The notes under the pieces are model-generated. The model was not told the DNA's origin, ran no database searches, and saw nothing but the letters and a program-made list of their open reading frames with translations. Both the position numbers and the translations under genes were made by a program. Positions 1 through 64,000 of a stretch of 64,000 nt of DNA are shown here, piece by piece. How positions within the stretch are numbered: position 1 is the first letter of the stretch; each line of letters starts with the position of its first letter. Source of the DNA: Candidatus Methanophagaceae archaeon (lineage in GTDB: Archaea > Halobacteriota > Syntropharchaeia > Alkanophagales > Methanospirareceae); NCBI GenBank assembly GCA_003194425.1, contig PQXB01000001.1, forward strand, positions 263,522 to 327,521. The letters are read 5' to 3'.

Positions 1-911
1 AAATCGTCGGCGTTGCGGACTTGCGGGGCGTTGTCGTGGACGAGGACGGGCTGAGCGCGAAGACTTTGAGGAAACTCAGTGCAGGAGAGAGAGGAGTAGG
101 AAGTTGGAAAGAGGCAGCAGCGGAAGGACTGACGAGTTTGGACTTGATAAAAGAGGTGGAGCACGAGGTTGTGGTAGAGGCGACGCCGACGAATGTCGAG
201 ACAGGCGAGCCGGGTCTGACGCACATAATTTCAGCGTTGGAGGCGGGCAGGCACGTGGTGACCTCGAACAAGGGACCGTTGGCGTTGGAGTACCGAAGGC
301 TGACCGAACTCGCAGCGAGGCGGGGGAGGGAGTTGAGGTTTGAAGCCGCGGTGGGTGGTGCAATGCCGTTAATTTCGCTGGTAAGGCAGAACCTCGCGGG
401 CAACGGCGTAATTTCTTTGAGGGGCATTTTGAACGGCACCTGCAACTACATCCTGACACGAATGGCGGAGGAGGGGCTGCCCTACGAGCATGTTTTGAAG
501 GAGGCGAAGGAGCTTGGAATCGCCGAGACCGACCCTTCCAAAGATGTTGAGGGCACGGACACGGCGGTGAAACTGGTTATTCTCGCGAACTCGGTCTTTG
601 AGAGGAACGCGACTTACAAAGATGTGGCGGTGGCAGGAATCACGGAAATTACGACCGACGCGTTGCGGCTCGCGAGTGAAGCGGGGTTTGTGATAAAATT
701 AATCGGCGAGGTAAATAAGGAAGGTTTCTTGAGAGTTGCGCCGCGGTTAGTTCCGAAAGCCGACCCGCTGAATGTCGGCGGCACGCTGAACGTCGCAAAG
801 GTAAAGACCGATTTGGCTGGTGAGATTACGGTAATCGGAAAAGGCGCGGGTCCGATCGAGGCTGCGAGCGCCGTCCTCTCGGACATAATTTGGACCGCGA
901 AGCATTTTTGA
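1..911 (+). CDS. hom: Homoserine dehydrogenase, C-terminal part (5' end outside window)
   Basis: ORF 21..911 stays open to the window edge; motifs GTCNYIL and ETDPSKDVEGTD typical of homoserine dehydrogenase. Confidence 0.8.
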   Translation, partial: IVGVADLRGVVVDEDGLSAKTLRKLSAGERGVGSWKEAAAEGLTSLDLIKEVEHEVVVEATPTNVETGEPGLTHIISALEAGRHVVTSNKGPLALEYRRLTELAARRGRELRFEAAVGGAMPLISLVRQNLAGNGVISLRGILNGTCNYILTRMAEEGLPYEHVLKEAKELGIAETDPSKDVEGTDTAVKLVILANSVFERNATYKDVAVAGITEITTDALRLASEAGFVIKLIGEVNKEGFLRVAPRLVPKADPLNVGGTLNVAKVKTDLAGEITVIGKGAGPIEAASAVLSDIIWTAKHF

Positions 912-934
912 TCAAACTTTTAGAAAAAGTTTTA

Positions 935-1053
935 ATCCCGCCTCCCGGATTTGAACCGGGGATATCGCGGTCTCCGCGCGCGGTAATACGACCTTTTGGA
1001 GGAGGTCAAAGTCACACTACAGCCGCGCACTCTTCCAAACTGAGTTAAGGCGG
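935..1053 (-). tRNA. tRNA-Tyr (anticodon GUA) with ~45-nt intron 3' of the anticodon
   Basis: Hand-folded cloverleaf: acceptor CCCGCCT/AGGCGGG with C1-G72, D arm ACTC/GAGT, anticodon stem CGCGG/CCGCG, loop CUGUAG-intron-A, T arm CCCGG-TTCAAAT-CCGGG, discriminator A, no encoded CCA. Confidence 0.6.
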
Positions 1054-1087
1054 GATTTTATTCTCTGCTGAATATTTGCGATTTACA

Positions 1088-2515
1088 CTATATAAATACT
1101 ACCTCTACTCTCTCGCCTTCTTCTACAATCTCCTTCCCCTTCTCCACGAACACAAAACCGTCCGCTTTTGCGAGCGTAGAGATTGCCCCAGAGCCACTGA
1201 GAAAGGGGTAAGCGAGGAAATGCTCTTCTTGCTCTTCTTCTGATTCTGACTCCGCACGAGCGAGATTCACAAGCACATATTCATTCCGCCCGGGTTCAGA
1301 GAATATCCTGACCCCCGCCTTCGCTTTTACCCTCTTCCTCCTTTCCCTTCCCTCGCTCCCTCCCCGCCCCTCGCTCCCTTCGCCCGAGATTGCGCGTAGC
1401 AGGGGAGCGACGAAAAGATGAAAGGTAATCAGAGCCGAGGTAGGGTTGCCGGGCAGTCCAAACACGGGCTTTCCCTGAATTACGCCAAGAACAAACGGTT
1501 TTCCGGGTTTTATGTCAACGCCGTGCACGAGAATCTCGCCGAGCCCTTCGATCACCGCGGGCAGCACGTCGCCAACGCCCGCAGAAGTCCCGCCAGACAG
1601 AATTACGACCTCTGCACCTTTTGCGAGCGATTCCCGGATCTTCGCCGAGATCTCTCCCTCCTCGTCCCGCGCAATCCCGAGGGAGAAAGGGGCGCAGCCG
1701 TTTTCTCGCGCGGAATCGCAGAGCGTCTGCGCGTTAACATCGTAGATTTTTCCAGGCGCGAGGGAAAGGGCTTCCCCCGGCGCTACTAATTCGTTGCCCG
1801 TGGAAATAACCGCAACTCTCGGCTTTTTACGAACCAATACTTCTCTTACCCCGCAGGCAGCCAGCACGCCCGTCTCTCGCGGCGTTAGCAGTCGCCCCTT
1901 TTTTACGACCTTCTCCCCGCGTTTTATGTCCGAGCCCGCGGGCATAATATTTTCCGCAGGAGCAACGGGCTTGTAAATTCTCACTTTTTTCGATTTTTCA
2001 AACTCAAACGCGTTCTCGACCTTTACCACCGCGTTCGCCCCTCTCGGAATCGGCGCACCCGTAGCAATCCCCACGCAACTGCCCTCCTCTACGCCGCCGT
2101 ATTGCGACGCCGAAGGGAACTCGCCTGCTTTGAGGTAGCCCCGAACAACCAACGTAGCAGGCTTGCTTTCGTCGGCGTAAAAAGTGTCCGCGGCGAGAAC
2201 CGCGTAGCCGTCCATCGTAGCGCGGTCAAACGGCGGAATGTCCAGCGGCGAGAAAATATCACCCACAACGGTTCTACCAAGTGCTTCCTCAGTCCTTACT
2301 TTCTCGCCCTTTCCCCCTCCTGCCCCAACGTTTCCCCCCCCTACCCCAGCGCCAGCGGTGATTTTTTTCGCAAGCTCCGCGCTAAGGTCGCCGATTAGCC
2401 TTTTTACTTCTCCCTCCTCTGTTATTTCCAAGAATTGCTTCACTTTGCTTTTAAAAGGAAAACCTATAAAAACAAACAAGTCTATAAAATAAAAGGTGAG
2501 AACAACGGCAGACAA
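1088..2515 (-). CDS. moeA: Molybdopterin molybdenumtransferase MoeA
   Basis: Motifs PFDRATMDGYAV, GGTSAGVGD, KPGKP, GLPGNP; start codon uncertain (N-terminal 30 aa of the ORF look like AT-rich read-through); contains low-complexity inserts. Confidence 0.8.
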   Translation of the reverse strand: MSAVVLTFYFIDLFVFIGFPFKSKVKQFLEITEEGEVKRLIGDLSAELAKKITAGAGVGGGNVGAGGGKGEKVRTEEALGRTVVGDIFSPLDIPPFDRATMDGYAVLAADTFYADESKPATLVVRGYLKAGEFPSASQYGGVEEGSCVGIATGAPIPRGANAVVKVENAFEFEKSKKVRIYKPVAPAENIMPAGSDIKRGEKVVKKGRLLTPRETGVLAACGVREVLVRKKPRVAVISTGNELVAPGEALSLAPGKIYDVNAQTLCDSARENGCAPFSLGIARDEEGEISAKIRESLAKGAEVVILSGGTSAGVGDVLPAVIEGLGEILVHGVDIKPGKPFVLGVIQGKPVFGLPGNPTSALITFHLFVAPLLRAISGEGSEGRGGSEGRERRKRVKAKAGVRIFSEPGRNEYVLVNLARAESESEEEQEEHFLAYPFLSGSGAISTLAKADGFVFVEKGKEIVEEGERVEVVFI

Positions 2516-3065
2516 AAGCAGGGGAAATAGGGCAACTGCAACCGCGACTCACGGAACCGGAACGGTTGTGGCAGTGGGAACTGTGCTGGCAGGTGCAAGC
2601 ACGGGTCTTAATCTTGAGGGGATTTTTTATAACGGAGGGACGAAAATTGGGTATGTAGTTCATATTTTTATTGCACGAAGAAAAGTTAAAAAGCAGGAAA
2701 AAGTTAAAAAGCAGGATAAGATAAAAGAGATATTAAAGGAAGCGAAGATGTTAATGACAAACAAATATCATCACGCTCATCTGCATCATTGGTTGGATGG
2801 GAGCGCCGAAGAAGGAAGGAAAGAAGGAGTAAGTGAGGGGCGCTACAAAAATACCGCAAAAATATGAATAAAACAGGGAATAGAGAGATAGAGGATAGTA
2901 TAGAAGGGGGTATAAGAAGGTGAAAGGGAAGAGCGCGGAGAAAAGCAGGGAAAAAACGAGTGAAAGGGGAAAAGCAAGTAGAAATAGAGCAGAATACCGA
3001 AACCTTTTTATACATACTACCGAAAAGCATATATACCCCTTCAAAGAAATAGAAGGTATAAAAAA

Positions 3066-3089
3066 AATTAGGAGGTGAAAACAAAAAAA
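3066..3089 (+). promoter_or_regulatory. Conserved leader / Shine-Dalgarno element ATTAGGAGGTGAAAAC upstream of ATG
   Basis: Near-identical motif also precedes starts at 17473, 19890, 50921(-) and, as GGGGGTGA, 62916(-); complementary to the CCUCC 3' end of 16S rRNA. Confidence 0.5.
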
Positions 3090-3710
3090 ATGAAAACGAA
3101 GATTGGCAAAAAAAGTATAGGAATATTGATTGCAGCGATAATAGTTACTTCAGTCTTTGCAGCGATTGCGCCGACAATTGGTCAGGAAGGAGATGATGGG
3201 ATAGTAGAACCGGAATGGGCACCACCAGCACCGTGGGGACCGGGCTTAAATATTACAATAGCGACACCACCAGAAGATTCCTGCGTGCACGATACGATAA
3301 ACCTTACGTGGCTAAAGAATGGCACGACTACCCCGGCAGTTTTAAAGGATTATCTGTATGTAGCGCTCGTTGACTGTGGGTCGCCGTATTGTATGCACAC
3401 AATAGAAGAGAAAGTCTGCCTGCATGGTTGTACCTACTATGAGGTAGATCTCACAGATAATGATTGGCAGAAACACATAGACCAGTGCGAGGAGTTCTGT
3501 ATATATGTCTGGAATTCTTCTACCAGATTCGGACTACCTGACACCTCATACTTTAGGAACGGGACTACGCTTAGATATGACAAAGTAGAGCCGTGCATAG
3601 AAGCGGTCGATCCAATAGATGGCAGATGGGTTAACTGCACAGCGGATCTTGAGTTGAACGTTTCGGCATGTGACTGGAGTCATAATTCCGCAGTGGGAAT
3701 AGTAAAGTAA
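3090..3710 (+). CDS. Secreted cysteine-rich hypothetical protein
   Basis: ATG at 3090 sits 8 nt after AGGAGGTGA (ORF track starts at in-frame GTG 3075); N-terminal MKTKIGKK + hydrophobic signal peptide; many Cys. Confidence 0.5.
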   Translation: MKTKIGKKSIGILIAAIIVTSVFAAIAPTIGQEGDDGIVEPEWAPPAPWGPGLNITIATPPEDSCVHDTINLTWLKNGTTTPAVLKDYLYVALVDCGSPYCMHTIEEKVCLHGCTYYEVDLTDNDWQKHIDQCEEFCIYVWNSSTRFGLPDTSYFRNGTTLRYDKVEPCIEAVDPIDGRWVNCTADLELNVSACDWSHNSAVGIVK

Positions 3711-3799
3711 AGGAGAACAGAAAAAAAAGGACCATAAAAAATTTGGATAGAAGAGGAACAAAAACCTCTTCTATTTTTTTATTTTTTTTGAACGGAAAA

Positions 3800-4912
3800 A
3801 TGAAATCTGTTAGTGTTATTGCGATGATAATTTTTGCACTCGCCGTGGCAGTGGAAGTGGCAGCAGCAATTCCGCCCTCTCCAAAATACGAAGTATATCG
3901 CGGCGATGTCTTCGTTAACGGAACGCTTGCGCCAGACGGGACGAGAGTGTCAGTAAAAGTAGGTGCGCTCGACGAAGTGGAAGACAGCACAGAAAATGGA
4001 ACATATTGGATAGCAATTAAATCCTCGCAAGCGAGCCAAGGAGACATGGTAACGCTTAAAATATACGATGCAGTCGTGGAGACTGCCAAAATTGATAAAA
4101 ACGACTACATCTCTCAAAATTACATAAATTTATACCTTGAGGATTATTTAGTAAACGAATCCGCACAACCGGACGCTCTGCCCGAAACGACAACCGAGAG
4201 CAGGATATTAGTAAATTGGGCATTTTATTCCGGCTACGACTCAACAGGGGTGAAATGCTACGAGTTGTTAAGGAGATACGAAGATGAGAAAACATTTTCC
4301 TCGCTCGTTAAGACAAATAATACACGCTATTTTGACATTCTAAACGCTACTGGCGAATATTGCTACAGGCTCGTAACCTACGACTTCGTCGGCAACTCCA
4401 AAAATTCTACGCAGGATGTCTGCACAACCTTCGTCTCCAACAAGACCTTCACACTCAACGGCTTCGTGAAATACGAAAACGGGACAGGAGTCAGCAACGC
4501 AAACGTTACCCTTGAAAAATACTTCAATCCTGTAAATTCAACCACCACGACCGAGAAAGGCTACTACGAACTCGCAGCCTCTTGGAAGAGGTACAATTTA
4601 ACCGCGGCGAAAGGAGATGTTTTGGTCTGGGGGAGGGAAGGGAAAGGAGGAGCAAAGTACATTTCCTTCCTTAACAGTTCCGCCGTCGTAAATTTAGACG
4701 CAAACAAGACCGTGAATCTTACTTTGGTAGTGAAAGGGGATTTGGACGGGGACTGCGCGGTGGGAATTGCGGATGTTCGTGTGGTCGCGAGAATGCTAGT
4801 TGGAAGCGTCTCGGAAGACTTGAAAGCGGACTTTAACGGGAACGGTTGCGTGGATTTAGGGGACGCTGCGAAGTTGCTCGGGTTTGTTAAAGGTGGAGTG
4901 AGTAAGTTATAA
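3800..4912 (+). CDS. Secreted protein with C-terminal type-I dockerin-like domain
   Basis: Signal peptide MKSVSVIAMIIFALAVA; C-terminus GDLDGDCAVGIADVRVVARMLVG ... ADFNGNGCVDLGDAAKLLGFV matches the duplicated Ca-binding dockerin segment; ORF track starts at TTG 3743, ATG 3800 preferred. Confidence 0.65.
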   Translation: MKSVSVIAMIIFALAVAVEVAAAIPPSPKYEVYRGDVFVNGTLAPDGTRVSVKVGALDEVEDSTENGTYWIAIKSSQASQGDMVTLKIYDAVVETAKIDKNDYISQNYINLYLEDYLVNESAQPDALPETTTESRILVNWAFYSGYDSTGVKCYELLRRYEDEKTFSSLVKTNNTRYFDILNATGEYCYRLVTYDFVGNSKNSTQDVCTTFVSNKTFTLNGFVKYENGTGVSNANVTLEKYFNPVNSTTTTEKGYYELAASWKRYNLTAAKGDVLVWGREGKGGAKYISFLNSSAVVNLDANKTVNLTLVVKGDLDGDCAVGIADVRVVARMLVGSVSEDLKADFNGNGCVDLGDAAKLLGFVKGGVSKL

Positions 4913-4984
4913 GAGGTGAGTAAGTTATAAGAAACGAAATAAAAAGAATAAGAAGAATAAAGAATAGGAGAAGCACGAGAAAAA

Positions 4985-5422
4985 ATGGGGAAGAAGAAAA
5001 GAGCAAAAGTAAGAATAGGAATGCTAGTAGTAGCGGTAAGTGTAGTAGCGTTGTTTTCGGCATCGGCATTCGCACAGCCGCCGGGTCTGCCATTTGGAAA
5101 CGAGACGACAAACGAAACGGGATTGCCACCCATTCCAATTCCGCCGACACAGCCTCCTGAAAATGCGCCTCTTCCGTCGCCTTCGGTAACCGCAACACTG
5201 CCTGTCTCTGCACCTGCCACTCCAACTGCACCACCAACTGCACCACCAACTGCACCTCCAACTGCACCAACTACTCCTACCGTGACGGTAACAGCAGTAA
5301 CACCAAAACCGCAAGCCGAGACGCCAGGTTTTAGCGTTTCGGCGGTTGTTACAGCAGTGCTTGGTCTTGGGTTTGTGTTAGTGGGGCTTAAAAGGACGGG
5401 GCAAAGAAAGAAGAGCAAATAA
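4985..5422 (+). CDS. Small secreted Pro/Thr-rich protein with PGF-CTERM-like sorting signal
   Basis: Signal peptide, (PTAP)n linker, then PGF (5325..5333) + hydrophobic helix + KRTGQRKKSK tail. Confidence 0.6.
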   Translation: MGKKKRAKVRIGMLVVAVSVVALFSASAFAQPPGLPFGNETTNETGLPPIPIPPTQPPENAPLPSPSVTATLPVSAPATPTAPPTAPPTAPPTAPTTPTVTVTAVTPKPQAETPGFSVSAVVTAVLGLGFVLVGLKRTGQRKKSK

Positions 5423-7870
5423 ATGGAAAGGATAATTGGAATAGCAATTTTCGTTTTGCTAGTCGCAGGGGTAGGGGCAGCGAGCGCCGACACCTTCGTG
5501 CCAGGCGAGGTGATTGTTGGTTTCGAGCGGGCAACAGGAGTGCAGGCACAGGAATCGCTGATAAAAAGCTGCGGCGGGGCAGTAACAGACAGAGACACCA
5601 CGCTTGGCTGGGTGTTAGCGAAGGTAGAAGAGGGGAAAGAGCAGGAATTTATCGCGAACATTTCGGGAGAGCGGGGCGTGAGGTACGCGGAGCGGAACGG
5701 AGTTGTAAGAGCGCTTTACGTTCCTAACGACCCAAAATGGAGTGAGCAGTGGGGACTGGAGAGAATAAACGCGGACGACGCTTGGAAGGTCGAGAAAGGC
5801 AGCACGAGCGTTAAAATCGCGATCGTGGACACAGGCGTAGACTACAACCACGAAGACTTAAACGCGAACTACTTTAGCGGGGGCTACGACTGGGTTAACA
5901 ATGACAGCGACCCTTGGGACGACTCGGTAGGGCAGTACCACGGACACGGCACACACTGCGCTGGGATTGCAGCCGCGGAGATGGATAATTCTGCAGGAAT
6001 CGCCGGCGTCGCGCAAGTCGGAATTCTGGCTGAAAAAGTTATTAACGAGACTGGCTACGGCTCTTACTCGGACTTGGCTAGCGGAATTCAGCACGCCGCA
6101 GCGCAGGGTGCAAAAATAATAAGCCTGAGCGTTGGCGGGAGTTCGGCTTCGCCCACTCTAAAAAATGCCTGCAAGTACGCCTGGGACAAGGGCTGCCTCC
6201 TCGTTGCCGCTGCCGGGAACGACGACACAACCGAAGTCTGCTACCCTGCACGCTACGAGACTGTAGTCGCGGTCGGCGCGATAAATGAGGTGGGCGTTAA
6301 GTCGATTTACAGCAACTACGGACCTGATGTTGAGCTGGCAGCACCCGGCGACGACATTCTCTCGACCCTTCCGAACAACACTTACACCCGCAAATTTGGG
6401 ACTTCGGCGGCTACTCCTTTTGTCGCCGGTGTTGCAGGGTTAGTTTGGTCGCGGAGTCCCGAGCTGACGAACGAGGAGGTGCGGGAGCGGTTGCACAGGG
6501 TCAGCACAGACTACGACTGGGTTGAGTACGGTTTGGTGGACGCAGCGAGGGCGCTCTCCACAGCCGCGGGGTCAGACTACGCACGGGCGGGCTCGCTGAT
6601 TGTAACGATTGGAAAAAACGCAACGACGCAGGTTAGCGTCGGGAACGCGAAAAATATTACCGGCGTCTCGTTGAACCTTGAGTACGACGCCTCTAAACTC
6701 TCGGTTCAAAAAATAGCCGCGAACGAGACGACAAACCAATCTTCAAACGGCTCCTGCTACTGCTACAGCAACACAACCTCCGCAGGAGTCGCAAGAATCG
6801 TTTTCCTCACCGCAGAACCGCTCAACTCAACAACAAGCGAGACCCCGATTCTTGACATTGAATTCAAGGCAGTAGGGGGCGCAGACACTCGCTCTTACTT
6901 GAATTTGAGTAGCGTCGAGTTTGCGAACGCGGGCTACCTGCCTTTCGCACCTTCAAAAGTCTTCAACGGCACGGTAGAGGTGAAGTCCTCCCTTTACGGC
7001 GTGAACCTAACCGTAGAAGGAACGAAGTGTGCGTGGAATTTCACTGAGCCGAACGAGAACGCAACTTTCCTCCTTGCACTGCGCAACACGGGCGTCGTTG
7101 CTGACAACTACACGCTTGAGGTTGAGAGCCCAGAGGGGGCGGAGGTCGCTGCGTTGAACTCAACAGAAATAACAAACCTCGCACCAGAGGCGACCGCAAA
7201 AGTCCTGCTTCAAGTAACCTCCGCAGACGAGGGTACTTACACTGTAAATGTAACCGCGACCTCAGAATGCGACCTGGACATTTACGACCAAGTCACGACG
7301 AGGACGCTCGTAGCCACGAGATATAATTTGCAAACAAGCCTGCTCGAAGGCTGGAACCTGTTCGGAGTGCCGCTAAATGTGAGTGTCGAGGTCGGTGGCA
7401 GTGGCTGGAGTTTGCCCGCGGTCTTGGCTTCAATCGAGGGAAAATACGACTACCTCTCCTACTACAACACGAGCACTGGGAGAACAGATTTCTACGACCC
7501 GCTCAACACCGAATTCTCGACGCTAAAGACCCTGAAACCCGGAGCAGGCTACCTCGTCCACCTAACTGAAGAGGCACCTGTCTCGCTCGAGTTTGAGGGT
7601 GTGAAGTTAAGGGGGTTGGAAGTGCCGTTGGAGAGAGGTTGGAATATGTTCTCGGTTCCGTACGGCGTAGCGGATAAAACGCTACCCGCGGTTCTGAAAT
7701 CAATCGAGGGAAACTACGACTACATTTACTACTACAACGCGACCACAGGGGAAATGGACTACTACGACCCGCTTAATCCCGAACTTTCAACGCTGAAAAT
7801 TTTAGAACCCGGAGCTGGGTATTTAATACACATAATTAACAAAGTAACATATTTTCCGGCAATTAAATAA
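5423..7870 (+). CDS. Secreted subtilisin-like serine protease (S8) with internal cohesin-like domain and C-terminal tandem modules
   Basis: Catalytic triad motifs DTGVDYNHEDL, HGTHCAGIAAA, GTSAATPFVAG; cohesin-like segment ~6590..6990 (LEYDASKLSV, ARIVFLTAE, FNGTVEV); two ~75-aa C-terminal repeats. Confidence 0.85.
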   Translation: MERIIGIAIFVLLVAGVGAASADTFVPGEVIVGFERATGVQAQESLIKSCGGAVTDRDTTLGWVLAKVEEGKEQEFIANISGERGVRYAERNGVVRALYVPNDPKWSEQWGLERINADDAWKVEKGSTSVKIAIVDTGVDYNHEDLNANYFSGGYDWVNNDSDPWDDSVGQYHGHGTHCAGIAAAEMDNSAGIAGVAQVGILAEKVINETGYGSYSDLASGIQHAAAQGAKIISLSVGGSSASPTLKNACKYAWDKGCLLVAAAGNDDTTEVCYPARYETVVAVGAINEVGVKSIYSNYGPDVELAAPGDDILSTLPNNTYTRKFGTSAATPFVAGVAGLVWSRSPELTNEEVRERLHRVSTDYDWVEYGLVDAARALSTAAGSDYARAGSLIVTIGKNATTQVSVGNAKNITGVSLNLEYDASKLSVQKIAANETTNQSSNGSCYCYSNTTSAGVARIVFLTAEPLNSTTSETPILDIEFKAVGGADTRSYLNLSSVEFANAGYLPFAPSKVFNGTVEVKSSLYGVNLTVEGTKCAWNFTEPNENATFLLALRNTGVVADNYTLEVESPEGAEVAALNSTEITNLAPEATAKVLLQVTSADEGTYTVNVTATSECDLDIYDQVTTRTLVATRYNLQTSLLEGWNLFGVPLNVSVEVGGSGWSLPAVLASIEGKYDYLSYYNTSTGRTDFYDPLNTEFSTLKTLKPGAGYLVHLTEEAPVSLEFEGVKLRGLEVPLERGWNMFSVPYGVADKTLPAVLKSIEGNYDYIYYYNATTGEMDYYDPLNPELSTLKILEPGAGYLIHIINKVTYFPAIK

Positions 7871-7886
7871 AATAGGAGACAGAGAA

Positions 7887-10800
7887 ATGGGAGAAAAGGG
7901 AAGGAAGAGAGAGGGGGGAAAGTGGAAGAAGAGACGACTGATTGGAGTAGCGGCGGTGGGGGCGATATTAGTGACGACTTTTGCTTCGCAGGCTGTGTGC
8001 GCATCGGTGCCGTTGTTTAATGAGGCAATACTTAGAGGGTATGTTTTCGATACGCAGGGAAATCCAATACAAAGGGCATTAATTGAATGGCGAGATAGCG
8101 AGACTATGGAACTATTTGAACTTACAACCACAACCTACACAGGATATTATTCCACGCCACACTTGTTCAACGACGCGGGCGCCGTAAGATCCTTGATAAC
8201 CGCCGCAAAGACAGACTTCTCTACTAACTCAACAATAATAACGACCGAGCCTGCTTTTCCGCCTACATTTTACGAACTGAATTTTACATTGCTTGAAATA
8301 GCGGAAACAGGCAGCATAAACATAAACGAGATAATGTACAATCCAAGCACGGAGCAAGGAAGCGACACCGTGCTGGAGTGGATTGAACTGCGCAACGACG
8401 ACACAGCAGCAGTGAACCTAAACGGCTGGACGATTGCGACACCCGAAGTAGGAAAAATAACAGAAGAAATAATTCTGCAGCCGGGAGGTTACGCAGTGCT
8501 TGCGAGGAACAAGGACGCGTTTGAGGCCTACTACGGTGCCGGTGGCGAGTTGTCGTGCTCGGTGGTAGAAGTGGAAATGAGACTTGGAAATGCAGAGGAC
8601 ACGGTAGTCTTGAAAGACGGTGCAGGAACAGAAATCGACCGGGTGTCCTACAAGGACGACTGGGGTGCGGACGGTAACGGGAAAACACTGGAACTAATTG
8701 GAGCAGGCGGGGGCTGGCGAGAGAGCGTAGCAGACGACGGAACGCCTTGTGCAGAGAACAGCGTAGTTTTTATGAAGCCCGACCTGACGGTTACCGTTTC
8801 AGACGGCTCGCTTAACTGCGGCTTCCTCTTCGGGAACGAGAGCAACGAGGTCTGCGTAACTGTCGAGAACATCGGCACTGACAGGACAGACGCGTTCAAC
8901 CTCTCCTTCGATATGAACGGCTTCAGCACAGAAGAGCGAGTGGCTGGCGGGTTAGTGGCTGGCGGGAATGCAACAACGGTCTGCGTCGCCGACCCGACGC
9001 TGCGAAGTGCGGGCGATTCGGTGACCGTTCGCGTCGTCGCAGACTGCAACGGCGAAATTACTGAGTCGAACGAGACGAACAACGCAGCCAGCCTCACAAC
9101 AACAGTCGTGAACAACGGCTACAAAGGAAAACGATACACCGGCGGCGAGGACATCGCCAGTTGGAAGAAATTTGAACTCAACGGCGACCTGCTCTACTCT
9201 GTCGGCGACAGTTTCTATCTGAGTGCTTACACCTACAAGCACTGGACGGAGTACGCTGCAAACTGGACTGTGAGCGACCTGCAAGTTCCTGATACTGAAA
9301 CTGCGACCGTTAGAGAGGCGAGGTTGTACGTGCCTTACACCTGGGACAAGGCAGGTGTGATGCCCGACGAGGTGAGCCTGACCTTCAACGGCGTGACTCA
9401 AACGTTGGACGCACACTACACGGATGAGAAAATGCACGCTACCAGCTACCCCTACGGAATGCTGGTATACAATGTAACCGAAGATTTGGATACAAGCGCA
9501 AGCGGCAACACCGCAGTACTCACTAACTCTCACCTCGGTGGCGGAAATGTGTCAATTCGCGGAATGCTTCTCACGGTGATTTACGCAGACGAGAGCGAGC
9601 CACTGCGTGAGATATTTGTTAACGAGGAGTTTGACCTGCTCTACGGCGGGGCGTCAAAATGCACGACGCCCGAGGAGGCGACCGCTTACGCTCCTTTCGG
9701 AACTGCTGACACTGAAGATGTTCTTTCTGCCACGCTGGTAACAGTCGCTCCTGGTGCAGGACCGAGTGAGGGGGAGCTGACCTTTAACGGGCAGAAATGG
9801 ACGGACGTGTGGAGTTTTGCAGGCGCTACGCAAATAGGAATAGACAAGCGAGAAGTAACTTCGTTCTTGCAGGCGGCCGAGAACGAAGCGGGGTTCCAAA
9901 GCAGCGCCGACTACTTTGAACCGAGCAACGCAATTCTCGTTGTAGAACACATTGAGCGGGTAAACCTAAACATAAACGAGATAATGTACAATCCAAGCAA
10001 GGAGCAAGGAAGCGACACCGTGCTGGAGTGGCTTGAACTGCGCAACGACGACACAGCAGCAGTGAACCTAAACGGCTGGACGATTGCGACACCCGAAGTA
10101 GGAAAAATAACAGAAGAAATAATTCTGCAGCCTGGAGGTTACGCAGTGCTTGCGAGGAACAAGGACGCGTTTGAAAATTACTACGGTGCCGGTGGCGAGT
10201 TGTCGTGCTCGGTGGTAGAAGTGGAAATGAGACTTGGAAATGCAGAGGACACGGTAGTCTTGAAAGACGGTGCAGGAACAGAGATCGACCGGGTGTCCTA
10301 CAAGGACGACTGGGGTGCGGACGGTAACGGGAAAACACTGGAATGGAATGCGACAGGCTGGTTTGAGAGCGAAGTAGAGGGCGGAACGCCTTGTGCAGAG
10401 AACAGCGTAGTTTTTATGAAGCCCGACCTGACGGTTACCGTTTCAGACGGCTCGCTTAACTGCGGCTTCCTCTTCGGGAACGAGAGCAACGAGGTCTGCG
10501 TAACTGTCGAGAACATCGGCACTGACAGGACAGACGCGTTCAACCTCTCCTTCGATATGAACGGCTTCAGCACAGAAGAGCGAGTGGCTGGCGGGTTAGT
10601 GGCTGGCGGGAATGCAACAACGGTCTGCGTCGCCGACCCGACGCTGCGAAGTGCGGGCGATTCGGTGACCGTTCGCGTCGTCGCAGACTGCAACGGCGAA
10701 ATTACTGAGTCGAACGAGACGAACAACGCAGCCAGCCTCACAACAACAGTCGTGAACAACGGCTACAAAGGAAAACGATACACCGGCGGCGAGGACATCG

Positions 10801-13436
10801 CCAGTTGGAAGAAGTTTGAACTCAAAGGCAACTTGCTCTACTCGGTCGGCGACAGTTTTTACCTGAGTTCCTCCACGCAGAAGCACTGGGCGACCTACAC
10901 TGCCAACTGGACTACAGGAGACCTACCAGTTCCCGAGACTGCGACTGTTAGAGAGGCGAGGTTGTACGTGCCTTACACCTGGGACAAGGCAGGTGTGATG
11001 CCCGACGAGGTGAGCCTGACCTTCAACGGCGTTGCTCAAACACTGGATGCACACTACACAGACAGGAAAGGCTACGGCTCCTACGACTACCCTTACGGAG
11101 CGCTGGCTTACAATGTAACCTCGGGTTTTGACCTTGACGTAAGGAACACCGCAGTGCTAACGAACACACACCCCGGCGGTGGAAATGTGTCAATTCGCGG
11201 AATGCTTCTCACGGTGATTTACGCAGACGAGAGCGAGCCACTGCGGGAGATATTTGTTAACGAGGAGTTTGACCTGCTCTACGGCGGGGCGTCAAAATGC
11301 ACGACGCCCGAGGAGGCGACCGCTTACGCTCCTTTCGGAACTGCTAACACTGAAGATGTTTTCTCTGCCACGCTGATAACAGTCGCTCCTGGTGCAGGAC
11401 CGAGTGAGGGGGAGCTGACCTTCAACGGGCAGAAATGGACGGACGTGTGGAGTTTTGCAGGCGCTACGCAAATAGGAATAGATAAGCGAGAAGTAACTGC
11501 GTTCTTGCAGGCGGCCGAGAACGAAGCGGGGTTCCAAAGCAGCGCCGACTACTTTGAACCGAGCAACGCATTCCTCGTTGTAGAACACAAGAGGCCAGAC
11601 CTTGTCGTCAGAGGGATTAAAATAAACCCCAACGGCACTCGCGGCGAAGAGATTGTTAGGGTTTATGTAAATGAGAGCAACAACCTCACTGCAGTCGTGC
11701 AGAACAACGGAAATGCCGACGCAGGAGCGTTTGAGGTCTGCTTCGAGGTGGGTTCAGGCGTTGAGGTCGGCTGCGTAAACGTGGCTGGACTGCCTGCTGG
11801 GGCTAACGCAACGGTCAGCACCTTTTGGACGCCGTGTTGCGAAAACTACTCGGTTGAGCCCGGTTTCCCGGCACGCTCGCTTCCCACAACTGTAAATGTA
11901 ACTGCGGACTGCACTGAAAAAATACCCGAGTCAGACGAGGCGAACAACCTGCTCTCGAAGTTTATTCCCGCTGTTCAGCAGTACGCGGGCTACGATGTTT
12001 TAGGCGGGGTCGTTAACAACGGCTACAAGAGCAAGAACTTCGACTGCAACGCCACTGAAGAGCCGCTGACACTCTTCGAGCACGAGGAGGAGTTGCTCGG
12101 CGGCGGTCTCGCGTTAAATGTAAGCGGTGCGAAAATCAGTTCCTTCGATCCCGGCGAGACCAGCACAAGAACCCACCACATTGAAATTCCTGAAGGTGCA
12201 ACCGTGAAAACCGCGAGGCTCTACGTCTACTGGTACGACAAATGGGGTAACTACAAGCAGTACCCAACTGGGTGCTTGGCGGACCTCAGCGTGAATTTTG
12301 GTGGCACCGAGTTCGCACCCGCAAAGAAATACAACGACCAGAAGGGCTTCGGCTACTACCACAGCCCGAAAGGAACTTACACCTACAACGTGACCTCAAA
12401 GGTGCGAGAAGCCGGGTCTGGCGACTACACCGCAGTCGTCAAGAACACCGACCCCAAGAACAGCACGACCCTACTCGGCGAAATGCTACTCGTCGTCTAC
12501 GACGACCCAGCGAAGACAAACCTCACGCAAATTTGGGTGCTTGAGGGCAACGACTACTTAATGTCCGCAGACGAGACGCACAACAGCTACAACTACGGCG
12601 TCTCGCCAGAAGAGGCGACTGCAACCGTGAAATTACCCGGAAACCTCTCGACAGCGGCAGCGAATCTCAGTTCCGTCTGCTCTGCAACGCTAATTTCGGT
12701 CGTCGCGCAGGGAATGTCGCCTGGAGCAAACCTACTCTTCAACGGCGAAGTCGTTAAGACAGACGCTTGGAACACGGAGACCGAAGCCTACCCAAACAGC
12801 AAAATTAATTTGGAGTCGTTAGATGTGAAGCCCTACCTGACCTTAACCGCTTCAGGCAACAGAGGAAACAGCGTTGGCTTCCAAGACACTGGCACCGACG
12901 GTCTGCAGGCGAGCAACGCGATTCTTGTGGTGGAATATTCTGAGCAAGAGCCACTGCACCCCGCTGTTTCAATTTCCACCGACAAAACAGACTACACCCC
13001 TGGCGAGACAATGCAAATTACACTGAACTTGTCAAATCCAACGGGGACTGACCAAACGGTGTGGTTTGAGTGGTACTTTGGAATACCGGCTTACAGCTAC
13101 TGGCTGCCTTTTGTAGAGCCTTTGCCTTTAAATTTGCCCGCGGGTTGCGAGTACTCCTTCCCCTTTTCAATTTTGGTAGGCAACTGGGGCGAGACGGGAT
13201 TTGACGCAGTCTGGCTCGTGAACCTGTCAGACCCGGTAACGCACAAAATTATAAGTTCTGACACTGCCGAGTGGAGCTACGCCCCTGTTCCTCCTGCTAC
13301 TGCTGTTGCTACCGCTGCAGTTAGCAGCGAGCAAACGCGAAGCGTAGAGAACTTTGATGAGGAAATGTTAGGTTCAGGCAGAGAAATAGAAAAGAAGTTA
13401 AAGGCAAAATTAGAAAGTGAAACAGAAAAAAGATGA
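7887..13436 (+). CDS. Giant secreted protein (1849 aa): 2x [lamin-tail domain - CARDB-like - NNGY module], a third diverged module, and the shared C-terminal domain
   Basis: Signal peptide; LTD-like INEIMYNP...EWIELRN...NLNGWTI; CARDB-like ...ITESNETNN; C-terminal SISTDKTDYTPGETMQI...AEWSYA domain. Confidence 0.85.
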   Translation: MGEKGRKREGGKWKKRRLIGVAAVGAILVTTFASQAVCASVPLFNEAILRGYVFDTQGNPIQRALIEWRDSETMELFELTTTTYTGYYSTPHLFNDAGAVRSLITAAKTDFSTNSTIITTEPAFPPTFYELNFTLLEIAETGSININEIMYNPSTEQGSDTVLEWIELRNDDTAAVNLNGWTIATPEVGKITEEIILQPGGYAVLARNKDAFEAYYGAGGELSCSVVEVEMRLGNAEDTVVLKDGAGTEIDRVSYKDDWGADGNGKTLELIGAGGGWRESVADDGTPCAENSVVFMKPDLTVTVSDGSLNCGFLFGNESNEVCVTVENIGTDRTDAFNLSFDMNGFSTEERVAGGLVAGGNATTVCVADPTLRSAGDSVTVRVVADCNGEITESNETNNAASLTTTVVNNGYKGKRYTGGEDIASWKKFELNGDLLYSVGDSFYLSAYTYKHWTEYAANWTVSDLQVPDTETATVREARLYVPYTWDKAGVMPDEVSLTFNGVTQTLDAHYTDEKMHATSYPYGMLVYNVTEDLDTSASGNTAVLTNSHLGGGNVSIRGMLLTVIYADESEPLREIFVNEEFDLLYGGASKCTTPEEATAYAPFGTADTEDVLSATLVTVAPGAGPSEGELTFNGQKWTDVWSFAGATQIGIDKREVTSFLQAAENEAGFQSSADYFEPSNAILVVEHIERVNLNINEIMYNPSKEQGSDTVLEWLELRNDDTAAVNLNGWTIATPEVGKITEEIILQPGGYAVLARNKDAFENYYGAGGELSCSVVEVEMRLGNAEDTVVLKDGAGTEIDRVSYKDDWGADGNGKTLEWNATGWFESEVEGGTPCAENSVVFMKPDLTVTVSDGSLNCGFLFGNESNEVCVTVENIGTDRTDAFNLSFDMNGFSTEERVAGGLVAGGNATTVCVADPTLRSAGDSVTVRVVADCNGEITESNETNNAASLTTTVVNNGYKGKRYTGGEDIASWKKFELKGNLLYSVGDSFYLSSSTQKHWATYTANWTTGDLPVPETATVREARLYVPYTWDKAGVMPDEVSLTFNGVAQTLDAHYTDRKGYGSYDYPYGALAYNVTSGFDLDVRNTAVLTNTHPGGGNVSIRGMLLTVIYADESEPLREIFVNEEFDLLYGGASKCTTPEEATAYAPFGTANTEDVFSATLITVAPGAGPSEGELTFNGQKWTDVWSFAGATQIGIDKREVTAFLQAAENEAGFQSSADYFEPSNAFLVVEHKRPDLVVRGIKINPNGTRGEEIVRVYVNESNNLTAVVQNNGNADAGAFEVCFEVGSGVEVGCVNVAGLPAGANATVSTFWTPCCENYSVEPGFPARSLPTTVNVTADCTEKIPESDEANNLLSKFIPAVQQYAGYDVLGGVVNNGYKSKNFDCNATEEPLTLFEHEEELLGGGLALNVSGAKISSFDPGETSTRTHHIEIPEGATVKTARLYVYWYDKWGNYKQYPTGCLADLSVNFGGTEFAPAKKYNDQKGFGYYHSPKGTYTYNVTSKVREAGSGDYTAVVKNTDPKNSTTLLGEMLLVVYDDPAKTNLTQIWVLEGNDYLMSADETHNSYNYGVSPEEATATVKLPGNLSTAAANLSSVCSATLISVVAQGMSPGANLLFNGEVVKTDAWNTETEAYPNSKINLESLDVKPYLTLTASGNRGNSVGFQDTGTDGLQASNAILVVEYSEQEPLHPAVSISTDKTDYTPGETMQITLNLSNPTGTDQTVWFEWYFGIPAYSYWLPFVEPLPLNLPAGCEYSFPFSILVGNWGETGFDAVWLVNLSDPVTHKIISSDTAEWSYAPVPPATAVATAAVSSEQTRSVENFDEEMLGSGREIEKKLKAKLESETEKR
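8317..9952 (+). repeat. Intragenic tandem duplication, copy 1 (~1.64 kb)
   Basis: By eye about 95-97% identical to 9967..11592; mirrored by duplicated antisense shadow ORFs in the ORF track. Confidence 0.9.
9967..11592 (+). repeat. Intragenic tandem duplication, copy 2 (~1.63 kb)
   Basis: Direct repeat of 8317..9952 with a few substitutions and short indel blocks. Confidence 0.9.
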
Positions 13437-14986
13437 AAAGGAGGATTAAAATTTGCGGTGCGACGCTGCTGTTGGTCTTGGTAGTTTCGGCGTTTGCAGT
13501 GCCAAGCGGAGTGGCCGGAGTGGCAGCCCTTGAGAGACCGACTTACGGCGTTGAACTGACCGTAGACGGCGGCAACAAGACTGCGAACCAGTCCGTGCGG
13601 CTTGGTGAGAACGCGACCTACAACCTGAGCCTTACGAACGCAGGAAATGCCACAGACCGCTACACGCTGAACTTTTCGAACCCGAACAACGCGACAACCT
13701 GCGGGCTGCTGCTCGGTGCGGCGAGTCTCAAAAAGAACCTAACGACAGCAGTCTTGGTGCCCGGAGAGAGAGCGAATTTAACGCTCGTCGTCGGAAACTC
13801 GACCGAAGGAGTGTTCAAAGTGAACGTAACCGCTACCTCTGTGAACGACCCTGCAAATGCAACCGTTAACACAACGACTACGGTTGGGACAGCACCAACG
13901 AGCCCTTCACTCGTCTCCTACACCATTTCCAACCGCACAATAACGCCACCCCAAACCACAGAAATAGATGTTAGATTCTCGGAGCAGGTGGAAGCGTGGA
14001 TAAAAATCGAAGATTCCGAGAGAAATTTGGTGAACGAGTTGTACCACAGCCCTGCCGTGACCAACCCAAAACCTAAAATCTGGGACGCAACCTTCACAAA
14101 CGGAACACTCGTTGGAGACGGCGACTATTTTGTAAATGTTACTGGGACCTGCGCATGCAGCAGCATAGAATGCACCGTAACGAACGACACCGAAATTATC
14201 ACCGTTACCCTCCCGCCAGACACCGACACCACGCCACCCGCGGTAACAGACCCAACTGCAACGCCCGAGACGATTCTTGCCGACGGAGTCCAAACCTCGC
14301 TCTTGAGTGTGACTGTCAAAGATGAGACCGCGGTTGACACTGTCGTAGTGAACCTCTCGCAAATCGGCGGGTCGCCAGCACAGGTCTTGGAACTCATCAA
14401 CAGCACGCTCTTTCTCTACGGCACGACGACAAACGCGTCGGTGGGAACGCCACCCGGAACCTACAACCTAACAGTCTCTGCAACTGACATTTACGGGAAC
14501 TCTAACGCGTCGGTGAGCTTTCGGCTGACCGTTACCGAACCAAGACTCGCTGTTTCAATTTCCACCGACAAAACAGACTACGCCCCTGGCGAGACAATGC
14601 AAATCCAACTGAACTTGTCAAATCCCACGCCCGCCGACCAAATGCTGCTGTTTGCGTGGTACTTTGCGATCCCTGACTACAGCTACCAGACCGCCGTCGT
14701 AGCACCTACGCTTGTTATTTTACCAGCGGGCTGCGACTTTTCCTTCCTCCTTCCAATGCCTGTGGGCGACTGGGGTGCGACAGATTTCAACGCTACTTGG
14801 TCTGTTGAACTGCTCAACCCGCTGACCTACAGCGTCGTAGACGACGACACTGCCGAGTGGCGTTACACGGCTGTGCGTGCGGCGGCAGGAGCGGAAATTG
14901 CAGGAGAAGAGGCGGCAGCAGCAGAGAAAATCGGTGCGGAAATAAAGAGAGAGCTAAACAAAGAGGGAGGGGTGCTACCTTTTTAA
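13433..14986 (+). CDS. Secreted protein with Ig-like (CARDB/NEW3-type) region and the shared C-terminal domain
   Basis: Signal peptide MKRRIKICGATLLLVLVVSAFA; C-terminal SISTDKTDYAPGETMQIQLNLSNPT...AEWRYTA then charged tail; start overlaps stop of the upstream gene (ATGA). Confidence 0.8.
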   Translation: MKRRIKICGATLLLVLVVSAFAVPSGVAGVAALERPTYGVELTVDGGNKTANQSVRLGENATYNLSLTNAGNATDRYTLNFSNPNNATTCGLLLGAASLKKNLTTAVLVPGERANLTLVVGNSTEGVFKVNVTATSVNDPANATVNTTTTVGTAPTSPSLVSYTISNRTITPPQTTEIDVRFSEQVEAWIKIEDSERNLVNELYHSPAVTNPKPKIWDATFTNGTLVGDGDYFVNVTGTCACSSIECTVTNDTEIITVTLPPDTDTTPPAVTDPTATPETILADGVQTSLLSVTVKDETAVDTVVVNLSQIGGSPAQVLELINSTLFLYGTTTNASVGTPPGTYNLTVSATDIYGNSNASVSFRLTVTEPRLAVSISTDKTDYAPGETMQIQLNLSNPTPADQMLLFAWYFAIPDYSYQTAVVAPTLVILPAGCDFSFLLPMPVGDWGATDFNATWSVELLNPLTYSVVDDDTAEWRYTAVRAAAGAEIAGEEAAAAEKIGAEIKRELNKEGGVLPF

Positions 14987-15009
14987 CCTCCTCTTTTTTC
15001 TTTATTTTT

Positions 15010-16401
15010 ATGACACGGAAAAGAAGCGGAAGTGCAGTTCTTCTCGTCACAGCACTCCTTATTTTCGCTTTTATTTCTCTAACTTTAATTCTAACTCTAA
15101 CTCCCAGCGTTAGCGCTGCGGAAAGTCTAACTCCCAGCGTTAGCGCTGCGGAAAGCGCTGCGGAAAGCGAGACCGAAAATAAATTTTGCATCACGAAAAT
15201 CAGCCCCAGGAATATACAGCCCGCAGACATTTCCACAGTGAGCGTAACGATAAAAAATATCGGCTCGCATTCCGCATTTCACGTCGCGACCGAGGTTGAG
15301 ACGGCTAAGATGCTTGCGGGCGAGACGGGCGAAACGGGTGAGACAACGCCTGTAAAGGTCGTAGGAAGGGCGAAGAAGAGCGTAGGGACGACTTCTCTGA
15401 ACTCGCTTGGTTGCGACCGAGAAGCAACAGTCAAGTACGACTTTTATGTCGAGAAGGACGCAGAAGCGAGCACCTACAACATTCCGCTGAAAGTTCTCTG
15501 GCGGGAGAAGCCCGAGGAGGTGGGGAGAGAGGGGTGGAGAGGAAGAGAAGGAGAAGAGAACGAGGTGCGAAGCGAGACATTGTATTTTGGGGTCAGAGTG
15601 CTTGGGCAGTCGAGAGCGGCGGAAATTGATGTTGTCAATGTTACAACCGCTCCTGCTGGTGCAGGAATTAAGCCTGGCGCGGAGGCGACCCTAAAAATCA
15701 AACTCAAAAATATCGGCGGTTTGACGGTTAGCAGGCTTAAGGTAAGGCTGACTGCAGAAGAGCCGTTCACACCGCTTGATTCCGACTTAGAGCAGTACCT
15801 AACAGACCTAAAGCCAAACGAGACGAGGACAGCGTATTTTAATCTCTCGGTGGACAGAGAAGCCGCGAGTTCGTGCTACGAACTACCGCTCGTCTTGGAG
15901 TACGAGGACGAGTTCGGCAGTCACGAAAAGAACACCTCGGTCGGCGTTTCCGTGAAAGGCAGCCCGAGAGTTCTTATTCAGGAAATTATTCTCGAGCCCA
16001 GCAAATTGAGTAGTGGCACCGAAGGGCTGCTTATGATTCGGCTGATAAACACAGGCACGGAGAGTGCAGAGGACACGAAAATAAGAATCGCAGGAGCAGA
16101 AGGGATTTTAACCGAAGGGCACCAGTTCATCGGCGAAATCGCACCCGACGAATCGGAAACCGCAACCTTCGGCGTCTCGGTTGCTGAAGAAGAAGTTGAG
16201 ACAGGAAAACACGGTCTGACGATAAAAATCGCCTACGAGGACGAGTTCGGAACGAGCTGCCCTGCAAACTCCAAAATCTACGAAATAACCGTCTTTGAGT
16301 CCGAGCCGTTCTTGCCGACGAAATATGTTTACGCTTTGGCGGGCGTTGCAGCGGCGGCGGTGGTAGGTTACCTTTTACTAGTAGTGAGGCTCAAAAAATG
16401 A
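15010..16401 (+). CDS. Cell-surface protein with N-terminal signal peptide and C-terminal transmembrane anchor
   Basis: ATG 15010 preferred over ORF-track start 14857 (which overlaps the upstream gene); C-terminus YALAGVAAAAVVGYLLLVVRLKK; short tandem repeats near N-terminus. Confidence 0.65.
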   Translation: MTRKRSGSAVLLVTALLIFAFISLTLILTLTPSVSAAESLTPSVSAAESAAESETENKFCITKISPRNIQPADISTVSVTIKNIGSHSAFHVATEVETAKMLAGETGETGETTPVKVVGRAKKSVGTTSLNSLGCDREATVKYDFYVEKDAEASTYNIPLKVLWREKPEEVGREGWRGREGEENEVRSETLYFGVRVLGQSRAAEIDVVNVTTAPAGAGIKPGAEATLKIKLKNIGGLTVSRLKVRLTAEEPFTPLDSDLEQYLTDLKPNETRTAYFNLSVDREAASSCYELPLVLEYEDEFGSHEKNTSVGVSVKGSPRVLIQEIILEPSKLSSGTEGLLMIRLINTGTESAEDTKIRIAGAEGILTEGHQFIGEIAPDESETATFGVSVAEEEVETGKHGLTIKIAYEDEFGTSCPANSKIYEITVFESEPFLPTKYVYALAGVAAAAVVGYLLLVVRLKK

Positions 16402-17255
16402 GGAGAACGCAAAAAAAAGGAACGGGGAGACAGGTTTTTTTGTTGGTTTTGTTTCTGTGCTATTTTCTGCTCTTGACTCCTTACATTGTGCACACGAACC
16501 TGAACGAAGTTGGAGGAGGGGTTGTCGAGGACTTGAAGACCGTCCCAGTTCCGTCTCTTCCTGCAGACATTCAGGACCTTGTCTTTGACTTTGGCGGGGA
16601 CGAAAGCGACTGCACGGTTCTTTTGCTGGAAAACAGCGTCTCGGGCGAGAGAACAGCCGTTGTAACCGTCCAAGACTGCGAAATCCAAAAGGGCGCGGTG
16701 GTGAAGGTTACAGACAAAATAATCGAGTGGTTCGTGGACTGGCACGCCTACCAGTCCTGCAGCGGCTTTGACTTTGGCGAGAAGTTTGGAGTCCTTGTTG
16801 TCGGCGAGGTCGCAGAGGTTAGTGCAGCAGAGTCGGGCGTTGAAAAGGTTCTTTCCTCCCGCCCCCTCGGCAGTCCCCTCTTCACGCTTTCAAAGGCGTC
16901 TTTTCTCTTTGCTCCGCTGCTGCTCGTAGTTTGCCTTAGTCTCGGCACCAGAAACCGCTTTTACCTCTGGAACTTCGCTGCGGTCTTGGCTCTCTACTCT
17001 TTTGAAGTCTTTCTGCTCAACACCGCAGGGAGCGTGCTGCACGAGGTTGCGCTAGCGGGAGCAAGAGCTGGGGTAGGGGCAGAGGGAGGAGGAGTGGGTG
17101 CAGCAGAGGGTTGGAAATATTTTGGCTACTTGTTTGTGCTGTTAGTCCCCTTCACCGTTCTTTTCGCACGCTACGAGGAGAGCGAAGAGGGGCAGAGGAG
17201 ACTAAAAAAGTTTTACGCGGGGCTGCTTGAGTTAGTTGATCGTTTGTTTCAGTGA
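16398..17255 (+). CDS. Hypothetical membrane protein
   Basis: ATG overlaps stop of the upstream gene (translational coupling); several hydrophobic segments. Confidence 0.5.
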   Translation: MRRTQKKGTGRQVFLLVLFLCYFLLLTPYIVHTNLNEVGGGVVEDLKTVPVPSLPADIQDLVFDFGGDESDCTVLLLENSVSGERTAVVTVQDCEIQKGAVVKVTDKIIEWFVDWHAYQSCSGFDFGEKFGVLVVGEVAEVSAAESGVEKVLSSRPLGSPLFTLSKASFLFAPLLLVVCLSLGTRNRFYLWNFAAVLALYSFEVFLLNTAGSVLHEVALAGARAGVGAEGGGVGAAEGWKYFGYLFVLLVPFTVLFARYEESEEGQRRLKKFYAGLLELVDRLFQ

Positions 17256-17472
17256 AACTACTTAAAGACGTAAAAGAAACTTTTAATGAAGGAGAAAAAG
17301 CAGAGAAAGAAAAATGTCAGGCTCGTCTGTTTCAAGTTGGATGAGAGCGTCTGGGGGGAACGCCGTGGGAAAAATAGAAATAAGAGAGGAAAACCGAAGC
17401 GGAGAGGAAAGACGCTTTACAAGTAAAAACCCTCTAAAGTCAAAAAAAAATTAGGAGGTGAAAAAAGAAAAA

Positions 17473-19188
17473 ATGAAAACCAAAAGACTACTAAGCCTTT
17501 TAATAGTTTTTACAGTGGTGCTGAGTGTAAGCGTGAGTGCAGGAACGGTCTCGGCAGCGACGCCGAACGACGGGCCAGGTTCGAGCACGAGCAGCGGTGC
17601 GTTTTCTGGAGCAGAGGTGTTGGGTTTGCCGAGGAGTTTCACGCTCGAGGACAGCTTTGGCTACACTTGGGATTTGGACATCGTTTTTGGATGCGTGCTG
17701 TACGGCACAAAGACCTCGAGCATTGGGACCTACCCAGCGTACGGGTACGTATTCGGGAACGAGATGGTTCTGTGGGCTGACAACCCCGGTTCTCCCTACT
17801 CGGACAGCTTTGCCTACACCGGAATGTGGAACTACAAAACAATGAAATTCGACGGAAAATGGGTCGGCTACCCAAAAGGGTCAGGCAATGTCTCAATGTG
17901 GTTTGCTAAGAGTGCGGTAGGCGAAGGAGAAGAAAAGACCTGGACGAGCGAGAATGTAGAAGAAGGACCTGACGCGGCGGCAAGTGCAGGCACAGAGACA
18001 GCGGTTGCACAACAAGCGGTTGCACAACAAAACCTCGATGCTGCGCCGAGCACTGAAGGTAGCGCTAGTGCTAGTGCGACATTCTTGATTGACGGAGAGA
18101 ACGCGGAAGAAGAGATTAGCGGTCTGTTTAGTCGCGGTGCGATTTGCCTCGAAGACAGCTTTAGCTACACCTGGGATTTGGACATCCTCTACGGCTGCAT
18201 CTTGTACGGCACAAAGACCTCGGGTATTGGAACTCATCCCGCGTACGGCTTCGTATTCGGCGACGAAATGTTCCTCTGGGCTGACAATCCTGGTGGGGAA
18301 TATTCAGACAGCTTCGTCTACACCGGGAAGTGGAACGCCGCGGTAACGCTCTTCAACGGAACCTGGATTAACTATCCGATGGGGTCTTCAGGCACGGTCG
18401 AAGTGTGGCCCTGCGGTGGTGGACCAACTGAGACAGAGTACTACGCCGTAATCGCGGGCGAGGGTTACGGTTGTAGTTACGCCGACAGCGACGCCTACGA
18501 TATGTACGGACTTCTTACGAGCGAGTTCAACAACAACTGGAAGAAGGAGAACGTCAGGCTGTTAGTGAGCACCGCGGACGGGACGAAACACGACTGCACA
18601 CGGACAAAGATTCGGAACGGGATTTCGTGGATGGCGAGCGAAGCGGACGAGGACGATGTTAGCCTCTTCTTCTACGCGGGGCACGGCGGTTACCAGACGG
18701 ATGTGACACCACTCGACGAAAGCGACGGCAACGACGAATACATTTGCCCCGAGGGCGGGAACATTCTTGACGACGAACTCAACAACTGGTTGTCTGCGGT
18801 GCCTGGGTACAAGCTGGTCGCACTCGACTCCTGCTTCAGCGGCGGGTTCATTAAAGCCGACGGAGCAGAGGTTAGGAGCGTGCCGGGACTGCCGAGAATT
18901 GACCGAACCGACGGTTTCAGAGAAGACCTCTGCAAGAAGGGGTTCAACGTGCACACCGCCTGCGACGAGGACGAGAGTGCCTACGGCTACGCAGCACTGA
19001 ACAACGGCGTCTTCACTTACTACCTCGTGCAGGGTCTTTACGGACCCGCAGACTCGGACAGCGACGGAGACATAGACTCGTTTGAAGCACACACCTACAC
19101 AAGACCAAAAGTAATTTCGTACACTGGCGGCGACCAGAACCCCTGGCGCTGCGCTGGCACAACTGACCCGCTGATTTGGGTGCTGTAA
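17473..19188 (+). CDS. Secreted caspase-domain (C14 / metacaspase-like, clan CD) cysteine peptidase with two N-terminal tandem domains
   Basis: ATG 17473 after AGGAGGTGA; signal peptide; His motif FYAGHGG and Cys motif LDSCFSGG; ~100-aa domain repeated twice (FTLEDSFGYTWDLDI... / ICLEDSFSYTWDLDI...). Confidence 0.7.
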   Translation: MKTKRLLSLLIVFTVVLSVSVSAGTVSAATPNDGPGSSTSSGAFSGAEVLGLPRSFTLEDSFGYTWDLDIVFGCVLYGTKTSSIGTYPAYGYVFGNEMVLWADNPGSPYSDSFAYTGMWNYKTMKFDGKWVGYPKGSGNVSMWFAKSAVGEGEEKTWTSENVEEGPDAAASAGTETAVAQQAVAQQNLDAAPSTEGSASASATFLIDGENAEEEISGLFSRGAICLEDSFSYTWDLDILYGCILYGTKTSGIGTHPAYGFVFGDEMFLWADNPGGEYSDSFVYTGKWNAAVTLFNGTWINYPMGSSGTVEVWPCGGGPTETEYYAVIAGEGYGCSYADSDAYDMYGLLTSEFNNNWKKENVRLLVSTADGTKHDCTRTKIRNGISWMASEADEDDVSLFFYAGHGGYQTDVTPLDESDGNDEYICPEGGNILDDELNNWLSAVPGYKLVALDSCFSGGFIKADGAEVRSVPGLPRIDRTDGFREDLCKKGFNVHTACDEDESAYGYAALNNGVFTYYLVQGLYGPADSDSDGDIDSFEAHTYTRPKVISYTGGDQNPWRCAGTTDPLIWVL

Positions 19189-19239
19189 GGCAAGAGAGTA
19201 GAACAGCAGAGAAGAGTAGAAAGGACTGTAAAAAAGAAG

Positions 19240-19290
19240 CCCGGCGTTTTTAGTTTTACTGCGCCGCGCCGGGTGGTTATTTTTTTTTGT
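19240..19290. terminator. Hairpin plus T-tract between convergent genes
   Basis: CCCGGCG...CGCCGGG inverted repeat followed by an oligo-T run. Confidence 0.35.
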
Positions 19291-19783
19291 ATTTTTGGTT
19301 TTTGTATTTTTGGTATTTTTGGATTAGAATTATTGCCGCGGTTAGGGCAGCAACTGACAAAACCGAGATTAAAACGACCTTTTTAAACTTTGTTTTAGAC
19401 TCTTCCGACGGCGGTGAGGGAATTGGGTAGGCTACTTCTACTCCCTCTGCTCCTCCTGCTCCTCTCGGGACGGCGCTGGACAAAATGCGCCCGCTCTCTT
19501 TAGCTACCCAGACTCGCACGTTCGGGTACTGCAGCCCCCGCTCCAACTGCTCGTTCGTCCACCAGTCAACCGCCCAGCAGGGAGTTGAGTTGAAGGACTC
19601 TTCGGAGACGACCGAGAAGGCGTCGGGGTGCTTTGAGAGGAGGGCAGCAGCCTCGGCAGTACTCTTCGAAATCTCCTCTGCTTCGCTCTCGGTTACCGCT
19701 GCAGCCGAGACAACTGCAACAGCGGTCGCCGCTAAGAAAATAAGGGCGAGGCACAAGACTATTTTCTCTCTTCTTTTCGGCAT
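19277..19783 (-). CDS. Hypothetical small membrane-anchored protein
   Basis: N-terminal and C-terminal hydrophobic segments, lysine-rich tail KYQKYKNQKYKKK; sits between two protease genes. Confidence 0.5.
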   Translation of the reverse strand: MPKRREKIVLCLALIFLAATAVAVVSAAAVTESEAEEISKSTAEAAALLSKHPDAFSVVSEESFNSTPCWAVDWWTNEQLERGLQYPNVRVWVAKESGRILSSAVPRGAGGAEGVEVAYPIPSPPSEESKTKFKKVVLISVLSVAALTAAIILIQKYQKYKNQKYKKK

Positions 19784-19889
19784 AATTTTTGTAACCCTTT
19801 TTATAAAGAAGGTTCTTGCTTAAAAATATAGTTAAAGCAAAAGGCAAAACAAAAGGCAAAATAAATGCATTAGGAGGTGAAAACCAAAA

Positions 19890-21893
19890 ATGAAAACAAA
19901 ACAAGATGAGAAAAATAAATCAAAAGCGAAGACAAAGACAAAGGCGATTTACGCGGTGCTACTGCTGGTAGTTTTGGCGCTCGGAGTTTTAGTCGCAGTG
20001 CCAAGCGGTGCGGCAGCAGAAGAGCAGACAGCAGAAGAAAAAACGATTGCGGAGTTGCAGCAAGAGATTTACGAGCAGGGCTACAACTACACGGTCGCCG
20101 AGAACAGGATTACGAGACTTCCGGCAGAAGAGAGAGCGGCAGTCTGCGGCTACAAACCGCTGAAAGCACCCGAAGATCCTGTTCCAGACGAAAATATCAG
20201 GTTCGTTGCTGACGCACCGAGCAGTCAAGGAGCGAAAACAGAAGCAGAGGCAGAAGTCAGGGCGCCAAGTTCTTACGACGCGATGGCACTCGGATTTGTG
20301 ACGCCTGTAAAAGACCAGAGTTATCCTATTCCGTGTGGCAGTTGCTGGATCTTCGGAGCGACCGCGGAATTCGAGTCTGATGTCGCGATCGGCGAAGGAA
20401 CGCTGCTTGACTTCGCGGAGCAGGAGGTCGGGGACTGCAACATTTGGTCAAGCGTCGGCGGCTACGACTTCTGCGACGGCGGGAACGCGTTTATGACCAC
20501 TAACTTCTTTACCAAGCACGGCGCAGCGGACGAAGCCTGCCACCCCTACGCAGCGACACCGCAGACCTGCCAAGACTGCCCTATTCTAAAGAAAGTGGAC
20601 AACTGGCGGATGATTACGGGCAGCAGCGGGGAAAGCCAAATAACGACAATCAAGAACGCGATTCTGAACTACGGACCTGTCTACTCAACAATCTACGCAA
20701 ACGCAGGATTCAAGGCTTACAACAGCGGCGTCTACGAGTACTGGGAAGCAAACGAGACGAACCACGCGATAGAAATTATCGGCTGGGACGACTCGAAAGT
20801 GCACTCGCACGGAACCGGAGCGTGGCTGATAAAGAACAGTTGGGGAACAGATTGGGGAACAGCGGGACCGTACCCGGGCTGCGCCTGGGTAGCGTACGGA
20901 GCAGCAAACCTCGGGGACTACACGAGTGCAGTCACAGGCTACAACGACTTCAACACGGACGACGAGATTTTCTACCACGACGAGTGCGGCTGGATGGGGT
21001 GGTGCACGGGTTACGACACGCCAACAGCCTACGGAGCGGTGCGTTTCACGCCAACGCAGGACACGACACTGACCGCGGTTGACTTCTGGGCTGTTGACCC
21101 AGGAATGCAGTACGAGATAAAAATATTCGACACCCGAAATGCAGTAGGCAGCGGAAAATACACCTTCAGCAGCCAACTCGGCATTACTCAAACAGTAACC
21201 ACAAACGAGCCGGGCTACTACTCCGTGCCACTCACGACAACAGTGCCACTAACAGCAGGCGACGACTTCATCGTGCAGGTGAAAGCAACGACTACGACCG
21301 GCTGGGGCTACCCAGCACCGATCGACTACTGCACTGACTCAGACCTGAACTGGGCGGGAATTGCAACCTCTTCAGGCGAGAGTTACGTGAGCCCTGACGG
21401 GACGGAGTTTGAGAAATACGGCACCGGCGGGAAAGACCTCGGAATAAGAGCCAGAGCAGAGCGAGAAGCCCCGGAAGAACCAGAAATCAGCGTAGAGACA
21501 GACAAGTTCGAGTACTGCCTCGGCGAGACGATGGAAATTAAAATAGCAGTCTCAAACCCGACGAGCAGCCCAGTAACTTTGAAATGGTTCTTTGGGTCGC
21601 CCACGCTGGGAGTTTGGCTGCCGATGTACGTAGGCTCGCTGCCTGCAGGCTACGCGAACACTTTTGTAGTGCCGCTGCCCGTCGAGAAGTGGAGCGAGAC
21701 GCCGTTCAGTGCGGTCTGGTACGTGGACTTGCAGGACCCGGAAACAGGAAAAGAGTTAGCAGCGGACTGTGCGTGCTGGTCGTACGCCTACCCGTACTGC
21801 CCGAAGTGTGAGTCAGAGCCAAAGCTAACGCAGCCTTTAGAAAAAATAGCAGCAGGAAGAGAAATAGGAGAACAAATAAAAGGCTCTGCGTAA
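19890..21893 (+). CDS. Secreted papain-like cysteine protease (C1) with the shared C-terminal domain
   Basis: Cys motif CGSCWIFGA, His motif NHAIEIIGWDD, KNSWGTDWG; signal peptide; C-terminal ETDKFEYCLGETMEI...CWSYAYPY. Confidence 0.85.
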   Translation: MKTKQDEKNKSKAKTKTKAIYAVLLLVVLALGVLVAVPSGAAAEEQTAEEKTIAELQQEIYEQGYNYTVAENRITRLPAEERAAVCGYKPLKAPEDPVPDENIRFVADAPSSQGAKTEAEAEVRAPSSYDAMALGFVTPVKDQSYPIPCGSCWIFGATAEFESDVAIGEGTLLDFAEQEVGDCNIWSSVGGYDFCDGGNAFMTTNFFTKHGAADEACHPYAATPQTCQDCPILKKVDNWRMITGSSGESQITTIKNAILNYGPVYSTIYANAGFKAYNSGVYEYWEANETNHAIEIIGWDDSKVHSHGTGAWLIKNSWGTDWGTAGPYPGCAWVAYGAANLGDYTSAVTGYNDFNTDDEIFYHDECGWMGWCTGYDTPTAYGAVRFTPTQDTTLTAVDFWAVDPGMQYEIKIFDTRNAVGSGKYTFSSQLGITQTVTTNEPGYYSVPLTTTVPLTAGDDFIVQVKATTTTGWGYPAPIDYCTDSDLNWAGIATSSGESYVSPDGTEFEKYGTGGKDLGIRARAEREAPEEPEISVETDKFEYCLGETMEIKIAVSNPTSSPVTLKWFFGSPTLGVWLPMYVGSLPAGYANTFVVPLPVEKWSETPFSAVWYVDLQDPETGKELAADCACWSYAYPYCPKCESEPKLTQPLEKIAAGREIGEQIKGSA

Positions 21894-21949
21894 CGCGCAG
21901 GCGTGCAGGCGTGCGTAGCCTTGACAAAGAAACGGACTATAAAAAGTTT

Positions 21950-21985
21950 GGGGGGTTTCATTTTCCCCCTGTTTTTATTTTTTAT
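21950..21985. terminator. Hairpin plus T-tract downstream of the papain-like protease gene
   Basis: GGGGGG...CCCCC inverted repeat followed by T-rich run. Confidence 0.3.
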
Positions 21986-22032
21986 AAGAACTTCAGATTA
22001 GAAAAACAAGAAGAACTGCAGGAGAGATAAAA

Positions 22033-22905
22033 ATGACGAAAGAGGTAGAACAGGAGAAGAGGAGAATTTTGGTGACGCTTACGCCGTCGGAATCGAAGCG
22101 GCTAATTGCGAAAGGCGTGAAGAATTTGGAAGTGGTGCAGCGAGCGTTGAAGGACGGAACGGTCGTAGTCGGGCTGGGGACTACAAACGCGTTTGTGGCA
22201 GAGGAGATTTTGAGAGGGTTAGGCGAAGAGGCGAAAATAGAAATAGAGAAGCAGCGGTACGCAGCGGGCGTCGTAACAGCAAGAGGCACCTGCATCGTCG
22301 CGAAAGCAGAGCGAGAGCGAGATCTGATAATAAAAAAGGGCAGGGTCAGTGAAATAAGCAAAGGAGACAGGGGCGAAGAAATAAAGAACGCGGTAGAAGA
22401 GTTGTCCGCTGGCGATGTTTTTATAAAAGGTGCGAACGCGCTGGACGCAAGCGGAACCGCAGGCGTGCTCCTGGCTCACCCCACAGGCGGCACAATCGGC
22501 TCTGCGTTGGGAACGGTACTCGCACGGGGCGTTAATTTTGTCATTCCTGTTGGCATTGAGAAGACGATTCCTTTTCCTGTTGCAGAGGCTGCGAAGCGGG
22601 TTGGAATCGAACGGTTCTACAAGTCGGCGGCAAGTGGCGGCGGTAGCGGCGTGCCCGTTGGGTTAATGCCTGTGCACGGGAAGGTGGTTACCGAGGTGGA
22701 GGCACTCAAGATTTTGGGGGCAGAGGACGCTTTCCCGTTCGCAGCGGGCGGAGTGGACGGCGGCGAGGGGTCGGTCGTCCTTTGTGCCGAGAGCGGTGAA
22801 GAGAATGCGGAGAAGTTGGAGGCGTTGGCAGCGCTCGTAGCAGAAATAAAAGGTGAACCGCCCGTGAAATTAGAGGGAGTCGCGGTGGACTGCGGTCTGC
22901 AGTAG
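22033..22905 (+). CDS. Conserved hypothetical protein
   Basis: Clean 290-aa ORF with ATG and plausible globular composition; no family recognised. Confidence 0.5.
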   Translation: MTKEVEQEKRRILVTLTPSESKRLIAKGVKNLEVVQRALKDGTVVVGLGTTNAFVAEEILRGLGEEAKIEIEKQRYAAGVVTARGTCIVAKAERERDLIIKKGRVSEISKGDRGEEIKNAVEELSAGDVFIKGANALDASGTAGVLLAHPTGGTIGSALGTVLARGVNFVIPVGIEKTIPFPVAEAAKRVGIERFYKSAASGGGSGVPVGLMPVHGKVVTEVEALKILGAEDAFPFAAGGVDGGEGSVVLCAESGEENAEKLEALAALVAEIKGEPPVKLEGVAVDCGLQ

Positions 22906-22923
22906 AGGAGGAAAGAGGCGAAG

Positions 22924-23502
22924 GTGAAAGAAGAAAAGACGATTGAGAGCAGGCAGATTTACGGGGGGAGAAGACTTACCCTGCGGGTTGACACCGTCTC
23001 GTTGCCGAACGGCGAGACAAGAAGGCGAGAAATTGTCTCGCATCCGGGTGCGGCGGCTGTCGTTGCTTTGGTGGGCGGCGAGGGCGAGGACGAGGGCGAG
23101 GGCAAGGACGAGGGCGAGGACAAGAGCGAGGGAAGGGAGGAGGCGAAAGTGCTGTTAGTGGAGCAGTACCGAAAGGCGGTTGAGAGCAGCACTTTGGAGA
23201 TTCCCGCAGGCACGCTTGAGGAGGGCGAGTCGGCGCAGGAGTGTGCTGAGCGGGAACTGGTTGAGGAGACGGGTTTTCGTGCAGGGAAAATGGAGAGGTT
23301 GGTGGAATTTTATCCGTCGCCGGGTTTTAGCAGCGAGCTAATCTCGATCTTCAAAGCCACAGGGCTGAAGCAGGTTTCTGGGGTGGAAGCAGAGCTGTCG
23401 GTAAAGTTTGAGGGGGTGAAGGAGTTGTTGGCGAAGGTGAGGAGGGGGGAGCTAAAAGACGGCAAGACAATTGTTGGGGTTCTGAGCGTTTTATGCGAGT
23501 GA
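22924..23502 (+). CDS. NUDIX hydrolase (ADP-ribose pyrophosphatase-like)
   Basis: Nudix box GTLEEGESAQECAERELVEETGF; GTG start; acidic low-complexity insert. Confidence 0.75.
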   Translation: MKEEKTIESRQIYGGRRLTLRVDTVSLPNGETRRREIVSHPGAAAVVALVGGEGEDEGEGKDEGEDKSEGREEAKVLLVEQYRKAVESSTLEIPAGTLEEGESAQECAERELVEETGFRAGKMERLVEFYPSPGFSSELISIFKATGLKQVSGVEAELSVKFEGVKELLAKVRRGELKDGKTIVGVLSVLCE

Positions 23503-24728
23503 GGGTCGTAGTGGTGGGCTGCGGGTTTGGTGGCGTGGAGGTCGCAGGCGAGCTGCGAAAACGGGCGGCGGCACGAGGAAAGAGGAAGGAACTTGAACTC
23601 GAGGTTTTGATGCTTGATCGTAGAGCGAGGTTTGAGTACTTGGCGGCACTTCCCGAGATTTTAAGCGGGAAAGTTACGGGGGGGGAGATCTCCGCCGACT
23701 TAAGCAGATTCGCAGCGAAAATAGGTGCGGAATTCGTGAACGAGGAGGTTGTAAATATTAATTTTGCGGCGAAGACGGTAGAGACAAAGGGAAAAAGAGC
23801 AGAAGCAGGAGAAGGAGTAGGAGAGGGAGTAGGAGAGGGAGTAGGAGAAGGAGTGGGAAGACAAATTCCCTACGACTTTCTCGTGCTCTCCGTCGGTGCA
23901 GAGCAGACATTTTTCGGAATTCCGGGGGCAGAAGAGCGGTCGCACTCGGTTAACTCCTTGAAGGGCGCGGTAGAGACGAAGAACGCACTCGACCGTCTCA
24001 AACTCAAAGGCTCAAAGAAAGTCCGCGTGGTGGTCGTGGGTGCGGGGCTGACCGGGGTTGAGGTTGCAGGAGAGTTGGTCGATTATTTTGAGGGAGTGGC
24101 TGCGGAGATTTTTCTCGTAGAGGCGGCACCGAGAATTCTGCCTGCTTTTCCCTCCGCGAATCTCGCCAGGCGTGTAGCGAAATTCCTGTCTGGCAGGGGT
24201 GTTGAAATACTGACAGGAGAGGAGGCGCAAGAAGTAAGCGAGAAGGAAGTAACCTTTAGAGACGGGTCTAAACGCCACTACGACCTGCTCCTTTGGACGG
24301 CGGGGGTAAAGCCGAACCGCCTGCTTGAGCGTCTCGAACTTCAAAAGGAGAAGGGCTGGCTGAAGGTGGATTCTTGTCTTCGCGTGGCAGGTGGCAGGGT
24401 GAAAAATGTTTTTGCGGTTGGGGACGCGGTGTGGTTCGAGAGAGGTGGTCTTCGTTCAGGTCAGAATGTAGAAGAAGCAGAGAGGCAGGGCAGAGTCGCA
24501 GCCGCGAATATTGTAAGAGCAGTAAGAGGAAGAGGAAAAGGTGGAAGAAAAGGAGGAGGCGAAAAATTGAAGCCCTACAAGCCAAAGAACACGACGCAGA
24601 ACCCGCGAGCGTTTATTTCGCTTGGCGGCGACAAAGCAGTGATTTTTTTTCGCGGGCTGGCATTCGGGGTCGTTGCCTACCGGTTGAAGAAGTTCGTTGA
24701 GCGGCGGTATTTGAGGAGATTTAAGTAG
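23493..24728 (+). CDS. FAD/NAD(P)-dependent pyridine-nucleotide-disulfide-type oxidoreductase (NADH dehydrogenase-like)
   Basis: Two Rossmann motifs VVVVGCGFGGVE and VVVVGAGLTGVE; (GEGV)4 insert. Confidence 0.7.
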   Translation: MRVRVVVVGCGFGGVEVAGELRKRAAARGKRKELELEVLMLDRRARFEYLAALPEILSGKVTGGEISADLSRFAAKIGAEFVNEEVVNINFAAKTVETKGKRAEAGEGVGEGVGEGVGEGVGRQIPYDFLVLSVGAEQTFFGIPGAEERSHSVNSLKGAVETKNALDRLKLKGSKKVRVVVVGAGLTGVEVAGELVDYFEGVAAEIFLVEAAPRILPAFPSANLARRVAKFLSGRGVEILTGEEAQEVSEKEVTFRDGSKRHYDLLLWTAGVKPNRLLERLELQKEKGWLKVDSCLRVAGGRVKNVFAVGDAVWFERGGLRSGQNVEEAERQGRVAAANIVRAVRGRGKGGRKGGGEKLKPYKPKNTTQNPRAFISLGGDKAVIFFRGLAFGVVAYRLKKFVERRYLRRFK

Positions 24729-24753
24729 CACCTTATTTTTTTAAATATTATTT

Positions 24754-26214
24754 ATGCCGTCTAATTCTAACCAAACGTTTGCGAGAGTGGTTGTAGTTGC
24801 TGCGGTCTGCGTCTTTAGCACGCAATTTGGCGTTACTGTGGTCGCGCCACTGCTCGGCGGGTGGGTGGCGGCGTCAGAAACACCGTTCCTCGTGGCAGCG
24901 TTGATTTTCTCGGCTTTTACACTCGTTAGCGCACCGCTTGGAGTTCCGGGCGGCGTTCTTTCAGACAGGCTCGGGCGGAAACCGCTGGTCGTGGCAGGGC
25001 TGCTGCTTTACGCTGCGGCGTCGGTTCTCTTTCCGTTTTCGGACGACCCTTACGACTGGATTTTTGTGCGGGCGCTGCAGGGAGCGGGTGCGGGCTTGTT
25101 CTTCCCTGCGGTTAGTGCTCTGCTTGCGGAGGTTACGAGCCAGGACCACGAGGAACGAGGAGAGGAACGAGGAGGAGAGCAGGGAGAGGAGCGGGGGCGT
25201 GCGTTCAGCGTGTACAACATCGGGCTGGGCGTTGGTTTAGCAGCGGGACCGATTTCAGGCGGGCTTTTATTTGAGGCGTTCGGGATTTTCGTGCCGTTTC
25301 TGTTCTGCGTTGGGTTTGCGGTTCTGAGTGCGGTCTTGGTGGCGGTCTTGGTGCAGGAGCCGAGAGAGAGGTCAGAGCGGAGGAGGGGCGGCGGGTTGGC
25401 GTTGGGGTTGGCGTTAGGCGAGCGGGAGAGGCGGGCGTTGGGGACTGCTTGCGTGGTGATTTTTTTTGGAATCGGAGTTGCAGCGATTATGGAATCGCTG
25501 TTCTCTCCGTTTGCTACAAACGAACTGAGGCTCTCTACAGGCGTCGTCGGAGCGGTTCTTTCCGCGATGCTCGGTGTGTTTGCAACGCTCCAACTCGGCT
25601 TCAGCCGACTGATGCAGAAGGTTGGGGAGGTGGGGATTTCTGCTTTTGGGCTTTTTCTGTGTGCCGTTGGTCTGCTTATGCTTTACTTCGTAACCAGCGT
25701 TCCCAGCGTTCTGGGGCTGCTCTTGGTGAGTGCTGTTCTTGGTGCGGGTCTGGGTGCGGTCTCGCTCGGAACGCTGACGCTGGCGTCAGACGCGGTGGGA
25801 GCAGGCGGCGGAGTTCGCGGAGTAGGGGAGGAGAGAGGAAAAGGGGAGGAGAGAGGAGTAGGAGAGGAGAAAGGAGAAAGGGAGGAGAGAGGAAAAAGGG
25901 AGGAAAGAGGAGAAAGGGAGGAAAGAGGAGCAGGAGAGGAGAGAGGAGAAAGGGAGGAGAGAGGAGTAGGAGGAGGAAAAGTGATGGGAATTTACTACAC
26001 TGCGTTTTACGCAGGTCTTGGTGGCGTTCCGCTTGTCTGCGGGGTTTTTTCAGATATTTTAGGTGCGAGGCGGCTGTTCTTGGGCTACGCGGTGCTGCTC
26101 TTTGTCTTAGCGTTTGCAGTGTGGCAGGGCAGAGTGTTACGGAGGGGCAAGACACCGGCACCGTTTAACACAGAGGTTGCAAATAAAACACAAGAAGAAA
26201 AATTATGTTTGTAG
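24754..26214 (+). CDS. MFS transporter
   Basis: Multiple TM segments; MFS loop motif LSDRLGRKP; long Gly/Glu/Arg repeat insert. Confidence 0.7.
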   Translation: MPSNSNQTFARVVVVAAVCVFSTQFGVTVVAPLLGGWVAASETPFLVAALIFSAFTLVSAPLGVPGGVLSDRLGRKPLVVAGLLLYAAASVLFPFSDDPYDWIFVRALQGAGAGLFFPAVSALLAEVTSQDHEERGEERGGEQGEERGRAFSVYNIGLGVGLAAGPISGGLLFEAFGIFVPFLFCVGFAVLSAVLVAVLVQEPRERSERRRGGGLALGLALGERERRALGTACVVIFFGIGVAAIMESLFSPFATNELRLSTGVVGAVLSAMLGVFATLQLGFSRLMQKVGEVGISAFGLFLCAVGLLMLYFVTSVPSVLGLLLVSAVLGAGLGAVSLGTLTLASDAVGAGGGVRGVGEERGKGEERGVGEEKGEREERGKREERGEREERGAGEERGEREERGVGGGKVMGIYYTAFYAGLGGVPLVCGVFSDILGARRLFLGYAVLLFVLAFAVWQGRVLRRGKTPAPFNTEVANKTQEEKLCL

Positions 26215-27218
26215 GTGTAGACCACGGGACCAGTGGAATCCGTTTTGCGGGGCTAAAGAAGGAAAGAAGAAAAAGAGGAGTAGGAGAAGCGGAGGTCTGT
26301 GAGTTGTCGCGGGAGAGGGCGGCGGAGCTGAGCGGCGAGGAGATTTTAAGCGAGGTGGAGGGGGAGCTGAAGATTGAAAGAGACGGGATAAATTTGCTTG
26401 CACTGACCTACTCGATGGGAGACGGCTTCTCCAAGATAAAAAGCGTTGAGAAGGTGCCGAACAGGGGTGTGAGGAGCGGAGAAGGAGCAGGTGCAAGAGT
26501 CGGCGGCGGGACAAAGGTCTTTGACGCCCTGAAGGACGCAGGCGTTCCTGCGATTTTGATTCCGGGCATTCACGCTGGGAGCGAGAAGTTGGACCGCAGA
26601 ATGAAGTTCTTCTCGCACGGGGCGAGTCCCGAGAAAGTCGGCGTTGCGTACCACCTTTACAAGAAAGGCTTTGAGAACTTCATTTTTTCAGACATTAGTT
26701 CTAACACCGTTACGGTGGCGGTCGCGAGCGGGGTGGTAGTGGGGGCGGTGGACGCTTGCTTGGGCGCTCCTGGGTTGTTTCAGGGTCCGCTTGACCTTCA
26801 GCTGTTGCGGGAGATTGAGAGTGGGCGGGTAAGCGCGAACGAAGCGTTCTCAAACGCCGGCGTCCTGCGTAAGAGGTGGGTGGGCGGAGTAAGGGGCGGA
26901 GTAAGGGGCGGAGTAAGGAAAGAGGGAGAGGAGGAGTTGGTGCTCGACGCTCTCGCTTTGTTTGCGGCGATGGAAATCTCGGCGATGCAGGTTCTTATGC
27001 GAGATTGCGGCGTGGGTGTAGAAGCGTCTCGTGTTTTCCTTACAGGCTCGGTGGGTGAAAAGGAGGAGGTGAAGCGGAGGATCGAGAGGCTCTTGGACAG
27101 CGGCGACGGCGAGACCGAGACTTTAACGAGGTGGAGTGCGGCAGTAGGGTGTGCGGAGATTGCAAAGGATGTTTTTTACGGCGAGAGGGAGATATTGGGG
27201 ATCGAAGTGGAGTTGTGA
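26205..27218 (+). CDS. Hypothetical ASKHA-type ATPase-like protein (BadF/BadG/BcrA/BcrD-like N-terminus)
   Basis: N-terminal VGVDHGTSGIRFA phosphate-1-like motif; function not assignable. Confidence 0.45.
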   Translation: MFVGVDHGTSGIRFAGLKKERRKRGVGEAEVCELSRERAAELSGEEILSEVEGELKIERDGINLLALTYSMGDGFSKIKSVEKVPNRGVRSGEGAGARVGGGTKVFDALKDAGVPAILIPGIHAGSEKLDRRMKFFSHGASPEKVGVAYHLYKKGFENFIFSDISSNTVTVAVASGVVVGAVDACLGAPGLFQGPLDLQLLREIESGRVSANEAFSNAGVLRKRWVGGVRGGVRGGVRKEGEEELVLDALALFAAMEISAMQVLMRDCGVGVEASRVFLTGSVGEKEEVKRRIERLLDSGDGETETLTRWSAAVGCAEIAKDVFYGEREILGIEVEL

Positions 27219-27255
27219 GTGTTCCTAAGATGGTTATTGTGGGGGAGAAGCCGTT

Positions 27256-27690
27256 GTGAAAAAAGAGGACGCAAATAAAGCTTTATGGGACTATTATAAA
27301 ATATTGTCAGAACAATGCATACATGTAGGAACACAATTACATCGGAGTCTTTCTTTGAGTATCATGTGTATGATGTTATTTTTAACATTTACAGGGCTTT
27401 TGATAACTCAAAAGGTAAATTTTTCTTTTAATTTAGTTACTATAGGAATAGCTATTATCGACTTTGTAATTTTTTTGTTTTTCATTTCATCTGTTGGTTA
27501 TTATCTTCACCTACGAATTCATCTGCACAATATTTTTGGTACTGTTATGAAGATGGAAGAATTACAACGCGATATCCTTTTCGATAAAGTAAGTGAAGAT
27601 GAATTAGAAATGAGATTTGAAGGGGTTTATCCTTTTTTAAATGCCTCTAGATATAAAACAAAATGGAAAATTTTGTTTAGGAGATGGTAA
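27256..27690 (+). CDS. Hypothetical small membrane protein (AT-rich island)
   Basis: GTG start, hydrophobic segments, base composition markedly lower in GC than flanks. Confidence 0.4.
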   Translation: MKKEDANKALWDYYKILSEQCIHVGTQLHRSLSLSIMCMMLFLTFTGLLITQKVNFSFNLVTIGIAIIDFVIFLFFISSVGYYLHLRIHLHNIFGTVMKMEELQRDILFDKVSEDELEMRFEGVYPFLNASRYKTKWKILFRRW

Positions 27691-27933
27691 ATGGCGTAAT
27701 GATACAAAAATTAGTAAATATTCTTTTATTTAAAAGAAAGGAAATATTAAAAAGGTGGTTGAAAATGAAAGGCGCTAAAAAAGTTCATTTCCCTGTTCTC
27801 GTGGAGAGGGATGAAAATGGTTTTTTGTGGTTGAATGTCCTTTTCTTCAAGGGTGCTACATACAGGGCAAAACGCTGGACCAGGCGTTGAAAAACAGAAC
27901 ATGCATGAAGAGAAGAAAAAGAGCAAAAGAATA

Positions 27934-29370
27934 ATGGAACTAAACCGATTGTACTACGGCGACAACTTAACGATTCTCCGAAGATACTTTCCTGACGAGT
28001 CGGTAGACCTGATTTATTTAGACCCGCCGTTCAACTCCAACGCCTCTTACAACATCCTTTTTAAAGAGCCGGGGACAGGCGGCGAGCAGTCAGCCGCGCA
28101 AATTACCGCCTTCGACGACACTTGGCACTGGACAAGCGAGAGCGAGCAGACGTTCCAAGAGATTGTTAAGACCGCTCCTGCGACGGTTGTTAATTTAATG
28201 ACCGCGTTGAAGGACGCTATTCACAGAAACGACCTGCTGGCTTACCTCACGATGATGTGCATTCGGCTTCTTGAGTTGAAGCGAGTTTTGAAGCAGACTG
28301 GCTCTCTTTATTTGCACTGCGACCCGACCGCGAGTCATTACTTGAAGATCCTTCTAGACGCTATCTTTGGAAAGGAGAATTTCAGGAATGAAATAATTTG
28401 GAGTTATCGAAGATGGCCAGCAAAGCAGGAAAATTTTCAGAGGATGCACGACACGATTTTGCGTTACTCAAAAACAGAGAAAGTCATTTGGAACCAACTT
28501 TTTGAACCACTCGCAAAATCGACTTTAAAAGCGGATGGCGGAAATAAAATTCTTAATGTTTTTGATCCAGATACAGGAAAACGGATTCGTGGTAAAAAAA
28601 CGGGCGAAAAATCTCTGGGCGCACCGTTGCGAGATGTGTGGGAAATTTCAGTAATCGCACCAACTGCCAAAGAGCGTGTTGGCTACCGAACGCAGAAGCC
28701 CGAAGCCCTCCTTGAACGCATCATAAAAGCGTCCTCAAACGAGGGCGACGTGGTCTTAGACCCGTTCTGCGGCTGCGGGACTGCAGTAGCAGTTGCCGAG
28801 AGACTCGGTCGCCGCTGGATTGGAATTGACATCACGCATCTCGCTATCAATTTAATAAAAGGGAGATTAAAAGACAATTTCCCAGAGATTGCGTTTTCGG
28901 TCGTCGGCGAGCCAGTAGATTTAGCAGGTGCCGAAGCGTTAGCAAGACAGAACCGCTACCAATTTCAGTGGTGGGCACTCTCGCTAGTCGACGCCAGACC
29001 GTTCGGCGATAAAAAGAAAGGTGCTGACACTGGAATCGACGGCTTCTACTACTTCAACGACGGCGGGACGACAAAGAAGGCGGTCGTCTCTGTTAAGAGC
29101 GGGAAAGTAGGCGTAAGCCAAATCCGAGAGCTAAACGCGGTCGTAGAACGCGAAAAGGCGGAAATGGGCTTCTTCTTGACTCTAAAAACTCCAACAGCAG
29201 CAATGAAAGAAGCAGCCACTGGTGAAGGCTTTTATTTAGATTCCTTCGGGAATAAATATCCGAAGCTGCAACTCTTTACAATTGAAGAACTTCTTAACAA
29301 TAAAAGTCCAGACACGCCGCAAAAAGTCGGTCTCTTTGAATCTTACCGAGCAAAAAAATCAAAAGGATAA
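27934..29370 (+). CDS. DNA methyltransferase (N4/N6 beta-class) with C-terminal Mrr-like PD-(D/E)xK-fold domain
   Basis: Motif IV DPPFNS, motif I DPFCGCGTAV; C-terminal GADTGIDG...VSVKSGK...LFTIEELL; ORF is open from 27835, ATG 27934 (MELNRLYYGDN) preferred. Confidence 0.75.
   Translation: MELNRLYYGDNLTILRRYFPDESVDLIYLDPPFNSNASYNILFKEPGTGGEQSAAQITAFDDTWHWTSESEQTFQEIVKTAPATVVNLMTALKDAIHRNDLLAYLTMMCIRLLELKRVLKQTGSLYLHCDPTASHYLKILLDAIFGKENFRNEIIWSYRRWPAKQENFQRMHDTILRYSKTEKVIWNQLFEPLAKSTLKADGGNKILNVFDPDTGKRIRGKKTGEKSLGAPLRDVWEISVIAPTAKERVGYRTQKPEALLERIIKASSNEGDVVLDPFCGCGTAVAVAERLGRRWIGIDITHLAINLIKGRLKDNFPEIAFSVVGEPVDLAGAEALARQNRYQFQWWALSLVDARPFGDKKKGADTGIDGFYYFNDGGTTKKAVVSVKSGKVGVSQIRELNAVVEREKAEMGFFLTLKTPTAAMKEAATGEGFYLDSFGNKYPKLQLFTIEELLNNKSPDTPQKVGLFESYRAKKSKG
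28951..29355 (+). repeat. Direct repeat copy A (~0.4 kb) flanking pyrF
   Basis: About 90% identical to 30121..30525 with several perfectly identical blocks of 43-64 nt. Confidence 0.85.
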
Positions 29371-29398
29371 AGGCAGAATAAGTTAATGAGGAAAAAGG

Positions 29399-30106
29399 AT
29401 GTTTGAAAATCTGCCGGGGATAATTCCCTCATTGGATGTTGAGATTGGAGAGGCGAGAAGGGTAGTAGAAGAGATCAAGGATTTGAGGCGGGAGATTTGC
29501 GGATTGAAAATAGGCTCGCTCCTTGCTTGGAAATATGGGTTGCAGAGGGTGGTGGAGGAGATGAAAAAAACATCTGATTTCAAATTCCCGATAATTTTTG
29601 ACGCACAGAAGGCAGGAACAGACATTCCAGAAATGACACGGAAACAGGTGAAAGTCGTTGCTGACGCTGGCGTAGACGCGTTTATCGCGGCTCCGCAAGG
29701 CGCTGGCTCGGCGACGCTTGCTGCTTTTGTGGACGCCTGCCTTGAACACGAAATAATTCCAATCGTGGTCGTAGAGATGACGCACCAGGATTTTGACGCT
29801 TTTCTGTCGGGCGACGCTTCGGAGAAGATTTTGGAAGACGCGTTGGAGCGGGGTGTTGAGGACTTTGTGGCTCCTGCCAACAAGCCCGAGCGTTTGAAGT
29901 TTTATAAAAATTTTGCTGAAGAGAAGAAGAAAGGGATAAAAATATTCTCGCCTGGGGTGGGTCCTCAGGGCGGCGGTCCCGATTCGGCTGTTGCGGCGGG
30001 TGCGGATTTTGTGATCGTTGGCAGAGCGATTTACGAGGCGGAAAATCCGCGAAGAGAAGTGATTCGGATTTACGAGAAGATTAAGAAGGTTAAGAAGGCG
30101 GTGTAA
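29399..30106 (+). CDS. pyrF: Orotidine 5'-phosphate decarboxylase
   Basis: Size and motifs (PSLDVE, DAQKAGTDIP, GVGPQGG) consistent with archaeal-type OMP decarboxylase. Confidence 0.65.
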   Translation: MFENLPGIIPSLDVEIGEARRVVEEIKDLRREICGLKIGSLLAWKYGLQRVVEEMKKTSDFKFPIIFDAQKAGTDIPEMTRKQVKVVADAGVDAFIAAPQGAGSATLAAFVDACLEHEIIPIVVVEMTHQDFDAFLSGDASEKILEDALERGVEDFVAPANKPERLKFYKNFAEEKKKGIKIFSPGVGPQGGGPDSAVAAGADFVIVGRAIYEAENPRREVIRIYEKIKKVKKAV

Positions 30107-30109
30107 AAA

Positions 30110-30565
30110 ATGGAACTAAACAGACAGAACCGCTACCAATTTCAGTGGTGGGCACTCTCGCTAGTCGACGCACGACCGTTCGGCGATAAAAAGAAAGGTG
30201 CTGACACTGGAATCGACGGCTATTTCTTCTTTAACGACGCTGGCGAGACAAAGAAGGCAGTGGTGCAGGTTAAGAGCGGTAAAGTCGGAGTCAGCCAAAT
30301 CCGCGAACTAATCCAAGTCGTAGCGAGAGAGAAAGCGAAAATGGGCTTCTTCTTGACTCTAAAAACTCCAACAGCAGCAATGACCGAAGCAGCCACAGGC
30401 GAGGGATTTTATTCTGATTCCTTCGGTAATAAATATCCAAAGCTCCAAATCTTTACGATTGAAGAACTTCTTAACAATAAAAGTCCAGACACGCCGCAAA
30501 AAGTCGGTCTCTTTGAATCTTTCCGAAATACCAAAAGGAGAAAGAATAAAAGAAACAAAAAATGA
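30110..30565 (+). CDS. Standalone Mrr-like restriction-endonuclease-domain protein (paralog of the methyltransferase C-terminus)
   Basis: Begins with the same first four codons as the methyltransferase (MELN) then the Mrr-like domain; carries QVK where the fused copy has SVK. Confidence 0.55.
   Translation: MELNRQNRYQFQWWALSLVDARPFGDKKKGADTGIDGYFFFNDAGETKKAVVQVKSGKVGVSQIRELIQVVAREKAKMGFFLTLKTPTAAMTEAATGEGFYSDSFGNKYPKLQIFTIEELLNNKSPDTPQKVGLFESFRNTKRRKNKRNKK
30121..30525 (+). repeat. Direct repeat copy B (~0.4 kb) flanking pyrF
   Basis: See copy A. Confidence 0.85.
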
Positions 30566-31719
30566 AAAAGCCGATATTTGACGATGTTGGGAGTTACCCA
30601 CTGCCCGAGGGAACGACGAAGGAGTGGCTGAAAGAAGCCTTCTCCAGTGCTGCTACCAATTCCCAACTCTACGAAATAATAAGAGAAGCGATGTGGCAGA
30701 AGATAAACGCGGGCGTTGAAGTCCCGAACTACCCGCAGTTTCAAAATATGATTTCGCAGTTCAGCGAGCCGATTTTGGACGACAGCCGCACAGAAGCACC
30801 GCTGCTCGTAAAAGAAGAAGAGGCGAGGCTGGTCGAGCTGGACGCTTTAGAGGGGCTGGCTGCGGAGTACAGGGAAGAGCGAGGGGGAGGAAGAGGAAGC
30901 GGAGAGGGAGGAAGAGGGAGCGGAGAGGGAGGAAGAGGGAGCGGAGAGGGAGGTGGGGAAGGGGAGAAATTGAAAATCAGAATTTGCGTTACCGGCCCTG
31001 TAGAGTTGTACTACAGCCTCTTTCCACCGCCGGTTTACACAGACGTCCTCTCAAACATTGCGAAATCAGTGGGCAGGTTCGTAAAGCACGCGGTGGAAGG
31101 AGCGAGGAAAGGAGCGAAGAAGAGGAATTACGAGGTGAGTTGCGTCTCAATTGACGAGCCGAGCATTGGGTTAGACCCTCGCATTGAGGTAAAGGAAGAC
31201 GAGGAGAGCGTAGTCACCGCACTCGAACTCGCCACCGAGTACGCGTCTCGAACCGCGGGCGTTGACACGCAAATTCACCTGCACTCGCCGATTTTTTACG
31301 AGACCGTTTGTCAGGTGGAGGGGATAAAAGTGATTGGGCTGGAGTCTGCGGCTAACCCGTCCCTCCTTGCTCTAATTGACAAAAAAGAACTCGAGCAGCA
31401 CGACAAGTTCCTCCGCATCGGCGTCGCGAGAACTGACATCTTCAGAATGGCTGCCGAGTACGACGAGAGGCACAACACGAACTCCTTCGGGAAAAGCGGG
31501 AAGGAGAGAAGGATTTTGGAGGCAGTGGTTAACGAGTACAACAGCCCTGCCCTCGTAAAAAAGCGGTTGGAGAAAGCGTCTACGATTTTCGGCGAGCGGG
31601 TGCTGTACGCTGGTCCTGACTGCGGACTTGGGGCGTTTCCCAGTCAGGAGTTGGCGTCTTTGGTCTTGAAGAACACTTCTCTTGGGCTGCGGGGGCTGCG
31701 GGAGCGGGATTTTCGGTGA
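30562..31719 (+). CDS. MetE-like (cobalamin-independent methionine synthase family) protein
   Basis: C-terminal AGPDCGL motif and overall resemblance to the MetE catalytic domain; contains (GGRGSGE)3 insert. Confidence 0.45.
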   Translation: MKKPIFDDVGSYPLPEGTTKEWLKEAFSSAATNSQLYEIIREAMWQKINAGVEVPNYPQFQNMISQFSEPILDDSRTEAPLLVKEEEARLVELDALEGLAAEYREERGGGRGSGEGGRGSGEGGRGSGEGGGEGEKLKIRICVTGPVELYYSLFPPPVYTDVLSNIAKSVGRFVKHAVEGARKGAKKRNYEVSCVSIDEPSIGLDPRIEVKEDEESVVTALELATEYASRTAGVDTQIHLHSPIFYETVCQVEGIKVIGLESAANPSLLALIDKKELEQHDKFLRIGVARTDIFRMAAEYDERHNTNSFGKSGKERRILEAVVNEYNSPALVKKRLEKASTIFGERVLYAGPDCGLGAFPSQELASLVLKNTSLGLRGLRERDFR

Positions 31720-31739
31720 AATTCTAAAATTCTAAAATT

Positions 31740-32504
31740 CTAAACCCTCCAGAGCAGCGGCATAAGCAAAAAGAGGACGACATTTGTCATGCCGTGTGAA
31801 ATGCTGACGCCGATGATCGAGCCTGTGAACTCCTTTATGTAGGCGTAGAAGCAGCCGATTAGGAAGACGAAGACCACATCGAGTGGCGACAAGTTTCCAA
31901 TGTGCATTACAGCGAAAAGGGTCGTGGTAAAAAGAATTCCTGTGTGCCGAGCGGGACTGAAATATTTAGTGGCGTTGTGTTGAATAATTCCCCTAAAAAG
32001 AAGTTCCTCGATGAACCCGGTGCAGACCATAAAAATCACAACCGGAGCAAAAAGCGACCTGAAGGAGAGCTCCTCTAACAGCGGACCGGGCTCCAAAATT
32101 AAATACTCAACAACTCCAAAAGGAACGCCTGTAAAACTTATTGCAAGTTGCGAGGGGATTTGCCGCAGTTTGAGCACGAGACCAACATCCTTTTCGTTTA
32201 AGTGCTGAGAGAAGATCAAAATTGCAGAAGCGAAAAAAAGCGGGATGCTCAGTAAAAAAAACCACTGCACAAAATGAAAAAGGTAAAGAGGGGCGTAAAG
32301 AGTAAGTATTCTGATTAGGGGAACGAGCGCGAGAGAAGTGAGGAGGTGCGAGCTATTTTTGTCTGTGGGGTACGAAAATGCTGCGTGTCCGAGGAGGGTA
32401 AAGAGAAGGAGACCGTGGCAAAAGAGCCCCCAATCTGATTTGAGTAGAGCTGTAATTCCCTCGGCAGCGGTGATGAGAAAGAGGTAAATAAATTCTTTTT
32501 TCAC
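31740..32504 (-). CDS. CPBP-family (CAAX protease-like) intramembrane metalloprotease
   Basis: Multi-TM protein with EELLFRG and FAVMHIGN motifs; start overlaps stop of the upstream gene. Confidence 0.7.
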   Translation of the reverse strand: MKKEFIYLFLITAAEGITALLKSDWGLFCHGLLLFTLLGHAAFSYPTDKNSSHLLTSLALVPLIRILTLYAPLYLFHFVQWFFLLSIPLFFASAILIFSQHLNEKDVGLVLKLRQIPSQLAISFTGVPFGVVEYLILEPGPLLEELSFRSLFAPVVIFMVCTGFIEELLFRGIIQHNATKYFSPARHTGILFTTTLFAVMHIGNLSPLDVVFVFLIGCFYAYIKEFTGSIIGVSISHGMTNVVLFLLMPLLWRV

Positions 32505-33373
32505 TCAACTTCTCCTTCCTTTCTCCTTCTCCTAACAAACGGAAAAATAATATAGCCAACTGGCGCCAAGACCAGAACCGCAATTACCGCGGAGCCCAGA
32601 ACTCCGTGCTCACTGACCAACATCTCGGCGACCATTTTCTCCTTCGGCTTCACCTCAAACATCTCGGGGAAAGAGTCCGCAGCGAGTTTTTTCACCGGCT
32701 CTAAAACCGCCTGGGGCGACCCGCTTAAACTTAAAGGTGCTAACGCGGAGACCCGAACCATTGTCACCTCCTTTGGCAGCGACATTCGCTCGTCCTTCAC
32801 AAAGTAGTACAACACAACCCTCCTTTCTGTTATTTCGCCGTCCTCGCCGCGTTTTACCACTACCAGCTTCTTTGCACTCAACTCGCCCCGAAACAGAAGC
32901 CCCTCCTTCTCCGACCGCCACGGTCCTTTAGCCCACGAGGCGTTGGCGACCGGAATCTTGACCTTCCCCTCTTCCTCTATTTCGTAGCCCAACGCGGGGT
33001 AGCAGACCACGGGCGGGTGGAACGAGGACAGGTTCGAGCCTTGAACGATGACGAAAAAGACAGGGCTTGAGTAGTTGGGCGACCGGTAAGCACGAGAGAG
33101 GACAAGGTCAGCACCCAGAGTCTGTTTCACTCCTGACCAGTCGTAGCTTGTGCTGTGCCACTCGCCGATTTTCTGCGGGAAATTTTTCATCTGCTCGGGG
33201 TCAGCGAAGTCGAGTTTTGTCTTGACAAAAATCCCCGTGCCCGAAGAGCTTTGAATCTGCGTGTCAATCAGAGAGAGACCGCTGGGCGAAATCATTCCGG
33301 GCGTTGAGAGCAGCGGAGTTAAGACGCAGACCAACGCGATTATTCCGACGGTCGTCCGAAACGTTTGTCTCAT
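32501..33373 (-). CDS. EpsI-like exosortase/archaeosortase-associated protein (tentative)
   Basis: N-terminal TM, central FHPPVVCYPALGYE motif resembling EpsI-family proteins, C-terminal TM with RRRRK. Confidence 0.45.
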   Translation of the reverse strand: MRQTFRTTVGIIALVCVLTPLLSTPGMISPSGLSLIDTQIQSSSGTGIFVKTKLDFADPEQMKNFPQKIGEWHSTSYDWSGVKQTLGADLVLSRAYRSPNYSSPVFFVIVQGSNLSSFHPPVVCYPALGYEIEEEGKVKIPVANASWAKGPWRSEKEGLLFRGELSAKKLVVVKRGEDGEITERRVVLYYFVKDERMSLPKEVTMVRVSALAPLSLSGSPQAVLEPVKKLAADSFPEMFEVKPKEKMVAEMLVSEHGVLGSAVIAVLVLAPVGYIIFPFVRRRRKEGEVE

Positions 33374-33415
33374 TCTCTCATTCTTATCTTTATTATGATA
33401 TTTATTACCTCCTTC

Positions 33416-34252
33416 TTAAAGGGGTCTTAACTTTAACCTTAACTTCAACTTAAAAACCCCCGCAGCCGCGAGAATCAGCACCAACGCGACCAAAAAGAAA
33501 AGGACGCTTGAGCAGTCGTGAGCAAAGCCAACCGCAACCTCCACTCCGAACCAAGTGCCGATGAGGAGTGTTACGAAGAGCCGAAGTATGTTTGACGCCA
33601 GTGCAAACGGAACAACGAGGGCTAACAGCGAAATCCGAGCAAGCAGGCGTCCGCTTCCGAGCAAGTACGCAACGACCGCGGTGAGCGCGAAGAGCGGCAT
33701 AATTCGGTTTAAGCCACTGCACGCCGGTGCGATCCAGTAAGTGTTTCCTGCGAGTGTAACGCAGTTCCCGGAGGTTGAGGTGGGCGTTCCCAAGACCCCA
33801 AAAATCGCAGAGACCGCAGAGGCAGAGAGGTTCTGAAGCGGTACTTCTAAAGCTTCAAAAGCCTGGAACGGAATCGCGGTCGCGAGAAGGAAGACTGGAA
33901 AGAGAAGGGGCTTCGCCCTCTTTCCCAAGAAGACTAACGAAAATCCAGCCAAGACCGGCAAGAGCGAGAAGGCAAGCAGTGTCGGCAAGTGCAGGACAGT
34001 GCCGAGAAGGTAAAGAGAAAACCCGAAGCAGAGCAAGCAGAGCGGCAGGAAAAGCCAGTCTTCCGGCTCGGCACGATAAATTTCCTTCCGCTTGAGCCAA
34101 ACAAGAAACGCTCCCGCGGGCAGCAGCAGAAGACCGTGGCTGTAGTACGGGTCGTCGAGCCAAGCACGGAACAGCCAGCGCACGACTTCGTGGTAAAGAC
34201 CGGCTACGAGCAGTGCTGAGCAGAGCAGAACGAGGGTTTCAGTTCTCTTCAT
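33416..34252 (-). CDS. Archaeosortase/exosortase-family transpeptidase
   Basis: Polytopic membrane protein with conserved IAPACSG (Cys), NILRLF (Arg) and FAHD (His) motifs. Confidence 0.75.
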   Translation of the reverse strand: MKRTETLVLLCSALLVAGLYHEVVRWLFRAWLDDPYYSHGLLLLPAGAFLVWLKRKEIYRAEPEDWLFLPLCLLCFGFSLYLLGTVLHLPTLLAFSLLPVLAGFSLVFLGKRAKPLLFPVFLLATAIPFQAFEALEVPLQNLSASAVSAIFGVLGTPTSTSGNCVTLAGNTYWIAPACSGLNRIMPLFALTAVVAYLLGSGRLLARISLLALVVPFALASNILRLFVTLLIGTWFGVEVAVGFAHDCSSVLFFLVALVLILAAAGVFKLKLRLKLRPL

Positions 34253-34428
34253 TTATCATTTTGCTGCCTCTCTCCTCTGCCTGCTACGGCGTCCTTCAGT
34301 GCCTCCGCCATCTCGCCGTCCTCCACTACAAGCGCCCCTCGGTAACCGCAGTCCCGGCACTCGTAAATCTCGCCAAGCCAAGGCAGGTAGTTCAAGTTAT
34401 TAGAACCGCACTTTGGACAAAATTTCAT
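34249..34428 (-). CDS. Small zinc-ribbon protein
   Basis: MKFCPKCGSN...YECRDCGY; start taken at internal ATG so as not to overlap tpiA; ATGA overlap with archaeosortase start. Confidence 0.5.
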   Translation of the reverse strand: MKFCPKCGSNNLNYLPWLGEIYECRDCGYRGALVVEDGEMAEALKDAVAGRGERQQNDK

Positions 34429-34430
34429 CT

Positions 34431-35162
34431 CTACAACCCCCGCATCAAGTCCAGCAGCGCCGCCCGCGGGTTCTCCGCCTTCACCACCCCAGAAGCCAGC
34501 AAGACGCCGTCTGCACCCAGTTCTAACGCTGCACGCACGTCCTCGCCGTTCGTAACGCCCGCACCGCAGAGTACGAGGCACTTTTCGTGCACCCGCTTCA
34601 CCGCTTTTACCGTCTCCTCCACAATTCCGGGGTCCACCTTCGAGACCGCCCGTCCGCTGCCGATCAACTCCGGCGGCTCAACCGCAACCGCGTAGGGCTT
34701 CAATTCCGCAACCGCCCTGCTCACCGCGGTGTTGTTCGTGCAGACGATGGTCAAGAGCCCCAGCCGCGCCGCCTTCTGCACTAAAAAATCAATCTCCGAA
34801 ATCTTCAGCCGACGCTCGGAGTGGTTCACGAGCGTCCCCACAGCTCCCGCCTCTTTTACAGACTCCAGAGTTACGGAGCCGGTGTGGCTGCCCGGTTCCA
34901 CCGCGTCGGCGTGCTGTGCAAAGCAGGGAATGCTCACCACCGACGCAATCAGCCCAAGCTCGGCTTGCTGCGGGCAAATAACAACGCTCACCCCTTTCTC
35001 AACCGCCACCTCCTCGCAAATCTCGGCAAGTTCAAAACCCCGCTCCCCCACCGACTCCGCGTACGCCTTCTCGTTCAAGACCACCACCGGCGTCTCTATT
35101 TCTACCCGCTTTCCTGCTCCTGAACCTATTTTCATTCTTTCCTTCTCCAACACCATTTCCAT
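34431..35162 (-). CDS. tpiA: Triosephosphate isomerase (archaeal type)
   Basis: Archaeal TIM-like sequence (PVVVLNEKAY..., ...VNHSERR..., CGAGV). Confidence 0.8.
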   Translation of the reverse strand: MEMVLEKERMKIGSGAGKRVEIETPVVVLNEKAYAESVGERGFELAEICEEVAVEKGVSVVICPQQAELGLIASVVSIPCFAQHADAVEPGSHTGSVTLESVKEAGAVGTLVNHSERRLKISEIDFLVQKAARLGLLTIVCTNNTAVSRAVAELKPYAVAVEPPELIGSGRAVSKVDPGIVEETVKAVKRVHEKCLVLCGAGVTNGEDVRAALELGADGVLLASGVVKAENPRAALLDLMRGL

Positions 35163-35163
35163 T

Positions 35164-35895
35164 TTACAAAATCCCCTCTAAATCCTCTACTCCCCCTACC
35201 AAAAAAGTAGGCTCACAATTCCAATTTTCTCGGAGTTCCTCCGCCTTTCCCCCTCTAAAGATAAAAACCGAGTCAATTCCTGCCCTCTTGGCTGCTAAAA
35301 TCCCGACAGGACTGTCGTCCACCAAGACCGCACTCTCCCGCCCCCGCTCGCTGCTCAGCCCCAACTCGCTCAAGACCCGATTTATGTAGAACGGGCTCGG
35401 CTTCCGCTTTGCGAGGCTCGCCAACTCGCTCTGCCTGCCGTACCAAATCTTGAAGTAAGGCGTCAAGCCGAAATGCTCCAACGCGTAGTCCACGCACTCC
35501 TGCTGCGAGTCGCTAACTACAGCGAGCCAAGCCGCATTTTGGCTGAGATATTTTATCACCGCCTCCGACCCCTTGCAGAGCGTTATTTCGCCACGCTGAA
35601 TCGCATTTATCTTCGCTTCAATCACATCCTGCTCACGCCGCGCCCAAAACTCCTCGCAGTCCAGCCCGAACCGGTTGCAAAACCCTCTCACTTCTCTCAC
35701 TCCCACCTCCCCCTCGGAATGCAGGGGAGCGAGGAAAAGGTCGTCTATTTCTTTAATTGTGAGCGTTATTCCGTAGTGCCTCAAAGTCTTCTTGAACGCC
35801 TCGTAAGCCCACTCGTAAGGGGTTTCGCCCACGCCACGCGAGTCCAGAAATGTCCCGTCCATATCAAAAATGACGACCTTGTATTTTTTTCGCAT
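35164..35895 (-). CDS. HAD-superfamily hydrolase
   Basis: N-terminal VVIFDMDGT motif. Confidence 0.7.
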   Translation of the reverse strand: MRKKYKVVIFDMDGTFLDSRGVGETPYEWAYEAFKKTLRHYGITLTIKEIDDLFLAPLHSEGEVGVREVRGFCNRFGLDCEEFWARREQDVIEAKINAIQRGEITLCKGSEAVIKYLSQNAAWLAVVSDSQQECVDYALEHFGLTPYFKIWYGRQSELASLAKRKPSPFYINRVLSELGLSSERGRESAVLVDDSPVGILAAKRAGIDSVFIFRGGKAEELRENWNCEPTFLVGGVEDLEGIL

Positions 35896-35941
35896 CGTTT
35901 TAATTACAAATGCAAGTTATAAATAAAGTGGTGAGAAGAGG

Positions 35942-36361
35942 ATGAGCGTTGTAACGAAGGAACTGCACCTTGAGACGAGGGGCGAGGTAGAAATTCTCGA
36001 CCTCACCGAGAAGGTGAACCGCAAGTTGAGCGAATCTGGGATTGAAGACGGCGTCGTGACGATTTTCGTGCCCGGCTCAACCGCGGCGGTGACCACGATT
36101 GAGTACGAGCCGGGTCTGCTGCTGGACTTGCCGAACGCGTTGGAGCGGCTCTTTCCCAAGCGGATCGGCTACGAGCACGAACTCAGGTGGCACGACGGGA
36201 ACGGGCATTCACACGTGCGAGCCGCGTTTCTCGGTCCCTCGCTGACGGTGCCTTTTCGGGGCGGGAAAATGTTGTTGGGGACTTGGCAGCAGGTCGTGTT
36301 CGTCGAGCTGGACAACAAGCGAAGGTCGAGAAGGGTAATTCTGCAGGTCGTGGGCGACTAA
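35942..36361 (+). CDS. YjbQ-family protein (secondary thiamine-phosphate synthase-like, UPF0047)
   Basis: Length and motifs (ITIFVPGSTAAVTTIEYEPGL, HSHVRAA) typical of YjbQ. Confidence 0.7.
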   Translation: MSVVTKELHLETRGEVEILDLTEKVNRKLSESGIEDGVVTIFVPGSTAAVTTIEYEPGLLLDLPNALERLFPKRIGYEHELRWHDGNGHSHVRAAFLGPSLTVPFRGGKMLLGTWQQVVFVELDNKRRSRRVILQVVGD

Positions 36362-36390
36362 GTGTGCAGACTAAGTGGGTTAATTAAAGG

Positions 36391-37878
36391 ATGGACAGGC
36401 GGATTGTTTGCGGCAGCGTCGGGAGCATCTTAAAATATCTCGGTATTTTAATGCTCGTCCCGCTTGGAGTGGCGGTTTGGTACGGGGAGGAGACGCTGCC
36501 GTTTCTGATTTCACTCGCTGCAACCACCTCGTTTGGAGTGGTTTTAGAGCGGCTCGGGGCGACGGAGGGGGTGATAAAAAGGAGAGAGGGTTTTGCGATT
36601 GTCGCGTTGGGCTGGCTCGCAGTTGCAGCCTTCGGCGCCCTGCCCTTCCTCTTTTCGTCTGAGTTGGGGGCAGGGGCAGGGGCAGGAGCAGGGGCAGGGG
36701 CAGGAGTAGGGGAAGAGTTAGGAGTGAGGGCAGTGGACGCTTTCTTTGAGTCAATGTCTGGCTTTACGACTACAGGAGCGACGGTGCTTCGGAATTTAGA
36801 GCAGGTAGACCGCAGCGTTCTTCTGTGGCGTAGTTTTACGCAGTGGATTGGCGGAATGGGTGTCATTCTGCTTTTTATTGCGATTCTTCCGACTTTTGGC
36901 GTCGCAGGCAGTCAGCTCTTTGACCGCGAGTTCCCGGGTCCGATGGCAGAGCGGATTCGACCGCGGGTTCAAATGACCGCCCGAATGCTGTGGTCGATTT
37001 ACCTGATTTTGACAGTCGCCGAGATTCTTGCTCTCCTCTTTGCAGCGAAGATGCCGTTGTACGACGCTCTCTGCACCGCGTTCTGCACGATGCCTACAGG
37101 GGGGTTCTCACCGCACCCGGAAAGCGTCGGCGGCTACCTCAACCCTGCCGCGGAGTTAATTGTCGTGGTCTTTATGTTTCTCGCGGGGATGAATTTCGTC
37201 CTGCACTACGCTTTGCTAAGGAATCCGCGACGCGTTCTCGAGAACAAGGAATTTCAGGTCTACTGCCTGCTGCTCGCGACTGCGGTCCTCTTAATTGCCG
37301 CGGATTTGGCTCTGCACGAGTTTGAGATTCAGGAGGCATTTCGCTACGGCGGGTTTCAGGCGGTCTCTTTTATGACGACTACAGGGTTCGTGACTGCGGA
37401 TTTTGAGGCTTGGGGAGGCTTGTCCAAGACCGTTCTCTTCGCTCTGATGTTTGTCGGCGGGTGCGGCGGCTCAACAGGCGGAAGCATAAAAGTCGTCCGA
37501 GTTTTTGTTCTGCTAAAAATCGTGAAGCAGCGGATTCGACACATTCTCTACCCGCACGCTATTTTTGTTTTGAAGACAGGGGACAAGCCGGTTTCGGAGG
37601 AGATTCTGCAGGGAATTAGCGCCTTTTTTATCTGCTACATTTTTATCTTCGCACTCGGCTCGGTTGCGATGGCTGCGGTGGGCTTGGACTTGGTTAGTGC
37701 AGCGTCTTCGGTAGCCGCGACGCTTGGAAATGTCGGACCGGGGTTTGGTCTCGTCTCCGTCGACTACGCTGCGGTTCCCGTGCTGGGAAAGCTCGTCCTG
37801 TCTTTTTGTATGTGGGCGGGCAGGCTGGAGCTCTTTACGGTCTTGGTTCTGCTGACGCCTGCGTTTTGGCGGGGCTGA
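36391..37878 (+). CDS. trkH: TrkH/KtrB-family potassium transporter
   Basis: Multi-TM protein with repeated MPT-type pore segments (GFTTTGAT, TTTGF); (GA)n insert. Confidence 0.75.
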   Translation: MDRRIVCGSVGSILKYLGILMLVPLGVAVWYGEETLPFLISLAATTSFGVVLERLGATEGVIKRREGFAIVALGWLAVAAFGALPFLFSSELGAGAGAGAGAGAGVGEELGVRAVDAFFESMSGFTTTGATVLRNLEQVDRSVLLWRSFTQWIGGMGVILLFIAILPTFGVAGSQLFDREFPGPMAERIRPRVQMTARMLWSIYLILTVAEILALLFAAKMPLYDALCTAFCTMPTGGFSPHPESVGGYLNPAAELIVVVFMFLAGMNFVLHYALLRNPRRVLENKEFQVYCLLLATAVLLIAADLALHEFEIQEAFRYGGFQAVSFMTTTGFVTADFEAWGGLSKTVLFALMFVGGCGGSTGGSIKVVRVFVLLKIVKQRIRHILYPHAIFVLKTGDKPVSEEILQGISAFFICYIFIFALGSVAMAAVGLDLVSAASSVAATLGNVGPGFGLVSVDYAAVPVLGKLVLSFCMWAGRLELFTVLVLLTPAFWRG

Positions 37879-37896
37879 GAAAAGGAGGGGAAAAGA

Positions 37897-37985
37897 GGCG
37901 GCTGGGAGGTTGGGAGGGGGTTTGGAGGTTTAGCGGTTGGGGGTTTGGAGGTTTAGCGGTTGGGGGTTTGGAGGTTTAGCGGTTT
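37897..37985. repeat. Intergenic tandem repeat, 23-nt unit, about 3.5 copies
   Basis: TTTGGAGGTTTAGCGGTTGGGGG repeated head-to-tail between convergent trkH and MTAP genes. Confidence 0.85.
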
Positions 37986-37993
37986 GTTTAGAT

Positions 37994-38770
37994 TTAGAGA
38001 AGGAGAAGACACGCAAGCACCTTCTCCAAGTCCGCCCTGATTTTTGACGCTGCCTCAACGATTTTCTCGTAGTCTAACTCTTCGTCAGAATCAGAAATGC
38101 CGTGTGCGTAGTTGTCTACGGTACTCAAGTTCGCGTACTCAAGCCCCAGTTCCCTCGCAAGCGTCGCCTCCGACGCCATATTCATTCCAACGATGTCTGC
38201 GTAATTTTTTATAAAATTTATCTCTGCCCGCGTCTCGAGCCGCGGTCCGCTCGTCTGGAAATAAACACCACTCTCAACGAGCTCAATGTTTAAATTTAAA
38301 CCTCTTACCACTTTTATTAGTGCGACCCTCAAATCCTCCGACAACCCGGGCGTAATGTGAACAAGTTGGTCGTCGTAGAACGAGGGCGTGCCGCAGAGAT
38401 TTATGTAGTCGTGGGGAACGACAAACGACTGCGGTTTTATGCCGAGTTTTAAACTGCCGACTGAGGTAACGCCGATGATTTTGCGAACCCCGAGTTGCTT
38501 GAACGCTGCGATGTTAGCTCTGTAATTTATCTTGTGCGGCGGGATGTTCTTCGCTCTTCCGTGCCGCGGGAGGAAGTAGAAAGAGTCCTCAGCCTTGGCT
38601 TTAGAACTAAACAAGAGGTAAGCAGTGCCGTACTTCGTCTTAACCTCTCTCGGCTCTGCACTCGCACCCTCAACTGCACCCTCAACTGCACCCTCAACTG
38701 CACCTTCAACTGCACCCTCAAGCAGTTTCGTTCCGAACAGACTCGTCCCGCCGATGATTCCGAGCGACAT
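37994..38770 (-). CDS. mtnP: S-methyl-5'-thioadenosine phosphorylase / purine nucleoside phosphorylase
   Basis: MTAP-like N-terminus SLGIIGGTSL and overall family resemblance; (EGAV)5 insert. Confidence 0.75.
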   Translation of the reverse strand: MSLGIIGGTSLFGTKLLEGAVEGAVEGAVEGAVEGASAEPREVKTKYGTAYLLFSSKAKAEDSFYFLPRHGRAKNIPPHKINYRANIAAFKQLGVRKIIGVTSVGSLKLGIKPQSFVVPHDYINLCGTPSFYDDQLVHITPGLSEDLRVALIKVVRGLNLNIELVESGVYFQTSGPRLETRAEINFIKNYADIVGMNMASEATLARELGLEYANLSTVDNYAHGISDSDEELDYEKIVEAASKIRADLEKVLACLLLL

Positions 38771-38854
38771 TTTATTTTACTAAAAGATTTGTTCGGTTAT
38801 CAAATTTAAAAATCAAATCTGCAGAAATAAGGTTGCAGAAACAAGGAAGGACAA

Positions 38855-40339
38855 ATGATAACAGCAACAGAGGTCGTAGCAGGGGTAAAAAGCGGAAATA
38901 TCTCGTGTGAGGAGTTAGTGTGGCGGATTTACGAGCGGATTGAGCGGAGCGAGTTAAACTGTTTTATCACGCTGAACAAAGCCGCTGCACTTGCAGAAGC
39001 ACGAGAGGAGGACAAGCGAAGGAGGAAGAACGAGAGGGAGTACGAGAAGGAGAACGGGCGAAAGAAACTACTTGGCGTGCCCGTAGCGGTGAAAGACAGC
39101 ATTTCAACGCAGGGAATTCAGACCACCTGCGCGTCAAAAATTCTTACGGGCTACGTTCCGCCTTACGACGCTACGGTGGTGGAGGCGTTGAAGCGCGAGG
39201 GTGCGATAATTTTAGGAAAGACAAATATGGACGAGTTCTGCATGGGAACTTCAACGGAGACGAGTTTTTACGGACCGACGAAGAACCCGCACGACCTCAG
39301 CAGAGTGCCAGGAGGCTCTTCAGGCGGCAGTGCCGCCGCGGTCTCGCCGGCAGCGGGCGAGGCTGTTCTTGCTCTCGGCTCTGACACTGGTGGCTCGATT
39401 CGCTGCCCCGCCTCGTTCTGCGGCGTCGTCGGGCTGAAGCCAACTTACGGGCTCGTCTCGCGCTACGGGCTAATTGCCTACGCAAACTCACTCGAGCAAA
39501 TCGGACCGCTGGCGTCGAACGTGTCGGACGCCGCGCTGCTCCTTGAGGTGCTGGCGGTGAAGGACGAGCGGGACAGCACAAATTTTTCTTTAGAAAAGAA
39601 AAACAACAGGGAAAAGGAGGGGGTAAAGGGAATGAAAATCGGAGTTCCGAGGGAGTTTCTTGAGGGTGAAGGTGTCTCACCGGAGGTTAAGAAGGCGGTG
39701 TGGAACGCGGTGCAGCGGTTCGAGGAGTTGGGCGCCGAGTGCGAGGAGGTGAGCCTGCCGAACCTGAACCTGAAGCACGCACTCGCGGCGTACTACATAA
39801 TCGCGGTCTCAGAGGCGTCCTCGAACCTTGCGAGGTTCGACGGGCTGCGTTACGGGCTTAGAACCGGGAAGGACGAGGACTGGCACACGACCTTCTCGCG
39901 GATTCGCGGCGAGGGGTTCGGCGAGGAAGTGAAGCGTCGGATTATTCTCGGCACTTACGCCCTCTCCGCAGGCTACTACGGGAAATATTACTTGAAGGCT
40001 TTGAAGGTGCGGACGCTGGTAAAGAACGAGTTTGAGGTGGCGTTGAAGCGGTACGACTTGTTAGCGACGCCGACGATGCCTTTTGTCGCGTTTCGGCTTG
40101 GCGAGCGGATAAAAGACCCGCTCTCGCTCTACCTCGCGGATGTTAACACGGTGCCTGTAAATTTGGCGGGCGTTCCTTCGCTCTCTCTCCCCTGCGAGTC
40201 TTCGGGTGCGGGTGCAGGTGTGGGTGCGGGTGCGGGTGCGGGGAAGTTGCCGATTGGTTTGCAGCTCGTTGGCGGGCATTTTGAGGAGTGGAAGATTTTG
40301 AGGGCGGGGTTGGCTTTTGAGCAGGCGACCACTCTTTAG
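38855..40339 (+). CDS. gatA: Glutamyl-tRNA(Gln) amidotransferase subunit A
   Basis: Amidase signature GGSSGGSAAAV...GSDTGGSIR; (GAGAGV)n insert near C-terminus. Confidence 0.85.
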   Translation: MITATEVVAGVKSGNISCEELVWRIYERIERSELNCFITLNKAAALAEAREEDKRRRKNEREYEKENGRKKLLGVPVAVKDSISTQGIQTTCASKILTGYVPPYDATVVEALKREGAIILGKTNMDEFCMGTSTETSFYGPTKNPHDLSRVPGGSSGGSAAAVSPAAGEAVLALGSDTGGSIRCPASFCGVVGLKPTYGLVSRYGLIAYANSLEQIGPLASNVSDAALLLEVLAVKDERDSTNFSLEKKNNREKEGVKGMKIGVPREFLEGEGVSPEVKKAVWNAVQRFEELGAECEEVSLPNLNLKHALAAYYIIAVSEASSNLARFDGLRYGLRTGKDEDWHTTFSRIRGEGFGEEVKRRIILGTYALSAGYYGKYYLKALKVRTLVKNEFEVALKRYDLLATPTMPFVAFRLGERIKDPLSLYLADVNTVPVNLAGVPSLSLPCESSGAGAGVGAGAGAGKLPIGLQLVGGHFEEWKILRAGLAFEQATTL

Positions 40340-40388
40340 AAAAGACTTGCAAAAAAACCTTTATTTATCAAAATTCAATTTACCTTTC

Positions 40389-40678
40389 GGGGAGAGAGGA
40401 AGGGCAGCTGCCGGCCAACCTTTAAAAAAGCGTTTTTCTTGAAGGGCAGGCTGAGGAAAGTCCCCCCACCGAAAAAGCACGAACGTTGAGAGGGCGTAAG
40501 GCGAGAGTCTTGGCTCTGGGATAGAAACGAACCGTGCCACACAAAAGCGATGATTCCGTGAGGAAGAGGTCGTGTGGTTCTGCGGATGGAACGACCAACC
40601 TCGTGGGTGCAAGCCTCAAGAGAAGGTGCAAAGATGAATGCTGCCGAAACAGAAGGGGGCTTACTCTCCTCACTCCCC
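40389..40678 (+). ncRNA. rnpB: RNase P RNA
   Basis: ORF-free region carrying GAGGAAAGUCC (CR-I), AGAUGAAUG and ACAGAAGGGGGCUUAC (CR-IV/V); 5' GGGGAGAGAGG can pair with 3' CCUCACUCCCC (P1). Confidence 0.8.
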
Positions 40679-40930
40679 AAACTTTTTGAAAAGTTTGATC
40701 AAAACTAAAACTCCTCAAACTTTATCCTAACGCTTTTTTCTGAATTAAAATGCGAAGCCGTCTCTAAAATTGATAGATCATAAGTTCCAAAGCTGGCATT
40801 TAGAGTTGCCTCTTCTGTTTTTATAGACAAACCTTCTCTAATAACTTCAAAGACCGAACCACTCATAAGAGCAAAAATAATCGGTGTTGCGAAGTTTTTC
40901 GTGGCAGCAGCGCAATTAAAAATTAAAAAA

Positions 40931-41824
40931 ATGGCAGGAACAAAAAGAATAAGAGTAGGCGTAGTCGGCTGCGGTGCAATCGGGAGTGAAATCTGCAAGG
41001 CGATTGACGGCTCGAAATTGGAATCAGAGTTGGAGTTGCGGTTTCTGGTAGACAACCACCCTGAGAGAATCGAGAGGCTCTGTGAAAGTCTGAAGAGGAA
41101 GCCTGAAATAATAAAATACGACAGCACGGGGCTGGAGGAGATTTTAGAGGCGGTGGATTTGGTGGTCGAGTGTGCGTCGCAGGCTGCAGTTCGCGAGTTC
41201 GTGGTGCCGGCGTTGAGACAGGGTAAAGACGCAATGATTTTGAGCGTTGGTGCGCTGCTCTGCGAACCGGGTCTTTTTGAGGAGGTTGAAAGGCTGTCAG
41301 GGACAAAAGGGTGCAAGGTGTACATTCCCTCGGGTGCAGTGGCGGGAGTAGACGGGCTGAAATCGGCTGCGGGTCTTGGTGACACTGGTGGTGGTGGCGA
41401 CGGCGGGAGCGGGGTTCGGTCGGTGGAACTGACGACGAGGAAGCCGCCTCGGGGGTTTGAGGGGAACAAATATGTAAAGCAGCAGGGAATAAATTTGGCT
41501 TCGATAAAACAGGGGAAGCGGGCAGAGACGCTCTTCGAGGGCTCAGCGAGAGAAGCGGTTCGGCATTTTCCAGAGAATGTGAATGTGGCAGCGTCGCTGA
41601 GCCTTGCCGGTCTTGGTCCGGAGGCGACGCGGGTGCGGATTGTCGCGGACCCGTCTGCAGTGAGGAACGTGCACGAGGTTGAGGTGCTGGGAGAGTTTGG
41701 CAGGCTGTTTGTTCGGGTTGAGAATGTCCCGTCTCGAGCGAACCCGAAGACGAGTTTTTTGGCTGCTCTCTCCGCGATTGCAACACTGCGGGGCATTTTG
41801 TCTCCTCTGCGGGTCGGGACGTAG
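40931..41824 (+). CDS. nadX: L-aspartate dehydrogenase
   Basis: N-terminal RIRVGVVGCGAIG Rossmann motif and C-terminal ANPKTSFLAALSA; ATG 40931 preferred over ORF-track start 40901. Confidence 0.7.
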   Translation: MAGTKRIRVGVVGCGAIGSEICKAIDGSKLESELELRFLVDNHPERIERLCESLKRKPEIIKYDSTGLEEILEAVDLVVECASQAAVREFVVPALRQGKDAMILSVGALLCEPGLFEEVERLSGTKGCKVYIPSGAVAGVDGLKSAAGLGDTGGGGDGGSGVRSVELTTRKPPRGFEGNKYVKQQGINLASIKQGKRAETLFEGSAREAVRHFPENVNVAASLSLAGLGPEATRVRIVADPSAVRNVHEVEVLGEFGRLFVRVENVPSRANPKTSFLAALSAIATLRGILSPLRVGT

Positions 41825-41900
41825 AACAGGTAGTCGTAACCTTCTCCGCCTGTGTGCTTGTGTTAAATCTGAGCAAACTGGAGACGCAATAAAAAAAAAC

Positions 41901-41928
41901 GTGGGTGGGTTTTTTTCTCCCACCCGCC
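41901..41928. terminator. Hairpin with T-tract between convergent genes
   Basis: GTGGGTGGG-TTTTTTTCT-CCCACCCGC. Confidence 0.35.
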
Positions 41929-41971
41929 ACACACTGTTCTTTCTTTTGGTTCTGTTAGTGCTGTGTTTGAC

Positions 41972-42388
41972 TCACTTCCAGAATCCGCAGCCACTTCCGC
42001 CCCAGCGTCCGCCGCGGACGCCCCAGTTGTCGCAGACCCCGTCGCCGTCCTCGTCCACAAATCCCGGGCAGTCCTGCCAGGAGAGGTTGTAGTTGGCGAA
42101 CAACTGCTGTCTGAACTCCAGCGCTTCCTGTCTCTGCTTCTCTCTGAACTCCTGCAGCTCTTGAACCGCCTCTTCTCTCTGCTCCTCTGTTAACTGGTTC
42201 ATCAAACACCAGCACCCCGAAGGCTGAGAAGGCGAGGCGCCGGGACCACCGGGACCACCGGGACCGCCGGGACCACCGGGACCGCCGGGACCACCGGGAC
42301 CGCGGGCACTCACTACGCTGCCGACCGCTGTCGCTACCACTGCCAGAACAAATATTCCAGCAACCAATTTCGTCTTCTTTCTGTCCAT
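41972..42388 (-). CDS. Small secreted protein with (GPG)n repeat and Cys-rich C-terminus
   Basis: Signal peptide, GPGGPGGPGGPGGPG, acidic helix, Cys-containing tail. Confidence 0.45.
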   Translation of the reverse strand: MDRKKTKLVAGIFVLAVVATAVGSVVSARGPGGPGGPGGPGGPGGPGGPGASPSQPSGCWCLMNQLTEEQREEAVQELQEFREKQRQEALEFRQQLFANYNLSWQDCPGFVDEDGDGVCDNWGVRGGRWGGSGCGFWK

Positions 42389-42503
42389 TTTTCTGTGGGA
42401 GTAGGAAGGCTCTAATCCTCCTTAAGCCTTTCGTTTCGCCCGGATTAGACCTAAATTAGACCTAAATCACACCCAAATTTCTTCCAAATCTCACCCTCTC
42501 AAA

Positions 42504-42812
42504 TCATTCCCGACTTATGTAGAGCAGCACCAACAACGCCACAAACTCAAACAGATCCGGCAAGACCGCAAACAGCCCCAACGCGTACATCCGACGGTAA
42601 CCGCAGGCGTACGGCAGAAACGGGTTTGAGGTGACCGCGTGCATAATTAGGAGAACAATGAACGCAATCAGCCCCAACGCGAACTTCGATTTTATCTGCC
42701 CGTAGCTCCTCGCGTAAATGAAAAGCAAGCACAACAGCAGAACAAGGTTTCCAAGCGTCACCACAGCCTTGAGATTTACGAGCCACAAGTCCTGCACAAC
42801 CGCTGCCTGCAT
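42504..42812 (-). CDS. Hypothetical small membrane protein
   Basis: Three hydrophobic segments; immediately downstream of the ArsR-like regulator gene. Confidence 0.5.
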   Translation of the reverse strand: MQAAVVQDLWLVNLKAVVTLGNLVLLLCLLFIYARSYGQIKSKFALGLIAFIVLLIMHAVTSNPFLPYACGYRRMYALGLFAVLPDLFEFVALLVLLYISRE

Positions 42813-42814
42813 TT

Positions 42815-43195
42815 TTATCCCCTTTTCCCTTTCGCTCCTTCTTTTATTTCCCCTTCACTTTTTTCACTCTTAACTTTAAACTTATTCCAAATTCTCTCCA
42901 AAAACTCCGCAAAGACTTCGTACTCCGCTTCCGCGTAAGAAGACAAGAAATACACAGTGCCGTACCGCCTCTCCAACCTCTCCTGGCTGTCGCCTACGGA
43001 GTCAATTATTTTGTTCTCTTGCAGGATTTTGAGGTGGTGCCGCACGGTCTTGTAGTCCAGCCCCAGCAGCTCGGTCAGTTGGTTGGCGTTGTAGGGTCGC
43101 TCCTTCAGTGCTCGAATTATGCGAGCGCGGTTCGTTCCTCCTTTCGTGCCGACGAGCAGCCACCAAATCACTCGTTGCAGGGACATTCTCAACAA
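42815..43195 (-). CDS. ArsR-family winged-helix transcriptional regulator
   Basis: HTH region RARIIRALKERPYNANQLTELLGLDYKTVRHHLKIL. Confidence 0.7.
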   Translation of the reverse strand: MLRMSLQRVIWWLLVGTKGGTNRARIIRALKERPYNANQLTELLGLDYKTVRHHLKILQENKIIDSVGDSQERLERRYGTVYFLSSYAEAEYEVFAEFLERIWNKFKVKSEKSEGEIKEGAKGKRG

Positions 43196-43223
43196 TTTTA
43201 ATAAGAACCGCCAAAGTTATTTT

Positions 43224-44036
43224 ATGAAAGCCGTAGAATTCTCGCCAGTCTCGGAGAGTCAAATTACGAGGGCGATCGTCTCGGAGTTTGCGATCGAATT
43301 TGAGGAGTACGCGGAGAGTGAGGTAGTCGTAGTTGGCGGCGGTCCGTCGGGTTTAATGGCAGCGAAAGAGCTGGCGACCCGCGGCGTGAAGGTGCTGCTC
43401 GTCGAGCGGAACAACTACTTGGGCGGAGGATTCTGGCTCGGCGGGTTTCTGATGAACAAACTCACGGTCAGGTCGCCTGCAGAGAGCGTCCTCGACGAAC
43501 TCGGCGTGCCTTACAAGGAGTGGAGCGGGAAGCAGAGTAGAGGGAAGCAGAGGAGCGGGCTCTTCGTCGCGGACGCAGCGCACGCGTGCTCGAAGTTAAT
43601 TGCTGCGACTTGCGACGCGGGTGCGAAAATATTAAATATGACGGCTCTGGACGATGTAGTTCTGCACGGCGGGAAGGTGAGCGGAGTAGTGGTGAATTGG
43701 ACTGCGGTCTCGTCGTTGCCGCGGGAAATCGCTTGTGTTGATCCTGTTTCGCTTGAATCTCAGGTCGTGATTGACGCAACCGGGCACGACGCGGTGGTGG
43801 TCAGGAAATTGGAGGAGCGGGGGCTGGTAAAAACAGAAGGGCAGGGAGCGATGTGGGTCGAGCGGTCCGAGAATTTAGTGGTTGAGAAGACTTCGGAGTT
43901 CTTTCCGGGGCTCGTCGTTACCGGAATGGTGGTCTCCGCTGCTTACGGGCTTCCGAGAATGGGTCCTACTTTTGGCGCGATGCTCGTCTCGGGGCAGAAG
44001 GCGGCGGAGGTTGCGGCTGAGAAATTAAGGCTGTGA
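43224..44036 (+). CDS. thi4: Thiazole biosynthesis enzyme Thi4-family protein
   Basis: VVVVGGGPSGL FAD motif and family resemblance; ATG 43224 chosen to avoid overlap with the ArsR gene. Confidence 0.75.
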   Translation: MKAVEFSPVSESQITRAIVSEFAIEFEEYAESEVVVVGGGPSGLMAAKELATRGVKVLLVERNNYLGGGFWLGGFLMNKLTVRSPAESVLDELGVPYKEWSGKQSRGKQRSGLFVADAAHACSKLIAATCDAGAKILNMTALDDVVLHGGKVSGVVVNWTAVSSLPREIACVDPVSLESQVVIDATGHDAVVVRKLEERGLVKTEGQGAMWVERSENLVVEKTSEFFPGLVVTGMVVSAAYGLPRMGPTFGAMLVSGQKAAEVAAEKLRL

Positions 44037-44060
44037 AAGTTGTGAGAATATTGGGTCGCA

Positions 44061-45002
44061 ATGAACACCGCGATTTATCTGGTCAAAGCAGTAATTCTCA
44101 TCACCGCAGGCGTTACGATTGCGAACCTCGTGCTCGAAAGCAGTCTGATGAGGCGGCTGTCGGTTCTAATAACGCCGTTTTGCCGTGCTTCCAACCTGCC
44201 GAAAGAATGCGTCTTCTCGCTTGTTGCAGCGTTTTTTAACCCCACCGCGGGCAAGTCGGCACTCGCGGGTTTTTACCGAAACGGAAGGATTAGCGAGACG
44301 GAGACGACGCTAACGGCGGTGATGAGCACTTTTCCGATTGTCGTCGGCGAATCGCTGTTCAGGGTGCAGGCGCCAATCGCACTCGTACTTTTGGGTCCCT
44401 TCGTAGGCGGTATTTACATCTTCCTCAATCTCTTCTCCTCCTTTCTCCAGTCCTTCGCCGCCTTTCTCTACTCCAAATCCCACTTCCCTGCTCAACCCGA
44501 AGCCAAAAAAAAAGCCGAAATCGAAGCAGGAGCAGAAGCCGAAGTCGAACCCAAGAGCGAAAGAATGCGGAGGGCATTGAAAAAATCTTTTGGCTCGCTG
44601 AAAAAGGTAATTCCGATAACGGTGGTCGCTTTTTTAGTCGTAGACCTGCTCTTCAGGTCCGAAATCATAAACTACATCGGGCTTCTCTTCGACCCTGCTT
44701 TGAGAGTCCTGGGTCTGCCCGGCGAGAGCGTAACAGTGCTAATTGCGGATTTAGCACATTTCTCTGCGGGCTACGCCACTGTCGCTGCTCTGCTGGCTAA
44801 CGGGGTGGTGACCGCGAAACAAGCCGTCTTGACGCTGCTTGTTGGCAGTCTCTTAATCATAACGCTAATTTATTTAAAATTCAGCCTCTCAATGTATATT
44901 TCGCTGTTTGGACGACTCGGCGTCAAGATAAGCGTCGTAAATTACCTCTCCAGTCTGCTTTCGAAAGTCGTCGTGATTCTTTTGGTTCTAATATTGATGT
45001 GA
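44061..45002 (+). CDS. Hypothetical polytopic membrane protein
   Basis: Multiple TM segments; no family assigned. Confidence 0.5.
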   Translation: MNTAIYLVKAVILITAGVTIANLVLESSLMRRLSVLITPFCRASNLPKECVFSLVAAFFNPTAGKSALAGFYRNGRISETETTLTAVMSTFPIVVGESLFRVQAPIALVLLGPFVGGIYIFLNLFSSFLQSFAAFLYSKSHFPAQPEAKKKAEIEAGAEAEVEPKSERMRRALKKSFGSLKKVIPITVVAFLVVDLLFRSEIINYIGLLFDPALRVLGLPGESVTVLIADLAHFSAGYATVAALLANGVVTAKQAVLTLLVGSLLIITLIYLKFSLSMYISLFGRLGVKISVVNYLSSLLSKVVVILLVLILM

Positions 45003-45014
45003 TTTTAACGAATT

Positions 45015-45902
45015 ATGAGCGAGCGTCAGGAGCGTCGGGAGCGTCGGGAGCGTCGTCCAGTCGGAGAAGTGTGTGTGCTGAAAATCGGCGGTAGCGTGCT
45101 GACCGAGAAGGGCACGGCTGATAAGGGCACGGAGAAGAGAGCCCGCAAGAGCGAGATAAAACGAATCGCTGAGGAAATCGCACTTGCACTCTCTTGCCAC
45201 GAGCAGAGAGGAAAGGGTCTGGTTCTTGTGCACGGTGCGGGGTCGTACGGGCACCCGCAGGCGAAGCGGTATTTGGCGAGCCGCGACCCGAGAGACGCTT
45301 TAGTCACGCACGAGTCTGCGAAAGAACTGAACAGAATGGTTGTGGGTTCTTTGGTGCAGGCGGGGCTGAAAGCGGTCCCAATTCACCCTCTGAGCGGGGT
45401 CGTCTCGAAGAGGGGGGCAAAGGGGAGGGAACTAAAATATAAAATAAAAGAGCAGATAAAAATGGCGTTAAAAATGCGAATTATTCCCGTCCTGCACGGC
45501 GACATTATTTTTGACGAGGAGCAGGGGTTTCGGATTTTGAGCGGCGACCAGGTGGTAGTGTACGCAGCGAAAGAGGTGGCGAAGGAGTTCGGAGCGAGGG
45601 CGGTAAAGGTCGGCGTGGGCAGCGATGTCGACGGCGTTCTGAGTGGGGGAAGGGAAGGGGAAGGAGAAGTGGTGAGAGAGTTAACGCCTGCCGACGCGGA
45701 GAGGGAGAGGAAAAGAAAGAGCATAAAAGGGTCGGGGCATTTGGATGTGACTGGGGGGATGAGAGAGAAGGTTCGTCTGTTGGCAAAACTCGCGGACGAG
45801 AGTAAGATTCCGTCTCTGCTTTTCAATGCCGCGAGAGAAAGGAATGTTTATAAATTTCTGACCGACGACGAGACCCTGCTCGGCACGGAAATAATTAAAT
45901 AA
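45015..45902 (+). CDS. Isopentenyl phosphate kinase (amino-acid-kinase fold)
   Basis: VLKIGGSVLT and VHGAGSYGHPQA motifs; (ERR)n repeat at N-terminus. Confidence 0.7.
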   Translation: MSERQERRERRERRPVGEVCVLKIGGSVLTEKGTADKGTEKRARKSEIKRIAEEIALALSCHEQRGKGLVLVHGAGSYGHPQAKRYLASRDPRDALVTHESAKELNRMVVGSLVQAGLKAVPIHPLSGVVSKRGAKGRELKYKIKEQIKMALKMRIIPVLHGDIIFDEEQGFRILSGDQVVVYAAKEVAKEFGARAVKVGVGSDVDGVLSGGREGEGEVVRELTPADAERERKRKSIKGSGHLDVTGGMREKVRLLAKLADESKIPSLLFNAARERNVYKFLTDDETLLGTEIIK

Positions 45903-45923
45903 GAGTGACAAAAAAAGAATTCA

Positions 45924-46742
45924 ATGCGTAAATTCAAACTTAGATCTAGATTAAAGATTCCCGAAACACACCCCAGGTACGCGTCGTTAATGCGGCGGGA
46001 AAAACTCGTTGCAGGCGTAGAAGCAGGAATAACGAGCAGACAGGGCTTAATCGCACACGGACGGGGCGAGGCGTTTGACTACTTAATCGGCGAGCGGAGT
46101 TTGGACTCGGCGAGGAGAGCGACGGAGGCTGCGGCGTCGTTGTTGCTTGCTGCGAAGAAGCCGGTGGTTTCTGTTAACGGGAATGTTGCGGCGCTGGCGG
46201 CTGCGGAGGTTGTAGAGCTGGGCGGGTTGTTGAACGCACCGTTGGAGGTGAACCTCTTTTACAGGACCGAGGAGAGAGTGAGGCGAATAAAAACGCTGTT
46301 AGAGAGGGAAGGGGCTGAAAGAGTGCTTGGTCTCAGAGCAGACGCGAGAATACCTGAAATCGAGCACGAGCGTGCGAAGACCGACCGCGAGGGGATTTAC
46401 AGCGCGGACGTGGTTCTCGTCCCTCTGGAGGACGGAGACAGGTGCGAGGAACTTGTCAAGATGGGAAAGAAGGTCGTTGCGATCGACTTGAACCCTTTTT
46501 CGAGAACTTCCCAGCAGGCGACGGTGAGCATCGTGGACGACCTGGAACGGGCGTTGAAAAATCTCATAAATCTCATCTCCGCGGTTAAAGAGCAGAAGAG
46601 GAGCGGGGAGAGTGCTGCGGACCTGCTGGGTGCGGTGCTGCGAGGTTACGACAACAAAGCCAACCTGAGAGAAGCGGTTAAGGAAATCGTGAAGAGGCTG
46701 AAAGAAGATGCAGAAGGAGTACAAGCAGTGCCTGGTTCTTAG
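45924..46742 (+). CDS. 4-phosphopantoate--beta-alanine ligase (archaeal phosphopantothenate synthetase), tentative
   Basis: Resemblance to archaeal PPS family (HPRYASL..., GLIAHGRGEAFDYLIGE). Confidence 0.5.
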   Translation: MRKFKLRSRLKIPETHPRYASLMRREKLVAGVEAGITSRQGLIAHGRGEAFDYLIGERSLDSARRATEAAASLLLAAKKPVVSVNGNVAALAAAEVVELGGLLNAPLEVNLFYRTEERVRRIKTLLEREGAERVLGLRADARIPEIEHERAKTDREGIYSADVVLVPLEDGDRCEELVKMGKKVVAIDLNPFSRTSQQATVSIVDDLERALKNLINLISAVKEQKRSGESAADLLGAVLRGYDNKANLREAVKEIVKRLKEDAEGVQAVPGS

Positions 46743-47058
46743 AGCGGATTTAAGGCTGTCAAAGGGAAAGACGGCGGTGCAAGCCGCTCACGCCTCGGTT
46801 CTGTCTTACAACCTTGCTACGACTCGCGAGAGACGGAAGTGGAAGGAGCAGGGGCAGAAGAAGGTCGTGCTAAAGGTTAGCGGTCTTGAGGAGATTTACA
46901 GACTGCGGGACGAAGCCGTGCGGCTGGGGCTGCCGTCTGCTGTTGTAGAGGACGCGGGGCTGACCGAGGTCCCGCCGGGAACGGTGACTGCAGTTGGAAT
47001 CGGTCCTGCGAGTGCCGAGGAAATCGACAAGGTTACGAAGGATTTGGAGTTGCTGTGA
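46708..47058 (+). CDS. pth2: Peptidyl-tRNA hydrolase, archaeal type
   Basis: About 115 aa, CLVLRADLRLSKGK...AAHAS...GLTEVPPGTVTAVGIGP. Confidence 0.8.
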   Translation: MQKEYKQCLVLRADLRLSKGKTAVQAAHASVLSYNLATTRERRKWKEQGQKKVVLKVSGLEEIYRLRDEAVRLGLPSAVVEDAGLTEVPPGTVTAVGIGPASAEEIDKVTKDLELL

Positions 47059-47094
47059 AATTCATAAAAAATAAAAAAAGAGGGAGAAGAAAAT

Positions 47095-50000
47095 TCACTC
47101 CCTCTTCCTCATCGCTACTGCAAGCACAGCGCTCAAAACTCCGACCAAATAAAGCAGTCCTACAGCACTGAACTCCGGCACTGGCACTGGTGGCGGCGCT
47201 GCTGGTGGCGCACCCGGACCACCAGGGTCAACGATTTTTCCGTCTCCAACAGTCTTGTCCCCTCTCTTACCTTCAACAACTTTCCGTCGTACATAAATTT
47301 GTACCAGTGGTCCGTTGGGTTGCTTAGTGTGGGTCCGTATTTCCAGTATTCCGAGCCTGCAGGCAGGTCACCAGGCAGTTCGATCGTGACCTTCACTGTT
47401 TCTCCTACTGCAAGCCCGGCTATGTTGAATTTGAAGAACCCGTGCTTGAAGACGAGGTTCGGCTTTCCTGCTTTCTCTGTTGGCTCTGCAACCGCCACAA
47501 GATCCTCAAACCCTCCTGCGCTGGTCTTAAACTTTGCAGTTCCCGTGCCTGTGTTTGTGTCTACCGAAGCCTCTGTTGGTGGTAGTGGTTTTGTTGTTCC
47601 TCCAAAGCCAAGCAGTGTTCCTGTGTACTCGCTCTCTTGCAAATTCGCCCAGACGTAGTTCTCGGCGGTGTTAACGCCAGTGTTGCTGCACCTGTGCCAC
47701 GCTCCGTCTGTGTTGTTGTAGTAGTAAAATCCCATCGTGCTCTCGTCCTTTCCCGCTACCTCTGCGTCCGTGTAGTGCATCTCAACGTAAATCGGCCAGC
47801 TCACGTTCTCTTTGTCGCTGACTGCGACGTCAACGAATTTCTCAAGCATCTCTGCAGGCTTCTCTGCTTCCGGGTGCGGGTTCTCCTCGTAGTACGCCAC
47901 GGTCGCCGTAACTTCTCCTGTTGTCGTAATTTCTACGGTTGTGCCCGATTCTGACGGACCCTCTACTGTCTCGGTCTCTCCTGCTGGAATCGTCTCGTTC
48001 TCGGTTGAGGTCGTTTTTGTGATTGTGAAGACCGCGTCGCTCGTGTCCTCACCCGTGTTTCCTTCAACGTCCCGTGCCTCCACTTTTACGAGACTCTTGT
48101 TTGAGGTTGCAGCAGGGTTCGGCACTGTCCACGAATATTTTCCGTCGTTCGGCTCGTTCGTCGCGATTTCTGTCCAAGTGCCTGGGTTTCCGTTGTTCGT
48201 TGAGTACGAGATGTTTATCGGGTTCGCTGCCAAGTTGTGCGTTCCTTTCGCCACGCTCCATTTTATGTCGTAGACCGAGTCGCCGGGAATCTCCTCGCCT
48301 CCGTCTGGCTGCGTTACTGTCGGTGCTGGCGGCACTTCTGGAACTGTTCCAAGCGGAGCGAAGACGCAGAACTCGGTGATGTTTGCGTAAACGTAGTTTT
48401 CAGCCGTGTTCACGCCGTTTACTCCCGAGCCGTCCGCCAGCTCCCAGTCCGCGGTGGTTTCGTTGTACTTGTAAATTCTGAGTGTCGCTTCGTCAACGCC
48501 GCCCAAGTCGCCCTCCTCGTAACTCACGTTCAAGAAAATCCACGAGTCCCCGGTCACGTTCGTTGCGTTCACGAACTTACTGATGTTTGCCTTTCCTGCA
48601 GGGTCTGGCGGTGCAGTTCCCGTTTCCACGCCTTTCACCCCCACTCCGTTCTCGTAGTTGAACGAGACGGTTGTCGAGTAGCTGCGAAGGGCGAGGTTTT
48701 TTACGGTGTTGTTCTGCGAGCGGTTGCCTGAGTAGAAGCTGTAGTTGGTGTTGTTTGCGGCGGTGTTGTCAGTCAGCGTGTTGTTGGAATTCCCTACCTC
48801 TTCCCAGTCAGGGAACATGCAAATCAGTGCGAATCCTTTGTCGGTGTTGTTGCAGGCTCGGTTCTCCGAGAGCGTGTTGTAGTCGCAGGCGTCGTTGAGC
48901 AGAATTCCGACCTTGTTCGCTTCTGCGGTGTTGTTTGTTACGGCGTTGTGCGAGGCGTTGTGGTCAAGGAAAATCCCGACGCCCTCGCCCGTGTTTTCAC
49001 GCACGCAGTTGTCTTTTATCGTGTTGTGCGTGCAGTTCATTCCCAGGTAAATTCCGTTGTCGGCGTTGGAGCAGACGGTGTTGTTGTTTAGGTCGTTGTA
49101 GTGGCACTCGTCCCAGACTAAAAGTGCTGCCCACAAGCCAGTGTTTTGGCTAATGTTGTTGTAGCTGAGCGTGTTGTTGCTTGAAGAGAAGAGTTCGATT
49201 CCGTGCGCGTTGTTCTTGTTTGCGGTGTTGTTTGTGAGGTTGTTGTCGACCGAAGATTCAAGGTAAATTCCGCAGTTGGTGTTGTTCGAGGCGTTGTTGT
49301 TCGCGACGGTGCAGTTGTCCTCGAAGATTAAAGCGATTCCGTCGCCGAAGTTGTCGGTTGCGGTGTTGTCCGAGATTGTGTTGAAGCTCTCGCCACAACC
49401 CATAACTTGTATTCCTCCGTCCCAATTTTCTGTTGCGGTGTTTTCTGTAATTTTGTTGTTGCTCGAGTCAGACACTTGGACGCCCTGTTCTGAATTACCT
49501 TTTGCCTCGTTCCCGCTTACCTCGTTGTTGTCTGAGCCCAGCAAATTAACGCCAGAAGCCGGCTGCGGCATTATCGCAGACGTAACACCAGCCCAACTAC
49601 CAGCCCAACTACCAGCCCAAAGACCACCAACCCTTTCAACAACATCTCCGTTGTCGTTGCAAATATTGTCGGTGACGCTGTTCTCGAACGAGCCGAACAG
49701 ACTAATGCCAGACCCCCAGTTGCTCGAGGCGTTGTTGTTCGCGACGGTGCAGTTGTCCTCGTTTATCAAAGTTATTCCATCGCCGAAGTTGTTGGTTGCG
49801 TTGTTGTTGGAGATGTTGTTGTGGCTCGAAAGTAGCACCTCTTCAACCTCAACGCAAATTCCTGACCCTCCGCTGCCTGGATACATTCCTGTCTCTGACG
49901 CGGTGTTTTCTACGATCTCGTTGTGGCTCGAGGACTGCACATAAATTCCGTAACCGCACTCTATGGCGTTCCTCAGCACTGTGTTTCCTGTAACTTGGTT

Positions 50001-50921
50001 GTAGTCTGAAGAGTTTTGCAGCCAAATGCCGTGGTAGTAATTTCCAGTTACAATGTTGTCCGCGATTTTGTTGTAGGTTGAGGGGTCGAGGTGAATTCCC
50101 GGTCCGTTGCTCGATGCGTTGTTTCCTGTAATCCTGTTGTTGTGTGAGTCCTCCAGGAAAATGCCTCCAGAGTCCCAGCCCCAGTTCTCAATTGCGTCGT
50201 TGCCCGAGATTTCGTTGTCGTTGGAATTCTGAAGGTGGATTCCGCTCTCGCCGTTGTTGTTCGCGGTGTTGCCTGTGATCGTGTTATTGTTTGAAGACTC
50301 CAGGCAGATGCCGCAGTAGTTTCCGGTCAGGGTGTTGCCGAGAATTGTGTTGTTGTTGGTGTTGGCGAGGAAAATGCCGTCGAAGTTCGTTGAGATGTTG
50401 TTGTAGGAGAAGTTGCAGTGACTACCCGCTCCCTCGTGGGAAATCCCTGCTGCGTCGTCAGTCGCTCCTGTAATTGAGAGTCCCGTGAGGTTCACGAAGT
50501 TTGCGGTTACGTTGAAGACGTGGCTTGTTTCTACCGCTGCGTTAACAATGCAGTTCGCAGTGCCGTTCTCGGACCGAATTGTTAGTCGCTGCTTGTTTAC
50601 GACCACGTTCTCGTTGTAGGAGCCGTCCTTGACGCAGACGGTCTCGCCTTCGGCTGCGTTGTCCTCCGCGGCTTGAATTGGCGTGCCGCTGCCGTTAAAC
50701 ACGCTGCTGTGTCGCCACCAGCCTGTCTCGTTCACGCAAATGTCCCCGCAGGTACAGGGCAATGCACTCGCTACTCCCGCGGTTGCAAAAAGGGCAAGGG
50801 TAAAAAACAAACCCGCCAGCCCCGCCGCGGTTAAAACTCTCGTTCCTGCTCTGTTTTGAGTTGTGCTTTTTGATTTTGTTTTATTTTCGGTTTTTGATTT
50901 TGCTTTCTCTTTTGTGTTCAT
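47095..50921 (-). CDS. Cell-surface protein with parallel beta-helix repeats and C-terminal PEF-CTERM-like sorting signal (reached only through an apparent frameshift)
   Basis: Signal peptide after AGGAGGTGA leader; many NNTITGN-type beta-helix repeats; main ORF stops at 47160 but an adjacent frame encodes ...PVPVPEFSAVGLLYLVGVLSAVLAVAMRKRE ending 47095. Confidence 0.7.
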
Positions 50922-51256
50922 TTTTTATTTCACCTCCTAATTTTTTACTTCGCGGGGAACCGTCTCTTCGCGGGGAACCGTCTTCTTGAGTTTAACTTGT
51001 GTTTGGTTTGACTTGTTGCTTTCTTTTTCTTCTCCCCCTCTTCGCTTCGCCTGCGCGATTTTTTCTCTCCTGCTAACTCACTTGACTTCTCACTTGTTCC
51101 CTTTTACCCTATTTTTATTACTTCCATAAATACCTTCTTACCAAATCAAACACGAGTATAAAAAAGTTTCTAAATTTTCGCCCTCGCCGCTGCCTGCCCT
51201 CGCGAAAACACTGCACTCGTGGTGTGTCTCGGTTACTTTTACGCCGCGCGCTCTTC

Positions 51257-52066
51257 CTACAAAAAGTTCTCTCTTATTTCACCCGCTTTCTCAATCCCGA
51301 GCTCGACCATTTCAAGCACCTCGTCCTCCTTCAGCCCACCGCTCCCGCTCTTCTGCATTCCTGACAGGCTGCCGTCCGCGTTTGAAATTACCGTTAACTT
51401 TGTCGTGGCTGCGTTCTCCTCGTTAACATTCGGGTCTACCAAAATCTTCCCCTCGATTTTCGCTGTCGTTACCGCTACTGGCGTCTCCCGAATCGGCAGT
51501 CTGCTGCTCTCTCGCCCTTCCTCTTCTTCCCCTTCTCCTGCAGGAGCGGGCAAGCCCCACTTCTCGAAGGGTATTCTGGCGTTCAGAAGGGCAGAAATCG
51601 CACCCAACGCAGCCGCGTCCACCAAGTTCCCGCCGTTGTCCAAAATATGAATGTCGATAAAAACAATCCAGACCTTCTCGCCTTCTTCAATGCAGAGTCT
51701 CTCCAAGTCAATCGCTTCCGAGCCACGAATCCCGCGGTCCACTACCCTCGCCAACTGCACGCTGTCTTCCCTCGGCGGTCCCGACTCAAACTCGGGCGAC
51801 GCCAGCGGAACAAGCTCCGCGTTCGTTATTATTACACCCTTGTTTGGCGTGTCTGGAAACGGCGCACCAACATCGAGCTTCACGCCAACTAAAACATCAG
51901 AATCCCCGATTTTCACCCTCGCCGACCCCTCTGCTCTCTCCGCTACTCCTCGCTCCACGCTTATTTCCCGAAACTCGCGAAATCCCCTGCCGTCTTCTCT
52001 CTTCCCGCTTGCTACTAAATTAGCCACATAATTCTGCTTTATTTCATCCATAATCTCAAGTCCCAT
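51257..52066 (-). CDS. rrp42: Exosome complex component Rrp42
   Basis: RNase PH-like fold; last gene of the rrp4-rrp41-rrp42 order; start taken at internal ATG overlapping rrp41 by 11 nt. Confidence 0.75.
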
Positions 52067-52850
52067 TTTTATTCCCCCCTTTTTCGCTTTTACTACCGCT
52101 GTTGCTGCTGCTGAATCGCTCAATTAACGCTGCTCGCTGCAACTCGTAAATCTGACGGCACGCGCCCATCGCGAGTTTCAGCCCACGCCCAAACTCCTCG
52201 GCAGTCAGGTGACCGTCCATTTGGAGCAGTGTAATCGTGTTCGTCCTCGCGACCATCGCGATCGGCATATCCGCCTCGCCGTGGTTGTCTTCTGTCCCAT
52301 TCAAATCCAAGACCACCTGCCCGTCTATTTTGCCAACCGCGACCGAAGAGACCAAATCTTTCATCGGAATCCCCGCGTCCGCGAGTGCGACCGACGCTGC
52401 GTTTATCCCCGCTGTCCTCGTCCCCGCGTCGGACTGCAGAATCTCGACATAAACTTCTATCGCAGCCTTCGGGTAGAACTCCCGCATAATTACAGGCTCA
52501 AACGCCTCTCTGCTCACTTTTGAGACCTCTACGCTCCTCCGGTCCGGTCCAGGTCGTTTCCTGTCGTCCACCGAGAACGGTGCCATATTGTAGCGGAACT
52601 TTACCACCGCCATCTTCGCGTCTTGAGCGTGCCTCGGGTGCATTTCCTTCGGACCGTAGACCGCAGCAATCACCTTGTTCTCGCCCAACTCAAAGTAGCA
52701 CGACCCGTCCGCCCGTTTTAAGACGCCAACTTCAATTTTTATCGGTCTGAGCTCTTCAAAACCCCGACCGTCCAACCTCTTCCCGTCTTTTATGAGTTCT
52801 CTTTTTTCTACCGCTTCCTCTTCCTTTTCTCTTTCTTCGTTCATTTTCAC
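52056..52850 (-). CDS. rrp41: Exosome complex exonuclease Rrp41
   Basis: [43 protein letters not shown]. Confidence 0.8.
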
Positions 52851-52860
52851 TTCTCTAATT

Positions 52861-53739
52861 TCATTTATTCCCTCTAAAAGGCTCTAAAAAATCCGCTATT
52901 CTGTCGGTTAAACCCGCGGTGTGTGCCTCGCTCACGATTTTTGAAATCACCTCTGACACGAGGTTCATATTTTCTTCACTCCCTTTTATCCAAATGCGTC
53001 CGTTCTCCGCGATGAAAATAGAGCAGTTGCACTTCTCCTTCAGCATCCTAACCATCGAACCGCTCCTGCCGATGACGCGTGGCACTTTAGTGTGTGAAAT
53101 TTCCAACAACCTCCCGCCACCGCTGCCACCTCCACTCCCGCGTCCAATCTTGAAATCCTCTTCTAACGCCAAATCCACCCGCATTAGCGCATCTACTTTC
53201 GCTACCTTCGCCACGATTAAATCGTCTAAATCTAAATATTTCTTCATATCGCCAAATTCGATCCGCTCCTCCCTCGCCCCTCGCCCTCTCGCTGCACTTT
53301 CTCTCGTCCCGCTCCCTCTCGCTGCACTTTCTCTCGTCCCGCTCCCTCTCGCTGCACTTTCTCTCGTCCCGCTCCCTCTCGCTGCACTCACTCTCATCCC
53401 GCTCCCTCTTGCCCCTCCTTCTCTTCTGCCCCTTCCTCTAGCGTTAGAACCAGCACCTCTCCCAGCACCTGCAAATTCAGAGCTGTGCAGCCGAGCCTCG
53501 TAAGGAGAGGCAATGTCAACAATCCAATACGGAAAAGAAATCTCAACCACTTTTCCTATTACAACATCCCCCTGCGTCGGCACGTACTTCCCTGAAAGTG
53601 CCATCACTTTTATCTCGCCTTTCTCGTTCAGCACGCCGTACCGCGACGCGTAGACCTTACCGTCCTCAACGTAAGTCCCCTCGCCTGCACGACCCGTCTC
53701 TTCGGAGAGCAAATCCCCAGGAACTGCGATTTTGTACAT
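52861..53739 (-). CDS. rrp4: Exosome complex RNA-binding protein Rrp4 (S1 + KH)
   Basis: N-terminal [12 protein letters not shown]1 and KH regions; start at internal ATG 53739; contains 4 x 10-aa repeat. Confidence 0.75.
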
Positions 53740-53825
53740 TTGTGAATAAAAATTAATCGCACAGCAATAAATAAGCCTTTCGTAATTCCGCTCCACCTTT
53801 TCGTTTGCAGAAAATTCATCCAACC

Positions 53826-56222
53826 TCATCCAACCAATTCTTCGTACTCACTGCACAGCACCTCCTTCAAACGCTCTGCCGTCTTTTTTCCCACACGCTC
53901 AACCTCCCTCAGCTCCTCCTCCGACGCCGTTACCAGCCGTTCGACCGTCTTGAACCGCCTCAGCAAGTTCCTCGCGGTCACGACGCCGACATTTGACAAC
54001 GCGGAGACGAGGAACTCCTGCTGCTCTTTCAACGACGCCGAGGGCTTCTTTCCGTGCGGGTTCACCTCTGTCTTCGTTCCGTTCGCGTTCGGCTGCTGCT
54101 CTCGCTTTGCGATTAGGTAAATTAGCGACGCCGTGTCTAGTTCGTCGCGGGTCTGCAGCACGGGAACCGAGAAGTCAAGAGCGATCGCAGCCAGCACGCC
54201 CCGCACCGCGTTTGGGTGCACACGCCGCTGCCCCTCCTGTCCCTGCCCGTAAACCGACCCCCTACCCTCGAGAACGAGCAGTGGTTTCTCGTACTCGCTT
54301 CGCAGCCGCCGAACCTGCTCCAGCAAGTTCCTGCGACCGTTCACGAGCGAGTCCAGAAAATCTGCAGTGGTCTTACGCTCGATGCAGACCTTCTCTGAGA
54401 CGACGTAGTCGCCGACGCCCAAATTCTGCAGTTCTAACACCGCACCCGCCTTCTCCAAGAACCTCGGCACGCCCGACTTCGTCTCTCGTGAGTCTACGAC
54501 GACGGTTACTTTTTGCTCCGCTGCCTCGTCGTCATTTTTTAAGTCAGTAATTTTGCGTTGCTGCTCGCTCCTTTCTTCCCTCGCCTCTTCAACCGTCGGC
54601 GTCGCCCCGTTTCTCATTTCGTTAATCCGCTTCCGCATTTCACGCTCCTTGTTCCTACTGACCCAGTAGTAAGCCTCGTCCCTCGTCCCTTTTGCAATTA
54701 GCACGACCACCCGCCCTATTTTTTTGCGAGCGGTTCTTCCTTTCCGCTGAATGCTTCTTATCGCGGACGGAATCGGCTCGTAAAACAGAACGAGGTCGGT
54801 CGCGGGAATGTCAAGCCCTTCCTCCGCCACTGAGGTAGCGACCAAAACATTGAAGACGCCGTCTTTGAACTTCTTTATTATTTCTACCTGCTCCCGCTGC
54901 TTCAGTCCCTTGTCCTCTGGCTTTGACGCCTGCCCAATGAATTTGACCGCTCTTATTCCTTCTTTTTCTGAACCCTGCTCCTGCAAACTCCGCCCCTGCA
55001 AACTCCGCCCCTGCAAAGCAGAGAAAACCATCTCCGCAGTGTCGCGGTAGTTGGTAAAGACGATTATTCTCGTCTCGGGGTTAGCACGAACCTCGTTCCG
55101 CAGAATGTCGAGGAGGACGCCGAGTTTTGGGTGCTCACCCTCGTAAGAGGCAGCCGCGAACACAGCCTCCACGAACTTGTGGTCCTTTAGCAGCCGCTTT
55201 GCAGCCTTGCTGCCCTGCTTCGAGACTGCCTCTGCTCGGAGCCGGTCAAAATACCGCCGCAGTGCGAAGATGCCCTGCGTCTCCACCAACTCAACCGCGT
55301 GCTTTATTTTTAGCACCTCCGCCTGCAGCGAGAGGGCTTGGTAGAGGCTCGGCTGCCTCTGTCTCGCCAGTTGCGTCTCTATTTTCCCCCGTAACTCCAG
55401 GAGTTCGGTCTTTGAAATCTCTCTCCCCACCCGCCCGCTCTTCTTCCGCAGCAGGAAGCCGAGTTTCTGAAGTCTGCGAACCCGCTCCTCCAAGACCTCC
55501 TCTAACACCCGCTTCTGCCTCTGCATCTCCGCAGGGACCTCAACGCTCCGCCACTCCAACTCCTTTCTGAAGATGTAAGGGGCGACGTCGCGGTCGTGTT
55601 CAGTCCTGCTCTCCACCCTCGAGATGCCGAGTGCGGTGCAGATTTCCAGAATCTTCTTCTTGTCGCTGCCCGGAGAAGCGGTCATTCCCAAGACTAACGG
55701 CTCTCTCCCCTGCTCCGCCGTCTGCTCTGCGTACTTCTCCGCGATGTAAACGTACGAGTAGTTCCCGACCGCCCGGTGGCACTCGTCAAAAATCAGGAGT
55801 GCAACTCCGCCGAGGTCAATTCTGCCGCTCAAAAGGTCGTTCTCAATTATCTGCGGCGTTGAGACGACTACGCTCGCGGACCGCCACTGCTCCTCTCGTT
55901 TTGCCGGTGCTATCGTGCCCGTGAAGGTCTGAATTAGCGAACCGTCAAGTCTCAGCACCGCCTTTAAGAACGCGGAATGCTGCTCGACCAGTGGTCTCGT
56001 GGGAGCGAGAAAAAGAATTTTTCCGTTCGCCTGCCGTTCCAGCCGTTCAACCAGAACCAAAAGAGCAACGGTCGTCTTACCCAAGCCCGTCGGCAGAACG
56101 AGCATCAAAGATTCCTTCTTCGCGGCTTCCGCGATCGCGGTTTGGTACTCCCTCCGCTCTACTACCCCCTCTTTCAAGAGCGGGTGCGAGACGAACTGCG
56201 GGGCGAACTTTGGTGCGTTCAT
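53826..56222 (-). CDS. hef: Hef helicase-nuclease (SF2 helicase + ERCC4 nuclease)
   Basis: Walker A LPTGLGKT, DECH, helicase C motifs; C-terminal ERCC4 (VVVDSRE...GDYVV...ERKTTADF). Confidence 0.85.
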   Translation of the reverse strand: MNAPKFAPQFVSHPLLKEGVVERREYQTAIAEAAKKESLMLVLPTGLGKTTVALLVLVERLERQANGKILFLAPTRPLVEQHSAFLKAVLRLDGSLIQTFTGTIAPAKREEQWRSASVVVSTPQIIENDLLSGRIDLGGVALLIFDECHRAVGNYSYVYIAEKYAEQTAEQGREPLVLGMTASPGSDKKKILEICTALGISRVESRTEHDRDVAPYIFRKELEWRSVEVPAEMQRQKRVLEEVLEERVRRLQKLGFLLRKKSGRVGREISKTELLELRGKIETQLARQRQPSLYQALSLQAEVLKIKHAVELVETQGIFALRRYFDRLRAEAVSKQGSKAAKRLLKDHKFVEAVFAAASYEGEHPKLGVLLDILRNEVRANPETRIIVFTNYRDTAEMVFSALQGRSLQGRSLQEQGSEKEGIRAVKFIGQASKPEDKGLKQREQVEIIKKFKDGVFNVLVATSVAEEGLDIPATDLVLFYEPIPSAIRSIQRKGRTARKKIGRVVVLIAKGTRDEAYYWVSRNKEREMRKRINEMRNGATPTVEEAREERSEQQRKITDLKNDDEAAEQKVTVVVDSRETKSGVPRFLEKAGAVLELQNLGVGDYVVSEKVCIERKTTADFLDSLVNGRRNLLEQVRRLRSEYEKPLLVLEGRGSVYGQGQEGQRRVHPNAVRGVLAAIALDFSVPVLQTRDELDTASLIYLIAKREQQPNANGTKTEVNPHGKKPSASLKEQQEFLVSALSNVGVVTARNLLRRFKTVERLVTASEEELREVERVGKKTAERLKEVLCSEYEELVG

Positions 56223-56306
56223 CGGTGAAAATAGAAAAGATTTTATAGTTATTTTGCATAAAAAGAGAAAACAGAAAGAAACGGCGTGAGAGCGAGATGA
56301 GAAGAG

Positions 56307-57563
56307 ATGAAAATGAAAGACAAAGGGAACATTCTGGATTTGGAGGCTGAAGTGATTTACAACGGGCTGTGCTGCTACTGCGGGACTTGCGGTGCGTTCT
56401 GCAAGGAGTACATTTCATTCGAGCAGGAGCGACCCGTGACGAGGAAGAAGTGTTACGAGATTCACGGTGCGTGCTACGATTTCTGCCCCCGGACTTTCTT
56501 CGCTCCTTTTGAGGTAGAGCGGGCGGTCTTCGGCGCCGTGCGGCGCGACAACCTGCTGGGCTACTACGCAACCGAAGAAGACATTTTTACGGCACGAGCG
56601 ACTGACGAAACGGTGAGAGCGCGGGGGCAGGACGGCGGCGTTGTCTCGGCGCTGCTCGGCTTCCTGCTTGAGCGCGGGGAGTTGGACGCGGCGGTCGTTT
56701 CGAAGAAGTCTGAAGAAGGAGAGGGAGAAGGAGAGGGAGAAGGAACTGGTGAAGGAACTGGTGAAGGAACTGGTGAAGGAACTGGTGAAGGAGCGGGGGT
56801 GTGGGAAGCCGAGCCGTTCGTTGCGACGACCAAAGAGGAGGTGCTGGCAGGAGCGGGCTCGAAGTACACGCAGTGCCCTTCGGTCTTGGGCGTTGGCGAC
56901 GCTCTCGAACGGGGGTACAAGAAGGTCGCACTCGTTGGGCTGCCGTGCCACATTCAAGGAATGCGGAAGGTTCAACTCTCGCGGGGGTTTGATGTCGGGG
57001 CGGAGCGGGTGAAGTTGTGCGTCGGGCTCTTCTGCACCGAGACTTTAGAAATGCCGCGGCTCAAGGCGAAGTTGGCGGAGTTGGGCACGAGAATAGAAGA
57101 GGTCGAAAAGTTCAACATAAAAAAAGGCAAATTCATCGTGCAGACGCAGGAGGGGAAAGAGTTAAAGACGCCGATAAAAAAGCTGCGGGACTGCGTGCGC
57201 GAGGCGTGCGACTACTGCTACGATTTTGCCGCGGAGTTCGCTGACCTCTCGGTCGGTTCAATCGGCTCCGAACTCGGCTGGTCTACTGTGATTGTGAGAA
57301 GCGAGCCGGGGCGGGAAGCGGTGAAGCAGGCGGAAGAAGCGGGCATTTTGGAAACCGCAAGGCTCTCCGAGGAGCAGTTAGAGGCAGTGCGGGGCTTGGC
57401 GTCGTTCAAGAAGCAGGGGAACTTGAAGAGCATTTACGAGAAGGCGGAGCGGGTTAGAATAATGAATCTTGAGGTGGAGCCGGAGAGGTTGGGGAAGTTT
57501 TTTGGTGTAGGTGGAGAGAAAAAAGAGAAGAAAGAAAAGAGGGGTGAAAGAAAATGGCGGTAG
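56307..57563 (+). CDS. Coenzyme F420 hydrogenase/dehydrogenase beta-subunit-family protein
   Basis: N-terminal Cys cluster [11 protein letters not shown] and FrhB-like body; (EG/TGEG)n insert. Confidence 0.65.
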
Positions 57564-58954
57564 ATGTTTCGGCACGAGAATACAGGACGATAAGAGAAGC
57601 AGCGGGTCCGTTAATCGTTGTAGGCGATGTAGAAGGCGTTTCGTACGGCGAGGTAGTGAAGATTGTGACGCCCGATGGGGAAGAGAAGACGGGGCAGGTC
57701 TTGGAAGCGAGCAAAGGGCTGGCGGTAGTTCAGGTCTTTGAGGGCACCAGCGGAATTGACACTGCGAGGACGAGGGTGCGGTTTACGGGCGAAACAATGC
57801 GAATTAGCGTCTCGCAGGAAATGGTTGGGCGGTTCTTTGACGGGCTGGGCAGGCCGATTGACGGCGGACCTGAGGTAATTCCAGAAGACCGGCTCTCAGT
57901 CATCGGCGCTGCAATAAACCCGACTGCACGCGACTACCCCCGCGAGTTCATTCAGACCGGCATCTCCACGATTGACGGAATGAACACGCTCGTTCGTGGT
58001 CAGAAGCTGCCGATATTTTCAGGGGCAGGAATGCCGCACAACGCCCTCGCTGCTCAAATCGCAAGGCAGGCGAAGGTGCTGACTACAAGCGAGCCGTTCT
58101 CGGTCGTCTTTGGCGCGATGGGAATAACGCACGAGGAGGCGTCGTTTTTTATGCGTGACTTCGAGCGGACGGGTGCGATCGAGCGGATTGTGGCGTTTGT
58201 CAACCTCGCGGACGACCCTGCGATTGAGCGTGTGATAACGCCGCGAATGGCACTGACGACCGCGGAGTTCCTTGCTTACGAGTACGATATGCACATTCTC
58301 GTTATTCTCACTGATATGACGAACTACTGTGAATCGTTACGGGAGATCTCGGCGGCACGAGAGGAGGTGCCGGGCAGGAGGGGCTACCCCGGCTATATGT
58401 ACACGGACTTGTCGATGAACTACGAGCGGGCGGGTCGGATAAAAGGACGCAAAGGCACGATTACGCAAATTCCAATTTTGAGTATGCCCGACGACGACAT
58501 CACGCACCCAATTCCTGACCTCACAGGCTACATCACTGAGGGGCAGTTCGTCCTCTCCCGCGACCTGCACAGGCGTGGGATTTTTCCCCCTGTTGATGTT
58601 TTGCCGTCGCTCTCGCGGTTGATGGACGAGGGAATCGGACCGGGCAGGACGCGGGAAGACCACGCCGGCGTCTCGAACCAACTTTATTCCGGCTACGCGG
58701 AGGGACGAGATATGCGGGACTTGGTCGCGGTCGTCGGAGAGGAGGCACTGACGAGCAGAGACCGGAGCTACTTGGAGTTCGCAGACGAGTTCGAGAAGCG
58801 GTTCGTTACGCAGGGCAGGAACGAAGAGAGGAGCATTGAGGAGACGCTGGGGCTTGGCTGGGATTTGCTGGCGACGCTGCCCGAGGGCGAGCTGAAGCGG
58901 ATTGACGAGGAGATAATAAAAAAGTACCACCCGAAATATAGGGTAGGGGTTTAA
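57554..58954 (+). CDS. atpB: A/V-type ATP synthase subunit B
   Basis: Strong similarity to the non-catalytic B subunit; start overlaps the frhB-like gene by 10 nt. Confidence 0.85.
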
Positions 58955-59076
58955 AGCCAGTGGGGGTTTAAAGCCAAAACCCCATAAATTCTTTAAATAC
59001 ACGCCTTTTATCACACAAATATCAACATCCAAACTCGCACCCGCGTACCCCTTAACAAACCACGCAGTCTCGTCTT

Positions 59077-60153
59077 TTACACCCTCGCGGTCCTCTCGCG
59101 CACCGCAGCCACAATTATCGGCAACGCGATCGTGGCGTCGCAGTAAACCGTAACCGCCCGCGCGTTCGCACCGACCTTGCCCCACGACTTCGCTTCGTCC
59201 AGCGTCGCACCGCTTAATCCCCCGTTCTCCGGCGTCTCGGTGGTTATTTGAATCGCGTAGTCAAAGCCCTCTCGCTCTCTCTCTCGCTCTTGCTCCTCAC
59301 CTCCGTCTCTCCCCTGCACCCGCGGCGGTGCGACCAGCGCGGTCTGGAAAATAAAGTTCTTAGGCACGCCGCCGCCGAGAATTAGCACCCCTGTCCGTTT
59401 CGCCTCGCAGAAAATATCCACCAACTCCTTCATATCCTCGAACGCGTCCACTCGTAAATTGCTCGTCTGCTTGTAAATCCAAGCGTGAAGTCCGATCATA
59501 GAATCCGCAATCGCAGGGCAGAACACGGGCACCCCGCTCTCCGCTGCACTTCGTAAAATAGAATCCGGGTCCGAGAGGCTCTCTCCAATCGCTCTTGTCA
59601 GTTCCCTAATGCTGTACCGCTTCTCCCTCTCCTTCTTCTCCACCCTCTTCTCCCTCTCCTCTCTCTCCGCCCTCTTCTGACCGAGTTTTTCAAAAACGCC
59701 CCTCAAAAAATCCTCCAACCTCGCAAACGCCTCGTCACGCACAATTACATCGTAGATTCTGTCGCTCCCTTCGCCTCGCAGCCACACGTCGTCCACCGCT
59801 GCACCTGGGTCTGCGCCGCCTACGGCTTCGCCTACGATTTTGTAGTGCCGCTCGCCGAGTGCTTCCAGAATGTCGTGCACGAGGTTTGCGCCCGTCGTTA
59901 CCACCACATCCACGAGCCGCTCCCGAATCATCTCTGCCAGCACGGTTCGCATTCCCGCAGGAACTAACGCACCAGCAACACCCAGGAACTTTGTCGTCTT
60001 TTCGCCCTCTCCCCTCTGCAGCATTTCCTCGTAAATGTCCACCGCCTCCGCCAACCTGCCGGCTCCGAAGGCACAGCCGCCCAAACCTCTCACAAGCTCG
60101 TCTACGCTCGTCTTCTTCCCGATTTTCACGCCCTGCACTTCCTTTAGCCGCAT
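59077..60153 (-). CDS. dys: Deoxyhypusine synthase
   Basis: Family resemblance (VPAGMR, VVVTTGANLVHD); Glu/Arg repeat inserts. Confidence 0.7.
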   Translation of the reverse strand: MRLKEVQGVKIGKKTSVDELVRGLGGCAFGAGRLAEAVDIYEEMLQRGEGEKTTKFLGVAGALVPAGMRTVLAEMIRERLVDVVVTTGANLVHDILEALGERHYKIVGEAVGGADPGAAVDDVWLRGEGSDRIYDVIVRDEAFARLEDFLRGVFEKLGQKRAEREEREKRVEKKEREKRYSIRELTRAIGESLSDPDSILRSAAESGVPVFCPAIADSMIGLHAWIYKQTSNLRVDAFEDMKELVDIFCEAKRTGVLILGGGVPKNFIFQTALVAPPRVQGRDGGEEQEREREREGFDYAIQITTETPENGGLSGATLDEAKSWGKVGANARAVTVYCDATIALPIIVAAVRERTARV

Positions 60154-60200
60154 TCCCTATTGCTCTGTTTTTATTTTAGCAATTTATAAACAGATGTAAA

Positions 60201-61175
60201 ATGAGCATTACATTCAAGGAACTTGCAAAGAAAGTGCTAAAAGAAGAAAAGAAGCCCCTTACAGCAGAAAAAATCTGGGAAATCGCAAGACAAAAGAGAT
60301 ATGACAAACTTGGAAATTTCAAAGGCAAAACTCCTTGGAGATCAATTGGAGCGAGAATTTATGTAGACATTAGAGATAACAAGCAGTCTCCCTTTGTTAA
60401 AATAGATTCCAAACCGAGAAAGTTTTTCCTGCGAGAATTAACAAGCAAAGAAGATTTGAGAAAAATAGAAGAAGGGGCGAACGTAGAAGTAGAAAGACCA
60501 GTAGAAGTAGAACCTACCGAAACAAAATATTCAGAAAAGGATTTACACCCCTTCTTAACATATTTTGCTTATGCCTACCTTGGAGTGCACACAAAGACAA
60601 TAAGTCACGAAAAATCGAGCAAGAAAAGTTACGCACAATGGTTGCATCCCGATTTGGTAGGTGTCTATTTCCCAATTGGCGAATGGAAAGACGAGGTTAT
60701 AGATTTTGCTAAGGAAGTAGGCACTAAACTTATCAGGGTGTACTCTTTTGAGATGAAAAAAGAGTTGACTTTTTCAAACCTGCGAGAGTCCTTCTTTCAA
60801 ACTGTTTCTAACTCATCTTGGGCAAATGAGGGGTATCTTGTTGCTGCAAAAATATCTCAAGACGATGATTTTCTATCCGAAGTGAAGCGGCTGTCTGCTT
60901 CATTTGGGATAGGAATAATAAAAATTGATTTAGAAGATCCGGATTCATCAGAAGTTCTATTTCCTGCAAGATTCAAGAGCGAATTGGATTGGGAGACCAT
61001 CAATAAACTGAGTACGGGAAATCGTGATTTTAGGGAGTTCATAAAAAGGATAAAGATTGACATTTCCAGTAAAGAGGTGAGAAAAGAGAAATATGACAAG
61101 GTCTATGAAACAGAAAAATTAAAGGAGGATCTCAAGAATATTAAAGGAGGATCTCAAGAATTCTCGATTTATTAA
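60201..61175 (+). CDS. HARE-HTH domain protein with C-terminal PD-(D/E)xK nuclease-like region
   Basis: N-terminus ITFKELAKKVLKEEKKPLTAEKIWEIA...GKTPWRSIGARIYVD is HARE-HTH-like; downstream hPDLVGV ... FEMKK fits PD-(D/E)xK; AT-rich gene next to tRNA-Pro. Confidence 0.55.
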   Translation: MSITFKELAKKVLKEEKKPLTAEKIWEIARQKRYDKLGNFKGKTPWRSIGARIYVDIRDNKQSPFVKIDSKPRKFFLRELTSKEDLRKIEEGANVEVERPVEVEPTETKYSEKDLHPFLTYFAYAYLGVHTKTISHEKSSKKSYAQWLHPDLVGVYFPIGEWKDEVIDFAKEVGTKLIRVYSFEMKKELTFSNLRESFFQTVSNSSWANEGYLVAAKISQDDDFLSEVKRLSASFGIGIIKIDLEDPDSSEVLFPARFKSELDWETINKLSTGNRDFREFIKRIKIDISSKEVRKEKYDKVYETEKLKEDLKNIKGGSQEFSIY

Positions 61176-61219
61176 ATTTTATAAACGCTTTATAAACGAG
61201 AAAAACAAAACAGAGGGTA

Positions 61220-61292
61220 GGGGCTGTAAGGTAGCCAGGCATCCTCCCAGCTCGGGGAGCTGGTAACCGGAGTTCAAATCTCCGCAGCCCCA
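61220..61292 (+). tRNA. tRNA-Pro (anticodon GGG)
   Basis: Acceptor GGGGCTG/CAGCCCC, anticodon arm CCAGC-UCGGGGA-GCTGG, T arm CGGAG-TTCAAAT-CTCCG; position 33 is C (unusual). Confidence 0.7.
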
Positions 61293-61410
61293 TTTTTTTT
61301 AGTCCGAAGCACTAAATTCCAAATAAAATCAAAAAGGCAAAAAAATAAAAAGAGGAGTAGTGCCTCTCCTCCTCTGCCCGATTTCTGCTCTGCTCTACTC
61401 TTACCCTTAC

Positions 61411-62916
61411 CTACCTCATTCTTTCAACCACTCTCTTCAAATTCTCCTCTAGTCCTGCTCCTGTTTCTGCTCCTGCTCCTGTTGCTGCTGGCACTGCTCC
61501 TGCTTCTCCTTTCCAGTACGGCACGTAAGCCCACCACAAAGCGTCGCACTCGAAGACCTCGCCTCCTGCTGCGGCGTCCGAGAGCTGCACGTAGAACAAA
61601 TTCCCGAACGGCTCGGCACCCCAGTTCGGAATCCCGAAACTGAACTCAAGGCTCTCGCTGTACTCCGCGGCGACCGACTTGGTCAGCACAGGCACGCAGA
61701 CGCTGTACTCCGGCACTACCCAGAACCACTGGAATTCCAAACTGCAGTTCGTCGGGTTCGCAACGCTCACTGCAACTTCCATTTTGTCCCCGATTCTGTA
61801 CTCTGTCTTGTCGGTCGCAACGGAAACGCTCGGCTCGCCGATTTCAAACGAGACCGTCGGCTCCGGGTCGGCGTGTTTGCGAATAAAAATCCAGTTTGCA
61901 AAACCTTCAATTTCCCCTGGGTGCCAAGCATCTGTGTTAAACTCAACAATGGGTGCAAATTTTGAATCACTGTCTTTTTGAATATCGTAGTCTTTGCTCA
62001 AAATATGGTGGTGCTCGTGGAATCCCTCCAAGTGACTTGCATAGATTACTGTTTTTAATCGGTTGGGCTGAGTGAAATTAAAGCTGTATCCTGGATTATT
62101 GTCTCTATCTATATAAATATTGCTCCCTTTTTTCAGTTTAATAAGATAGGGCTTTTCGCTTTCGTATTCCAGACCGTATGCGAACACAGCCGTGAATTCT
62201 GTGTCTGTGTCTGTTAAGCTGCCGTTACCGAATAGCACACCCACTCCAAAGTTTTTATTCCACCAGTCCATCGGCATTTTCATCTCTGCTTCTACGACCA
62301 ATGGGAACTTGGTGTCAAAACTGATATTTTTTGGTTTTAAAACGAAACTACCTTGAGTAGGTCTGTACGCTCTCAACCATCCATCGTCCAGAGAGAAATT
62401 TATCTCTGCGGGGTAATAGAAATCGATGCAGTCATCGCGATCCCATGAAAAACCTTGCCAATTGTTTAGTGAAGAAGGACTGCTGAAATTGTCGAAGAAC
62501 TCGAAGACCGCGTTACCTTTGCTCTCGCTCGCTGCTGCGGGGTTGCCCCAGCGCATTTTCAAAAAGACGCTCTCGCCCGCGGGCAGAACCGGCACGCGCA
62601 CCCAAACCGCCCCTCGCTTCTCCACGCCGTCAAACTCCTCAAGCCAGTAGTTCAACTCCTGCCCTGCGAACGAAAATCGGAGGTCGCCCCCGTCGGTCTT
62701 CGCTTCGGTCGGGAAGTTCTCGCCCGACAAATTCACGAGAATCGGGTACTCGTGAAGCGTCGTTCCAGAGTTCTCGGAGACGCGGAGGGTCGTTGAGAAA
62801 GCCCAGTCGCCGCTGCCGAGCGGGGTCGCTGCCGCTGCTGCGGAGGTCGCTGCTAACACTACTGCCGTTGTCAAAAAAGCAATTGCCAGCACTTTTCTGC
62901 TTGTTTTTGTAGTCAT
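61411..62916 (-). CDS. Secreted DUF2341-like / lectin-like protein with the shared C-terminal domain
   Basis: ATG 62916 after GGGGGTGA; signal peptide; DUF2341-like DGGDLRFSFAGQELNYWLEEF...VWVRVP; C-terminal SVATDKTEYRIGDKMEV...WWAYVPYW. Confidence 0.7.
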   Translation of the reverse strand: MTTKTSRKVLAIAFLTTAVVLAATSAAAAATPLGSGDWAFSTTLRVSENSGTTLHEYPILVNLSGENFPTEAKTDGGDLRFSFAGQELNYWLEEFDGVEKRGAVWVRVPVLPAGESVFLKMRWGNPAAASESKGNAVFEFFDNFSSPSSLNNWQGFSWDRDDCIDFYYPAEINFSLDDGWLRAYRPTQGSFVLKPKNISFDTKFPLVVEAEMKMPMDWWNKNFGVGVLFGNGSLTDTDTEFTAVFAYGLEYESEKPYLIKLKKGSNIYIDRDNNPGYSFNFTQPNRLKTVIYASHLEGFHEHHHILSKDYDIQKDSDSKFAPIVEFNTDAWHPGEIEGFANWIFIRKHADPEPTVSFEIGEPSVSVATDKTEYRIGDKMEVAVSVANPTNCSLEFQWFWVVPEYSVCVPVLTKSVAAEYSESLEFSFGIPNWGAEPFGNLFYVQLSDAAAGGEVFECDALWWAYVPYWKGEAGAVPAATGAGAETGAGLEENLKRVVERMR

Positions 62917-63031
62917 TTTTTTTTCGTCACCCCCTAATTTTTTCTTCCCCCTTGTTTTCTTCTCGCCTGAAGATAAGAGGAAGATAAGAGGAGCGTGACA
63001 AAGTTTTGTTATCTTTTCGTATTTTTTCATC

Positions 63032-63406
63032 ATGTTTAACATAAATATAATTTGTTTTGTCTCTTTAAATACTTACCTCGTTTTTATCTCTAAAAATACA
63101 AGAAAATTGAATGCGAGGAGAAGTAGAGAGAAGAGGGAAAGGAATGAGAGAAAGTTTTCTTATTGGGCGGAGTTGGAAGGAGGGGGGAGGAGATATTGGT
63201 ACGAGGTCGTCGGGAGATTTGGGTTTAGAGCCCGTTATGTCAAAGAGGTTGATGAACGAGAAGAAACAATCAAATTTTACCAAGAAATATACGATGACAA
63301 AGGCGATTTAGTGGAGGTTCACGAGAAGTTTCCGAGAGATTTGGGGCATCGGCGGTTAAGAAGAAAAACAGAAGGAACAGAAGAAAATGGTGAGGAAAAT
63401 CACTAA
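63032..63406 (+). CDS. Hypothetical protein (AT-rich region; start uncertain)
   Basis: Open reading frame only; non-ATG start. Confidence 0.25.
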   Translation: MFNINIICFVSLNTYLVFISKNTRKLNARRSREKRERNERKFSYWAELEGGGRRYWYEVVGRFGFRARYVKEVDEREETIKFYQEIYDDKGDLVEVHEKFPRDLGHRRLRRKTEGTEENGEENH

Positions 63407-63662
63407 GCAGGATGTAGCGAGAAAAATATCGTCTTATCTCAACCGTACGATCACGCTTGAGCAGATGGTTGATTGGGCGGAGGAGATGATCTGCGAAGCC
63501 GAATATGAGGAGGGGGATTTTGAGTTGATAAAGGAGGTCTTGAGTCGTTTGGGGCTTGCGGATGTCAAGGAGTTCGGGCTGTCCTGGGACGACTGCTACA
63601 ATTTCCTCTCACGATTGGGCTACCAAGTCAGAGTTTTTTTGTTTTACAAAACAGATAAAAAA
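63387..63662 (+). CDS. Hypothetical small protein (3' end uncertain; ORF reads through tRNA-Thr to 63785)
   Basis: Plausible globular N-terminal 90 aa; the C-terminal part of the ORF is antisense to the tRNA and probably not coding. Confidence 0.25.
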
Positions 63663-63734
63663 AGCCCTGGGCGGGACTCGAACCCGCGCTCTCCACCTTA
63701 CCAAGGTGGCGCATTTCCACTATGCTACCAAGGC
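63663..63734 (-). tRNA. tRNA-Thr (anticodon GGU)
   Basis: Acceptor GCCTTGG/CCAGGGC, D arm GCAT/ATGC, anticodon arm CCACC-UUGGUAA-GGTGG, T arm GCGGG-TTCGAGT-CCCGC. Confidence 0.8.
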
Positions 63735-63860
63735 ACCAATTTTTTCACTTTTTTATTTTTGTGTTTATTTTATTTTTGTGCTTAACTTTATATAGAACCG
63801 CAAATATACAAAAATAAAAAGTAAAGAAAAAACAAGGAAAAAACAAGGAGAAGAAAAGAA

Positions 63861-64000
63861 ATGGCACAATTAGGCGGAACGCCGGTATTGATATTGAAGG
63901 AAGGCAGTGAGCGGACGAGAGGAAAGGACGCACAGAGCAGGAACATTCTCGCAGCGAAGACGATCGCGGCTGCGGTGAAGTCTACGCTTGGACCGAAGGG
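63861..64000 (+). CDS. ths: Thermosome (group II chaperonin) subunit, N-terminal part (3' end outside window)
   Basis: [47 protein letters not shown]. Confidence 0.8.

Follow-up and report, generated by a model that had tools for sequence, protein, structure and literature searches.

The exosortase and archaeosortase signals (PEP-, PGF-, PEF- and VPXXXP-CTERM) are segments of approximately 25–35 residues that carry a motif, a transmembrane (TM) helix, and a cluster of basic residues, and they tag the C-termini of many secreted proteins of one genome. In the cohesin-dockerin systems that abound in ANME-1 archaea, dockerins (type I/II), which consist of a duplicated calcium-binding F-hand of about 60–70 residues, are small and usually C-terminal modules that join a wide range of secreted proteins to a partner by non-covalent binding. 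The C-terminal domains (CTDs) of type IX secretion are Ig-like sandwiches of ~80–100 residues without a TM helix, located at the extreme C-terminus of diverse Sec-exported proteins that are encoded at dispersed sites in the genome, and they serve as a common address. They belong to diderm Bacteroidota equipped with PorK/L/M/N, SprA, PorU and PorV, and type B CTDs are reported to anchor cargo non-covalently to PorP-like proteins (PMC9143113). PPC domains (PF04151) are C-terminal beta-sandwiches on secreted proteins, and the CARDB domain (PF07705), the alpha-2-macroglobulin MG domains, and the N-domain of GH66 dextranase are Ig-like E-set sandwiches that can be found anywhere in a protein and in tandem arrays.

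ANME-1 archaea are uncultured and carry out much of the anaerobic oxidation of methane in marine environments. Comparative genomics has detected neither recognisable S-layer domains nor archaeosortase A or C in them, and their envelope is uncharacterised; the same work notes that it is not understood how their extracellular proteins, among them cytochromes and the many dockerin- and cohesin-bearing ones, fit into it (PMC5244752, PMC9012536). Here we describe a C-terminal module encoded four times in a 64,000-nucleotide stretch (the window) of a Candidatus Methanophagaceae (ANME-1) MAG. The module consists of three pieces: an Ig-like sandwich of ~105 residues, a variable linker of 8–25 residues, and an acidic amphipathic helix of 14–16 residues that lies at the C-terminal end or a few residues short of it.

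Four ORFs with a common C-terminal domain

An initial annotation of the window had proposed that four ORFs with unrelated N-terminal regions end in the same domain. This proposal is confirmed by ORF calls, BLASTP and HMM searches, and the exact positions given below agree with the original ones within about 15 nt.

7887..13436, + strand: gene 1, ORF for a predicted secreted protein of 1849 residues (LTD protein) with a signal peptide and the module at its end; Pfam cargo LTD (two), CARDB (three) and DUF3344 (three)
12963..13280, + strand: domain copy 1 (residues 1693–1798; HMM, BLASTP)
13281..13433, + strand: tail copy 1 (51 residues; predicted helix ENFDEEMLGSGREIEKKLKAKLESETEK)
13433..14986, + strand: gene 2, predicted secreted protein of 517 residues with a signal peptide, Ig-like repeats, and the module at its end
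14549..14866, + strand: domain copy 2 (residues 373–478; HMM, BLASTP)
14867..14983, + strand: tail copy 2 (39 residues; KIGAEIKRELNKEGGVLPF; last residues L-P-F)
17458..19188: C14 (clan CD) peptidase gene, between module-bearing genes
19890..21893, + strand: gene 3, predicted secreted papain-family (C1) peptidase of 667 residues with the module at its end; Pfam cargo Peptidase_C1 and Lectin_like
21483..21785, + strand: domain copy 3 (residues 532–632; HMM, BLASTP)
21786..21890, + strand: tail copy 3 (35 residues; LEKIAAGREIGEQIKGSA)
31740..34252: exosortase/EpsI-like/CPBP protease operon
33416..34252, − strand: exosortase gene (TIGR02602 8TM_EpsH, 142.5 bits with a cutoff of 105.55; PF09721, 1e-45)
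61411..63042, − strand: gene 4, ORF of 543 residues for a predicted secreted DUF2341 protein with the module at its end
61525..61830, − strand: domain copy 4 (residues 405–506; HMM, BLASTP)
61414..61524, − strand: tail copy 4 (37 residues; GLEENLKRVVERMR; charged amphipathic helix)

When each domain copy was compared by BLASTP with the six-frame translation of the window, the ~105-residue domain common to the four ORFs gave pairwise E values from 1e-11 to 1e-40 (1e-40 for the LTD protein and the 517-residue protein; 8e-22, 5e-14, 3e-17, 2e-11 and 1e-16 for the other pairs). The alignment of the four copies has 22 invariant columns. This similarity is far beyond chance, and the module is real and homologous in all four proteins. 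There is no fifth copy, as the next match of a four-copy HMM in the six-frame translation of the window has E=0.44.

The modules of genes 1 and 2 are closely related (59% identity), the stop codon of the former and the start codon of the latter overlap (ATGA), and the pair is kept in a syntenic metagenome contig (L001). Gene 1 also contains an internal tandem duplication of 1.64 kb with 95–98% nucleotide identity. The product of gene 3 is identical to PXF51111.1, which is annotated as 'hypothetical protein C4B55_01460', and domain copy 4 is a member of the largest subfamily (PFGN[VL]FYVQL). All four proteins have signal-peptide-like N-termini; the true start of gene 4 is probably an internal Met codon that precedes the signal peptide (MTTKTSRKVLAIAF). 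The tail motifs had originally been listed in an order that did not follow the order of the proteins, and we have reassigned them: LGSGREIEKKLK belongs to the LTD protein, IGAEIKRELNK to the 517-residue protein, IAAGREIGEQIK to the papain-like protein, and LEENLKRVVERM to the DUF2341 protein.

The sandwich and the tail helix

The signature of the domain is S-[IV]-S-T-D-K-x-x-Y-x-P-G-[DE]-T-M ... N-P-T ... W-[YF] ... P ... [LI]-P-A-G ... W-G ... F ... V ... L ... D ... W-x-Y. AlphaFold predicts copy 1 as an Ig-like beta-sandwich with pLDDT >90 over seven strands, a fold that is shared with the E-set domains mentioned above. Fold searches yield only generic Ig-like matches, with CARDB, MG and FnIII domains being nearest. 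However, the CARDB and MG models score below threshold on the module, and the CARDB matches in the LTD protein fall outside of it (best stretch, residues 297–402). A match to a characterised family had been set beforehand as a test that could refute the initial annotation. Neither Pfam-A nor NCBIfam has anything above threshold on the module in the four window copies or in 10 typical relatives, the Pfam matches among 92 relatives include no majority match covering the module, and a profile search of PDB sequences gave no significant match. Sub-threshold Pfam matches on the module are A2M_BRD (E=0.0025, 18.6 bits with a cutoff of 22.7) and Arrestin_C (18.2 bits with a cutoff of 27.7, over about 25 residues). 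The module is undescribed and lacks a Pfam-A, NCBIfam or PDB-sequence match.

The tail has the consensus [DE]-I-A-K-E-I-K-K-T-I-E-R-V-E-L-P-S, which reduces to the family motif I-A-x-E-I-x-K-x-I-E-x-V-E-L-P-S. Information content is highest for the hydrophobic stripe (I0, I4, I8 and V/I11) together with the charged residues, of which E3 is found in 104, K6 in 71 and E9 in 59 of 137 tails. The tail motif ranks with the most strongly conserved stretches of the alignment, with 2.6 bits at I0, 3.1 at E3 and 3.0 at I4. A stripe combined with fixed charges argues for specific recognition over general amphipathicity. In addition, the motif is tandemly duplicated in some relatives (P0034, P0048 and P0088), as expected of an autonomous binding peptide.

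Family tails have a median length of 31 residues and fall between 21 and 48 residues in about 90% of proteins; those in the window have 35–51. We ran a family-wide tail PSSM over the window translated in all six frames (72,986 positions). The tail of the 517-residue protein ranks at the top of all positions with 23 bits. That of the papain-like protein scores 8.6 bits, which is above the 99.9th percentile, and has a recognisable motif of a type (IAKEIGEEIEGSVT) that is also present in P0002, P0003 and P0008–P0013. In the LTD and DUF2341 proteins the tail is a charged helix as well, but its sequence is divergent and fits the PSSM poorly. Approximately 2–3% of family members have no tail at all, including an Alkanophaga locus (L004) where the reading frame stops just past the sandwich, and others (P0031, P0060 and P0096) are short-tailed. 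The existence of tail-less members indicates that the sandwich can stand alone.

As first noted, the window tails contain no TM segment: each of the four lacks a hydrophobic stretch suited to one, and none of the four proteins is among the window ORFs with a hydrophobic C-terminus. Among 144 family tails, the sole 15-residue Kyte-Doolittle window above 1.6 is that of P0005, a two-module fusion in which the scored domain is the internal copy. After export, an amphipathic helix that follows a flexible linker and ends the protein could act as an in-plane anchor in the cytoplasmic membrane, lying in its outer leaflet as in E. coli PBP5, and the hydrophobic moment is high (median 0.60; consensus 0.69). 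This function is very unlikely, however, because the mean hydrophobicity is low (median 0.18; consensus 0.04), the hydrophobic face has only I, V and L residues with no aromatic residues, and the net charge is negative. Specifically, the median charge is −1.5 over the last 24 residues, which usually end in V-E-L-P-S, and −1 over the most amphipathic 14-residue window. On a HeliQuest-type discriminant, which serves as a heuristic, the median is 0.24 and only 6% of members lie above 1.34, whereas reference membrane-targeting helices scored 0.94–1.65. On these three properties (hydrophobicity, charge and the heuristic discriminant), assignment of the tail to the lipid-binding helix type was rejected.

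A different role for an exposed helix would be self-assembly. In the copy 1 construct the tail helix is placed at residues 138–166 behind a linker with pLDDT below 50, and in a typical member the helix reaches a pLDDT of only about 57–69. In the models, then, the helix does not pack against the sandwich it is attached to. It might bind the sandwich of another protein, or bundle with other helices, so that module-bearing proteins would oligomerise or polymerise as a mixed surface layer or matrix in place of docking on a separate receptor. A narrow hydrophobic stripe with conserved charges would suit a helix-groove or helix-helix interface, ANME-1 archaea have no recognised S-layer protein, and the translational coupling of genes 1 and 2, with their closely related modules and conserved pairing, is consistent with such self-assembly. 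However, the helix is short and tail-less members exist, and we regard this arrangement as improbable.

Family size, position and cargo

The initial annotation had called for a profile search with an HMM of the four copies. An exhaustive search of 1.84 billion cluster representatives yielded hundreds of relatives. Counted as 50%-identity clusters, there are 621 relatives at E<=1e-3, of which 300 reach E<=1e-10 and 98 reach E<=1e-30. Figures for position, tail and copy number refer to the best 150 of the 621, of which 144 were analysable for position. Random placement in relatives was the second outcome named in advance as a refutation; the domain is instead found at the extreme C-terminus in ~135 of the 144 proteins (about 94%). 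It is present as a single copy in 148 of the best 150 relatives, among which there are no tandem arrays of the module. All named relatives are from ANME-1, Methanophagales or Alkanophaga, and the distribution of the module is lineage-restricted, covering ANME-1 (Methanophagales) and also Alkanophagales, where it is present in at least one genome.

These data bear on the view that the module is an ordinary accessory Ig-like domain, functioning in glycan binding or as a spacer, that is C-terminal by coincidence and whose charged tail is only loosely conserved and has no targeting role. Spacer domains sit anywhere and in arrays, and the ordinary spacer Ig domains PKD and CARDB do form arrays in the very proteins that carry a single, terminal module. 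Given also the strong conservation of the tail motif, we consider an incidental accessory domain to be quite unlikely.

The differing cargo remarked upon in the four window proteins holds on a far larger scale, as 63 Pfam families are represented across 92 members. These include beta-helix/NosD, PKD, CARDB, FG-GAP, Kelch, LVIVD, DUF2341, DUF3344, S8, C1 and C39-like domains, and signal-peptide-like N-termini are present in 93 of 119 full-length members. Because several cargoes are peptidases (C1, S8 and C39-like) and peptidase genes are clustered at this locus, a C-terminal beta-sandwich on secreted proteins might act like PPC as a propeptide or intramolecular chaperone that is removed after export to activate its cargo. 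However, module cargo is mostly non-peptidase, and most cargoes are not enzymes needing activation (beta-propellers, PKD, CARDB, DUF2341). Moreover, PF04151 has no match on the module, and one relative (P0133) bears six PPC domains as cargo besides it. A propeptide function is therefore highly improbable.

Proposed envelope docking and the cleaved-signal alternative

The gene cluster around the module offers several other means of attachment. It includes a cohesin-bearing S8 peptidase and a dockerin-bearing protein of 389 residues, and next door is a 514-residue CARDB protein whose C-terminus bears a tripartite signal of the TM type (...SEPFLPTKYVYALAGVAAAAVVGYLLLVVRLKK), so that alternative anchors are encoded side by side. 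Although the module resembles dockerins in its position and range of cargo, it lacks F-hand motifs. PF00404 does detect the dockerin of the neighbouring 389-residue protein, but it has no match on the module in the four proteins, and the Pfam families detected in 92 relatives do not include it.

The module also resembles the -CTERM signals in tagging many secreted proteins of one genome, and the window encodes a member of the exosortase family accompanied by EpsI-like and CPBP proteins. In contrast to these signals, it is ~140 residues long and comprises a folded domain and an acidic helix, with a net negative charge and no TM helix. The -CTERM sorting-domain models of NCBIfam have no match in the four proteins or in 10 relatives. 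We therefore rejected a PGF-, PEF- or PEP-CTERM signal, which lacks support in TM helix, basic end and model matches alike, in agreement with the first reading of the tails. That reading had also raised a connection with the exosortase operon. The operon is present in the genome, with the EpsI-like and CPBP genes downstream of the exosortase gene, and is kept in conspecific contigs. However, its presence alone gives no link to the module, and the proposed association is unsupported beyond occurrence in the same genome.

Another parallel is with the type IX CTDs: the module, too, is an Ig-like sandwich without a TM helix at the extreme C-terminus of very diverse proteins, predicted to be Sec-exported, whose genes are dispersed in the genome, and it would likewise provide a common address. 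This is a functional resemblance rather than homology: TIGR04183 (type A) and TIGR04131 (type B) do not match the module proteins, no CTD structure is among the top fold matches, and the host is an archaeon without an outer membrane. Furthermore, the additional conserved amphipathic helix at the end of the module is absent from those CTDs.

By analogy, the module might be a cleaved sorting signal, equivalent in monoderm archaea to the type IX CTD with its PorU sortase, whereby a dedicated peptidase or transpeptidase would remove the sandwich and helix and perhaps attach the cargo covalently to the envelope. A strictly terminal, single-copy element on diverse cargo is the signature of sorting signals, and the last residues follow a conserved pattern, [VI]-E-[LF]-P-x. 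Candidate enzymes would be the clan-CD C14 peptidase encoded between module-bearing genes, the S8 and C1 peptidases of the cluster, and the exosortase, EpsI-like and CPBP protease operon. However, the TM helix and basic cluster that are hallmarks of exosortase and archaeosortase substrates are absent, and a conventional tripartite candidate substrate, the 514-residue CARDB protein, adjoins. The tail alignment reveals no conserved cleavage site in the linker, no processing enzyme recurs beside members at four other loci (L002, L004, L005 and L006), and no T9SS-type model matches the four proteins or 10 relatives. To our knowledge, archaea also have no outer membrane to cross. Processing of this kind is the main alternative, but seems unlikely.

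The explanation that we tentatively prefer, with a probability of roughly 0.45, is that the module serves as a lineage-specific device for non-covalent docking or retention at the envelope. The proteins would be exported by the Sec pathway via their N-terminal signal peptides, after which the C-terminal module would act as a common address. The exposed helix, possibly with one face of the sandwich, would dock non-covalently on a putative ANME-1 envelope component such as a protein of the surface layer or sheath, or the glycan of such a protein. In this way, very different enzymes and binding proteins might be retained at the cell surface, and the module would represent a third type of anchor, in addition to the dockerin/cohesin pairs and the C-terminal signals of TM or exosortase type encoded nearby. 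This reading draws on the terminal, single-copy position of the module, the conserved charges and tandem duplication of the tail motif, the unpacked helix in the models, the varied cargo with signal-peptide-like N-termini, and the alternative anchors encoded in the cluster. The lack of known S-layer domains and of archaeosortases A and C in ANME-1 leaves a gap that favours docking. Against it, the terminal single-copy architecture is equally expected of a cleaved signal, the LTD and DUF2341 tails match the motif poorly, and some members are tail-less. No neighbouring gene is conserved across the independent loci L002, L004, L005 and L006, which fits a genome-wide tag but provides no pointer to a partner.

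As judged from its architecture, the original suggestion of a sorting, anchoring or processing tag is supported. The module marks hundreds of predicted secreted protein clusters in the ANME-1 lineage and probably serves to hold them at, or sort them to, the envelope. A more far-reaching and rather doubtful proposal is that it is the recognition tag of a novel archaeal sorting or attachment pathway, in which a folded signal without a TM helix would be cleaved or locked in place by machinery specific to ANME-1 and Alkanophagales, as an analogue of the type IX CTD that organises the ANME-1 surface. If the module does prove to be a processed signal, it would constitute a class of sorting signal new to prokaryotes. 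At minimum, Pfam or NCBIfam should list it as a family, since NCBI labels these proteins as 'hypothetical' or by their cargo only. The module is also a candidate display tag for ANME-1-derived proteins, and its defined peptide and domain could serve as bait for an envelope receptor or processing enzyme. Finally, its HMM provides a sequence handle for listing the surface and secreted proteome of ANME-1 archaea.

The C-terminal module of four proteins in the window

Four proteins encoded in the window end in the same module, which consists of an Ig-like beta-sandwich of ~105 residues, a linker and a short charged helix. The genes and their module domains are located as follows.

7887..13436 (+), LTD protein, 1849 aa; two LTD, three CARDB and three DUF3344 domains (Pfam)
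12963..13280 (+), module domain of the LTD protein; 51-aa tail
13433..14986 (+), ORF encoding the 517-aa protein
14549..14866 (+), module domain of the 517-aa protein; 39-aa tail
19890..21893 (+), papain-like protein, 667 aa; Pfam Peptidase_C1 and Lectin_like; identical to PXF51111.1
21483..21785 (+), module domain of the papain-like protein; 35-aa tail
61411..63042 (−), DUF2341 protein, 543 aa; Pfam DUF2341
61525..61830 (−), module domain of the DUF2341 protein; 37-aa tail

The region that can be aligned among the four proteins comprises their last ~140-160 residues. The common C-terminal domain proposed in the initial annotation is borne out by 22 invariant columns and by BLASTP searches against the six-frame translation of the window, in which each copy recovered the other three (E values from 1e-40 to 7e-11) and matched nothing besides these four. 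Identity to the LTD copy is 49, 38 and 32% for the other three copies. An HMM of the four copies detects no fifth copy in the window, where the next match has E=0.44. All four proteins begin with what looks like a Sec signal peptide, read from the sequence as a basic stretch, then a hydrophobic stretch and small residues. The only NCBI label of the papain-like protein is 'hypothetical protein C4B55_01460'.

The LTD gene carries a tandem duplication at 8317..11444 with a period of ~1.64 kb and 95-98% nucleotide identity, as measured with three 300-nt probes whose spacing is 1638-1650. This looks like a very recent event in which the whole LTD-CARDB-DUF3344 unit was doubled inside the gene. The counterpart in a syntenic metagenome contig (L001) is shorter and apparently disrupted.

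Size, position and novelty of the family

Searching 1.84 billion cluster representatives exhaustively with HMMER yielded 621 relatives at E<=1e-3, of which 300 reach E<=1e-10 and 98 reach E<=1e-30. A word-indexed protein search grossly under-reports the family, returning 4 matches with the four-copy profile and 20 with a 37-sequence profile, all of them short proteins. Among the best 150 of the 621 relatives, the domain ends no more than ~25 residues from the C-terminus in ~135 of the 144 analysable proteins, rather than occurring at random positions. The stretch past the conserved W-x-Y has a median length of 31 aa (21-48 aa in ~90%), and exactly one copy is present in 148 of the 150. The only clear internal copy was seen in P0005, a relative of 887 aa from a metagenome, in which DUF2341, the module and its tail are followed first by a Thr/Ser-rich linker, then by a C39-like peptidase domain and finally by another copy of the module. 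This protein is either naturally fused from two modules or the product of reading through from one gene into its neighbour. P0005, for which the internal copy was scored, is also the sole case over threshold for a TM-like hydrophobic window, which is otherwise absent from the tails of the best 150.

The cargo differs widely, as had been noted for the four window proteins: 63 Pfam families occur upstream of the module in 92 relatives, including beta-helix/NosD (14), PKD (6), CARDB (5), DUF2341 (4) and cohesin (2), along with Laminin_G_3, FG-GAP, LVIVD, Kelch, DUF3344, S8 and others. By a simple hydrophobicity rule, 93 of 119 full-length members have a signal-peptide-like N-terminus.

The module corresponds to no characterised family in Pfam-A (2025 copy), NCBIfam 20.0 or a PDB-sequence profile search. 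Specifically, neither Pfam-A nor NCBIfam gives an above-threshold match to the module, whether in the four proteins of the window or in ten typical relatives, and no majority family covers it among the 92 relatives. The sole traces are sub-threshold Pfam matches to A2M_BRD and Arrestin_C on the first strand (TDKxxYxPGET), and the best PDB-sequence matches (E=0.0076 and E=0.014), which are not significant, cover the first strand or first few strands. NCBI names of module proteins are 'hypothetical' or derived from the cargo. Full-text literature searches, with most subscription journals outside their scope, found no earlier description. Compared with known C-terminal attachment or sorting modules, there is no detectable sequence homology, and the generic Ig-like fold alone is held in common. 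The layout of a folded domain plus a terminal helix with no TM segment is unusual.

Named hosts are ANME-1 cluster archaeon ex4572_4, Methanophagales and Candidatus Methanophagaceae. Scanning genomes with patterns of the LTD/517 subfamily gave no match; scanning with the PFGNVFYV-subfamily pattern matched three species representatives, which adds Candidatus Alkanophaga liquidiphilum and two MAGs with loose labels. The window's own 1.19-Mb contig carries at least seven members. The module is a well-defined, unannotated C-terminal family that reaches far outside the window and is particular to ANME-1 together with its sister order.

In one further genome (locus L005; GCA_029935835.1, JAPOGW010001167.1, positions 1..2200), fragments of a module gene, which encode C-terminal pieces of 82 aa bearing the tail EVEIADEIRRAVEGVK, alternate with a PIN-domain toxin-antitoxin pair that is present twice. 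This interleaving suggests gene disruption by a duplicated toxin-antitoxin cassette.

The tail helix and the predicted fold

When the tails are anchored on their common core, they share the motif I0-A1-x-E3-I4-x-K6-x-I8-E9-x-[VI]11-E12-L13-P14-S15. Information content reaches 2.6-3.1 bits at I0, E3 and I4 and ~2 bits at I8, and is <1 bit in the linker. Judged by its sequence, the tail is a conserved motif and more than merely a charged end. A representative tail ends in ...AMPxVDIAKEIKKTIERVELPS. ELPS is the most frequent C-terminal tetrapeptide (16 of 144), and a hydrophobic residue, P and x form the end of 44 of 144 proteins. The motif is tandemly doubled in some relatives (P0034, P0048 and P0088), and a few members have no tail; at the Alkanophaga locus (L004), for example, the reading frame stops right past the sandwich. 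Among ORF ends of the window and of four other loci (L001-L004), a small sample, the motif was not found without the sandwich.

All four window tails are charged, as the initial annotation described. The family motif scores well on the tails of the 517-aa protein (KIGAEIKRELNKEGGVLPF) and the papain-like protein (KIAAGREIGEQIKGSA), whereas the LTD and DUF2341 tails, though charged and helical, have diverged from it. The only slip in that annotation was to list the tail motifs in an order differing from that of the proteins.

An AlphaFold2 model of the LTD copy (8-sequence alignment; mean pLDDT 85, pTM 0.77) has seven strands >90 and a disordered linker <50, and its long C-terminal helix lies at 75-85. 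For P0051, a typical member (19-sequence alignment), the same sandwich is predicted at >90, with a short tail helix at only ~57-69; the helix is thus predicted, but its placement on its own domain is not confident. Given the low pLDDT of tail or linker, these models do not support a fold in which the helix packs onto the sandwich of the same module. Self-assembly through contacts between helix and sandwich is another reading, which we consider quite unlikely.

On the tail helix, the I/I/I/V stripe is narrow, and E3, K6 and E9 are conserved. The helix has a high hydrophobic moment, low hydrophobicity and a negative net charge, and its median score on a HeliQuest-type discriminant is 0.24, as opposed to 0.94-1.65 for known membrane-targeting helices. 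A lipid-binding helix was provisionally dropped on these physicochemical scores. The same values make an anchor on the membrane surface very improbable, despite the high moment, and give the helix the look of a protein- or glycoprotein-binding peptide.

Gene neighbourhood and possible function

Three of the window's module genes lie within a cluster of extracellular functions, which also includes the following.

3743..4912, dockerin protein
5423..7870 (+), S8 peptidase with cohesin, identical to PXF51104.1
14857..16401 (+), CARDB protein with a tripartite C-terminal signal, ...SEPFLPTKYVYALAGVAAAAVVGYLLLVVRLKK
16398..17255, membrane protein of no family, 285 aa, overlapping the stop codon of the preceding gene
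17458..19188 (+), C14 caspase-like peptidase, between module-bearing genes
19277..19783, small PepSY-like membrane protein, on the strand opposite to the C14 peptidase gene

The S8 subtilase has a fervidolysin-type prodomain, a cohesin domain and, at its C-terminal end, two ~75-aa repeats (GWNLFGVPL...LPAVL.SIEG.YDY..YYN..TG..D.YDPLN.E.STLK.L.PGAGYL.H) matched by no Pfam model. The C14 peptidase combines a signal peptide with a doubled ~110-aa N-terminal domain (LEDSF.YTWDLDI..GC.LYGTKTS.IGT.PAYG.VFG.EM.LWADNPG) of unassigned family. The CARDB/NPCBM_assoc protein, whose true start is probably the internal MTRKRSGSAVLL, ends in a SEPFLP motif, a TM helix and RLKK. Given this signal and a weak match to the PACE-CTERM 'putative S-layer protein' model, the protein is a candidate both for an S-layer-like protein and for an exosortase substrate. 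Three different C-terminal attachment devices (dockerin/cohesin, the tripartite signal and the module) thus adjoin in one cluster. Its left part, including the LTD/517 gene pair, is syntenic in the L001 contig. No recurring neighbour gene was found at four other loci (L002, L004, L005 and L006), where the setting is unrelated housekeeping genes.

The window also encodes an exosortase operon, which is kept in conspecific contigs.

31740..34252 (−), exosortase-family protein, EpsI-like DUF3485 protein and CPBP/Rce1-like protease

The exosortase (identical to PXF51124.1, 'hypothetical' in the source MAG) matches TIGR02602 8TM_EpsH at 142 bits, over the curated cutoff, and is of bacterial type, with XrtA the closest specific model. 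The initial annotation excluded a PGF/PEF-type signal, in agreement with tails that have neither a TM window nor a basic end. On these grounds, and because the cluster holds a conventional candidate substrate, we rejected the module as an exosortase or archaeosortase substrate; presence in the same genome is its sole link to the operon.

Other features of the window are listed here.

27835..29370 (+), N6/N4 DNA methyltransferase fused to an Mrr-type endonuclease domain
30110..30565 (+), separate Mrr-like gene
40392..40675 (+), archaeal RNase P RNA, 189 bits
52861..53829 (−), ORF with an insertion of tandem repeats (10 protein letters)
63663..63734 (−), one tRNA

The methyltransferase fusion and the Mrr-like gene lie on both sides of an OMP decarboxylase gene and may be an inserted restriction-modification element. 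Long ORFs over 40.7-41.9 kb, beside the RNase P gene, translate into low-complexity sequence and probably do not represent genes. The two ORFs adjoining 52861..53829 look by eye like exosome subunits. Methanogenesis marker 12 is also encoded, as is an ATPase subunit B identical to PXF51143.1. The PXF entries given here for window proteins all belong to one Candidatus Methanophagaceae MAG (ANME-1; locus tags C4B55_).

The terminal position (~94%), single copy, diverse Sec-type cargo, restriction to one lineage and conserved helix on a flexible linker argue for an address module instead of a spacer Ig domain, and an ordinary accessory domain is accordingly improbable. By analogy with T9SS CTDs, the module could be a sorting signal that is read and cleaved by an enzyme, which we regard as possible though unlikely, and a role as a propeptide is scarcely to be expected. 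Our preferred reading, to which we assign a probability of roughly 0.45, is that the module would dock non-covalently onto a component of the envelope. According to two comparative studies of ANME archaea, ANME-1 has no recognisable S-layer domains and no archaeosortases A and C, and its envelope is unexplained (PMC5244752, PMC9012536). The module, whose function we infer, offers a direct handle on this unexplained cell surface.

Follow-up and report, generated by a model that had tools for sequence, protein, structure and literature searches.

A truncated Mrr-domain gene beside pyrF in an ANME-1 archaeon as the probable deletion remnant of a second methyltransferase-Mrr paralog

Mrr-type nucleases, such as E. 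coli Mrr, the Type ISP enzymes LlaGI and LlaBIII, and MspJI/AspBHI, share a motif I F-E, a motif II D-x-G-(I/V)-D, and a motif III Q-x-K. In LlaGI, both motif II aspartates are essential and the E38A mutant retains partial activity (PMC2790908); in Mrr, LlaGI, and the MspJI family, the configuration that is active is D-QxK (PMC2790908; PMC12707154). A different arrangement is found in the heterodimeric Type IIS enzyme BspD6I, in which a small subunit aids the large nickase subunit (N.BspD6I) in making double-strand cuts. Specificity of restriction-modification (R-M) systems can also be shuffled by recombination, as in the Type I hsdS shufflons and the allelic recognition domains of Type III mod genes. 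Zhou et al (2026; PMC13385816) reported structural variants that distinguish closely related ANME-1 genomes, among them variants in hicAB genes and in genes for adenine-specific DNA methyltransferases. That independent report agrees with the strain variation at the locus described here, which belongs to an ANME-1 (Methanophagales) archaeon; no mention of this locus, of pyrF, or of Mrr was found in the main text of that paper.

The locus (Table 1) lies in a 64,000-nucleotide stretch of DNA, here called the window. It consists of a full-length methyltransferase gene with a C-terminal Mrr-type domain (copy A), pyrF, and a 151-aa gene encoding only an Mrr-type domain (truncated copy B). An earlier, sequence-only reading, all feature coordinates of which were correct, had suggested that the two genes form an R-M-like pair sharing one recognition/nuclease domain. 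With a probability of roughly three in four, the 151-aa gene is instead the deletion remnant of a second full-length methyltransferase-Mrr paralog, the two copies being a recombining, strain-variable pair and not an R-M pair.

Table 1. Genes and sequence features of the locus (positions in the window).
Feature	Position	Strand	Basis
Strain-variable AT-rich segment between the methanogenesis-marker-12 gene and copy A	27212..27920		strain comparison, GC
144-aa AT-rich membrane-protein gene, function unassigned	27256..27690	+	29% GC, homologues
Frameshifted hicB-like antitoxin remnant	27765..27934	+	repaired ORF vs HicB_lk_antitox
Copy A, full-length beta-class DNA methyltransferase with C-terminal Mrr-type domain, motif III SVK	27934..29370	+	Pfam, architecture, model
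Target-recognition segment of copy A, type alpha	28394..28677	+	identity across strains
Direct repeat copy 1, Mrr-type domain of copy A	28945..29349	+	alignment
pyrF (orotidine-5'-phosphate decarboxylase), between the paralogs	29399..30106	+	Pfam OMPdecase, E 7.6e-25
Copy B, truncated: start codon region and Mrr-type domain only; motif II D-T-G-I-D, motif III QVK	30110..30565	+	collinearity with L002
Direct repeat copy 2, in truncated copy B	30122..30526	+	alignment
metE-like (PRK06052-type methionine synthase) gene	30562..31719	+	NCBIfam NF004712, 403 bits

The domain assignments made for both genes from sequence were borne out by profile searches. Copy A matched Pfam N6_N4_Mtase (PF01555; E 2.7e-48, 165.3 bits, above the curated cutoff of 26.7), and both copy A and the 151-aa protein scored above the curated cutoffs of Mrr_cat (PF04471; 34.3 and 40.4 bits, respectively; cutoff 21) and NA-iREase1 (41.4 and 43.6 bits; cutoff 27), PF01555 being absent from the shorter protein. 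In copy A, motif IV (DPPF, residues 30-33) precedes motif I (DPFCGCGT, residues 276-283) and the variable segment (residues 154-248) lies between them, which is the order of the beta class. The DPPF motif indicates that the enzyme probably targets N6-adenine, to which the best partial NCBIfam matches also point, all of them below cutoff. The AlphaFold2 model of copy A (pLDDT 87.7, pTM 0.85) matched RsrI, EcoP15I Mod, CcrM, M.BceJIV, and MboIIA best in Foldseek; PADLOC assigned generic Type II/III methyltransferase models only, plus one weak match to PDC-S02. In domain architecture, copy A resembles a single-chain R-M enzyme (Type IIC/IIG-like), any cleavage of DNA by it being putative.

This architecture is common to more than 8000 homologues from bacteria, archaea, plasmids, and phages, both lytic and temperate. 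Members with PF01555 and PF04471/PF22722 include the Methanophagales protein P0004, gp48 of Streptomyces phage Hippo, MPV1_55 of a Marinitoga phage, and WP_044552088 on pMLa of Mesorhizobium japonicum. Copy A is a full member of the family: it is 40-92% identical to other members across 95-100% of its length and shares their domain order and motifs. Truncated B, in contrast, has lost the whole methyltransferase. Each of the 80 family loci with enough sequence in other genomes encoded the full fusion, and none had a stand-alone Mrr partner or a conserved neighbor; the largest neighbor cluster, ABC-transporter ATPases, comprised 8 loci. The fusion family is a very large one of solitary methyltransferase genes. 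Neither the Mrr-type domain nor the fusion is covered by an NCBIfam family, and our literature search found neither a biochemical study nor a published nuclease assay of the family's Mrr-like domain.

The Mrr-type domain has the alpha-beta-beta-beta-alpha-beta core fold of solved Mrr-type domains, and motif II reads D-T-G-I-D in both copies, in agreement with the nucleases named above. Among the top 120 homologues, D365 and D369 were conserved in 119 each, K388 in 120, and E407 in 118. Motif III is, as the sequence-only reading stated, QVK in the 151-aa protein and SVK in copy A; both states are frequent across the family (65 Q and 57 S, the lysine being invariant), so that the Q-x-K of Mrr-type nucleases is shared by truncated B and about half of the fusions. 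Unlike in those nucleases, however, motif I is F-Q instead of F-E, a state that both copies share with 117 of the 120 homologues. Further differences are the SVK of copy A, the lack of a helicase and of an N-terminal reader of modified DNA (Mrr_N or SRA), and the attachment of the domain to a beta-class methyltransferase instead. In E. coli Mrr-like Type IV enzymes, such a reader precedes the catalytic domain; the 151-aa protein consists of the catalytic-type domain alone, and copy A has the methyltransferase at that place.

The origin of the 151-aa gene became apparent when the locus was compared with sister strains; its flanks share 97.6-97.8% identity with two Methanophagales contigs, L001 and L002. 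Truncated B is collinear, at 97.6% identity, with the 3' end of the full-length gene of L002 (encoding P0004, "Methanophagales archaeon DNA methyltransferase"), and the collinearity extends through the flank into the metE-like gene. It derives from such a gene by an in-frame deletion of ∼1 kb (codons 5-337), which removed the catalytic motifs, the recognition segment, and the SAM-binding motifs. Copy B has a methyltransferase N-terminus in nine of the 11 sister contigs that were informative; two of these nine (L004 and L006) contain the complete 495-aa fusion, and in the seven cut by contig ends (L003 and L007-L012) the N-terminus (MDLNTLYYGDN...) was seen. The comparison contigs are mostly short-read metagenome assemblies, which break at these repeats. 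The C-terminal domains of the L004 and L006 B proteins are 97-98% identical to the 151-aa protein. Besides the window, only L005, an 18-kb contig from a different sample, carries the truncated form, and there a further in-frame 96-nt deletion (32 codons) has removed core strands, leaving 119 aa (P0241). The tandem A-pyrF-B arrangement itself was observed in no population but this ANME-1 one.

The junction ATGGAACTAAAC-AGA-CAGAACCGC, which joins codon 4/5 to the linker preceding the Mrr domain, is carried only by the window and L005. The MELN start shared by the two genes was confirmed (ATGGAACTAAAC at both 27934 and 30110), and the first 12 nt of truncated B are of the A type, whereas every full-length B copy sampled begins with the B type. 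In detail, this rules out that one of the sampled B alleles simply lost an internal stretch. The truncated ORF is intact and retains every Mrr residue essential in LlaGI (both aspartates of D-x-G-I-D and the motif III lysine) together with the canonical glutamine; the AlphaFold2 model of its product had a pLDDT of 83. The dN/dS of truncated B against full-length B orthologues was 0.10-0.24, compared with 0.13 between two full-length copies. As these values are no higher than between full-length copies, relaxed constraint is not demonstrated, and with only 11-22 differences it would not be detectable. The A allele that accompanies truncated B in the window differs from the one beside it in L005, which indicates that it persisted through recombination. 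The intact ORF, the low dN/dS, this persistence, the A-type start, and the short-read origin of most comparison contigs count against reading the gene as a remnant. The exact 151-aa protein is not on record, and a PDB sequence search with it returned nothing at E ≤ 1.

Evidence for exchange between the copies came from the direct repeats and from the distribution of their variants. Described earlier as ∼0.4 kb long and ∼90% identical, the repeats are real, with a measured identity of 87.9% (405 nt ungapped, 49 differences, distributed 7/12/30 over the codon positions; 14 of 135 residues differ). They share exact runs of 64, 50, 48, and 45 nt. Four runs of 43 nt or more did not arise in any of 20,000 codon-position-preserving permutations, and a longest run of at least 64 nt had a probability of 0.005. 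Segment-wise identities and a table of variable sites across strains revealed two Mrr haplotype families and recombinants between them: a B-like Mrr domain occupies the A position in L005 and L008, and the A-like SVK occurs in the B copy of L005. Such mosaic alleles, in which Mrr haplotypes appear swapped between both positions, support the gene conversion proposed from the sequence. Ongoing exchange between the repeats, by homologous recombination or gene conversion, would give rise both to the mosaic alleles and to the exact 45-64-nt blocks.

The methyltransferase part is mosaic as well. Its recognition segments fall into three types, alpha, beta, and gamma, which share only 22-28% protein identity with each other within frameworks that are 87-97% identical; the N-terminal core of copy A in the window is 97% identical to that of the L004 B copy. 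The alpha segment is 99-100% identical in L001 and in the A copies of L003, L004, and L010. The normal state of the population would be two paralogous solitary methyltransferases, A and B, forming ∼1.45-kb direct repeats that flank pyrF and usually differing in the internal recognition segment; judged from these segments, A and B probably methylate different motifs. In the lineage of the window, copy B would have lost codons 5-337 but kept its start region and its Mrr-type domain, with the stop codon still overlapping the ATG of the metE-like gene by 4 nt. In relatives, full-length B overlaps that gene in the same way (gene tables: L002, L004, L005, and L006), and translational coupling to the metE-like gene may be what keeps the truncated ORF open.

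Whether the 151-aa protein might nevertheless be the restriction part, and the fused enzyme the modification part, of one R-M-like pair was considered in view of the intact ORF with D-T-G-I-D and QVK, the activity of D-QxK in Mrr, LlaGI, and the MspJI family, the low dN/dS, and the occurrence of the gene in two independent assemblies. This is improbable. In a two-gene Type II system, a nuclease gene with its own recognition capacity is conserved beside the methyltransferase in relatives; here, copy B instead has a methyltransferase N-terminus in 9 of the 11 informative sister contigs, and the only other truncated gene, that of L005, has decayed by 32 more codons of the fold. The free domain lacks a recognition module, the recognition-like variable segment residing within the methyltransferase and not in the Mrr domain. 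Moreover, the pairing of a fusion with a stand-alone domain was found at none of the 80 family loci elsewhere, and the fusion is solitary in phages and plasmids too. In such a pair, the free domain could join the fused one to make double-strand cuts, by analogy to R.BspD6I; the pairing in BspD6I is fixed and functional, whereas the small gene here is a minority deletion allele and any interaction putative. We infer that the truncated gene is not a dedicated restriction subunit; most likely, it is a remnant.

Alternatively, the fused proteins could be single-chain R-M enzymes, the truncation being an enzyme disarmed after selection against the beta specificity. The near invariance of the essential Mrr residues in the top 120 homologues, the solitary gene without a partner nuclease, and the compact full-length model would fit. 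The idea remains unlikely, given the replacement of the motif I glutamate by glutamine in nearly all of these homologues, the motif III serine in about half of the family, a best Pfam match to a family named as inactive nuclease, and the gene's presence in phages, both lytic and temperate, in which an orphan methylase with a protective role is the usual case; nor did the literature offer a biochemical report. Improbable, too, is the notion that the fusions constitute an uncharacterized class of self-contained R-M or "methylate-or-cut" enzymes, in which Gln or Ser in motif III would set nuclease activity, A and B would be a specificity-shuffling cassette around pyrF, and the free 151-aa domain would act in trans on the nuclease domain of the remaining enzyme, either as its partner or as its inhibitor. 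If so, the cassette would be stabilized, since loop-out between the repeats would delete the essential pyrF. As in hsdS and mod shuffling, near-identical frameworks carry unrelated alpha, beta, or gamma segments reassorted between tandem paralogs and strains, but there is neither an invertase nor an inverted repeat, programmed switching is not evident, and the variation is between strains, not within a clone. That the short gene merely reflects two collapsed ∼1.45-kb repeats is very improbable: population assemblies do break or collapse at repeats, many 2.2-2.6-kb pyrF contigs are bounded by methyltransferase fragments, and L002 lacks pyrF, but the identical junction recurs in the 18-kb L005 contig from another sample, at a point without long homology that could mislead an assembler.

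As a deletion remnant within a recombining pair, what seemed a designed R-M pair would be a snapshot of gene decay and recombination at a hypervariable locus of an uncultured methane-oxidizing archaeon. Two recombining methylase paralogs with three swappable recognition segments could result in strain-specific methylomes and in barriers to gene flow and viruses. The locus is a well-explained variable one and of moderate interest; of specialist interest are the placement of an essential pyrimidine gene between 1.45-kb direct repeats, and a fusion family with a nuclease-like domain and a two-state Gln/Ser site that is spread across cells, phages, and plasmids.

Regarding the genes around the pair, an identical PyrF protein is encoded on 17 contigs, with methyltransferase sequence on one or both sides in all 10 places listed. 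An ancestral link of pyrF to the methylase was ruled out, as homologues at 62-66% identity sit in unrelated contexts; a scan of the genome collection with pyrF found no relatives. The AT-rich insertion thought to bracket pyrF was found only in part: a strain-variable 0.7 kb upstream of the methyltransferase is AT-rich (GC falls to 28%), but nowhere else is the locus strongly so, the methyltransferase, pyrF, and the short gene having 44-50% GC and the flanking genes 55-57%. This segment is replaced by ∼66 nt in L001, L002, L003, and L007, whereas L099 and L100, two JGI contigs, contain it with 98-99% identity. The 144-aa protein encoded there had no match in Pfam, NCBIfam, or PADLOC; its 22 homologues of ∼145 aa (54-98% identity) include some in other gene contexts. 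No hicA was recognized by profile search next to the hicB-like remnant, the stop codon of which overlaps the start of copy A (TAATG). Adding one T to its T6 run (27821-27826) restored a 56-aa ORF that matched HicB_lk_antitox with an E value of 3e-5 (24.5 bits, below the cutoff of 27), and the identical T6 run is present in L099 and L100.

The open reading frames around pyrF lie where the sequence-only reading had placed them (see the table): upstream a full-length methyltransferase-Mrr fusion gene (copy A), downstream a 151-aa gene for the Mrr-type domain (the short gene). That the locus is an AT-rich insertion, as had also been proposed, holds for the segment preceding copy A but not for the remainder, as methyltransferase, pyrF, and short gene have 44-50% GC (flanking genes, 55-57%; window, 52.5%). 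The 144-aa membrane protein encoded in the AT-rich segment belongs to a small family of 22 proteins (∼145 aa, 54-98% identity) from Methanophagales-type metagenomes, members of which also adjoin SNase and YcaO genes (contigs L096-L098). The neighboring hicB-like gene is frameshifted at a T6 run; adding one T yields a 56-aa ORF matching HicB_lk_antitox (E 3e-5). Because the T6 run is common to two JGI contigs (L099 and L100), the frameshift cannot be put down to a sequencing error. A hicA gene was not recognized.

Features of the pyrF locus and other elements of the window
Feature	Position	Assignment
Tandem repeat, MFS transporter gene	25819-25981	18/36/54-nt units
Tandem repeat, methanogenesis marker 12 gene	26882-26918	12-nt unit
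Strongly AT-rich segment	27212-27920
Membrane-protein gene, 144 aa	27256-27690	29% GC
hicB-like antitoxin gene	27765-27934	T6 run at 27821-27826
Copy A	27934-29370 (+)	Pfam N6_N4_Mtase (E 2.7e-48), then Mrr_cat (34.3 bits; cutoff 21) and NA-iREase1 (41.4 bits)
Recognition segment, copy A	28394-28677
Mrr-type repeat, copy A	28945-29349
Motif III Ser codon, copy A	29089-29091	TCT
pyrF	29399-30106	Pfam OMPdecase
Short gene	30110-30565 (+)	Pfam solely Mrr_cat (40.4 bits; cutoff 21) and NA-iREase1 (43.6 bits)
Mrr-type repeat, short gene	30122-30526
Motif III Gln codon, short gene	30266-30268	CAG
Tandem repeat, metE-like gene	30873-30967	21-nt unit
tRNA-Pro (GGG)	61220-61292
tRNA-Thr (GGT)	63663-63734

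The locus flanks are 97.6-97.8% identical to the Methanophagales (ANME-1) contigs L001 and L002. In L002, the methanogenesis-marker-12 and metE-like genes enclose one full-length methyltransferase-Mrr gene, and the short gene is collinear (97.6% identity) with its 3′ end and onward into the flank. A pyrF protein identical to that of the window is encoded on 17 contigs; the comparison relies mostly on contigs assembled from short metagenome reads, which break off in the repeats or may collapse them. L004 and L006 carry a complete 495-aa methyltransferase-Mrr gene (copy B) between pyrF and the metE-like gene; on L003 and L007-L012, the sequence after pyrF encodes the methyltransferase N-terminus of copy B (MDLNTLYYGDN...) and breaks off at the contig end. 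The junction ATGGAACTAAAC-AGA-CAGAACCGC, where codon 4/5 is fused to Arg before QNRYQFQWW, was found in the window and contig L005 only. With full-length B elsewhere and the junction shared, the short gene is thus copy B minus codons 5-337. In L005, 96 nt more are gone in frame, which leaves 119 aa (P0241) and removes core strands.

The short gene does start with the same four codons as copy A (ATGGAACTAAAC, MELN), as had been claimed. These first 12 nt and the spacer length (TAAAAA; window 30107-30124, L005 1335-1352) are those of the copy-A start and match no sampled full-length B start, all nine of which read ATGGATTTAAAC after a spacer one A shorter. Judged from these sequences, the A-type start points away from a plain internal deletion and toward 5′ conversion or a template switch. 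The short gene and full-length B alike overlap the metE-like gene by 4 nt (stop/start); because this ATGA is conserved, the remnant frame may be kept open through translational coupling of the metE-like gene.

The Mrr-type regions of copy A and the short gene form an ungapped 405-nt alignment of 87.9% identity; of its 49 mismatches, 30 fall at third codon positions, and the proteins differ at 14 of 135 residues. Exact runs measure 64, 50, 48, and 45 nt; four runs of at least 43 nt arose in none of 20000 permutations (differences per codon position held constant). Segment-wise comparison of all A and B copies revealed mosaics. Over its first 461 nt, copy A of the window shares 97.6% identity with B copies of other strains, versus 85-86% with L003A and L004A (A copies of L003 and L004). 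The recognition segment occurs in three types sharing 22-28% protein identity: alpha (window, L001, L003A, L004A, and L010A), beta (every copy B with a visible recognition region, L002, L007A, and L008A), and gamma (L006A and L012A). Alpha and beta share 97% identity in the N-terminal core; in the C-terminal methyltransferase part, identity across the three types is 80-88%. The Mrr region forms two haplotype families plus recombinants: in L005A and L008A, the A position is occupied by a B-like Mrr domain, and the truncated L005B has the A-like SVK. Through this mosaicism between copies, the exact blocks can be read as shared haplotype tracts, and the earlier suggestion of ongoing gene conversion gains support. 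Two contigs lack pyrF: in L001 (11482-13404), an AliA_AliB-family gene follows copy A in its place, and L002 (10001-11488; NCBI MAG GCA_026133975.1) has a single chimeric methyltransferase with A-type start and B-type body. Both contigs may reflect either real loop-out recombination or assembly collapse.

In copy A, motif IV (DPPF, residues 30-33) precedes motif I (DPFCGCGT, 276-283), by motif order a beta-class enzyme; its AlphaFold2 model (pLDDT 87.7, pTM 0.85) matches RsrI, EcoP15I Mod, CcrM, M.BceJIV, and MboIIA. The Mrr motifs were judged against those dissected in LlaGI, where both Asp and the Lys are essential and Glu and Gln mutants are partly active (PMC2790908). Both copies carry the Mrr-specific D-x-G-I-D of motif II (D365 and D369, each in 119 of 120 homologues); the motif III Lys is invariant among 120 homologues, and motif I reads F-Q, not F-E, in 117/120. 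These residues would be compatible with nuclease activity of the domain. Motif III is indeed SVK in the fused and QVK in the free copy. Among 122 family sequences, its first residue is Gln (65) or Ser (57), with no third residue, which requires ∼26 switches on a neighbor-joining tree; as the codons are CAR and TCN, each switch takes two nucleotide changes. Near-identical A-type haplotypes differ here by a 4-nt cluster (GTC TCT, window; GTT CAA, L004A, L009A, and L012A).

The best explanation, with a probability of ∼0.75, is a strain-variable pair of solitary methyltransferase-Mrr paralogs with different recognition segments, which would be held as direct repeats around pyrF, copy B having been cut to its C-terminal domain in the window's lineage. 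The junction is identical in two independent assemblies and lies where long homology is lacking, which makes an assembly artefact highly improbable. The sequence-only reading had proposed that the short gene could be the restriction partner of copy A. No essential Mrr residue has indeed been lost from the remnant, which shows a dN/dS of 0.10-0.24 relative to full-length orthologues and is combined with different A alleles in two assemblies; however, the truncated form is a minority allele, further decayed in L005 and without a recognition module, and a fusion paired with a free domain was found at none of the 80 family loci from other genomes, so that such a restriction-modification pair is considered unlikely. 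That the fusions themselves both cut and methylate, as single-chain restriction-modification enzymes, likewise appears unlikely.

The full architecture occurs in >8000 proteins. Among 80 genome loci that the family alignment retrieved, from many bacterial phyla and from Bathyarchaeia, all those with sufficient sequence contain the full fusion, and around the 80 loci neither a conserved neighbor gene nor a stand-alone Mrr domain was found. In four bacterial loci (L024, L069, L041, and L079), a second methyltransferase copy, Mrr-less or interrupted, adjoins the fusion gene. Complete fusions are also encoded by Streptomyces phages (Hippo gp48), Marinitoga phage MPV1, Mycobacterium phage Dori, and rhizobial plasmids, annotated just as DNA methyltransferase; literature searches returned no biochemical work on the family. 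Within this large family, which is annotated but functionally unstudied, copy A is an ordinary member, and the short gene has arisen from a member by deletion. Homologues of pyrF at 62-66% identity are located elsewhere in their genomes; the pyrF-flanking arrangement is confined to this ANME-1 population. The locus fits the published picture of ANME-1 structural-variation hotspots with adenine methyltransferases and hicAB (PMC13385816).

Three housekeeping genes of the window contain purine-rich, in-frame tandem repeats. The metE-like array varies by strain between two and five units: 94 (L004/L006), 115 (window), 136 (L005), and 157 nt (L002). The two tRNA genes are unrelated to the methyltransferase-Mrr locus.

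Follow-up and report, generated by a model that had tools for sequence, protein, structure and literature searches.

A bacterial-type exosortase cassette in ANME-1 archaea and its probable PVP(D/E)x(S/T) sorting signal

The 64,000-nucleotide stretch of DNA analysed here (the window) is part of an ANME-1 (Methanophagales) chromosome and carries, on its minus strand, a gene for a bacterial-type exosortase (xrt) followed by genes for an EpsI-like protein and for a CPBP intramembrane protease. We consider it probable that these three form a bacterial-type exosortase system, in which the EpsI-like partner is anchored twice in the membrane and the target is a C-terminal tail with the motif PVP(D/E)x(S/T). 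Identical proteins are deposited at NCBI (PXF51124/3/2) on a 1.19-Mb contig of Candidatus Methanophagaceae archaeon. As the links of EpsH to EpsI and to CAAX proteases are already known in bacteria, the archaeal ANME-1 version is a variant of a described arrangement.

A first-pass annotation had read the cassette as a translationally coupled operon preceded by a zinc-ribbon gene. Co-directional minus-strand open reading frames with matching profile hits are indeed present for xrt (278 aa, 33416-34252), the EpsI-like protein (290 aa, 32501-33373) and the CPBP protease (254 aa with a GTG start, 31740-32504), in agreement with the operon reading. Coupling is seen at two of the junctions, where the zinc-ribbon frame overlaps the xrt start (ATGA) and the CPBP start overlaps the EpsI stop, by 4 nt each, but not between xrt and EpsI, which are separated by a 42-nt spacer (33374-33415, minus strand), in which GAAGGAGGT immediately follows the xrt stop. 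The zinc-ribbon gene itself was found as a 59-aa frame with a CxxC...CxxC pattern (34249-34428, minus strand), which starts 5 nt past the TIM stop codon and has only weak matches to zinc-ribbon models. We rejected it as a component of the system because tblastn locates it exclusively in the window's own lineage (loci with 99% or more identity to the window) and in none of the diverged loci. A scan for promoters and terminators returned sites no commoner than in shuffled sequence, and its sigma-70 consensus is inapplicable to archaea.

Xrt had been described as an archaeosortase with Cys/Arg/His motifs, of which the motifs stand and the family assignment does not. The protein scores 142.5 bits against the exosortase model TIGR02602 (cut-off 105.55), 156.6 bits against PF09721 (cut-off 25.7) and 53.8 bits against the TIGR04178 signature (cut-off 23). 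XrtA (TIGR03109) is the best-scoring subtype, although at 140.9 bits its cut-off of 208 is not reached, and every other named Xrt subtype also stays below its cut-off, including XrtC (43.9 vs 300) and XrtD (107.8 vs 400). Classified against the ArtA to ArtG models, Xrt fits no archaeosortase subtype: ArtB (25 vs 150), ArtC (21.2 vs 100) and ArtE (17.1 vs 95) remain far under threshold, and ArtA, ArtD, ArtF and ArtG give no match at E≤0.1. Xrt is a bacterial-type exosortase and lies outside archaeosortase subtypes A-G. Its candidate catalytic residues, C178 (33719-33721), R224 (33581-33583) and H245 (33518-33520, all on the minus strand), lie in the C-terminal half of the protein and are unchanged in 25 members of the clade that span 42-100% identity. 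Eight membrane helices are predicted from hydropathy, and the AF2 model (mean pLDDT 80.6) consists of helices throughout, apart from an insert of three strands; no exosortase or archaeosortase was found in the PDB, by sequence or by fold, and a search of plasmids yielded exosortases of bacteria only.

The EpsI-like assignment of the second protein is borne out by the FHPPVVCYP motif at residues 118-126 and by a match to PF11984 (39.6 bits, cut-off 26.1), which, together with a position immediately downstream of xrt, places it among the EpsI proteins; the score against TIGR02914 is 27.4 bits, below the cut-off of 42.8. An hhalign comparison of 12 ANME-1 members with two bacterial EpsI proteins yields a probability of 97.7% (E 1.7e-12, 159 columns), with homology spanning the entire outer domain. 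The predicted topology comprises an N-terminal helix (residues 10-28), the extracytoplasmic EpsI domain and, unlike in bacterial EpsI, an additional C-terminal membrane anchor (residues 262-280) followed by RRRRK.

Profile search also supports the third assignment (PF02517, 64.9 bits vs 22.4). The segments EELLFRG (166-172), FAVMH (197-201) and SHGMTN (236-241) correspond to the EExxxR, FxxxH and HxxxN motifs and are kept in 11 homologues, as predicted for a Rce1-like glutamic intramembrane protease with intact catalytic motifs. Its partnership with an exosortase, initially taken as unusual, is not unprecedented, because EpsH-EpsI pairing and four EpsH-CAAX fusions have been described in bacteria since 2006 (Haft 2006, PMC1569441). 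CPBP enzymes are also established bacterial sorting proteases (PMC11980579; bioRxiv 10.1101/2023.06.07.544157), and the best NCBIfam matches of the protein are to myxosortase-type models, so one could think of it as a myxosortase-like sorting enzyme that serves another class of tail and is merely co-located with the exosortase. We regard this as highly unlikely: MrtS (33.7 vs 130), MrtJ (33.0 vs 75) and Mrt_core (NF040914, 28.4 vs 100) are all far under their cut-offs of 75-130, myxosortase signals carry an invariant Cys in their motif (bioRxiv 10.1101/2023.06.07.544157) that neither candidate tail class here has, and the gene, besides overlapping EpsI, keeps its position behind xrt and EpsI across the clade. 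As a probable member of the exosortase system, the protease resembles the PEP-CTERM-associated CAAX protease TIGR03008 and the myxosortases (MrtX, MrtJ, MrtS) in being a CPBP glutamic intramembrane protease linked to C-terminal sorting, but differs from them in its scores (17.2 bits against 81.05 for TIGR03008, and 24-34 bits against 75-180 for the Mrt models) and in the lack of a Cys-containing signal.

The comparison set comprised 32 fetched loci; scanning genomes with one Xrt sequence yielded 5 loci, and scanning metagenomes with an alignment yielded 12, most of them short. Among the 13 diverged loci with a sufficiently long contig, 11 keep Xrt-EpsI-CPBP (L007, L009, L010, L011, L015, L016, L022, L023, L024, L026 and L028), with Xrt identity falling from about 71% to 44%. 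In L008 and L029, xrt is not followed by EpsI and CPBP. The three genes are a stable part of the ANME-1 genome. The closest named relatives beyond the clade are Chloroflexota bacteria (38-39% identity) and two members of the clade carry bacterial MAG labels, as would be expected if the cassette were bacterial DNA that had entered an archaeal genome by misbinning or misassembly, or the decaying remnant of a transfer; this is nevertheless extremely improbable, given that an archaeal RNase P RNA (189 bits, 6 kb from the cassette) and archaeal housekeeping genes lie on the same contig, that independent assemblies (ENA, JGI, Logan and NCBI) have identical synteny, that the catalytic residues are invariant over the whole range of divergence, and that the contig labelled "Dehalococcoidia" bears an archaeal-type PAC2 gene.

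The candidate signal of this resident exosortase is found next to it. In 10 lineages, a secreted protein encoded directly before xrt has PVPD(V/A/P/L/T)(S/A) near its C-terminus, followed by a membrane helix and then a basic cluster, and 10 of 12 pattern matches fall within the 2.5 kb upstream of xrt on the same strand, which represent 7.5% of the sequence, although this enrichment overstates independence, since the adjacency is synteny shared by related lineages. Some of the upstream proteins have a LamG cargo domain and others one of 165 aa, yet their tails are alike, which makes PVPDxS the likely cognate signal. N-terminal signal peptides are readable on the tailed proteins. Five lineages (the window's own, L017, L023, L031 and L032) lack the tailed upstream gene.

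Like bacterial PEP-CTERM sequences, the ANME-1 tails are tripartite with a Pro-acidic-x motif, an architecture present in the 10 xrt-adjacent tails, in a tail encoded elsewhere in the window and in the homologues of the latter; unlike them, they carry the motif PVP(D/E)x(S/T) and remain under the curated cut-offs. The PVPDPS tail of L016 reaches 18.8 bits against PF07589, with the cut-off at 20.7 and a bacterial control tail at 21.1; none of the PVP(D/E)x(S/T) tails attains the curated PEP-CTERM threshold or matches TIGR02595 at E≤10. When a profile of five tails was run against 5.8 billion proteins, it retrieved three matches, all of them PVPDPS tails and too few for a census. In a bacterial relative (L012), the Xrt-EpsI pair adjoins a PEP-CTERM protein with an AIPEPGT... 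tail. From sequence, we judge the PVP(D/E)x(S/T) tail, as a relative of bacterial PEP-CTERM, to be the likely cognate signal of Xrt.

The window has such a tail as well, at some distance from xrt. A PEF tail had been reported at 47095-47178; the tail exists (PVPVPEFSAVGLLYLVGVLSAVLAVAMRKRE) but is out of frame with its parent, a secreted parallel-beta-helix protein of 1253 aa (47160-50921, minus strand) that we presume to be an exosortase substrate. This protein matches TIGR03804 (270.7 bits) and NF041766 (49.2 bits, cut-off 32) and its residues 1153-1210 form a choice-of-anchor U domain. In tblastn, the alignments to intact ANME-1 homologues run in frame -3 as far as 47283 and are in frame -2 from there on (starting at 47316/47292), so that the gene as assembled contains a frameshift near 47283-47292, with about 6-13 codons missing, and a remnant C-terminal sorting signal, ...GKIVDPGGPGAPPAAPPPVPVPEFSAVGLLYLVGVLSAVLAVAMRKRE, is left at 47095-47292 (minus strand) in a frame other than that of the parent. 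Homologues P0054/P0110 and P0055/P0111 bear the same tail in frame. Exact look-ups of the 1253-aa frame and of its 116-aa neighbour found nothing. A second frameshifted surface gene, considered at 13433-16401, was rejected, as the region comprises two genes that both encode a signal peptide of their own.

The label PEF-CTERM does not hold for this tail: neither the window tail nor P0110 or P0055 matches the PEF-CTERM model (TIGR03024) at E≤10, the window tail has no match to PF07589, and neither the window nor any of the 32 loci contains an ArtC. The surveyed ANME-1 metagenomes have 0 ArtC and 0 PEF-CTERM (PMC5244752). The window tail resembles ArtC/PEF-CTERM in that Pro-Glu-Phe precedes a membrane helix and basic residues; the system departs from it in the low ArtC score of Xrt and in the missing model match. 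By its motif, the PVPVPEFS tail fits with the PVPDxS class rather than with ArtC PEF-CTERM; its membrane helix is unlike that of the xrt-adjacent tails, and what they share is PVP(D/E)xS.

The PGF tail reported for the window, TPGFSVSAVVTAVLGLGFVLVGLKRTGQRKKSK, is present and closes an intact, Pro/Thr-rich secreted protein of 145 aa (4985-5422, plus strand), of which an identical copy exists in another assembly. On TIGR04126 (cut-off 24.5) this protein scores 11 bits and a thioredoxin-like protein of L015 scores 17.5, and PF18204 gives 13.1 bits against 18.8; as they fall below the curated PGF-CTERM cut-offs, the PGF-like tails are not canonical ArtA targets. They probably form a class separate from PVP(D/E)x(S/T).

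The first-pass annotation had one enzyme facing both signals, which we disfavour. If the genome had no other enzyme of this family and Xrt processed PGF-like and PEF-like tails alike, with CPBP as processing partner, the similarity of the two window tails around the motif (PGFSVS vs PEFSAV), the low PGF-CTERM scores and the absence of a second Xrt or Art paralogue from the window and the 32 loci would all be accounted for, and a domain survey of the Meyerdierks ANME-1 metagenome points the same way, with 0 ArtA, 0 ArtC, 2 PF09721 and 4 PGF-CTERM (PMC5244752). We find this unlikely, however, as the ArtA-negative metagenome is an incomplete fosmid set and the other ANME-1 metagenome has 2 ArtA matches (PMC5244752), a review credits many Euryarchaeota with two or three archaeosortase paralogues (PMC6098224), the xrt-adjacent tails are all PVPDxS and never PGF, and the PVP(D/E) context is missing from the PGF tails, as is the Ser from those of L015. 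Equally doubtful is the broader proposal that ANME-1 lacks ArtA and employs a bacterial-derived exosortase, with EpsI and CPBP, as a general anchoring enzyme for PVP(D/E)x(S/T) and PGF-like tails, building the envelope that contacts sulfate-reducing partners.

For the system dedicated to PVP(D/E)x(S/T) tails, we propose that substrates would be exported by Sec and then retained by their C-terminal helix, whereupon Cys178 of Xrt would cleave at the motif and pass the mature protein to some envelope acceptor. EpsI, which in bacteria is a partner of Xrt and often fused to it, may have that role here as well, acting on the outer face, and CPBP could clear the cleaved stub of helix and basic residues or carry out a second trimming; cleavage, transfer to an acceptor and the role of CPBP are putative for this branch of exosortases. 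Going by motif similarity alone, the PVPVPEFS tail of the window would be targeted by Xrt and not by ArtC, while the PGF-like tails would most likely depend on another enzyme whose gene lies outside the window. The window's lineage may have lost its dedicated upstream substrate gene when the TIM-HAD-YjbQ block was inverted.

In its parts, the ANME-1 system is close to the bacterial EpsH/XrtA system, with an enzyme of eight predicted helices and Cys/Arg/His residues that scores above the exosortase cut-off, EpsI immediately downstream and a linked CAAX/CPBP protease; it differs in that the XrtA cut-off is not reached and the host is an archaeon without an outer membrane. No polysaccharide-synthesis genes lie beside the cassette, unlike at the D. 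vulgaris plasmid locus. With ArtA/PGF-CTERM of Haloferax volcanii it shares the superfamily, the catalytic triad and a comparable function at an archaeal membrane, but Xrt has no ArtA match and the PGF-like tails are not adjacent to xrt. To our knowledge, ArtA systems are without an EpsI partner. Exosortases with variant signals were reportedly described by Haft in 2012, namely VPDSG-CTERM/XrtC, VPLPA-CTERM/XrtD and VPEID-CTERM/XrtE. The ANME-1 system is like these in being an exosortase subfamily with a signal flavour of its own and a target gene beside the enzyme, and unlike them in its motif, in its domain of life and in scoring below the XrtC and XrtD cut-offs.

A survey in 2006 recorded no PEP-CTERM in Archaea or in Gram-positive bacteria, both of which are without periplasm and outer membrane (PMC1569441). 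An exosortase of the PEP-CTERM kind, with EpsI, in a cell without an outer membrane widens this host range, and the nearest named relatives of Xrt belong to Chloroflexota and Altiarchaeales, which hints at a branch of exosortases that may work in single-membrane cells. For the uncultured ANME-1, whose cell envelope is undefined, a recognisable tail would offer a direct route to listing the surface proteins, among them large beta-helix and LamG-type proteins with a possible role in contacting partner bacteria.

The xrt (33416–34252, 278 aa), EpsI-like (32501–33373, 290 aa) and CPBP (31740–32504, 254 aa) genes are ORFs that agree exactly with the three co-directional minus-strand genes of the first-pass annotation. 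Its description of them as translationally coupled holds for the EpsI-like and CPBP genes, which overlap by 4 nt, but not for xrt, which is split from the EpsI-like gene by a 42-nt spacer carrying GAAGGAGGT. The zinc-ribbon gene noted ahead of the cassette is a 59-aa CxxC...CxxC ORF (34249–34428, minus) that starts 5 nt past the triosephosphate isomerase stop, overlaps the xrt ATG by 4 nt and is restricted to the window's own lineage. Xrt, EpsI-like and CPBP proteins of identical sequence are recorded for Candidatus Methanophagaceae archaeon (PXF51124.1, PXF51123.1 and PXF51122.1, encoded on a 1,187,124-bp contig); the window holds a full-length archaeal RNase P RNA (40392–40675, plus; Rfam RF00373, 189 bits), the cassette and the same neighbours recur in six other assemblies, and relatives are named Methanophagales or ANME-1, so that contamination is very unlikely. 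The RNase P RNA gene is overlain by a spurious 101-aa minus-strand ORF, and the RNA-gene scan of the window gave a single tRNA gene (63663–63734, minus).

Judged by its sequence, the Xrt protein is a bacterial-type exosortase and not the archaeosortase first proposed. It passes TIGR02602 (142.5 bits, cut-off 105.55) and PF09721 (156.6), with XrtA as the top subtype (140.9 bits, short of the cut-off of 208), whereas the archaeosortase models ArtB, ArtC and ArtE give 25, 21.2 and 17.1 bits, and ArtA gave no listed match in the model search. Residues C178, R224 and H245 are invariant across 25 clade members that are 42–99% identical. The AlphaFold2 model is confidently helical (mean pLDDT 80.6), and no solved structures resembling it were found.

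Both partner calls held in profile searches. The EpsI-like protein passes PF11984, does not reach TIGR02914, and in a profile-profile comparison (12 ANME-1 members against two bacterial ones) matches bacterial EpsI with 97.7% probability over 159 columns, its entire outer domain; it ends in a second, C-terminal membrane helix and RRRRK, unlike those bacterial proteins. The CPBP protein passes PF02517 with all three motifs kept and falls below the cut-off of every specific NCBIfam model, including that of the PEP-CTERM-associated CAAX protease (17.2 bits against 81) and those of the myxosortases (24–34 bits against 75–180).

Searched exhaustively with phmmer against 1.84 billion representatives, Xrt falls in a small, isolated clade, with representatives at 55% and 40% identity and all other sequences at ≤39%; the nearest named relatives beyond it are from Chloroflexota bacteria and one Candidatus Altiarchaeales archaeon. 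Within the clade the three genes do co-occur: the Xrt-EpsI-CPBP order is kept in 11 of the 13 diverged loci whose contig extends far enough (L007, L009, L010, L011, L015, L016, L022, L023, L024, L026 and L028, and not in L008 and L029). In one lineage (L008 1893–4694; L029), the place of EpsI and CPBP after xrt is taken by a 933-aa membrane protein whose C-terminal domain is cytoplasmic. The TIM-HAD-YjbQ block is reversed in other lineages relative to the window. The bacterial MAG GCA_023270595.1, labelled Dehalococcoidia, includes a contig (L031) on which a truncated clade member (205 aa, 56% identical) adjoins a PAC2 proteasome-chaperone gene of archaeal type; the contig was probably binned in error.

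In ten diverged lineages, the product of a same-strand gene 0.1–2.3 kb upstream of xrt is a secreted protein whose tail has three parts: PVPD(V/A/P/L/T)(S/A), a hydrophobic helix and a basic cluster (e.g., GIVAPVPDVSSLILFASGLVLVSVYFAYGRRQRK). Loci L008 and L016 have a LamG-type domain as cargo, whereas L007, L009, L010 and L015 share a 165-aa domain unrelated to it, the two kinds of substrate being similar in the tail only. The tail pattern matches 12 times in 365 kb of strand-sequence, 10 of these inside the 2.5-kb window upstream of xrt, which makes up 7.5% of the searched space (binomial 3e-10, reflecting conserved linkage among related lineages and not independent events). The PVPDPS tail reaches 18.8 bits on Pfam PEP-CTERM (gathering cut-off 20.7), a genuine bacterial PEP-CTERM tail from an outgroup locus 21.1, and a tail-only profile search returned three further PVPDPS tails. 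From these sequences we conclude that the likely cognate signal is related to PEP-CTERM and has Asp or Glu following Pro-Val-Pro. In L007 (7816–9958), xrt and the tailed substrate gene are separated by an inserted gene for a 377-aa ATPase, and the substrate has HGGSRHCHA in place of the basic cluster.

Of the two substrate signals originally proposed for the window, the "PEF" tail (47095–47178), PVPVPEFSAVGLLYLVGVLSAVLAVAMRKRE, does exist and shares PVP(D/E)xS with the xrt-adjacent tails, but no PEF-CTERM or PEP-CTERM model hits it at E≤10 and it is out of frame. The same tail stands in frame at the end of ANME-1 homologues (e.g., P0110, named as a choice-of-anchor U protein in Candidatus Methanospirareceae, and the 1881-aa P0111); in the window, their alignment follows frame -3 as far as 47283 (…FMYDG) and frame -2 from 47316/47292 onward, with ~6–13 residues missing. 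The 1253-aa β-helix protein (47160–50921, minus) as assembled therefore lacks its sorting signal, which reflects either a pseudogene or an assembly error. The PGF-like tail (5325–5419; TPGFSVS…KRTGQRKKSK) is the C-terminus of an intact Pro/Thr-rich secreted protein of 145 aa, and a PGF tail is also found on a thioredoxin-like protein in a second ANME-1 genome (L015). Both score under the PGF-CTERM cut-offs and lack the PVP(D/E) context, and no such tail is encoded beside xrt. The PGF-like tails are a second class, apart from the PVP(D/E) tails. In L015 (3402–4576), the thioredoxin-like gene adjoins one for a DsbD/CcdA-type membrane protein, which suggests a surface-anchored disulfide reductase.

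That a single enzyme of this family serves both kinds of tail we regard as unlikely, since the paralogue search, which gave no second Xrt or Art in the window or fetched loci, spans a fraction of a genome, the literature on ArtA in ANME-1 is equivocal, and two or three paralogues occur in many Euryarchaeota (PMC6098224). Of two ANME-1 metagenomes, one contains no ArtA or ArtC, two PF09721 proteins and four PGF-CTERM matches; the other has two ArtA matches, though its data were judged to include contaminating bacterial genes (PMC5244752). Overall, the first-pass observation was partly confirmed and its interpretation partly supported.

Elsewhere in the window, a series of plus-strand genes (3075–21893) encodes secreted surface proteins, among them an S8 subtilisin-like protease (5423–7870), a caspase-like protein (17458–19188), a protein with a plain C-terminal membrane anchor without Pro motif (gene ending at 16401) and an 1849-aa protein with two long near-identical segments in translation, for which self-BLASTP at default settings listed the self-match alone. 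Many otherwise ordinary genes contain short, in-frame, Gly/Glu/Arg-rich tandem repeats (e.g., 30873–30967, 25819–25977, 53273–53409 and 56715–56797), and a repeat in the cassette-adjacent 385-aa gene may explain its length of 378 or 385 aa between assemblies. A 151-aa ORF (30110–30565, plus) shares 87% identity with the last 142 residues of a 511-aa methyltransferase/Mrr-like protein encoded two genes upstream (27835–29370, plus), with an OMP decarboxylase gene in between; related contigs have a full-length 495-aa gene in its place, a pattern suggestive of a restriction-modification gene that was partly duplicated or rearranged. In L015, a CRISPR-Cas set (Cas6b, Cas3, Cas5, Cas7 and Cas8b-like; 15363–20816) lies ~3 kb downstream of the cassette.

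Beside the family assignments, motif conservation, gene order and adjacent tails observed here, we propose a mechanism by analogy with sortases, exosortases and archaeosortases: Sec would export the substrate, which its C-terminal helix would hold back; Cys178 of Xrt would cut at the motif via an acyl-enzyme intermediate, and the mature protein would be passed on to an acceptor. EpsI may act as a partner on the outer face, and CPBP may clear the cleaved stub or trim the product.

A 2006 study described EpsH next to EpsI, as well as EpsH-CAAX fusions, in bacteria and found no PEP-CTERM in Archaea (PMC1569441); in GenBank, homologues already go by the names "exosortase/archaeosortase family protein", "EpsI family protein" and "CPBP family intramembrane metalloprotease". 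Full-text literature searches on ANME-1 turned up domain counts alone, with no account of the exosortase system or its signal. What is new is a PEP-CTERM-type system fixed in an archaeal order, with its own signal flavour that curated models miss, an EpsI with a membrane anchor at both ends, and a CPBP partner that is not orthologous to the bacterial one.

Follow-up and report, generated by a model that had tools for sequence, protein, structure and literature searches.

The beta-helix surface-protein gene examined here raises the question of why its body and its C-terminal sorting signal lie in two different reading frames. The gene belongs to a 64-kb stretch of DNA, referred to as the window, which its pth2 gene places in ANME-1/Methanophagales. 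The original prediction had invoked either a single-base indel, possibly a sequencing error, or an anchored form that depends on frameshifting. The answer best suited to the comparisons described below, with a probability of about 80%, is that a 40-nt deletion has left an anchor-less, probably non-functional (pseudogene) allele of an ANME-1 surface protein. This anchor-uncoupling allele of a strain-variable surface-protein locus is probably genuine, and the lesion is of an ordinary, strain-specific kind.

Table 1. Positions in the window of the features discussed.
Feature	Position	Strand	Details
Frame-0 beta-helix surface-protein ORF	47160..50921	minus	1253 aa; stop TAG 47162..47160
Choice-of-anchor U, N-terminal part, frame 0	47280..47465	minus	residues 1153-1214, ends ...HWYKFMYDGK
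Junction of 40-nt deletion relative to intact allele	47279..47280	minus	DNA alignments
Choice-of-anchor U, C-terminal part, frame 2	47212..47280	minus	VVEGKRGDKTVGDGKIVDPGGPG; aligns to L016 VEGERGDKTVGDGKIVDPGGPG
Pro/Ala-rich linker APPAAPPPVPV, frame 2	47179..47211	minus	read from translation
Tripartite C-terminal sorting signal, frame 2	47095..47178	minus	PEF + helix + RKRE, read directly
T-rich intergenic spacer, gene end to pth2	47059..47094		identical in L015, L016; conserved in L008
pth2 (peptidyl-tRNA hydrolase), convergent neighbour	46708..47058	plus	synteny anchor for orthologous loci
EpsH-type exosortase	33416..34252	minus	TIGR02602, 142.5 bits (cut-off 105.55)
EpsI-like protein	32501..33373	minus	TIGR02914, 27.4 bits (below cut-off 42.8)
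CPBP/Rce1-type intramembrane protease	31740..32504	minus	sub-threshold matches to CPBP/myxosortase-type proteases

Two frames at the end of one gene

The 1253-aa product consists of a signal peptide, NosD-type parallel beta-helix repeats with middle domains, and half of a choice-of-anchor U domain, in this order. Its signal peptide shows a basic n-region, a hydrophobic core and a terminal ASA followed by LP. The beta-helix repeat model TIGR03804 scores 270.7 bits on the protein over 12 stretches, and the models PF05048 (NosD) and PF13229 reach 223 and 217 bits. The C-terminus reads ...HWYKFMYDGKLLKVREGTRLLETEKSLTLVVRVRHQQRRHQCQCRSSVL before the stop, and its last 39 residues (LLKVREG...RSSVL) are an out-of-frame tail. 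Frame 2, offset by -1 on the same strand, is open from 47367 to a TGA at 47097..47095 and reads ...VVEGKRGDKTVGDGKIVDPGGPGAPPAAPPPVPVPEFSAVGLLYLVGVLSAVLAVAMRKRE before the stop. It encodes the remainder of the choice-of-anchor U domain, followed by a linker rich in Pro and Ala and by a tail of the form VPEF + helix + RKRE, in which the PEF motif (47178..47170) is followed by the 20-residue hydrophobic helix SAVGLLYLVGVLSAVLAVAM, RKRE and the stop codon. At the protein level, tblastn gives 91% identity between this tail and its in-frame counterpart in the syntenic contig L016/L015, and no other VPEF-type tail is present in the 64-kb window. Judged by its sequence, frame 2 is no chance open frame. 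Both the layout originally described (an ORF ending at 47160 and an adjacent frame from 47367 to 47095) and the translation of the tail were reproduced exactly.

The domain divided between the two frames belongs to family NF041766. The ORF as it stands scores 49.2 bits (cut-off 32), with residues 1153-1210 matching profile positions 2-54 of 92, and a fusion of frame 0 with frame 2 extends the match to positions 2-91 at 60.5 bits; no single frame holds the complete domain. The intact fragment of L016 covers profile positions 53-91, and from 47375 to 47283 the translated window and the L016 protein agree at every residue (tblastn, 100% identity). As the name of the family implies, the domain stands directly before a C-terminal anchor. 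The same layout of domain, linker and VPEF motif is intact in P0005 and P0007, two homologs supplied by a word-indexed protein search, whereas the window copy is split over two frames and is short of about 13 residues, corresponding to two predicted beta strands. An equivalent tail is in frame in L015, L016, L008, P0001, P0004, P0005 and P0007, and the model of P0005 predicts a helix at residues 225-248 that is equivalent to the sorting-signal helix. The length of the Pro/Ala linker differs among strains by 9 + 3 nt.

A 40-nt gap relative to the intact allele

The intact comparator used here is L016, a syntenic metagenome contig of the same species with the same gene order and 95.9% identity over 6068 nt, which represents a different strain (~96% identity) and not a direct ancestor. 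Its gene reads through in a single frame (...HWYKFMYDGTTGAEINGNLVTLHFVEGERGDKTVGDGKIVDPGGPG...PVPEFSAVGLL...RIRKRE and stop), and the gene is likewise in frame in L015, a second syntenic contig of this species whose flank is 97.4% identical. Relative to L016, the window lacks 40 nt, i.e., 13 codons plus one base, inside the choice-of-anchor U domain. At this point L016 has ACAGGAGCGGAGATAAACGGCAATCTGGTAACCCTGCATT, which codes for most of TTGAEINGNLVTLHF, and the window reads TACGACGGAAAGTTGTTGAAGG, split at the junction into TACGACGGAAAG and TTGTTGAAGG; the end-points are uncertain by 1-2 nt, since the base beside the junction also differs (GGAAAG vs GGAACG). Because 40 equals 3x13+1, all codons downstream of the junction pass to the -1 frame, where the tail lies. 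The 40-nt gap is also seen against the more distant L013/P0005 and L014/P0007, and the missing residues correspond to residues 174-187 of P0005, which form two beta strands in its AlphaFold model (block-mean pLDDT ~89).

It had been anticipated that an indel between 47220 and 47300 separates the body from its anchor, and the junction falls within this interval; a single-base indel, as proposed, is rejected by the 40-nt gap in the DNA alignment. The deleted segment contains no homopolymer and, judged by eye, shares no repeat longer than 4 nt (ACGG, GGAG) with its flanks, and a slipped-strand deletion between direct repeats was rejected on this ground. A paralogous donor was also rejected, as this choice-of-anchor U domain and this VPEF tail are the only ones in the 64 kb.

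The favoured reading of these observations is as follows. The gene, from an ANME-1 (Methanophagales) archaeon, codes for a surface protein of the beta-helix type that is secreted and whose ancestral form ended in the choice-of-anchor U domain, the Pro/Ala linker, a VPEF-type exosortase/archaeosortase signal and the stop at 47095. In this strain, the deletion at 47279/47280 would have removed 13 codons and one base from that domain. Translation would then continue through 39 wrong-frame codons up to 47160, and the linker and sorting signal, still intact, would remain in the -1 frame without being translated. The product is predicted to be exported via its signal peptide with a mutilated last domain, and a sortase could presumably not recognise, cleave or anchor it. 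Ancestrally, the gene ended at 47095 and not at 47160, as marked by the conserved intergenic spacer. The differences between the window and L016 on the 3' side of the junction comprise indels that preserve the frame and several substitutions silent in frame 2 (GGT/GGC, CCG/CCA, AAG/AAA), which argues that frame 2 was under selection until recently, and a 1253-aa ORF that is otherwise intact fits a young lesion. The two-frame layout, the 40-nt gap against an intact allele of this species and the domain assignment are directly observed; we infer a biological origin of the deletion instead of an error in assembly, its recent date, and the fate of the protein outlined above.

The two frames could also be joined by programmed -1 ribosomal frameshifting or transcriptional slippage yielding a fraction of anchored protein, a possibility to which we give hardly any credence. 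It would be in keeping with an overlap of ~200 nt, with a tail that is still intact and lies in the -1 frame, and with an A5 run (G GAA AAA, 47241..47235) inside the overlap. Against it, no canonical X XXY YYZ heptamer exists in the zero frame from 47367 to 47160, and the overlap offers only sites at which re-pairing is open to the A-site codon alone, e.g., G GAA AAA. The RNA 3' of the A-run is no more stably folded than its shuffled versions (-35.6 kcal/mol for 47234..47130 vs a shuffled mean of -36.5 in pseudoknot-free folding; z = 0.27, with 115 of 200 shuffles at least equal). Any shifted product, for which LLETEKIVDPGGPGAPPAAPPPVPVPEF gives an example of a sequence spanning a frame-0 to frame-2 junction, would be devoid of the two beta strands, and a shift at the A-run would add 15 aberrant residues. 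Finally, the two-frame layout is not conserved, as the conspecific L016 and L015, like the homologs P0005 and P0007, use a single frame. The original prediction had taken orthologs sharing the two-frame arrangement with no contiguous version, together with high-quality read support, as evidence against a simple error; by the same reasoning, the contiguous genes of L016 and L015 favour a lesion over recoding, and the suggestion that an anchored form arises by frameshifting finds no support. Programmed -1 frameshifting is established in archaea for the alpha-fucosidase gene fucA1 of Sulfolobus solfataricus, which uses the slippery sequence A-AAA-AAT. The window gene resembles fucA1 in having two overlapping frames with a -1 offset in an archaeal gene, but it has no slippery heptamer, its layout is not conserved and its frames are joined by a domain-destroying deletion. 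A scan of the site with sigma-70 and intrinsic-terminator models, which are not suited to an archaeon, was uninformative.

A further explanation is that the organism has an intact gene and that the 40 nt were lost while a strain-mixed metagenome was assembled or polished. The strain-variable locus lends itself to such an artefact, since its three alleles within ~96-97% identity make it a place where assemblers err, and several public contigs break inside or beside the gene: L015 and L016 both begin within its sequence, L028 stops at 47039, and the contig of L029, recognised by a 99%-identical exosortase, ends by estimate near 46.0 kb of the window, short of the junction. For this strain, the searches gave no other assembly that reaches across the junction. 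Nevertheless, an artefact is unlikely. Neither graph collapse nor homopolymer miscalling would give this deletion at a site with no homopolymer and, by eye, no repeat above 4 nt. The nine other indels between the coding DNA of the window and L016 are all multiples of 3, so the window sequence is not riddled with indel errors; apart from the 40-nt gap, the multiple-of-3 pattern is broken solely by 2 nt in a T-run between genes. Moreover, the neighbouring 272-aa gene led to contig L028 of an independent Logan assembly (SRR6664617), which is 100% identical to the window over 1181 nt and thus indicates that the sequence around the junction is accurate. The sequencing error raised at the outset is improbable on the same grounds.

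Exact-product look-ups of the 1253-aa ORF, the Pth2 of the window and a 30-aa GTG ORF returned no record. A scan of GTDB-representative contigs, a set from which the source species is absent, gave distant relatives only (33-39% identity), and a word-indexed protein search with the repaired C-terminus gave no close ortholog, the best match being 68% identical over 40% of the query. Literature searches on SRR6664617 and on frameshifts in ANME-1 surface proteins found nothing relevant.

Sorting-signal class and candidate sortase

The signal had been described as a typical PEF-CTERM. This holds at the level of the motif, given that the frame-2 translation PVPEF-SAVGLLYLVGVLSAVLAVAM-RKRE has the tripartite organization of the class; it does not extend to the curated models, none of which was reported, or to the sortase of the window, which is EpsH-type and not ArtC. 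No PEF-CTERM or PEP-CTERM model was reported for the isolated tails (hmmscan, NCBIfam, E <= 10), for the homologs L016, P0001, P0004, P0005, P0007 and L008 (NCBIfam, E <= 10), or for the ORF and the fused constructs (hmmscan, NCBIfam + Pfam, E <= 1). For PEF-CTERM itself (TIGR03024), this negative is to be read with the HMMER filters in mind, which drop most matches with E > ~0.1, and with the model's presence in the library unconfirmed; the same NCBIfam library did report other TIGRFAMs (TIGR03762, TIGR02602). The PEP-CTERM models TIGR02595/PF07589 likewise gave no match to the window tail in NCBIfam or Pfam (Pfam E <= 1). The sole match of the isolated tail, a weak one at 16.8 bits (cut-off 45), fell in the sorting-signal section of midcut_by_XrtH.

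The PEF-CTERM signal (TIGR03024) and archaeosortase C (TIGR03762) go back to Haft et al. (2012), as cited in PMC5244752. With this class the window tail shares its place at the extreme C-terminus of a secreted surface protein, behind a Pro-rich linker, the Pro-Glu-Phe motif, a hydrophobic helix of ~20 residues and a basic cluster. It differs in that the signal is out of frame with the signal-peptide-bearing protein, being in frame in L015 and L016, and in that the window sortase scores 21.2 bits against ArtC (TIGR03762, cut-off 100). That gene, the EpsH-type exosortase, is the only sortase-family gene in the 64-kb window. Its position beside EpsI-like and CPBP-type genes and its score above the EpsH cut-off recall the PEP-CTERM/EpsH (XrtA) system, as do the V-P-E-x motif, the helix and the Arg/Lys end of the tail. 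In contrast to PEP-CTERM, the third residue of the motif is Phe rather than Pro, the host is an archaeon and no curated model was reported.

The exosortase is conserved in Methanophagales at 63-73% identity, and L029 holds the same three-gene order, for which Pfam lists Exosortase_EpsH, EpsI and Rce1-like. The cluster lies ~13 kb from the surface-protein gene, and solely from their sharing one 64-kb window we infer that it may be the cognate machinery of the VPEF tail.

Variability beside pth2 and its meaning

The position next to pth2 is occupied by different genes in different relatives. In L008, from a related species (87% DNA identity; Pth2 93%), an unrelated NHL-propeller protein is found at the same place, ending in a homologous VPEF tail followed by the intergenic spacer. 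L015 carries a different, mosaic choice-of-anchor U patch, and in L009-L012 (Pth2 77%) no surface gene was seen beside pth2. The locus is clearly diversifying.

This variability, exemplified by the mosaic patch of L015 and the NHL-propeller body of L008, together with the intact remainder of the 1253-aa ORF, might suggest that the anchor-less allele is selected, some members of the population keeping it so as to shed the beta-helix protein instead of anchoring it. Such selection is very improbable. Instead of taking out the tail cleanly, the deletion ruins a folded domain; it also appends 39 aa of nonsense sequence and is known from a single sequence, and an intact upstream ORF is equally expected of a young pseudogene. 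The deletion allele favoured here is closer to frameshifted surface-protein pseudogenes and strain-specific loss alleles, with which it shares one out-of-frame deletion in an otherwise intact gene, an intact allele in sister strains and a variable locus; nothing in the window case is unusual by comparison. Phase-variable simple-sequence tracts differ, as the segment deleted here is a unique 40-nt sequence whose loss is not readily reversible.

Annotation should mark the gene as a disrupted, frameshifted allele whose ancestral end is at 47095 instead of 47160, and should not treat the 1253-aa ORF as an intact protein, a recoding site or the result of a single-base error. Taken alone, the biological weight of the deletion is slight, in that one ANME-1 strain would have lost the anchor of one surface protein. 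The surroundings are of wider relevance, since pth2-adjacent surface-protein genes vary between close ANME-1 strains and species. Furthermore, a VPEF-type tail that standard models do not report, together with an EpsH-type exosortase, bears on the statements of Timmers et al. (2017; PMC5244752) that ANME-1 is without PEF-CTERM and ArtA/ArtC InterPro domains.

A joint reading, which we consider doubtful and put forward tentatively, is that ANME-1 archaea have a VPEF-type signal of their own and a cassette-like hotspot of surface-protein genes beside pth2. The signal may be processed by a bacterial-type EpsH exosortase and not by an archaeosortase, and, if the curated PEF-CTERM and PEP-CTERM models do miss it, the literature reports of its absence would be explained. 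At the hotspot, bodies (beta-helix, NHL propeller) and choice-of-anchor U variants may be swapped while the tail and spacer that follow them stay conserved. Were this the case, anchor-less alleles such as that of the window would be part of the surface variation of the population.

Two-frame layout and the 40-nt deletion

The 1253-aa surface-protein ORF (frame 0) has a signal-peptide-like N-terminus and numerous parallel beta-helix repeats of the NosD type (12 stretches with TIGR03804, 270.7 bits; PF05048, 223 bits; PF13229, 217 bits), choice-of-anchor U (NF041766) being its last recognisable domain. Three-frame translation of 47480..47050 shows that the -1-offset frame (frame 2) has no stop between 47367 and the TGA at 47097..47095, where it ends ...VVEGKRGDKTVGDGKIVDPGGPGAPPAAPPPVPVPEFSAVGLLYLVGVLSAVLAVAMRKRE; together with the ORF end, this agrees with the layout and coordinates of the two frames in the original prediction. 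The ORF as it stands covers only positions 2-54 of the 92-position NF041766 profile (49.2 bits), whereas fusion of frame 0 (...YDGK) to frame 2 (VVEGKRGD...) raises the coverage to positions 2-91 and the score to 60.5 bits. Thus, the domain itself, besides the anchor, is divided between the two frames.

A metagenome scan provided two syntenic contigs of the same species that share pth2, the convergent peptidyl-tRNA hydrolase gene, and the upstream genes: L016 (Ga0190347_1001610; 95.9% identity to window 41376..47377, over 6 kb) and L015 (Ga0190359_1034678; 97.4% identity over 1.6 kb). The gene occupies a single reading frame in L016, ending PGDLPAGSEYWKYGPTLSNPTDHWYKFMYDGTTGAEINGNLVTLHFVEGERGDKTVGDGKIVDPGGPGSPPPTPTPTPPPVPVPEFSAVGLLSLVGVLSAVLAVARIRKRE, and likewise in L015, whose choice-of-anchor U domain differs in a central patch. 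The closest named homologs of the pth2 product belong to Methanophagales/ANME-1, and the other neighbours, e.g., exosome subunits, are judged by their sequences to be, presumably, archaeal housekeeping genes. The source species was not found in a scan of GTDB representatives, and no database record of the exact ORF product was found.

In the DNA alignment, the window and L016 are nearly identical on either side of one 40-column gap, the window reading TACGACGGAAAG followed by TTGTTGAAGG and L016 reading TACGACGGAACG-ACAGGAGCGGAGATAAACGGCAATCTGGTAACCCTGCATT-TTGTTGAAGG. The junction is placed at 47279/47280, with an uncertainty of 1-2 nt because the adjacent base differs too. An indel between body and anchor had been expected at ~47220-47300, and there it lies, although its size is 40 nt and not a single base. 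Since 40 equals 3x13+1, the loss moves every downstream codon into the -1 frame, in accord with the observed layout. This gap is also present against the more distant DNA of the homologous proteins P0005 (L013) and P0007 (L014). The lost residues, TTGAEINGNLVTLH, are the counterpart of P0005 residues 174-187, which lie on two beta strands (176-180 and 183-189) in an AlphaFold model with a domain block-mean pLDDT of 82-94. The lesion is a strain-specific frameshifting deletion of the ordinary kind, and therefore of low interest in itself.

It had also been proposed, as an alternative, that expression of the anchored form depends on a frameshift. Programmed recoding is not supported and appears highly improbable, as no X XXY YYZ heptamer was found between 47367 and 47160, the single A-run in the overlap has just five bases, and the fold of the 105 nt 3′ of it is no more stable than that of shuffled sequence (z = 0.27). 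Moreover, the same-species strains have contiguous genes in place of the two-frame layout, and the shifted product would still be short of two strands of the choice-of-anchor U domain.

Genuineness, age and consequence of the lesion

The deletion is considered genuine with a probability of about 0.8. The other coding gaps between the window and L016 across 6 kb (9, 3, 3, 9, 15, 9, 12, 45 and 9 nt) are all multiples of 3, so that frame-breaking indels are not scattered through the sequence; the only other departure is an intergenic T-run at 41899 that differs by 2 nt. The 40-nt segment holds no homopolymer and, on visual inspection, shares with its flanks no repeat of more than 4 nt, and the gap is therefore not explained by homopolymer miscalling or repeat collapse. 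In addition, a contig in the independent Logan assembly of run SRR6664617 matches window 45859..47039 at 100% identity, stopping 56 nt before the tail, which establishes that the strain exists and that the flanking sequence is accurate. Taken against these observations, an assembly or consensus artefact, or the sequencing error entertained in the original prediction, is unlikely.

On the 3′ side of the junction, linker and tail differ from L016 by in-frame indels, and several substitutions (GGT/GGC, CCG/CCA, AAG/AAA) leave the frame-2 amino acid unchanged; the 3.6 kb on the 5′ side are still open. Judged from sequence, these features are consistent with a lesion of recent date in a gene formerly under selection in the contiguous frame. 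At most, the strain would make a secreted beta-helix protein with a broken terminal domain and a 39-residue nonsense tail, and since this product would lack the sorting signal, its sortase processing and anchoring would be impossible. The annotation should be that of a disrupted gene with an ancestral stop at 47095.

The VPEF tail and the EpsH-type exosortase

On direct reading, the tail has all three parts of an exosortase/archaeosortase signal, and it is the single VPEF-type instance in a six-frame scan of the window (P[EG]F + hydrophobic stretch + basic tail). PVPEF, a hydrophobic helix and a basic (R/K) tail also end the homologous proteins P0001, P0004, P0005 and P0007 and the proteins in L015, L016 and L008, a contig of a related species; the bearers are diverse ANME-1-like surface proteins. 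No curated PEF-CTERM or PEP-CTERM model was reported for the isolated tails or homologs (NCBIfam only, E <= 10) or the window constructs, the only ones also searched against Pfam (NCBIfam + Pfam, E <= 1), the tail's sole match being a weak one, to the portion of midcut_by_XrtH that describes the signal.

Features of the window and related contigs
Feature	Position	Strand	Details
Beta-helix surface-protein ORF, 1253 aa	50921..47160	minus	C-terminus ...HWYKFMYDGKLLKVREGTRLLETEKSLTLVVRVRHQQRRHQCQCRSSVL, then stop
PVPEF tail	L008:1050-1150
PVPEF tail	L015:560-659
PVPEF tail	L016:240-338
Sortase-family enzyme	33416..34252	minus	only one in window; EpsH exosortase TIGR02602, 142.5 bits (cut-off 105.55)
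Three-gene cluster	31740..34252	minus	EpsH exosortase, EpsI-like gene, CPBP/Rce1-type intramembrane protease gene
Small protein	4985..5422	plus	long (PTA)n-type linker, PGF-like tail ETPGFSVSAVVTAVLGLGFVLVGLKRTGQRKKSK; six-frame scan

The window sortase reaches 21.2 bits against archaeosortase C (ArtC; cut-off 100), its homologs named Methanophagales show 63-73% identity, and the EpsH/EpsI-like/CPBP gene order recurs in L029, a contig with a 99%-identical exosortase. In ANME-1, PEF-CTERM, ArtA and ArtC InterPro domains were not found, whereas EpsH-related ones were (Timmers et al. 2017, PMC5244752), and a sortase passing the EpsH model and far below ArtC agrees with that survey. Given the signal parts, the lack of a curated model match and an EpsH rather than ArtC enzyme, the tail is described as a putative VPEF-type exosortase/archaeosortase-class signal, and the EpsH-type exosortase 13 kb away is the likely candidate for its processing enzyme.

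Residues about 1000-1130 of the ORF (TSTENETIPAGETETVEGP...NTAENYVWANL), a pre-choice-of-anchor-U domain, weakly resemble the PGF-pre-PGF domain of P0004 (residues 193-312; TIGR04213, E = 0.007, below cut-off). This domain leads directly to the tail, with no choice-of-anchor U in between, in P0001, P0003 and P0004; the tail is of the VPEF type, reading PVF in P0003.

Variability of the pth2-adjacent locus

L015 follows the window as far as ...FKHGFFKFNI and rejoins it at GACGGAAAAATCGTTGACCC, with another choice-of-anchor U variant in between (L015:390-505 versus window 47246..47336). In L008 (93% identity in Pth2, 87% in flank DNA), the gene convergent to pth2 encodes an unrelated 727-aa NHL-propeller protein (L008:1050-3233). 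Its final ~90 nt (PVPEFSVVGLLGLVGVLS...RKRE, then stop) have a homologous counterpart in the window (47095..47200), as has the T-rich spacer. P0005 matches the C-terminal region of this propeller protein, sharing the MEPVQTAPGEYKWAF... segment, but has an inserted choice-of-anchor U domain ahead of the tail. These three comparisons suggest that surface-protein bodies and pre-anchor domains are exchanged 5′ of a conserved tail, by recombination or in a cassette-like manner. The 40-nt deletion is one more variant of the locus, a destructive one.

Several public contigs end in or near the surface-protein gene. The far end of L008 (3657-3785) matches window 57533..57663, inverted and 10 kb off (93% identity), indicating that DNA beside this gene has probably been rearranged or inverted in one species relative to the other. 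The window and L016 also differ in repeat number, in frame and always by multiples of three, at 43531, 42301, 44532, 45029, 45117 and 46567: L016 has three additional copies of the 15-nt unit CCTCTACTCTGCTTC at 43531 (ORF 43119..44036) and one additional GGTCCCGGT unit at 42301, in a (GPG)n protein (ORF 41972..42388), and several further differences are 9-15-nt duplications. Elsewhere, the small (PTA)n-linker protein, to which no curated model matched, sits among several large signal-peptide proteins, of 389, 815, 1849 and 517 aa, in a cluster (3075..14986, plus strand) that looks like a surface-protein island, and in ORF 37994..38770 (minus strand) AVEG is repeated in tandem, as GAVEGAVEGAVEGAVEG, close to the N-terminus.

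The only novelty, a mild one, lies in the presence in ANME-1 of VPEF tails together with an EpsH exosortase and in the mosaic surface-protein locus. That these tails go unmatched by PEF-/PEP-CTERM models may explain the reported absence of such signals in ANME-1 (PMC5244752).
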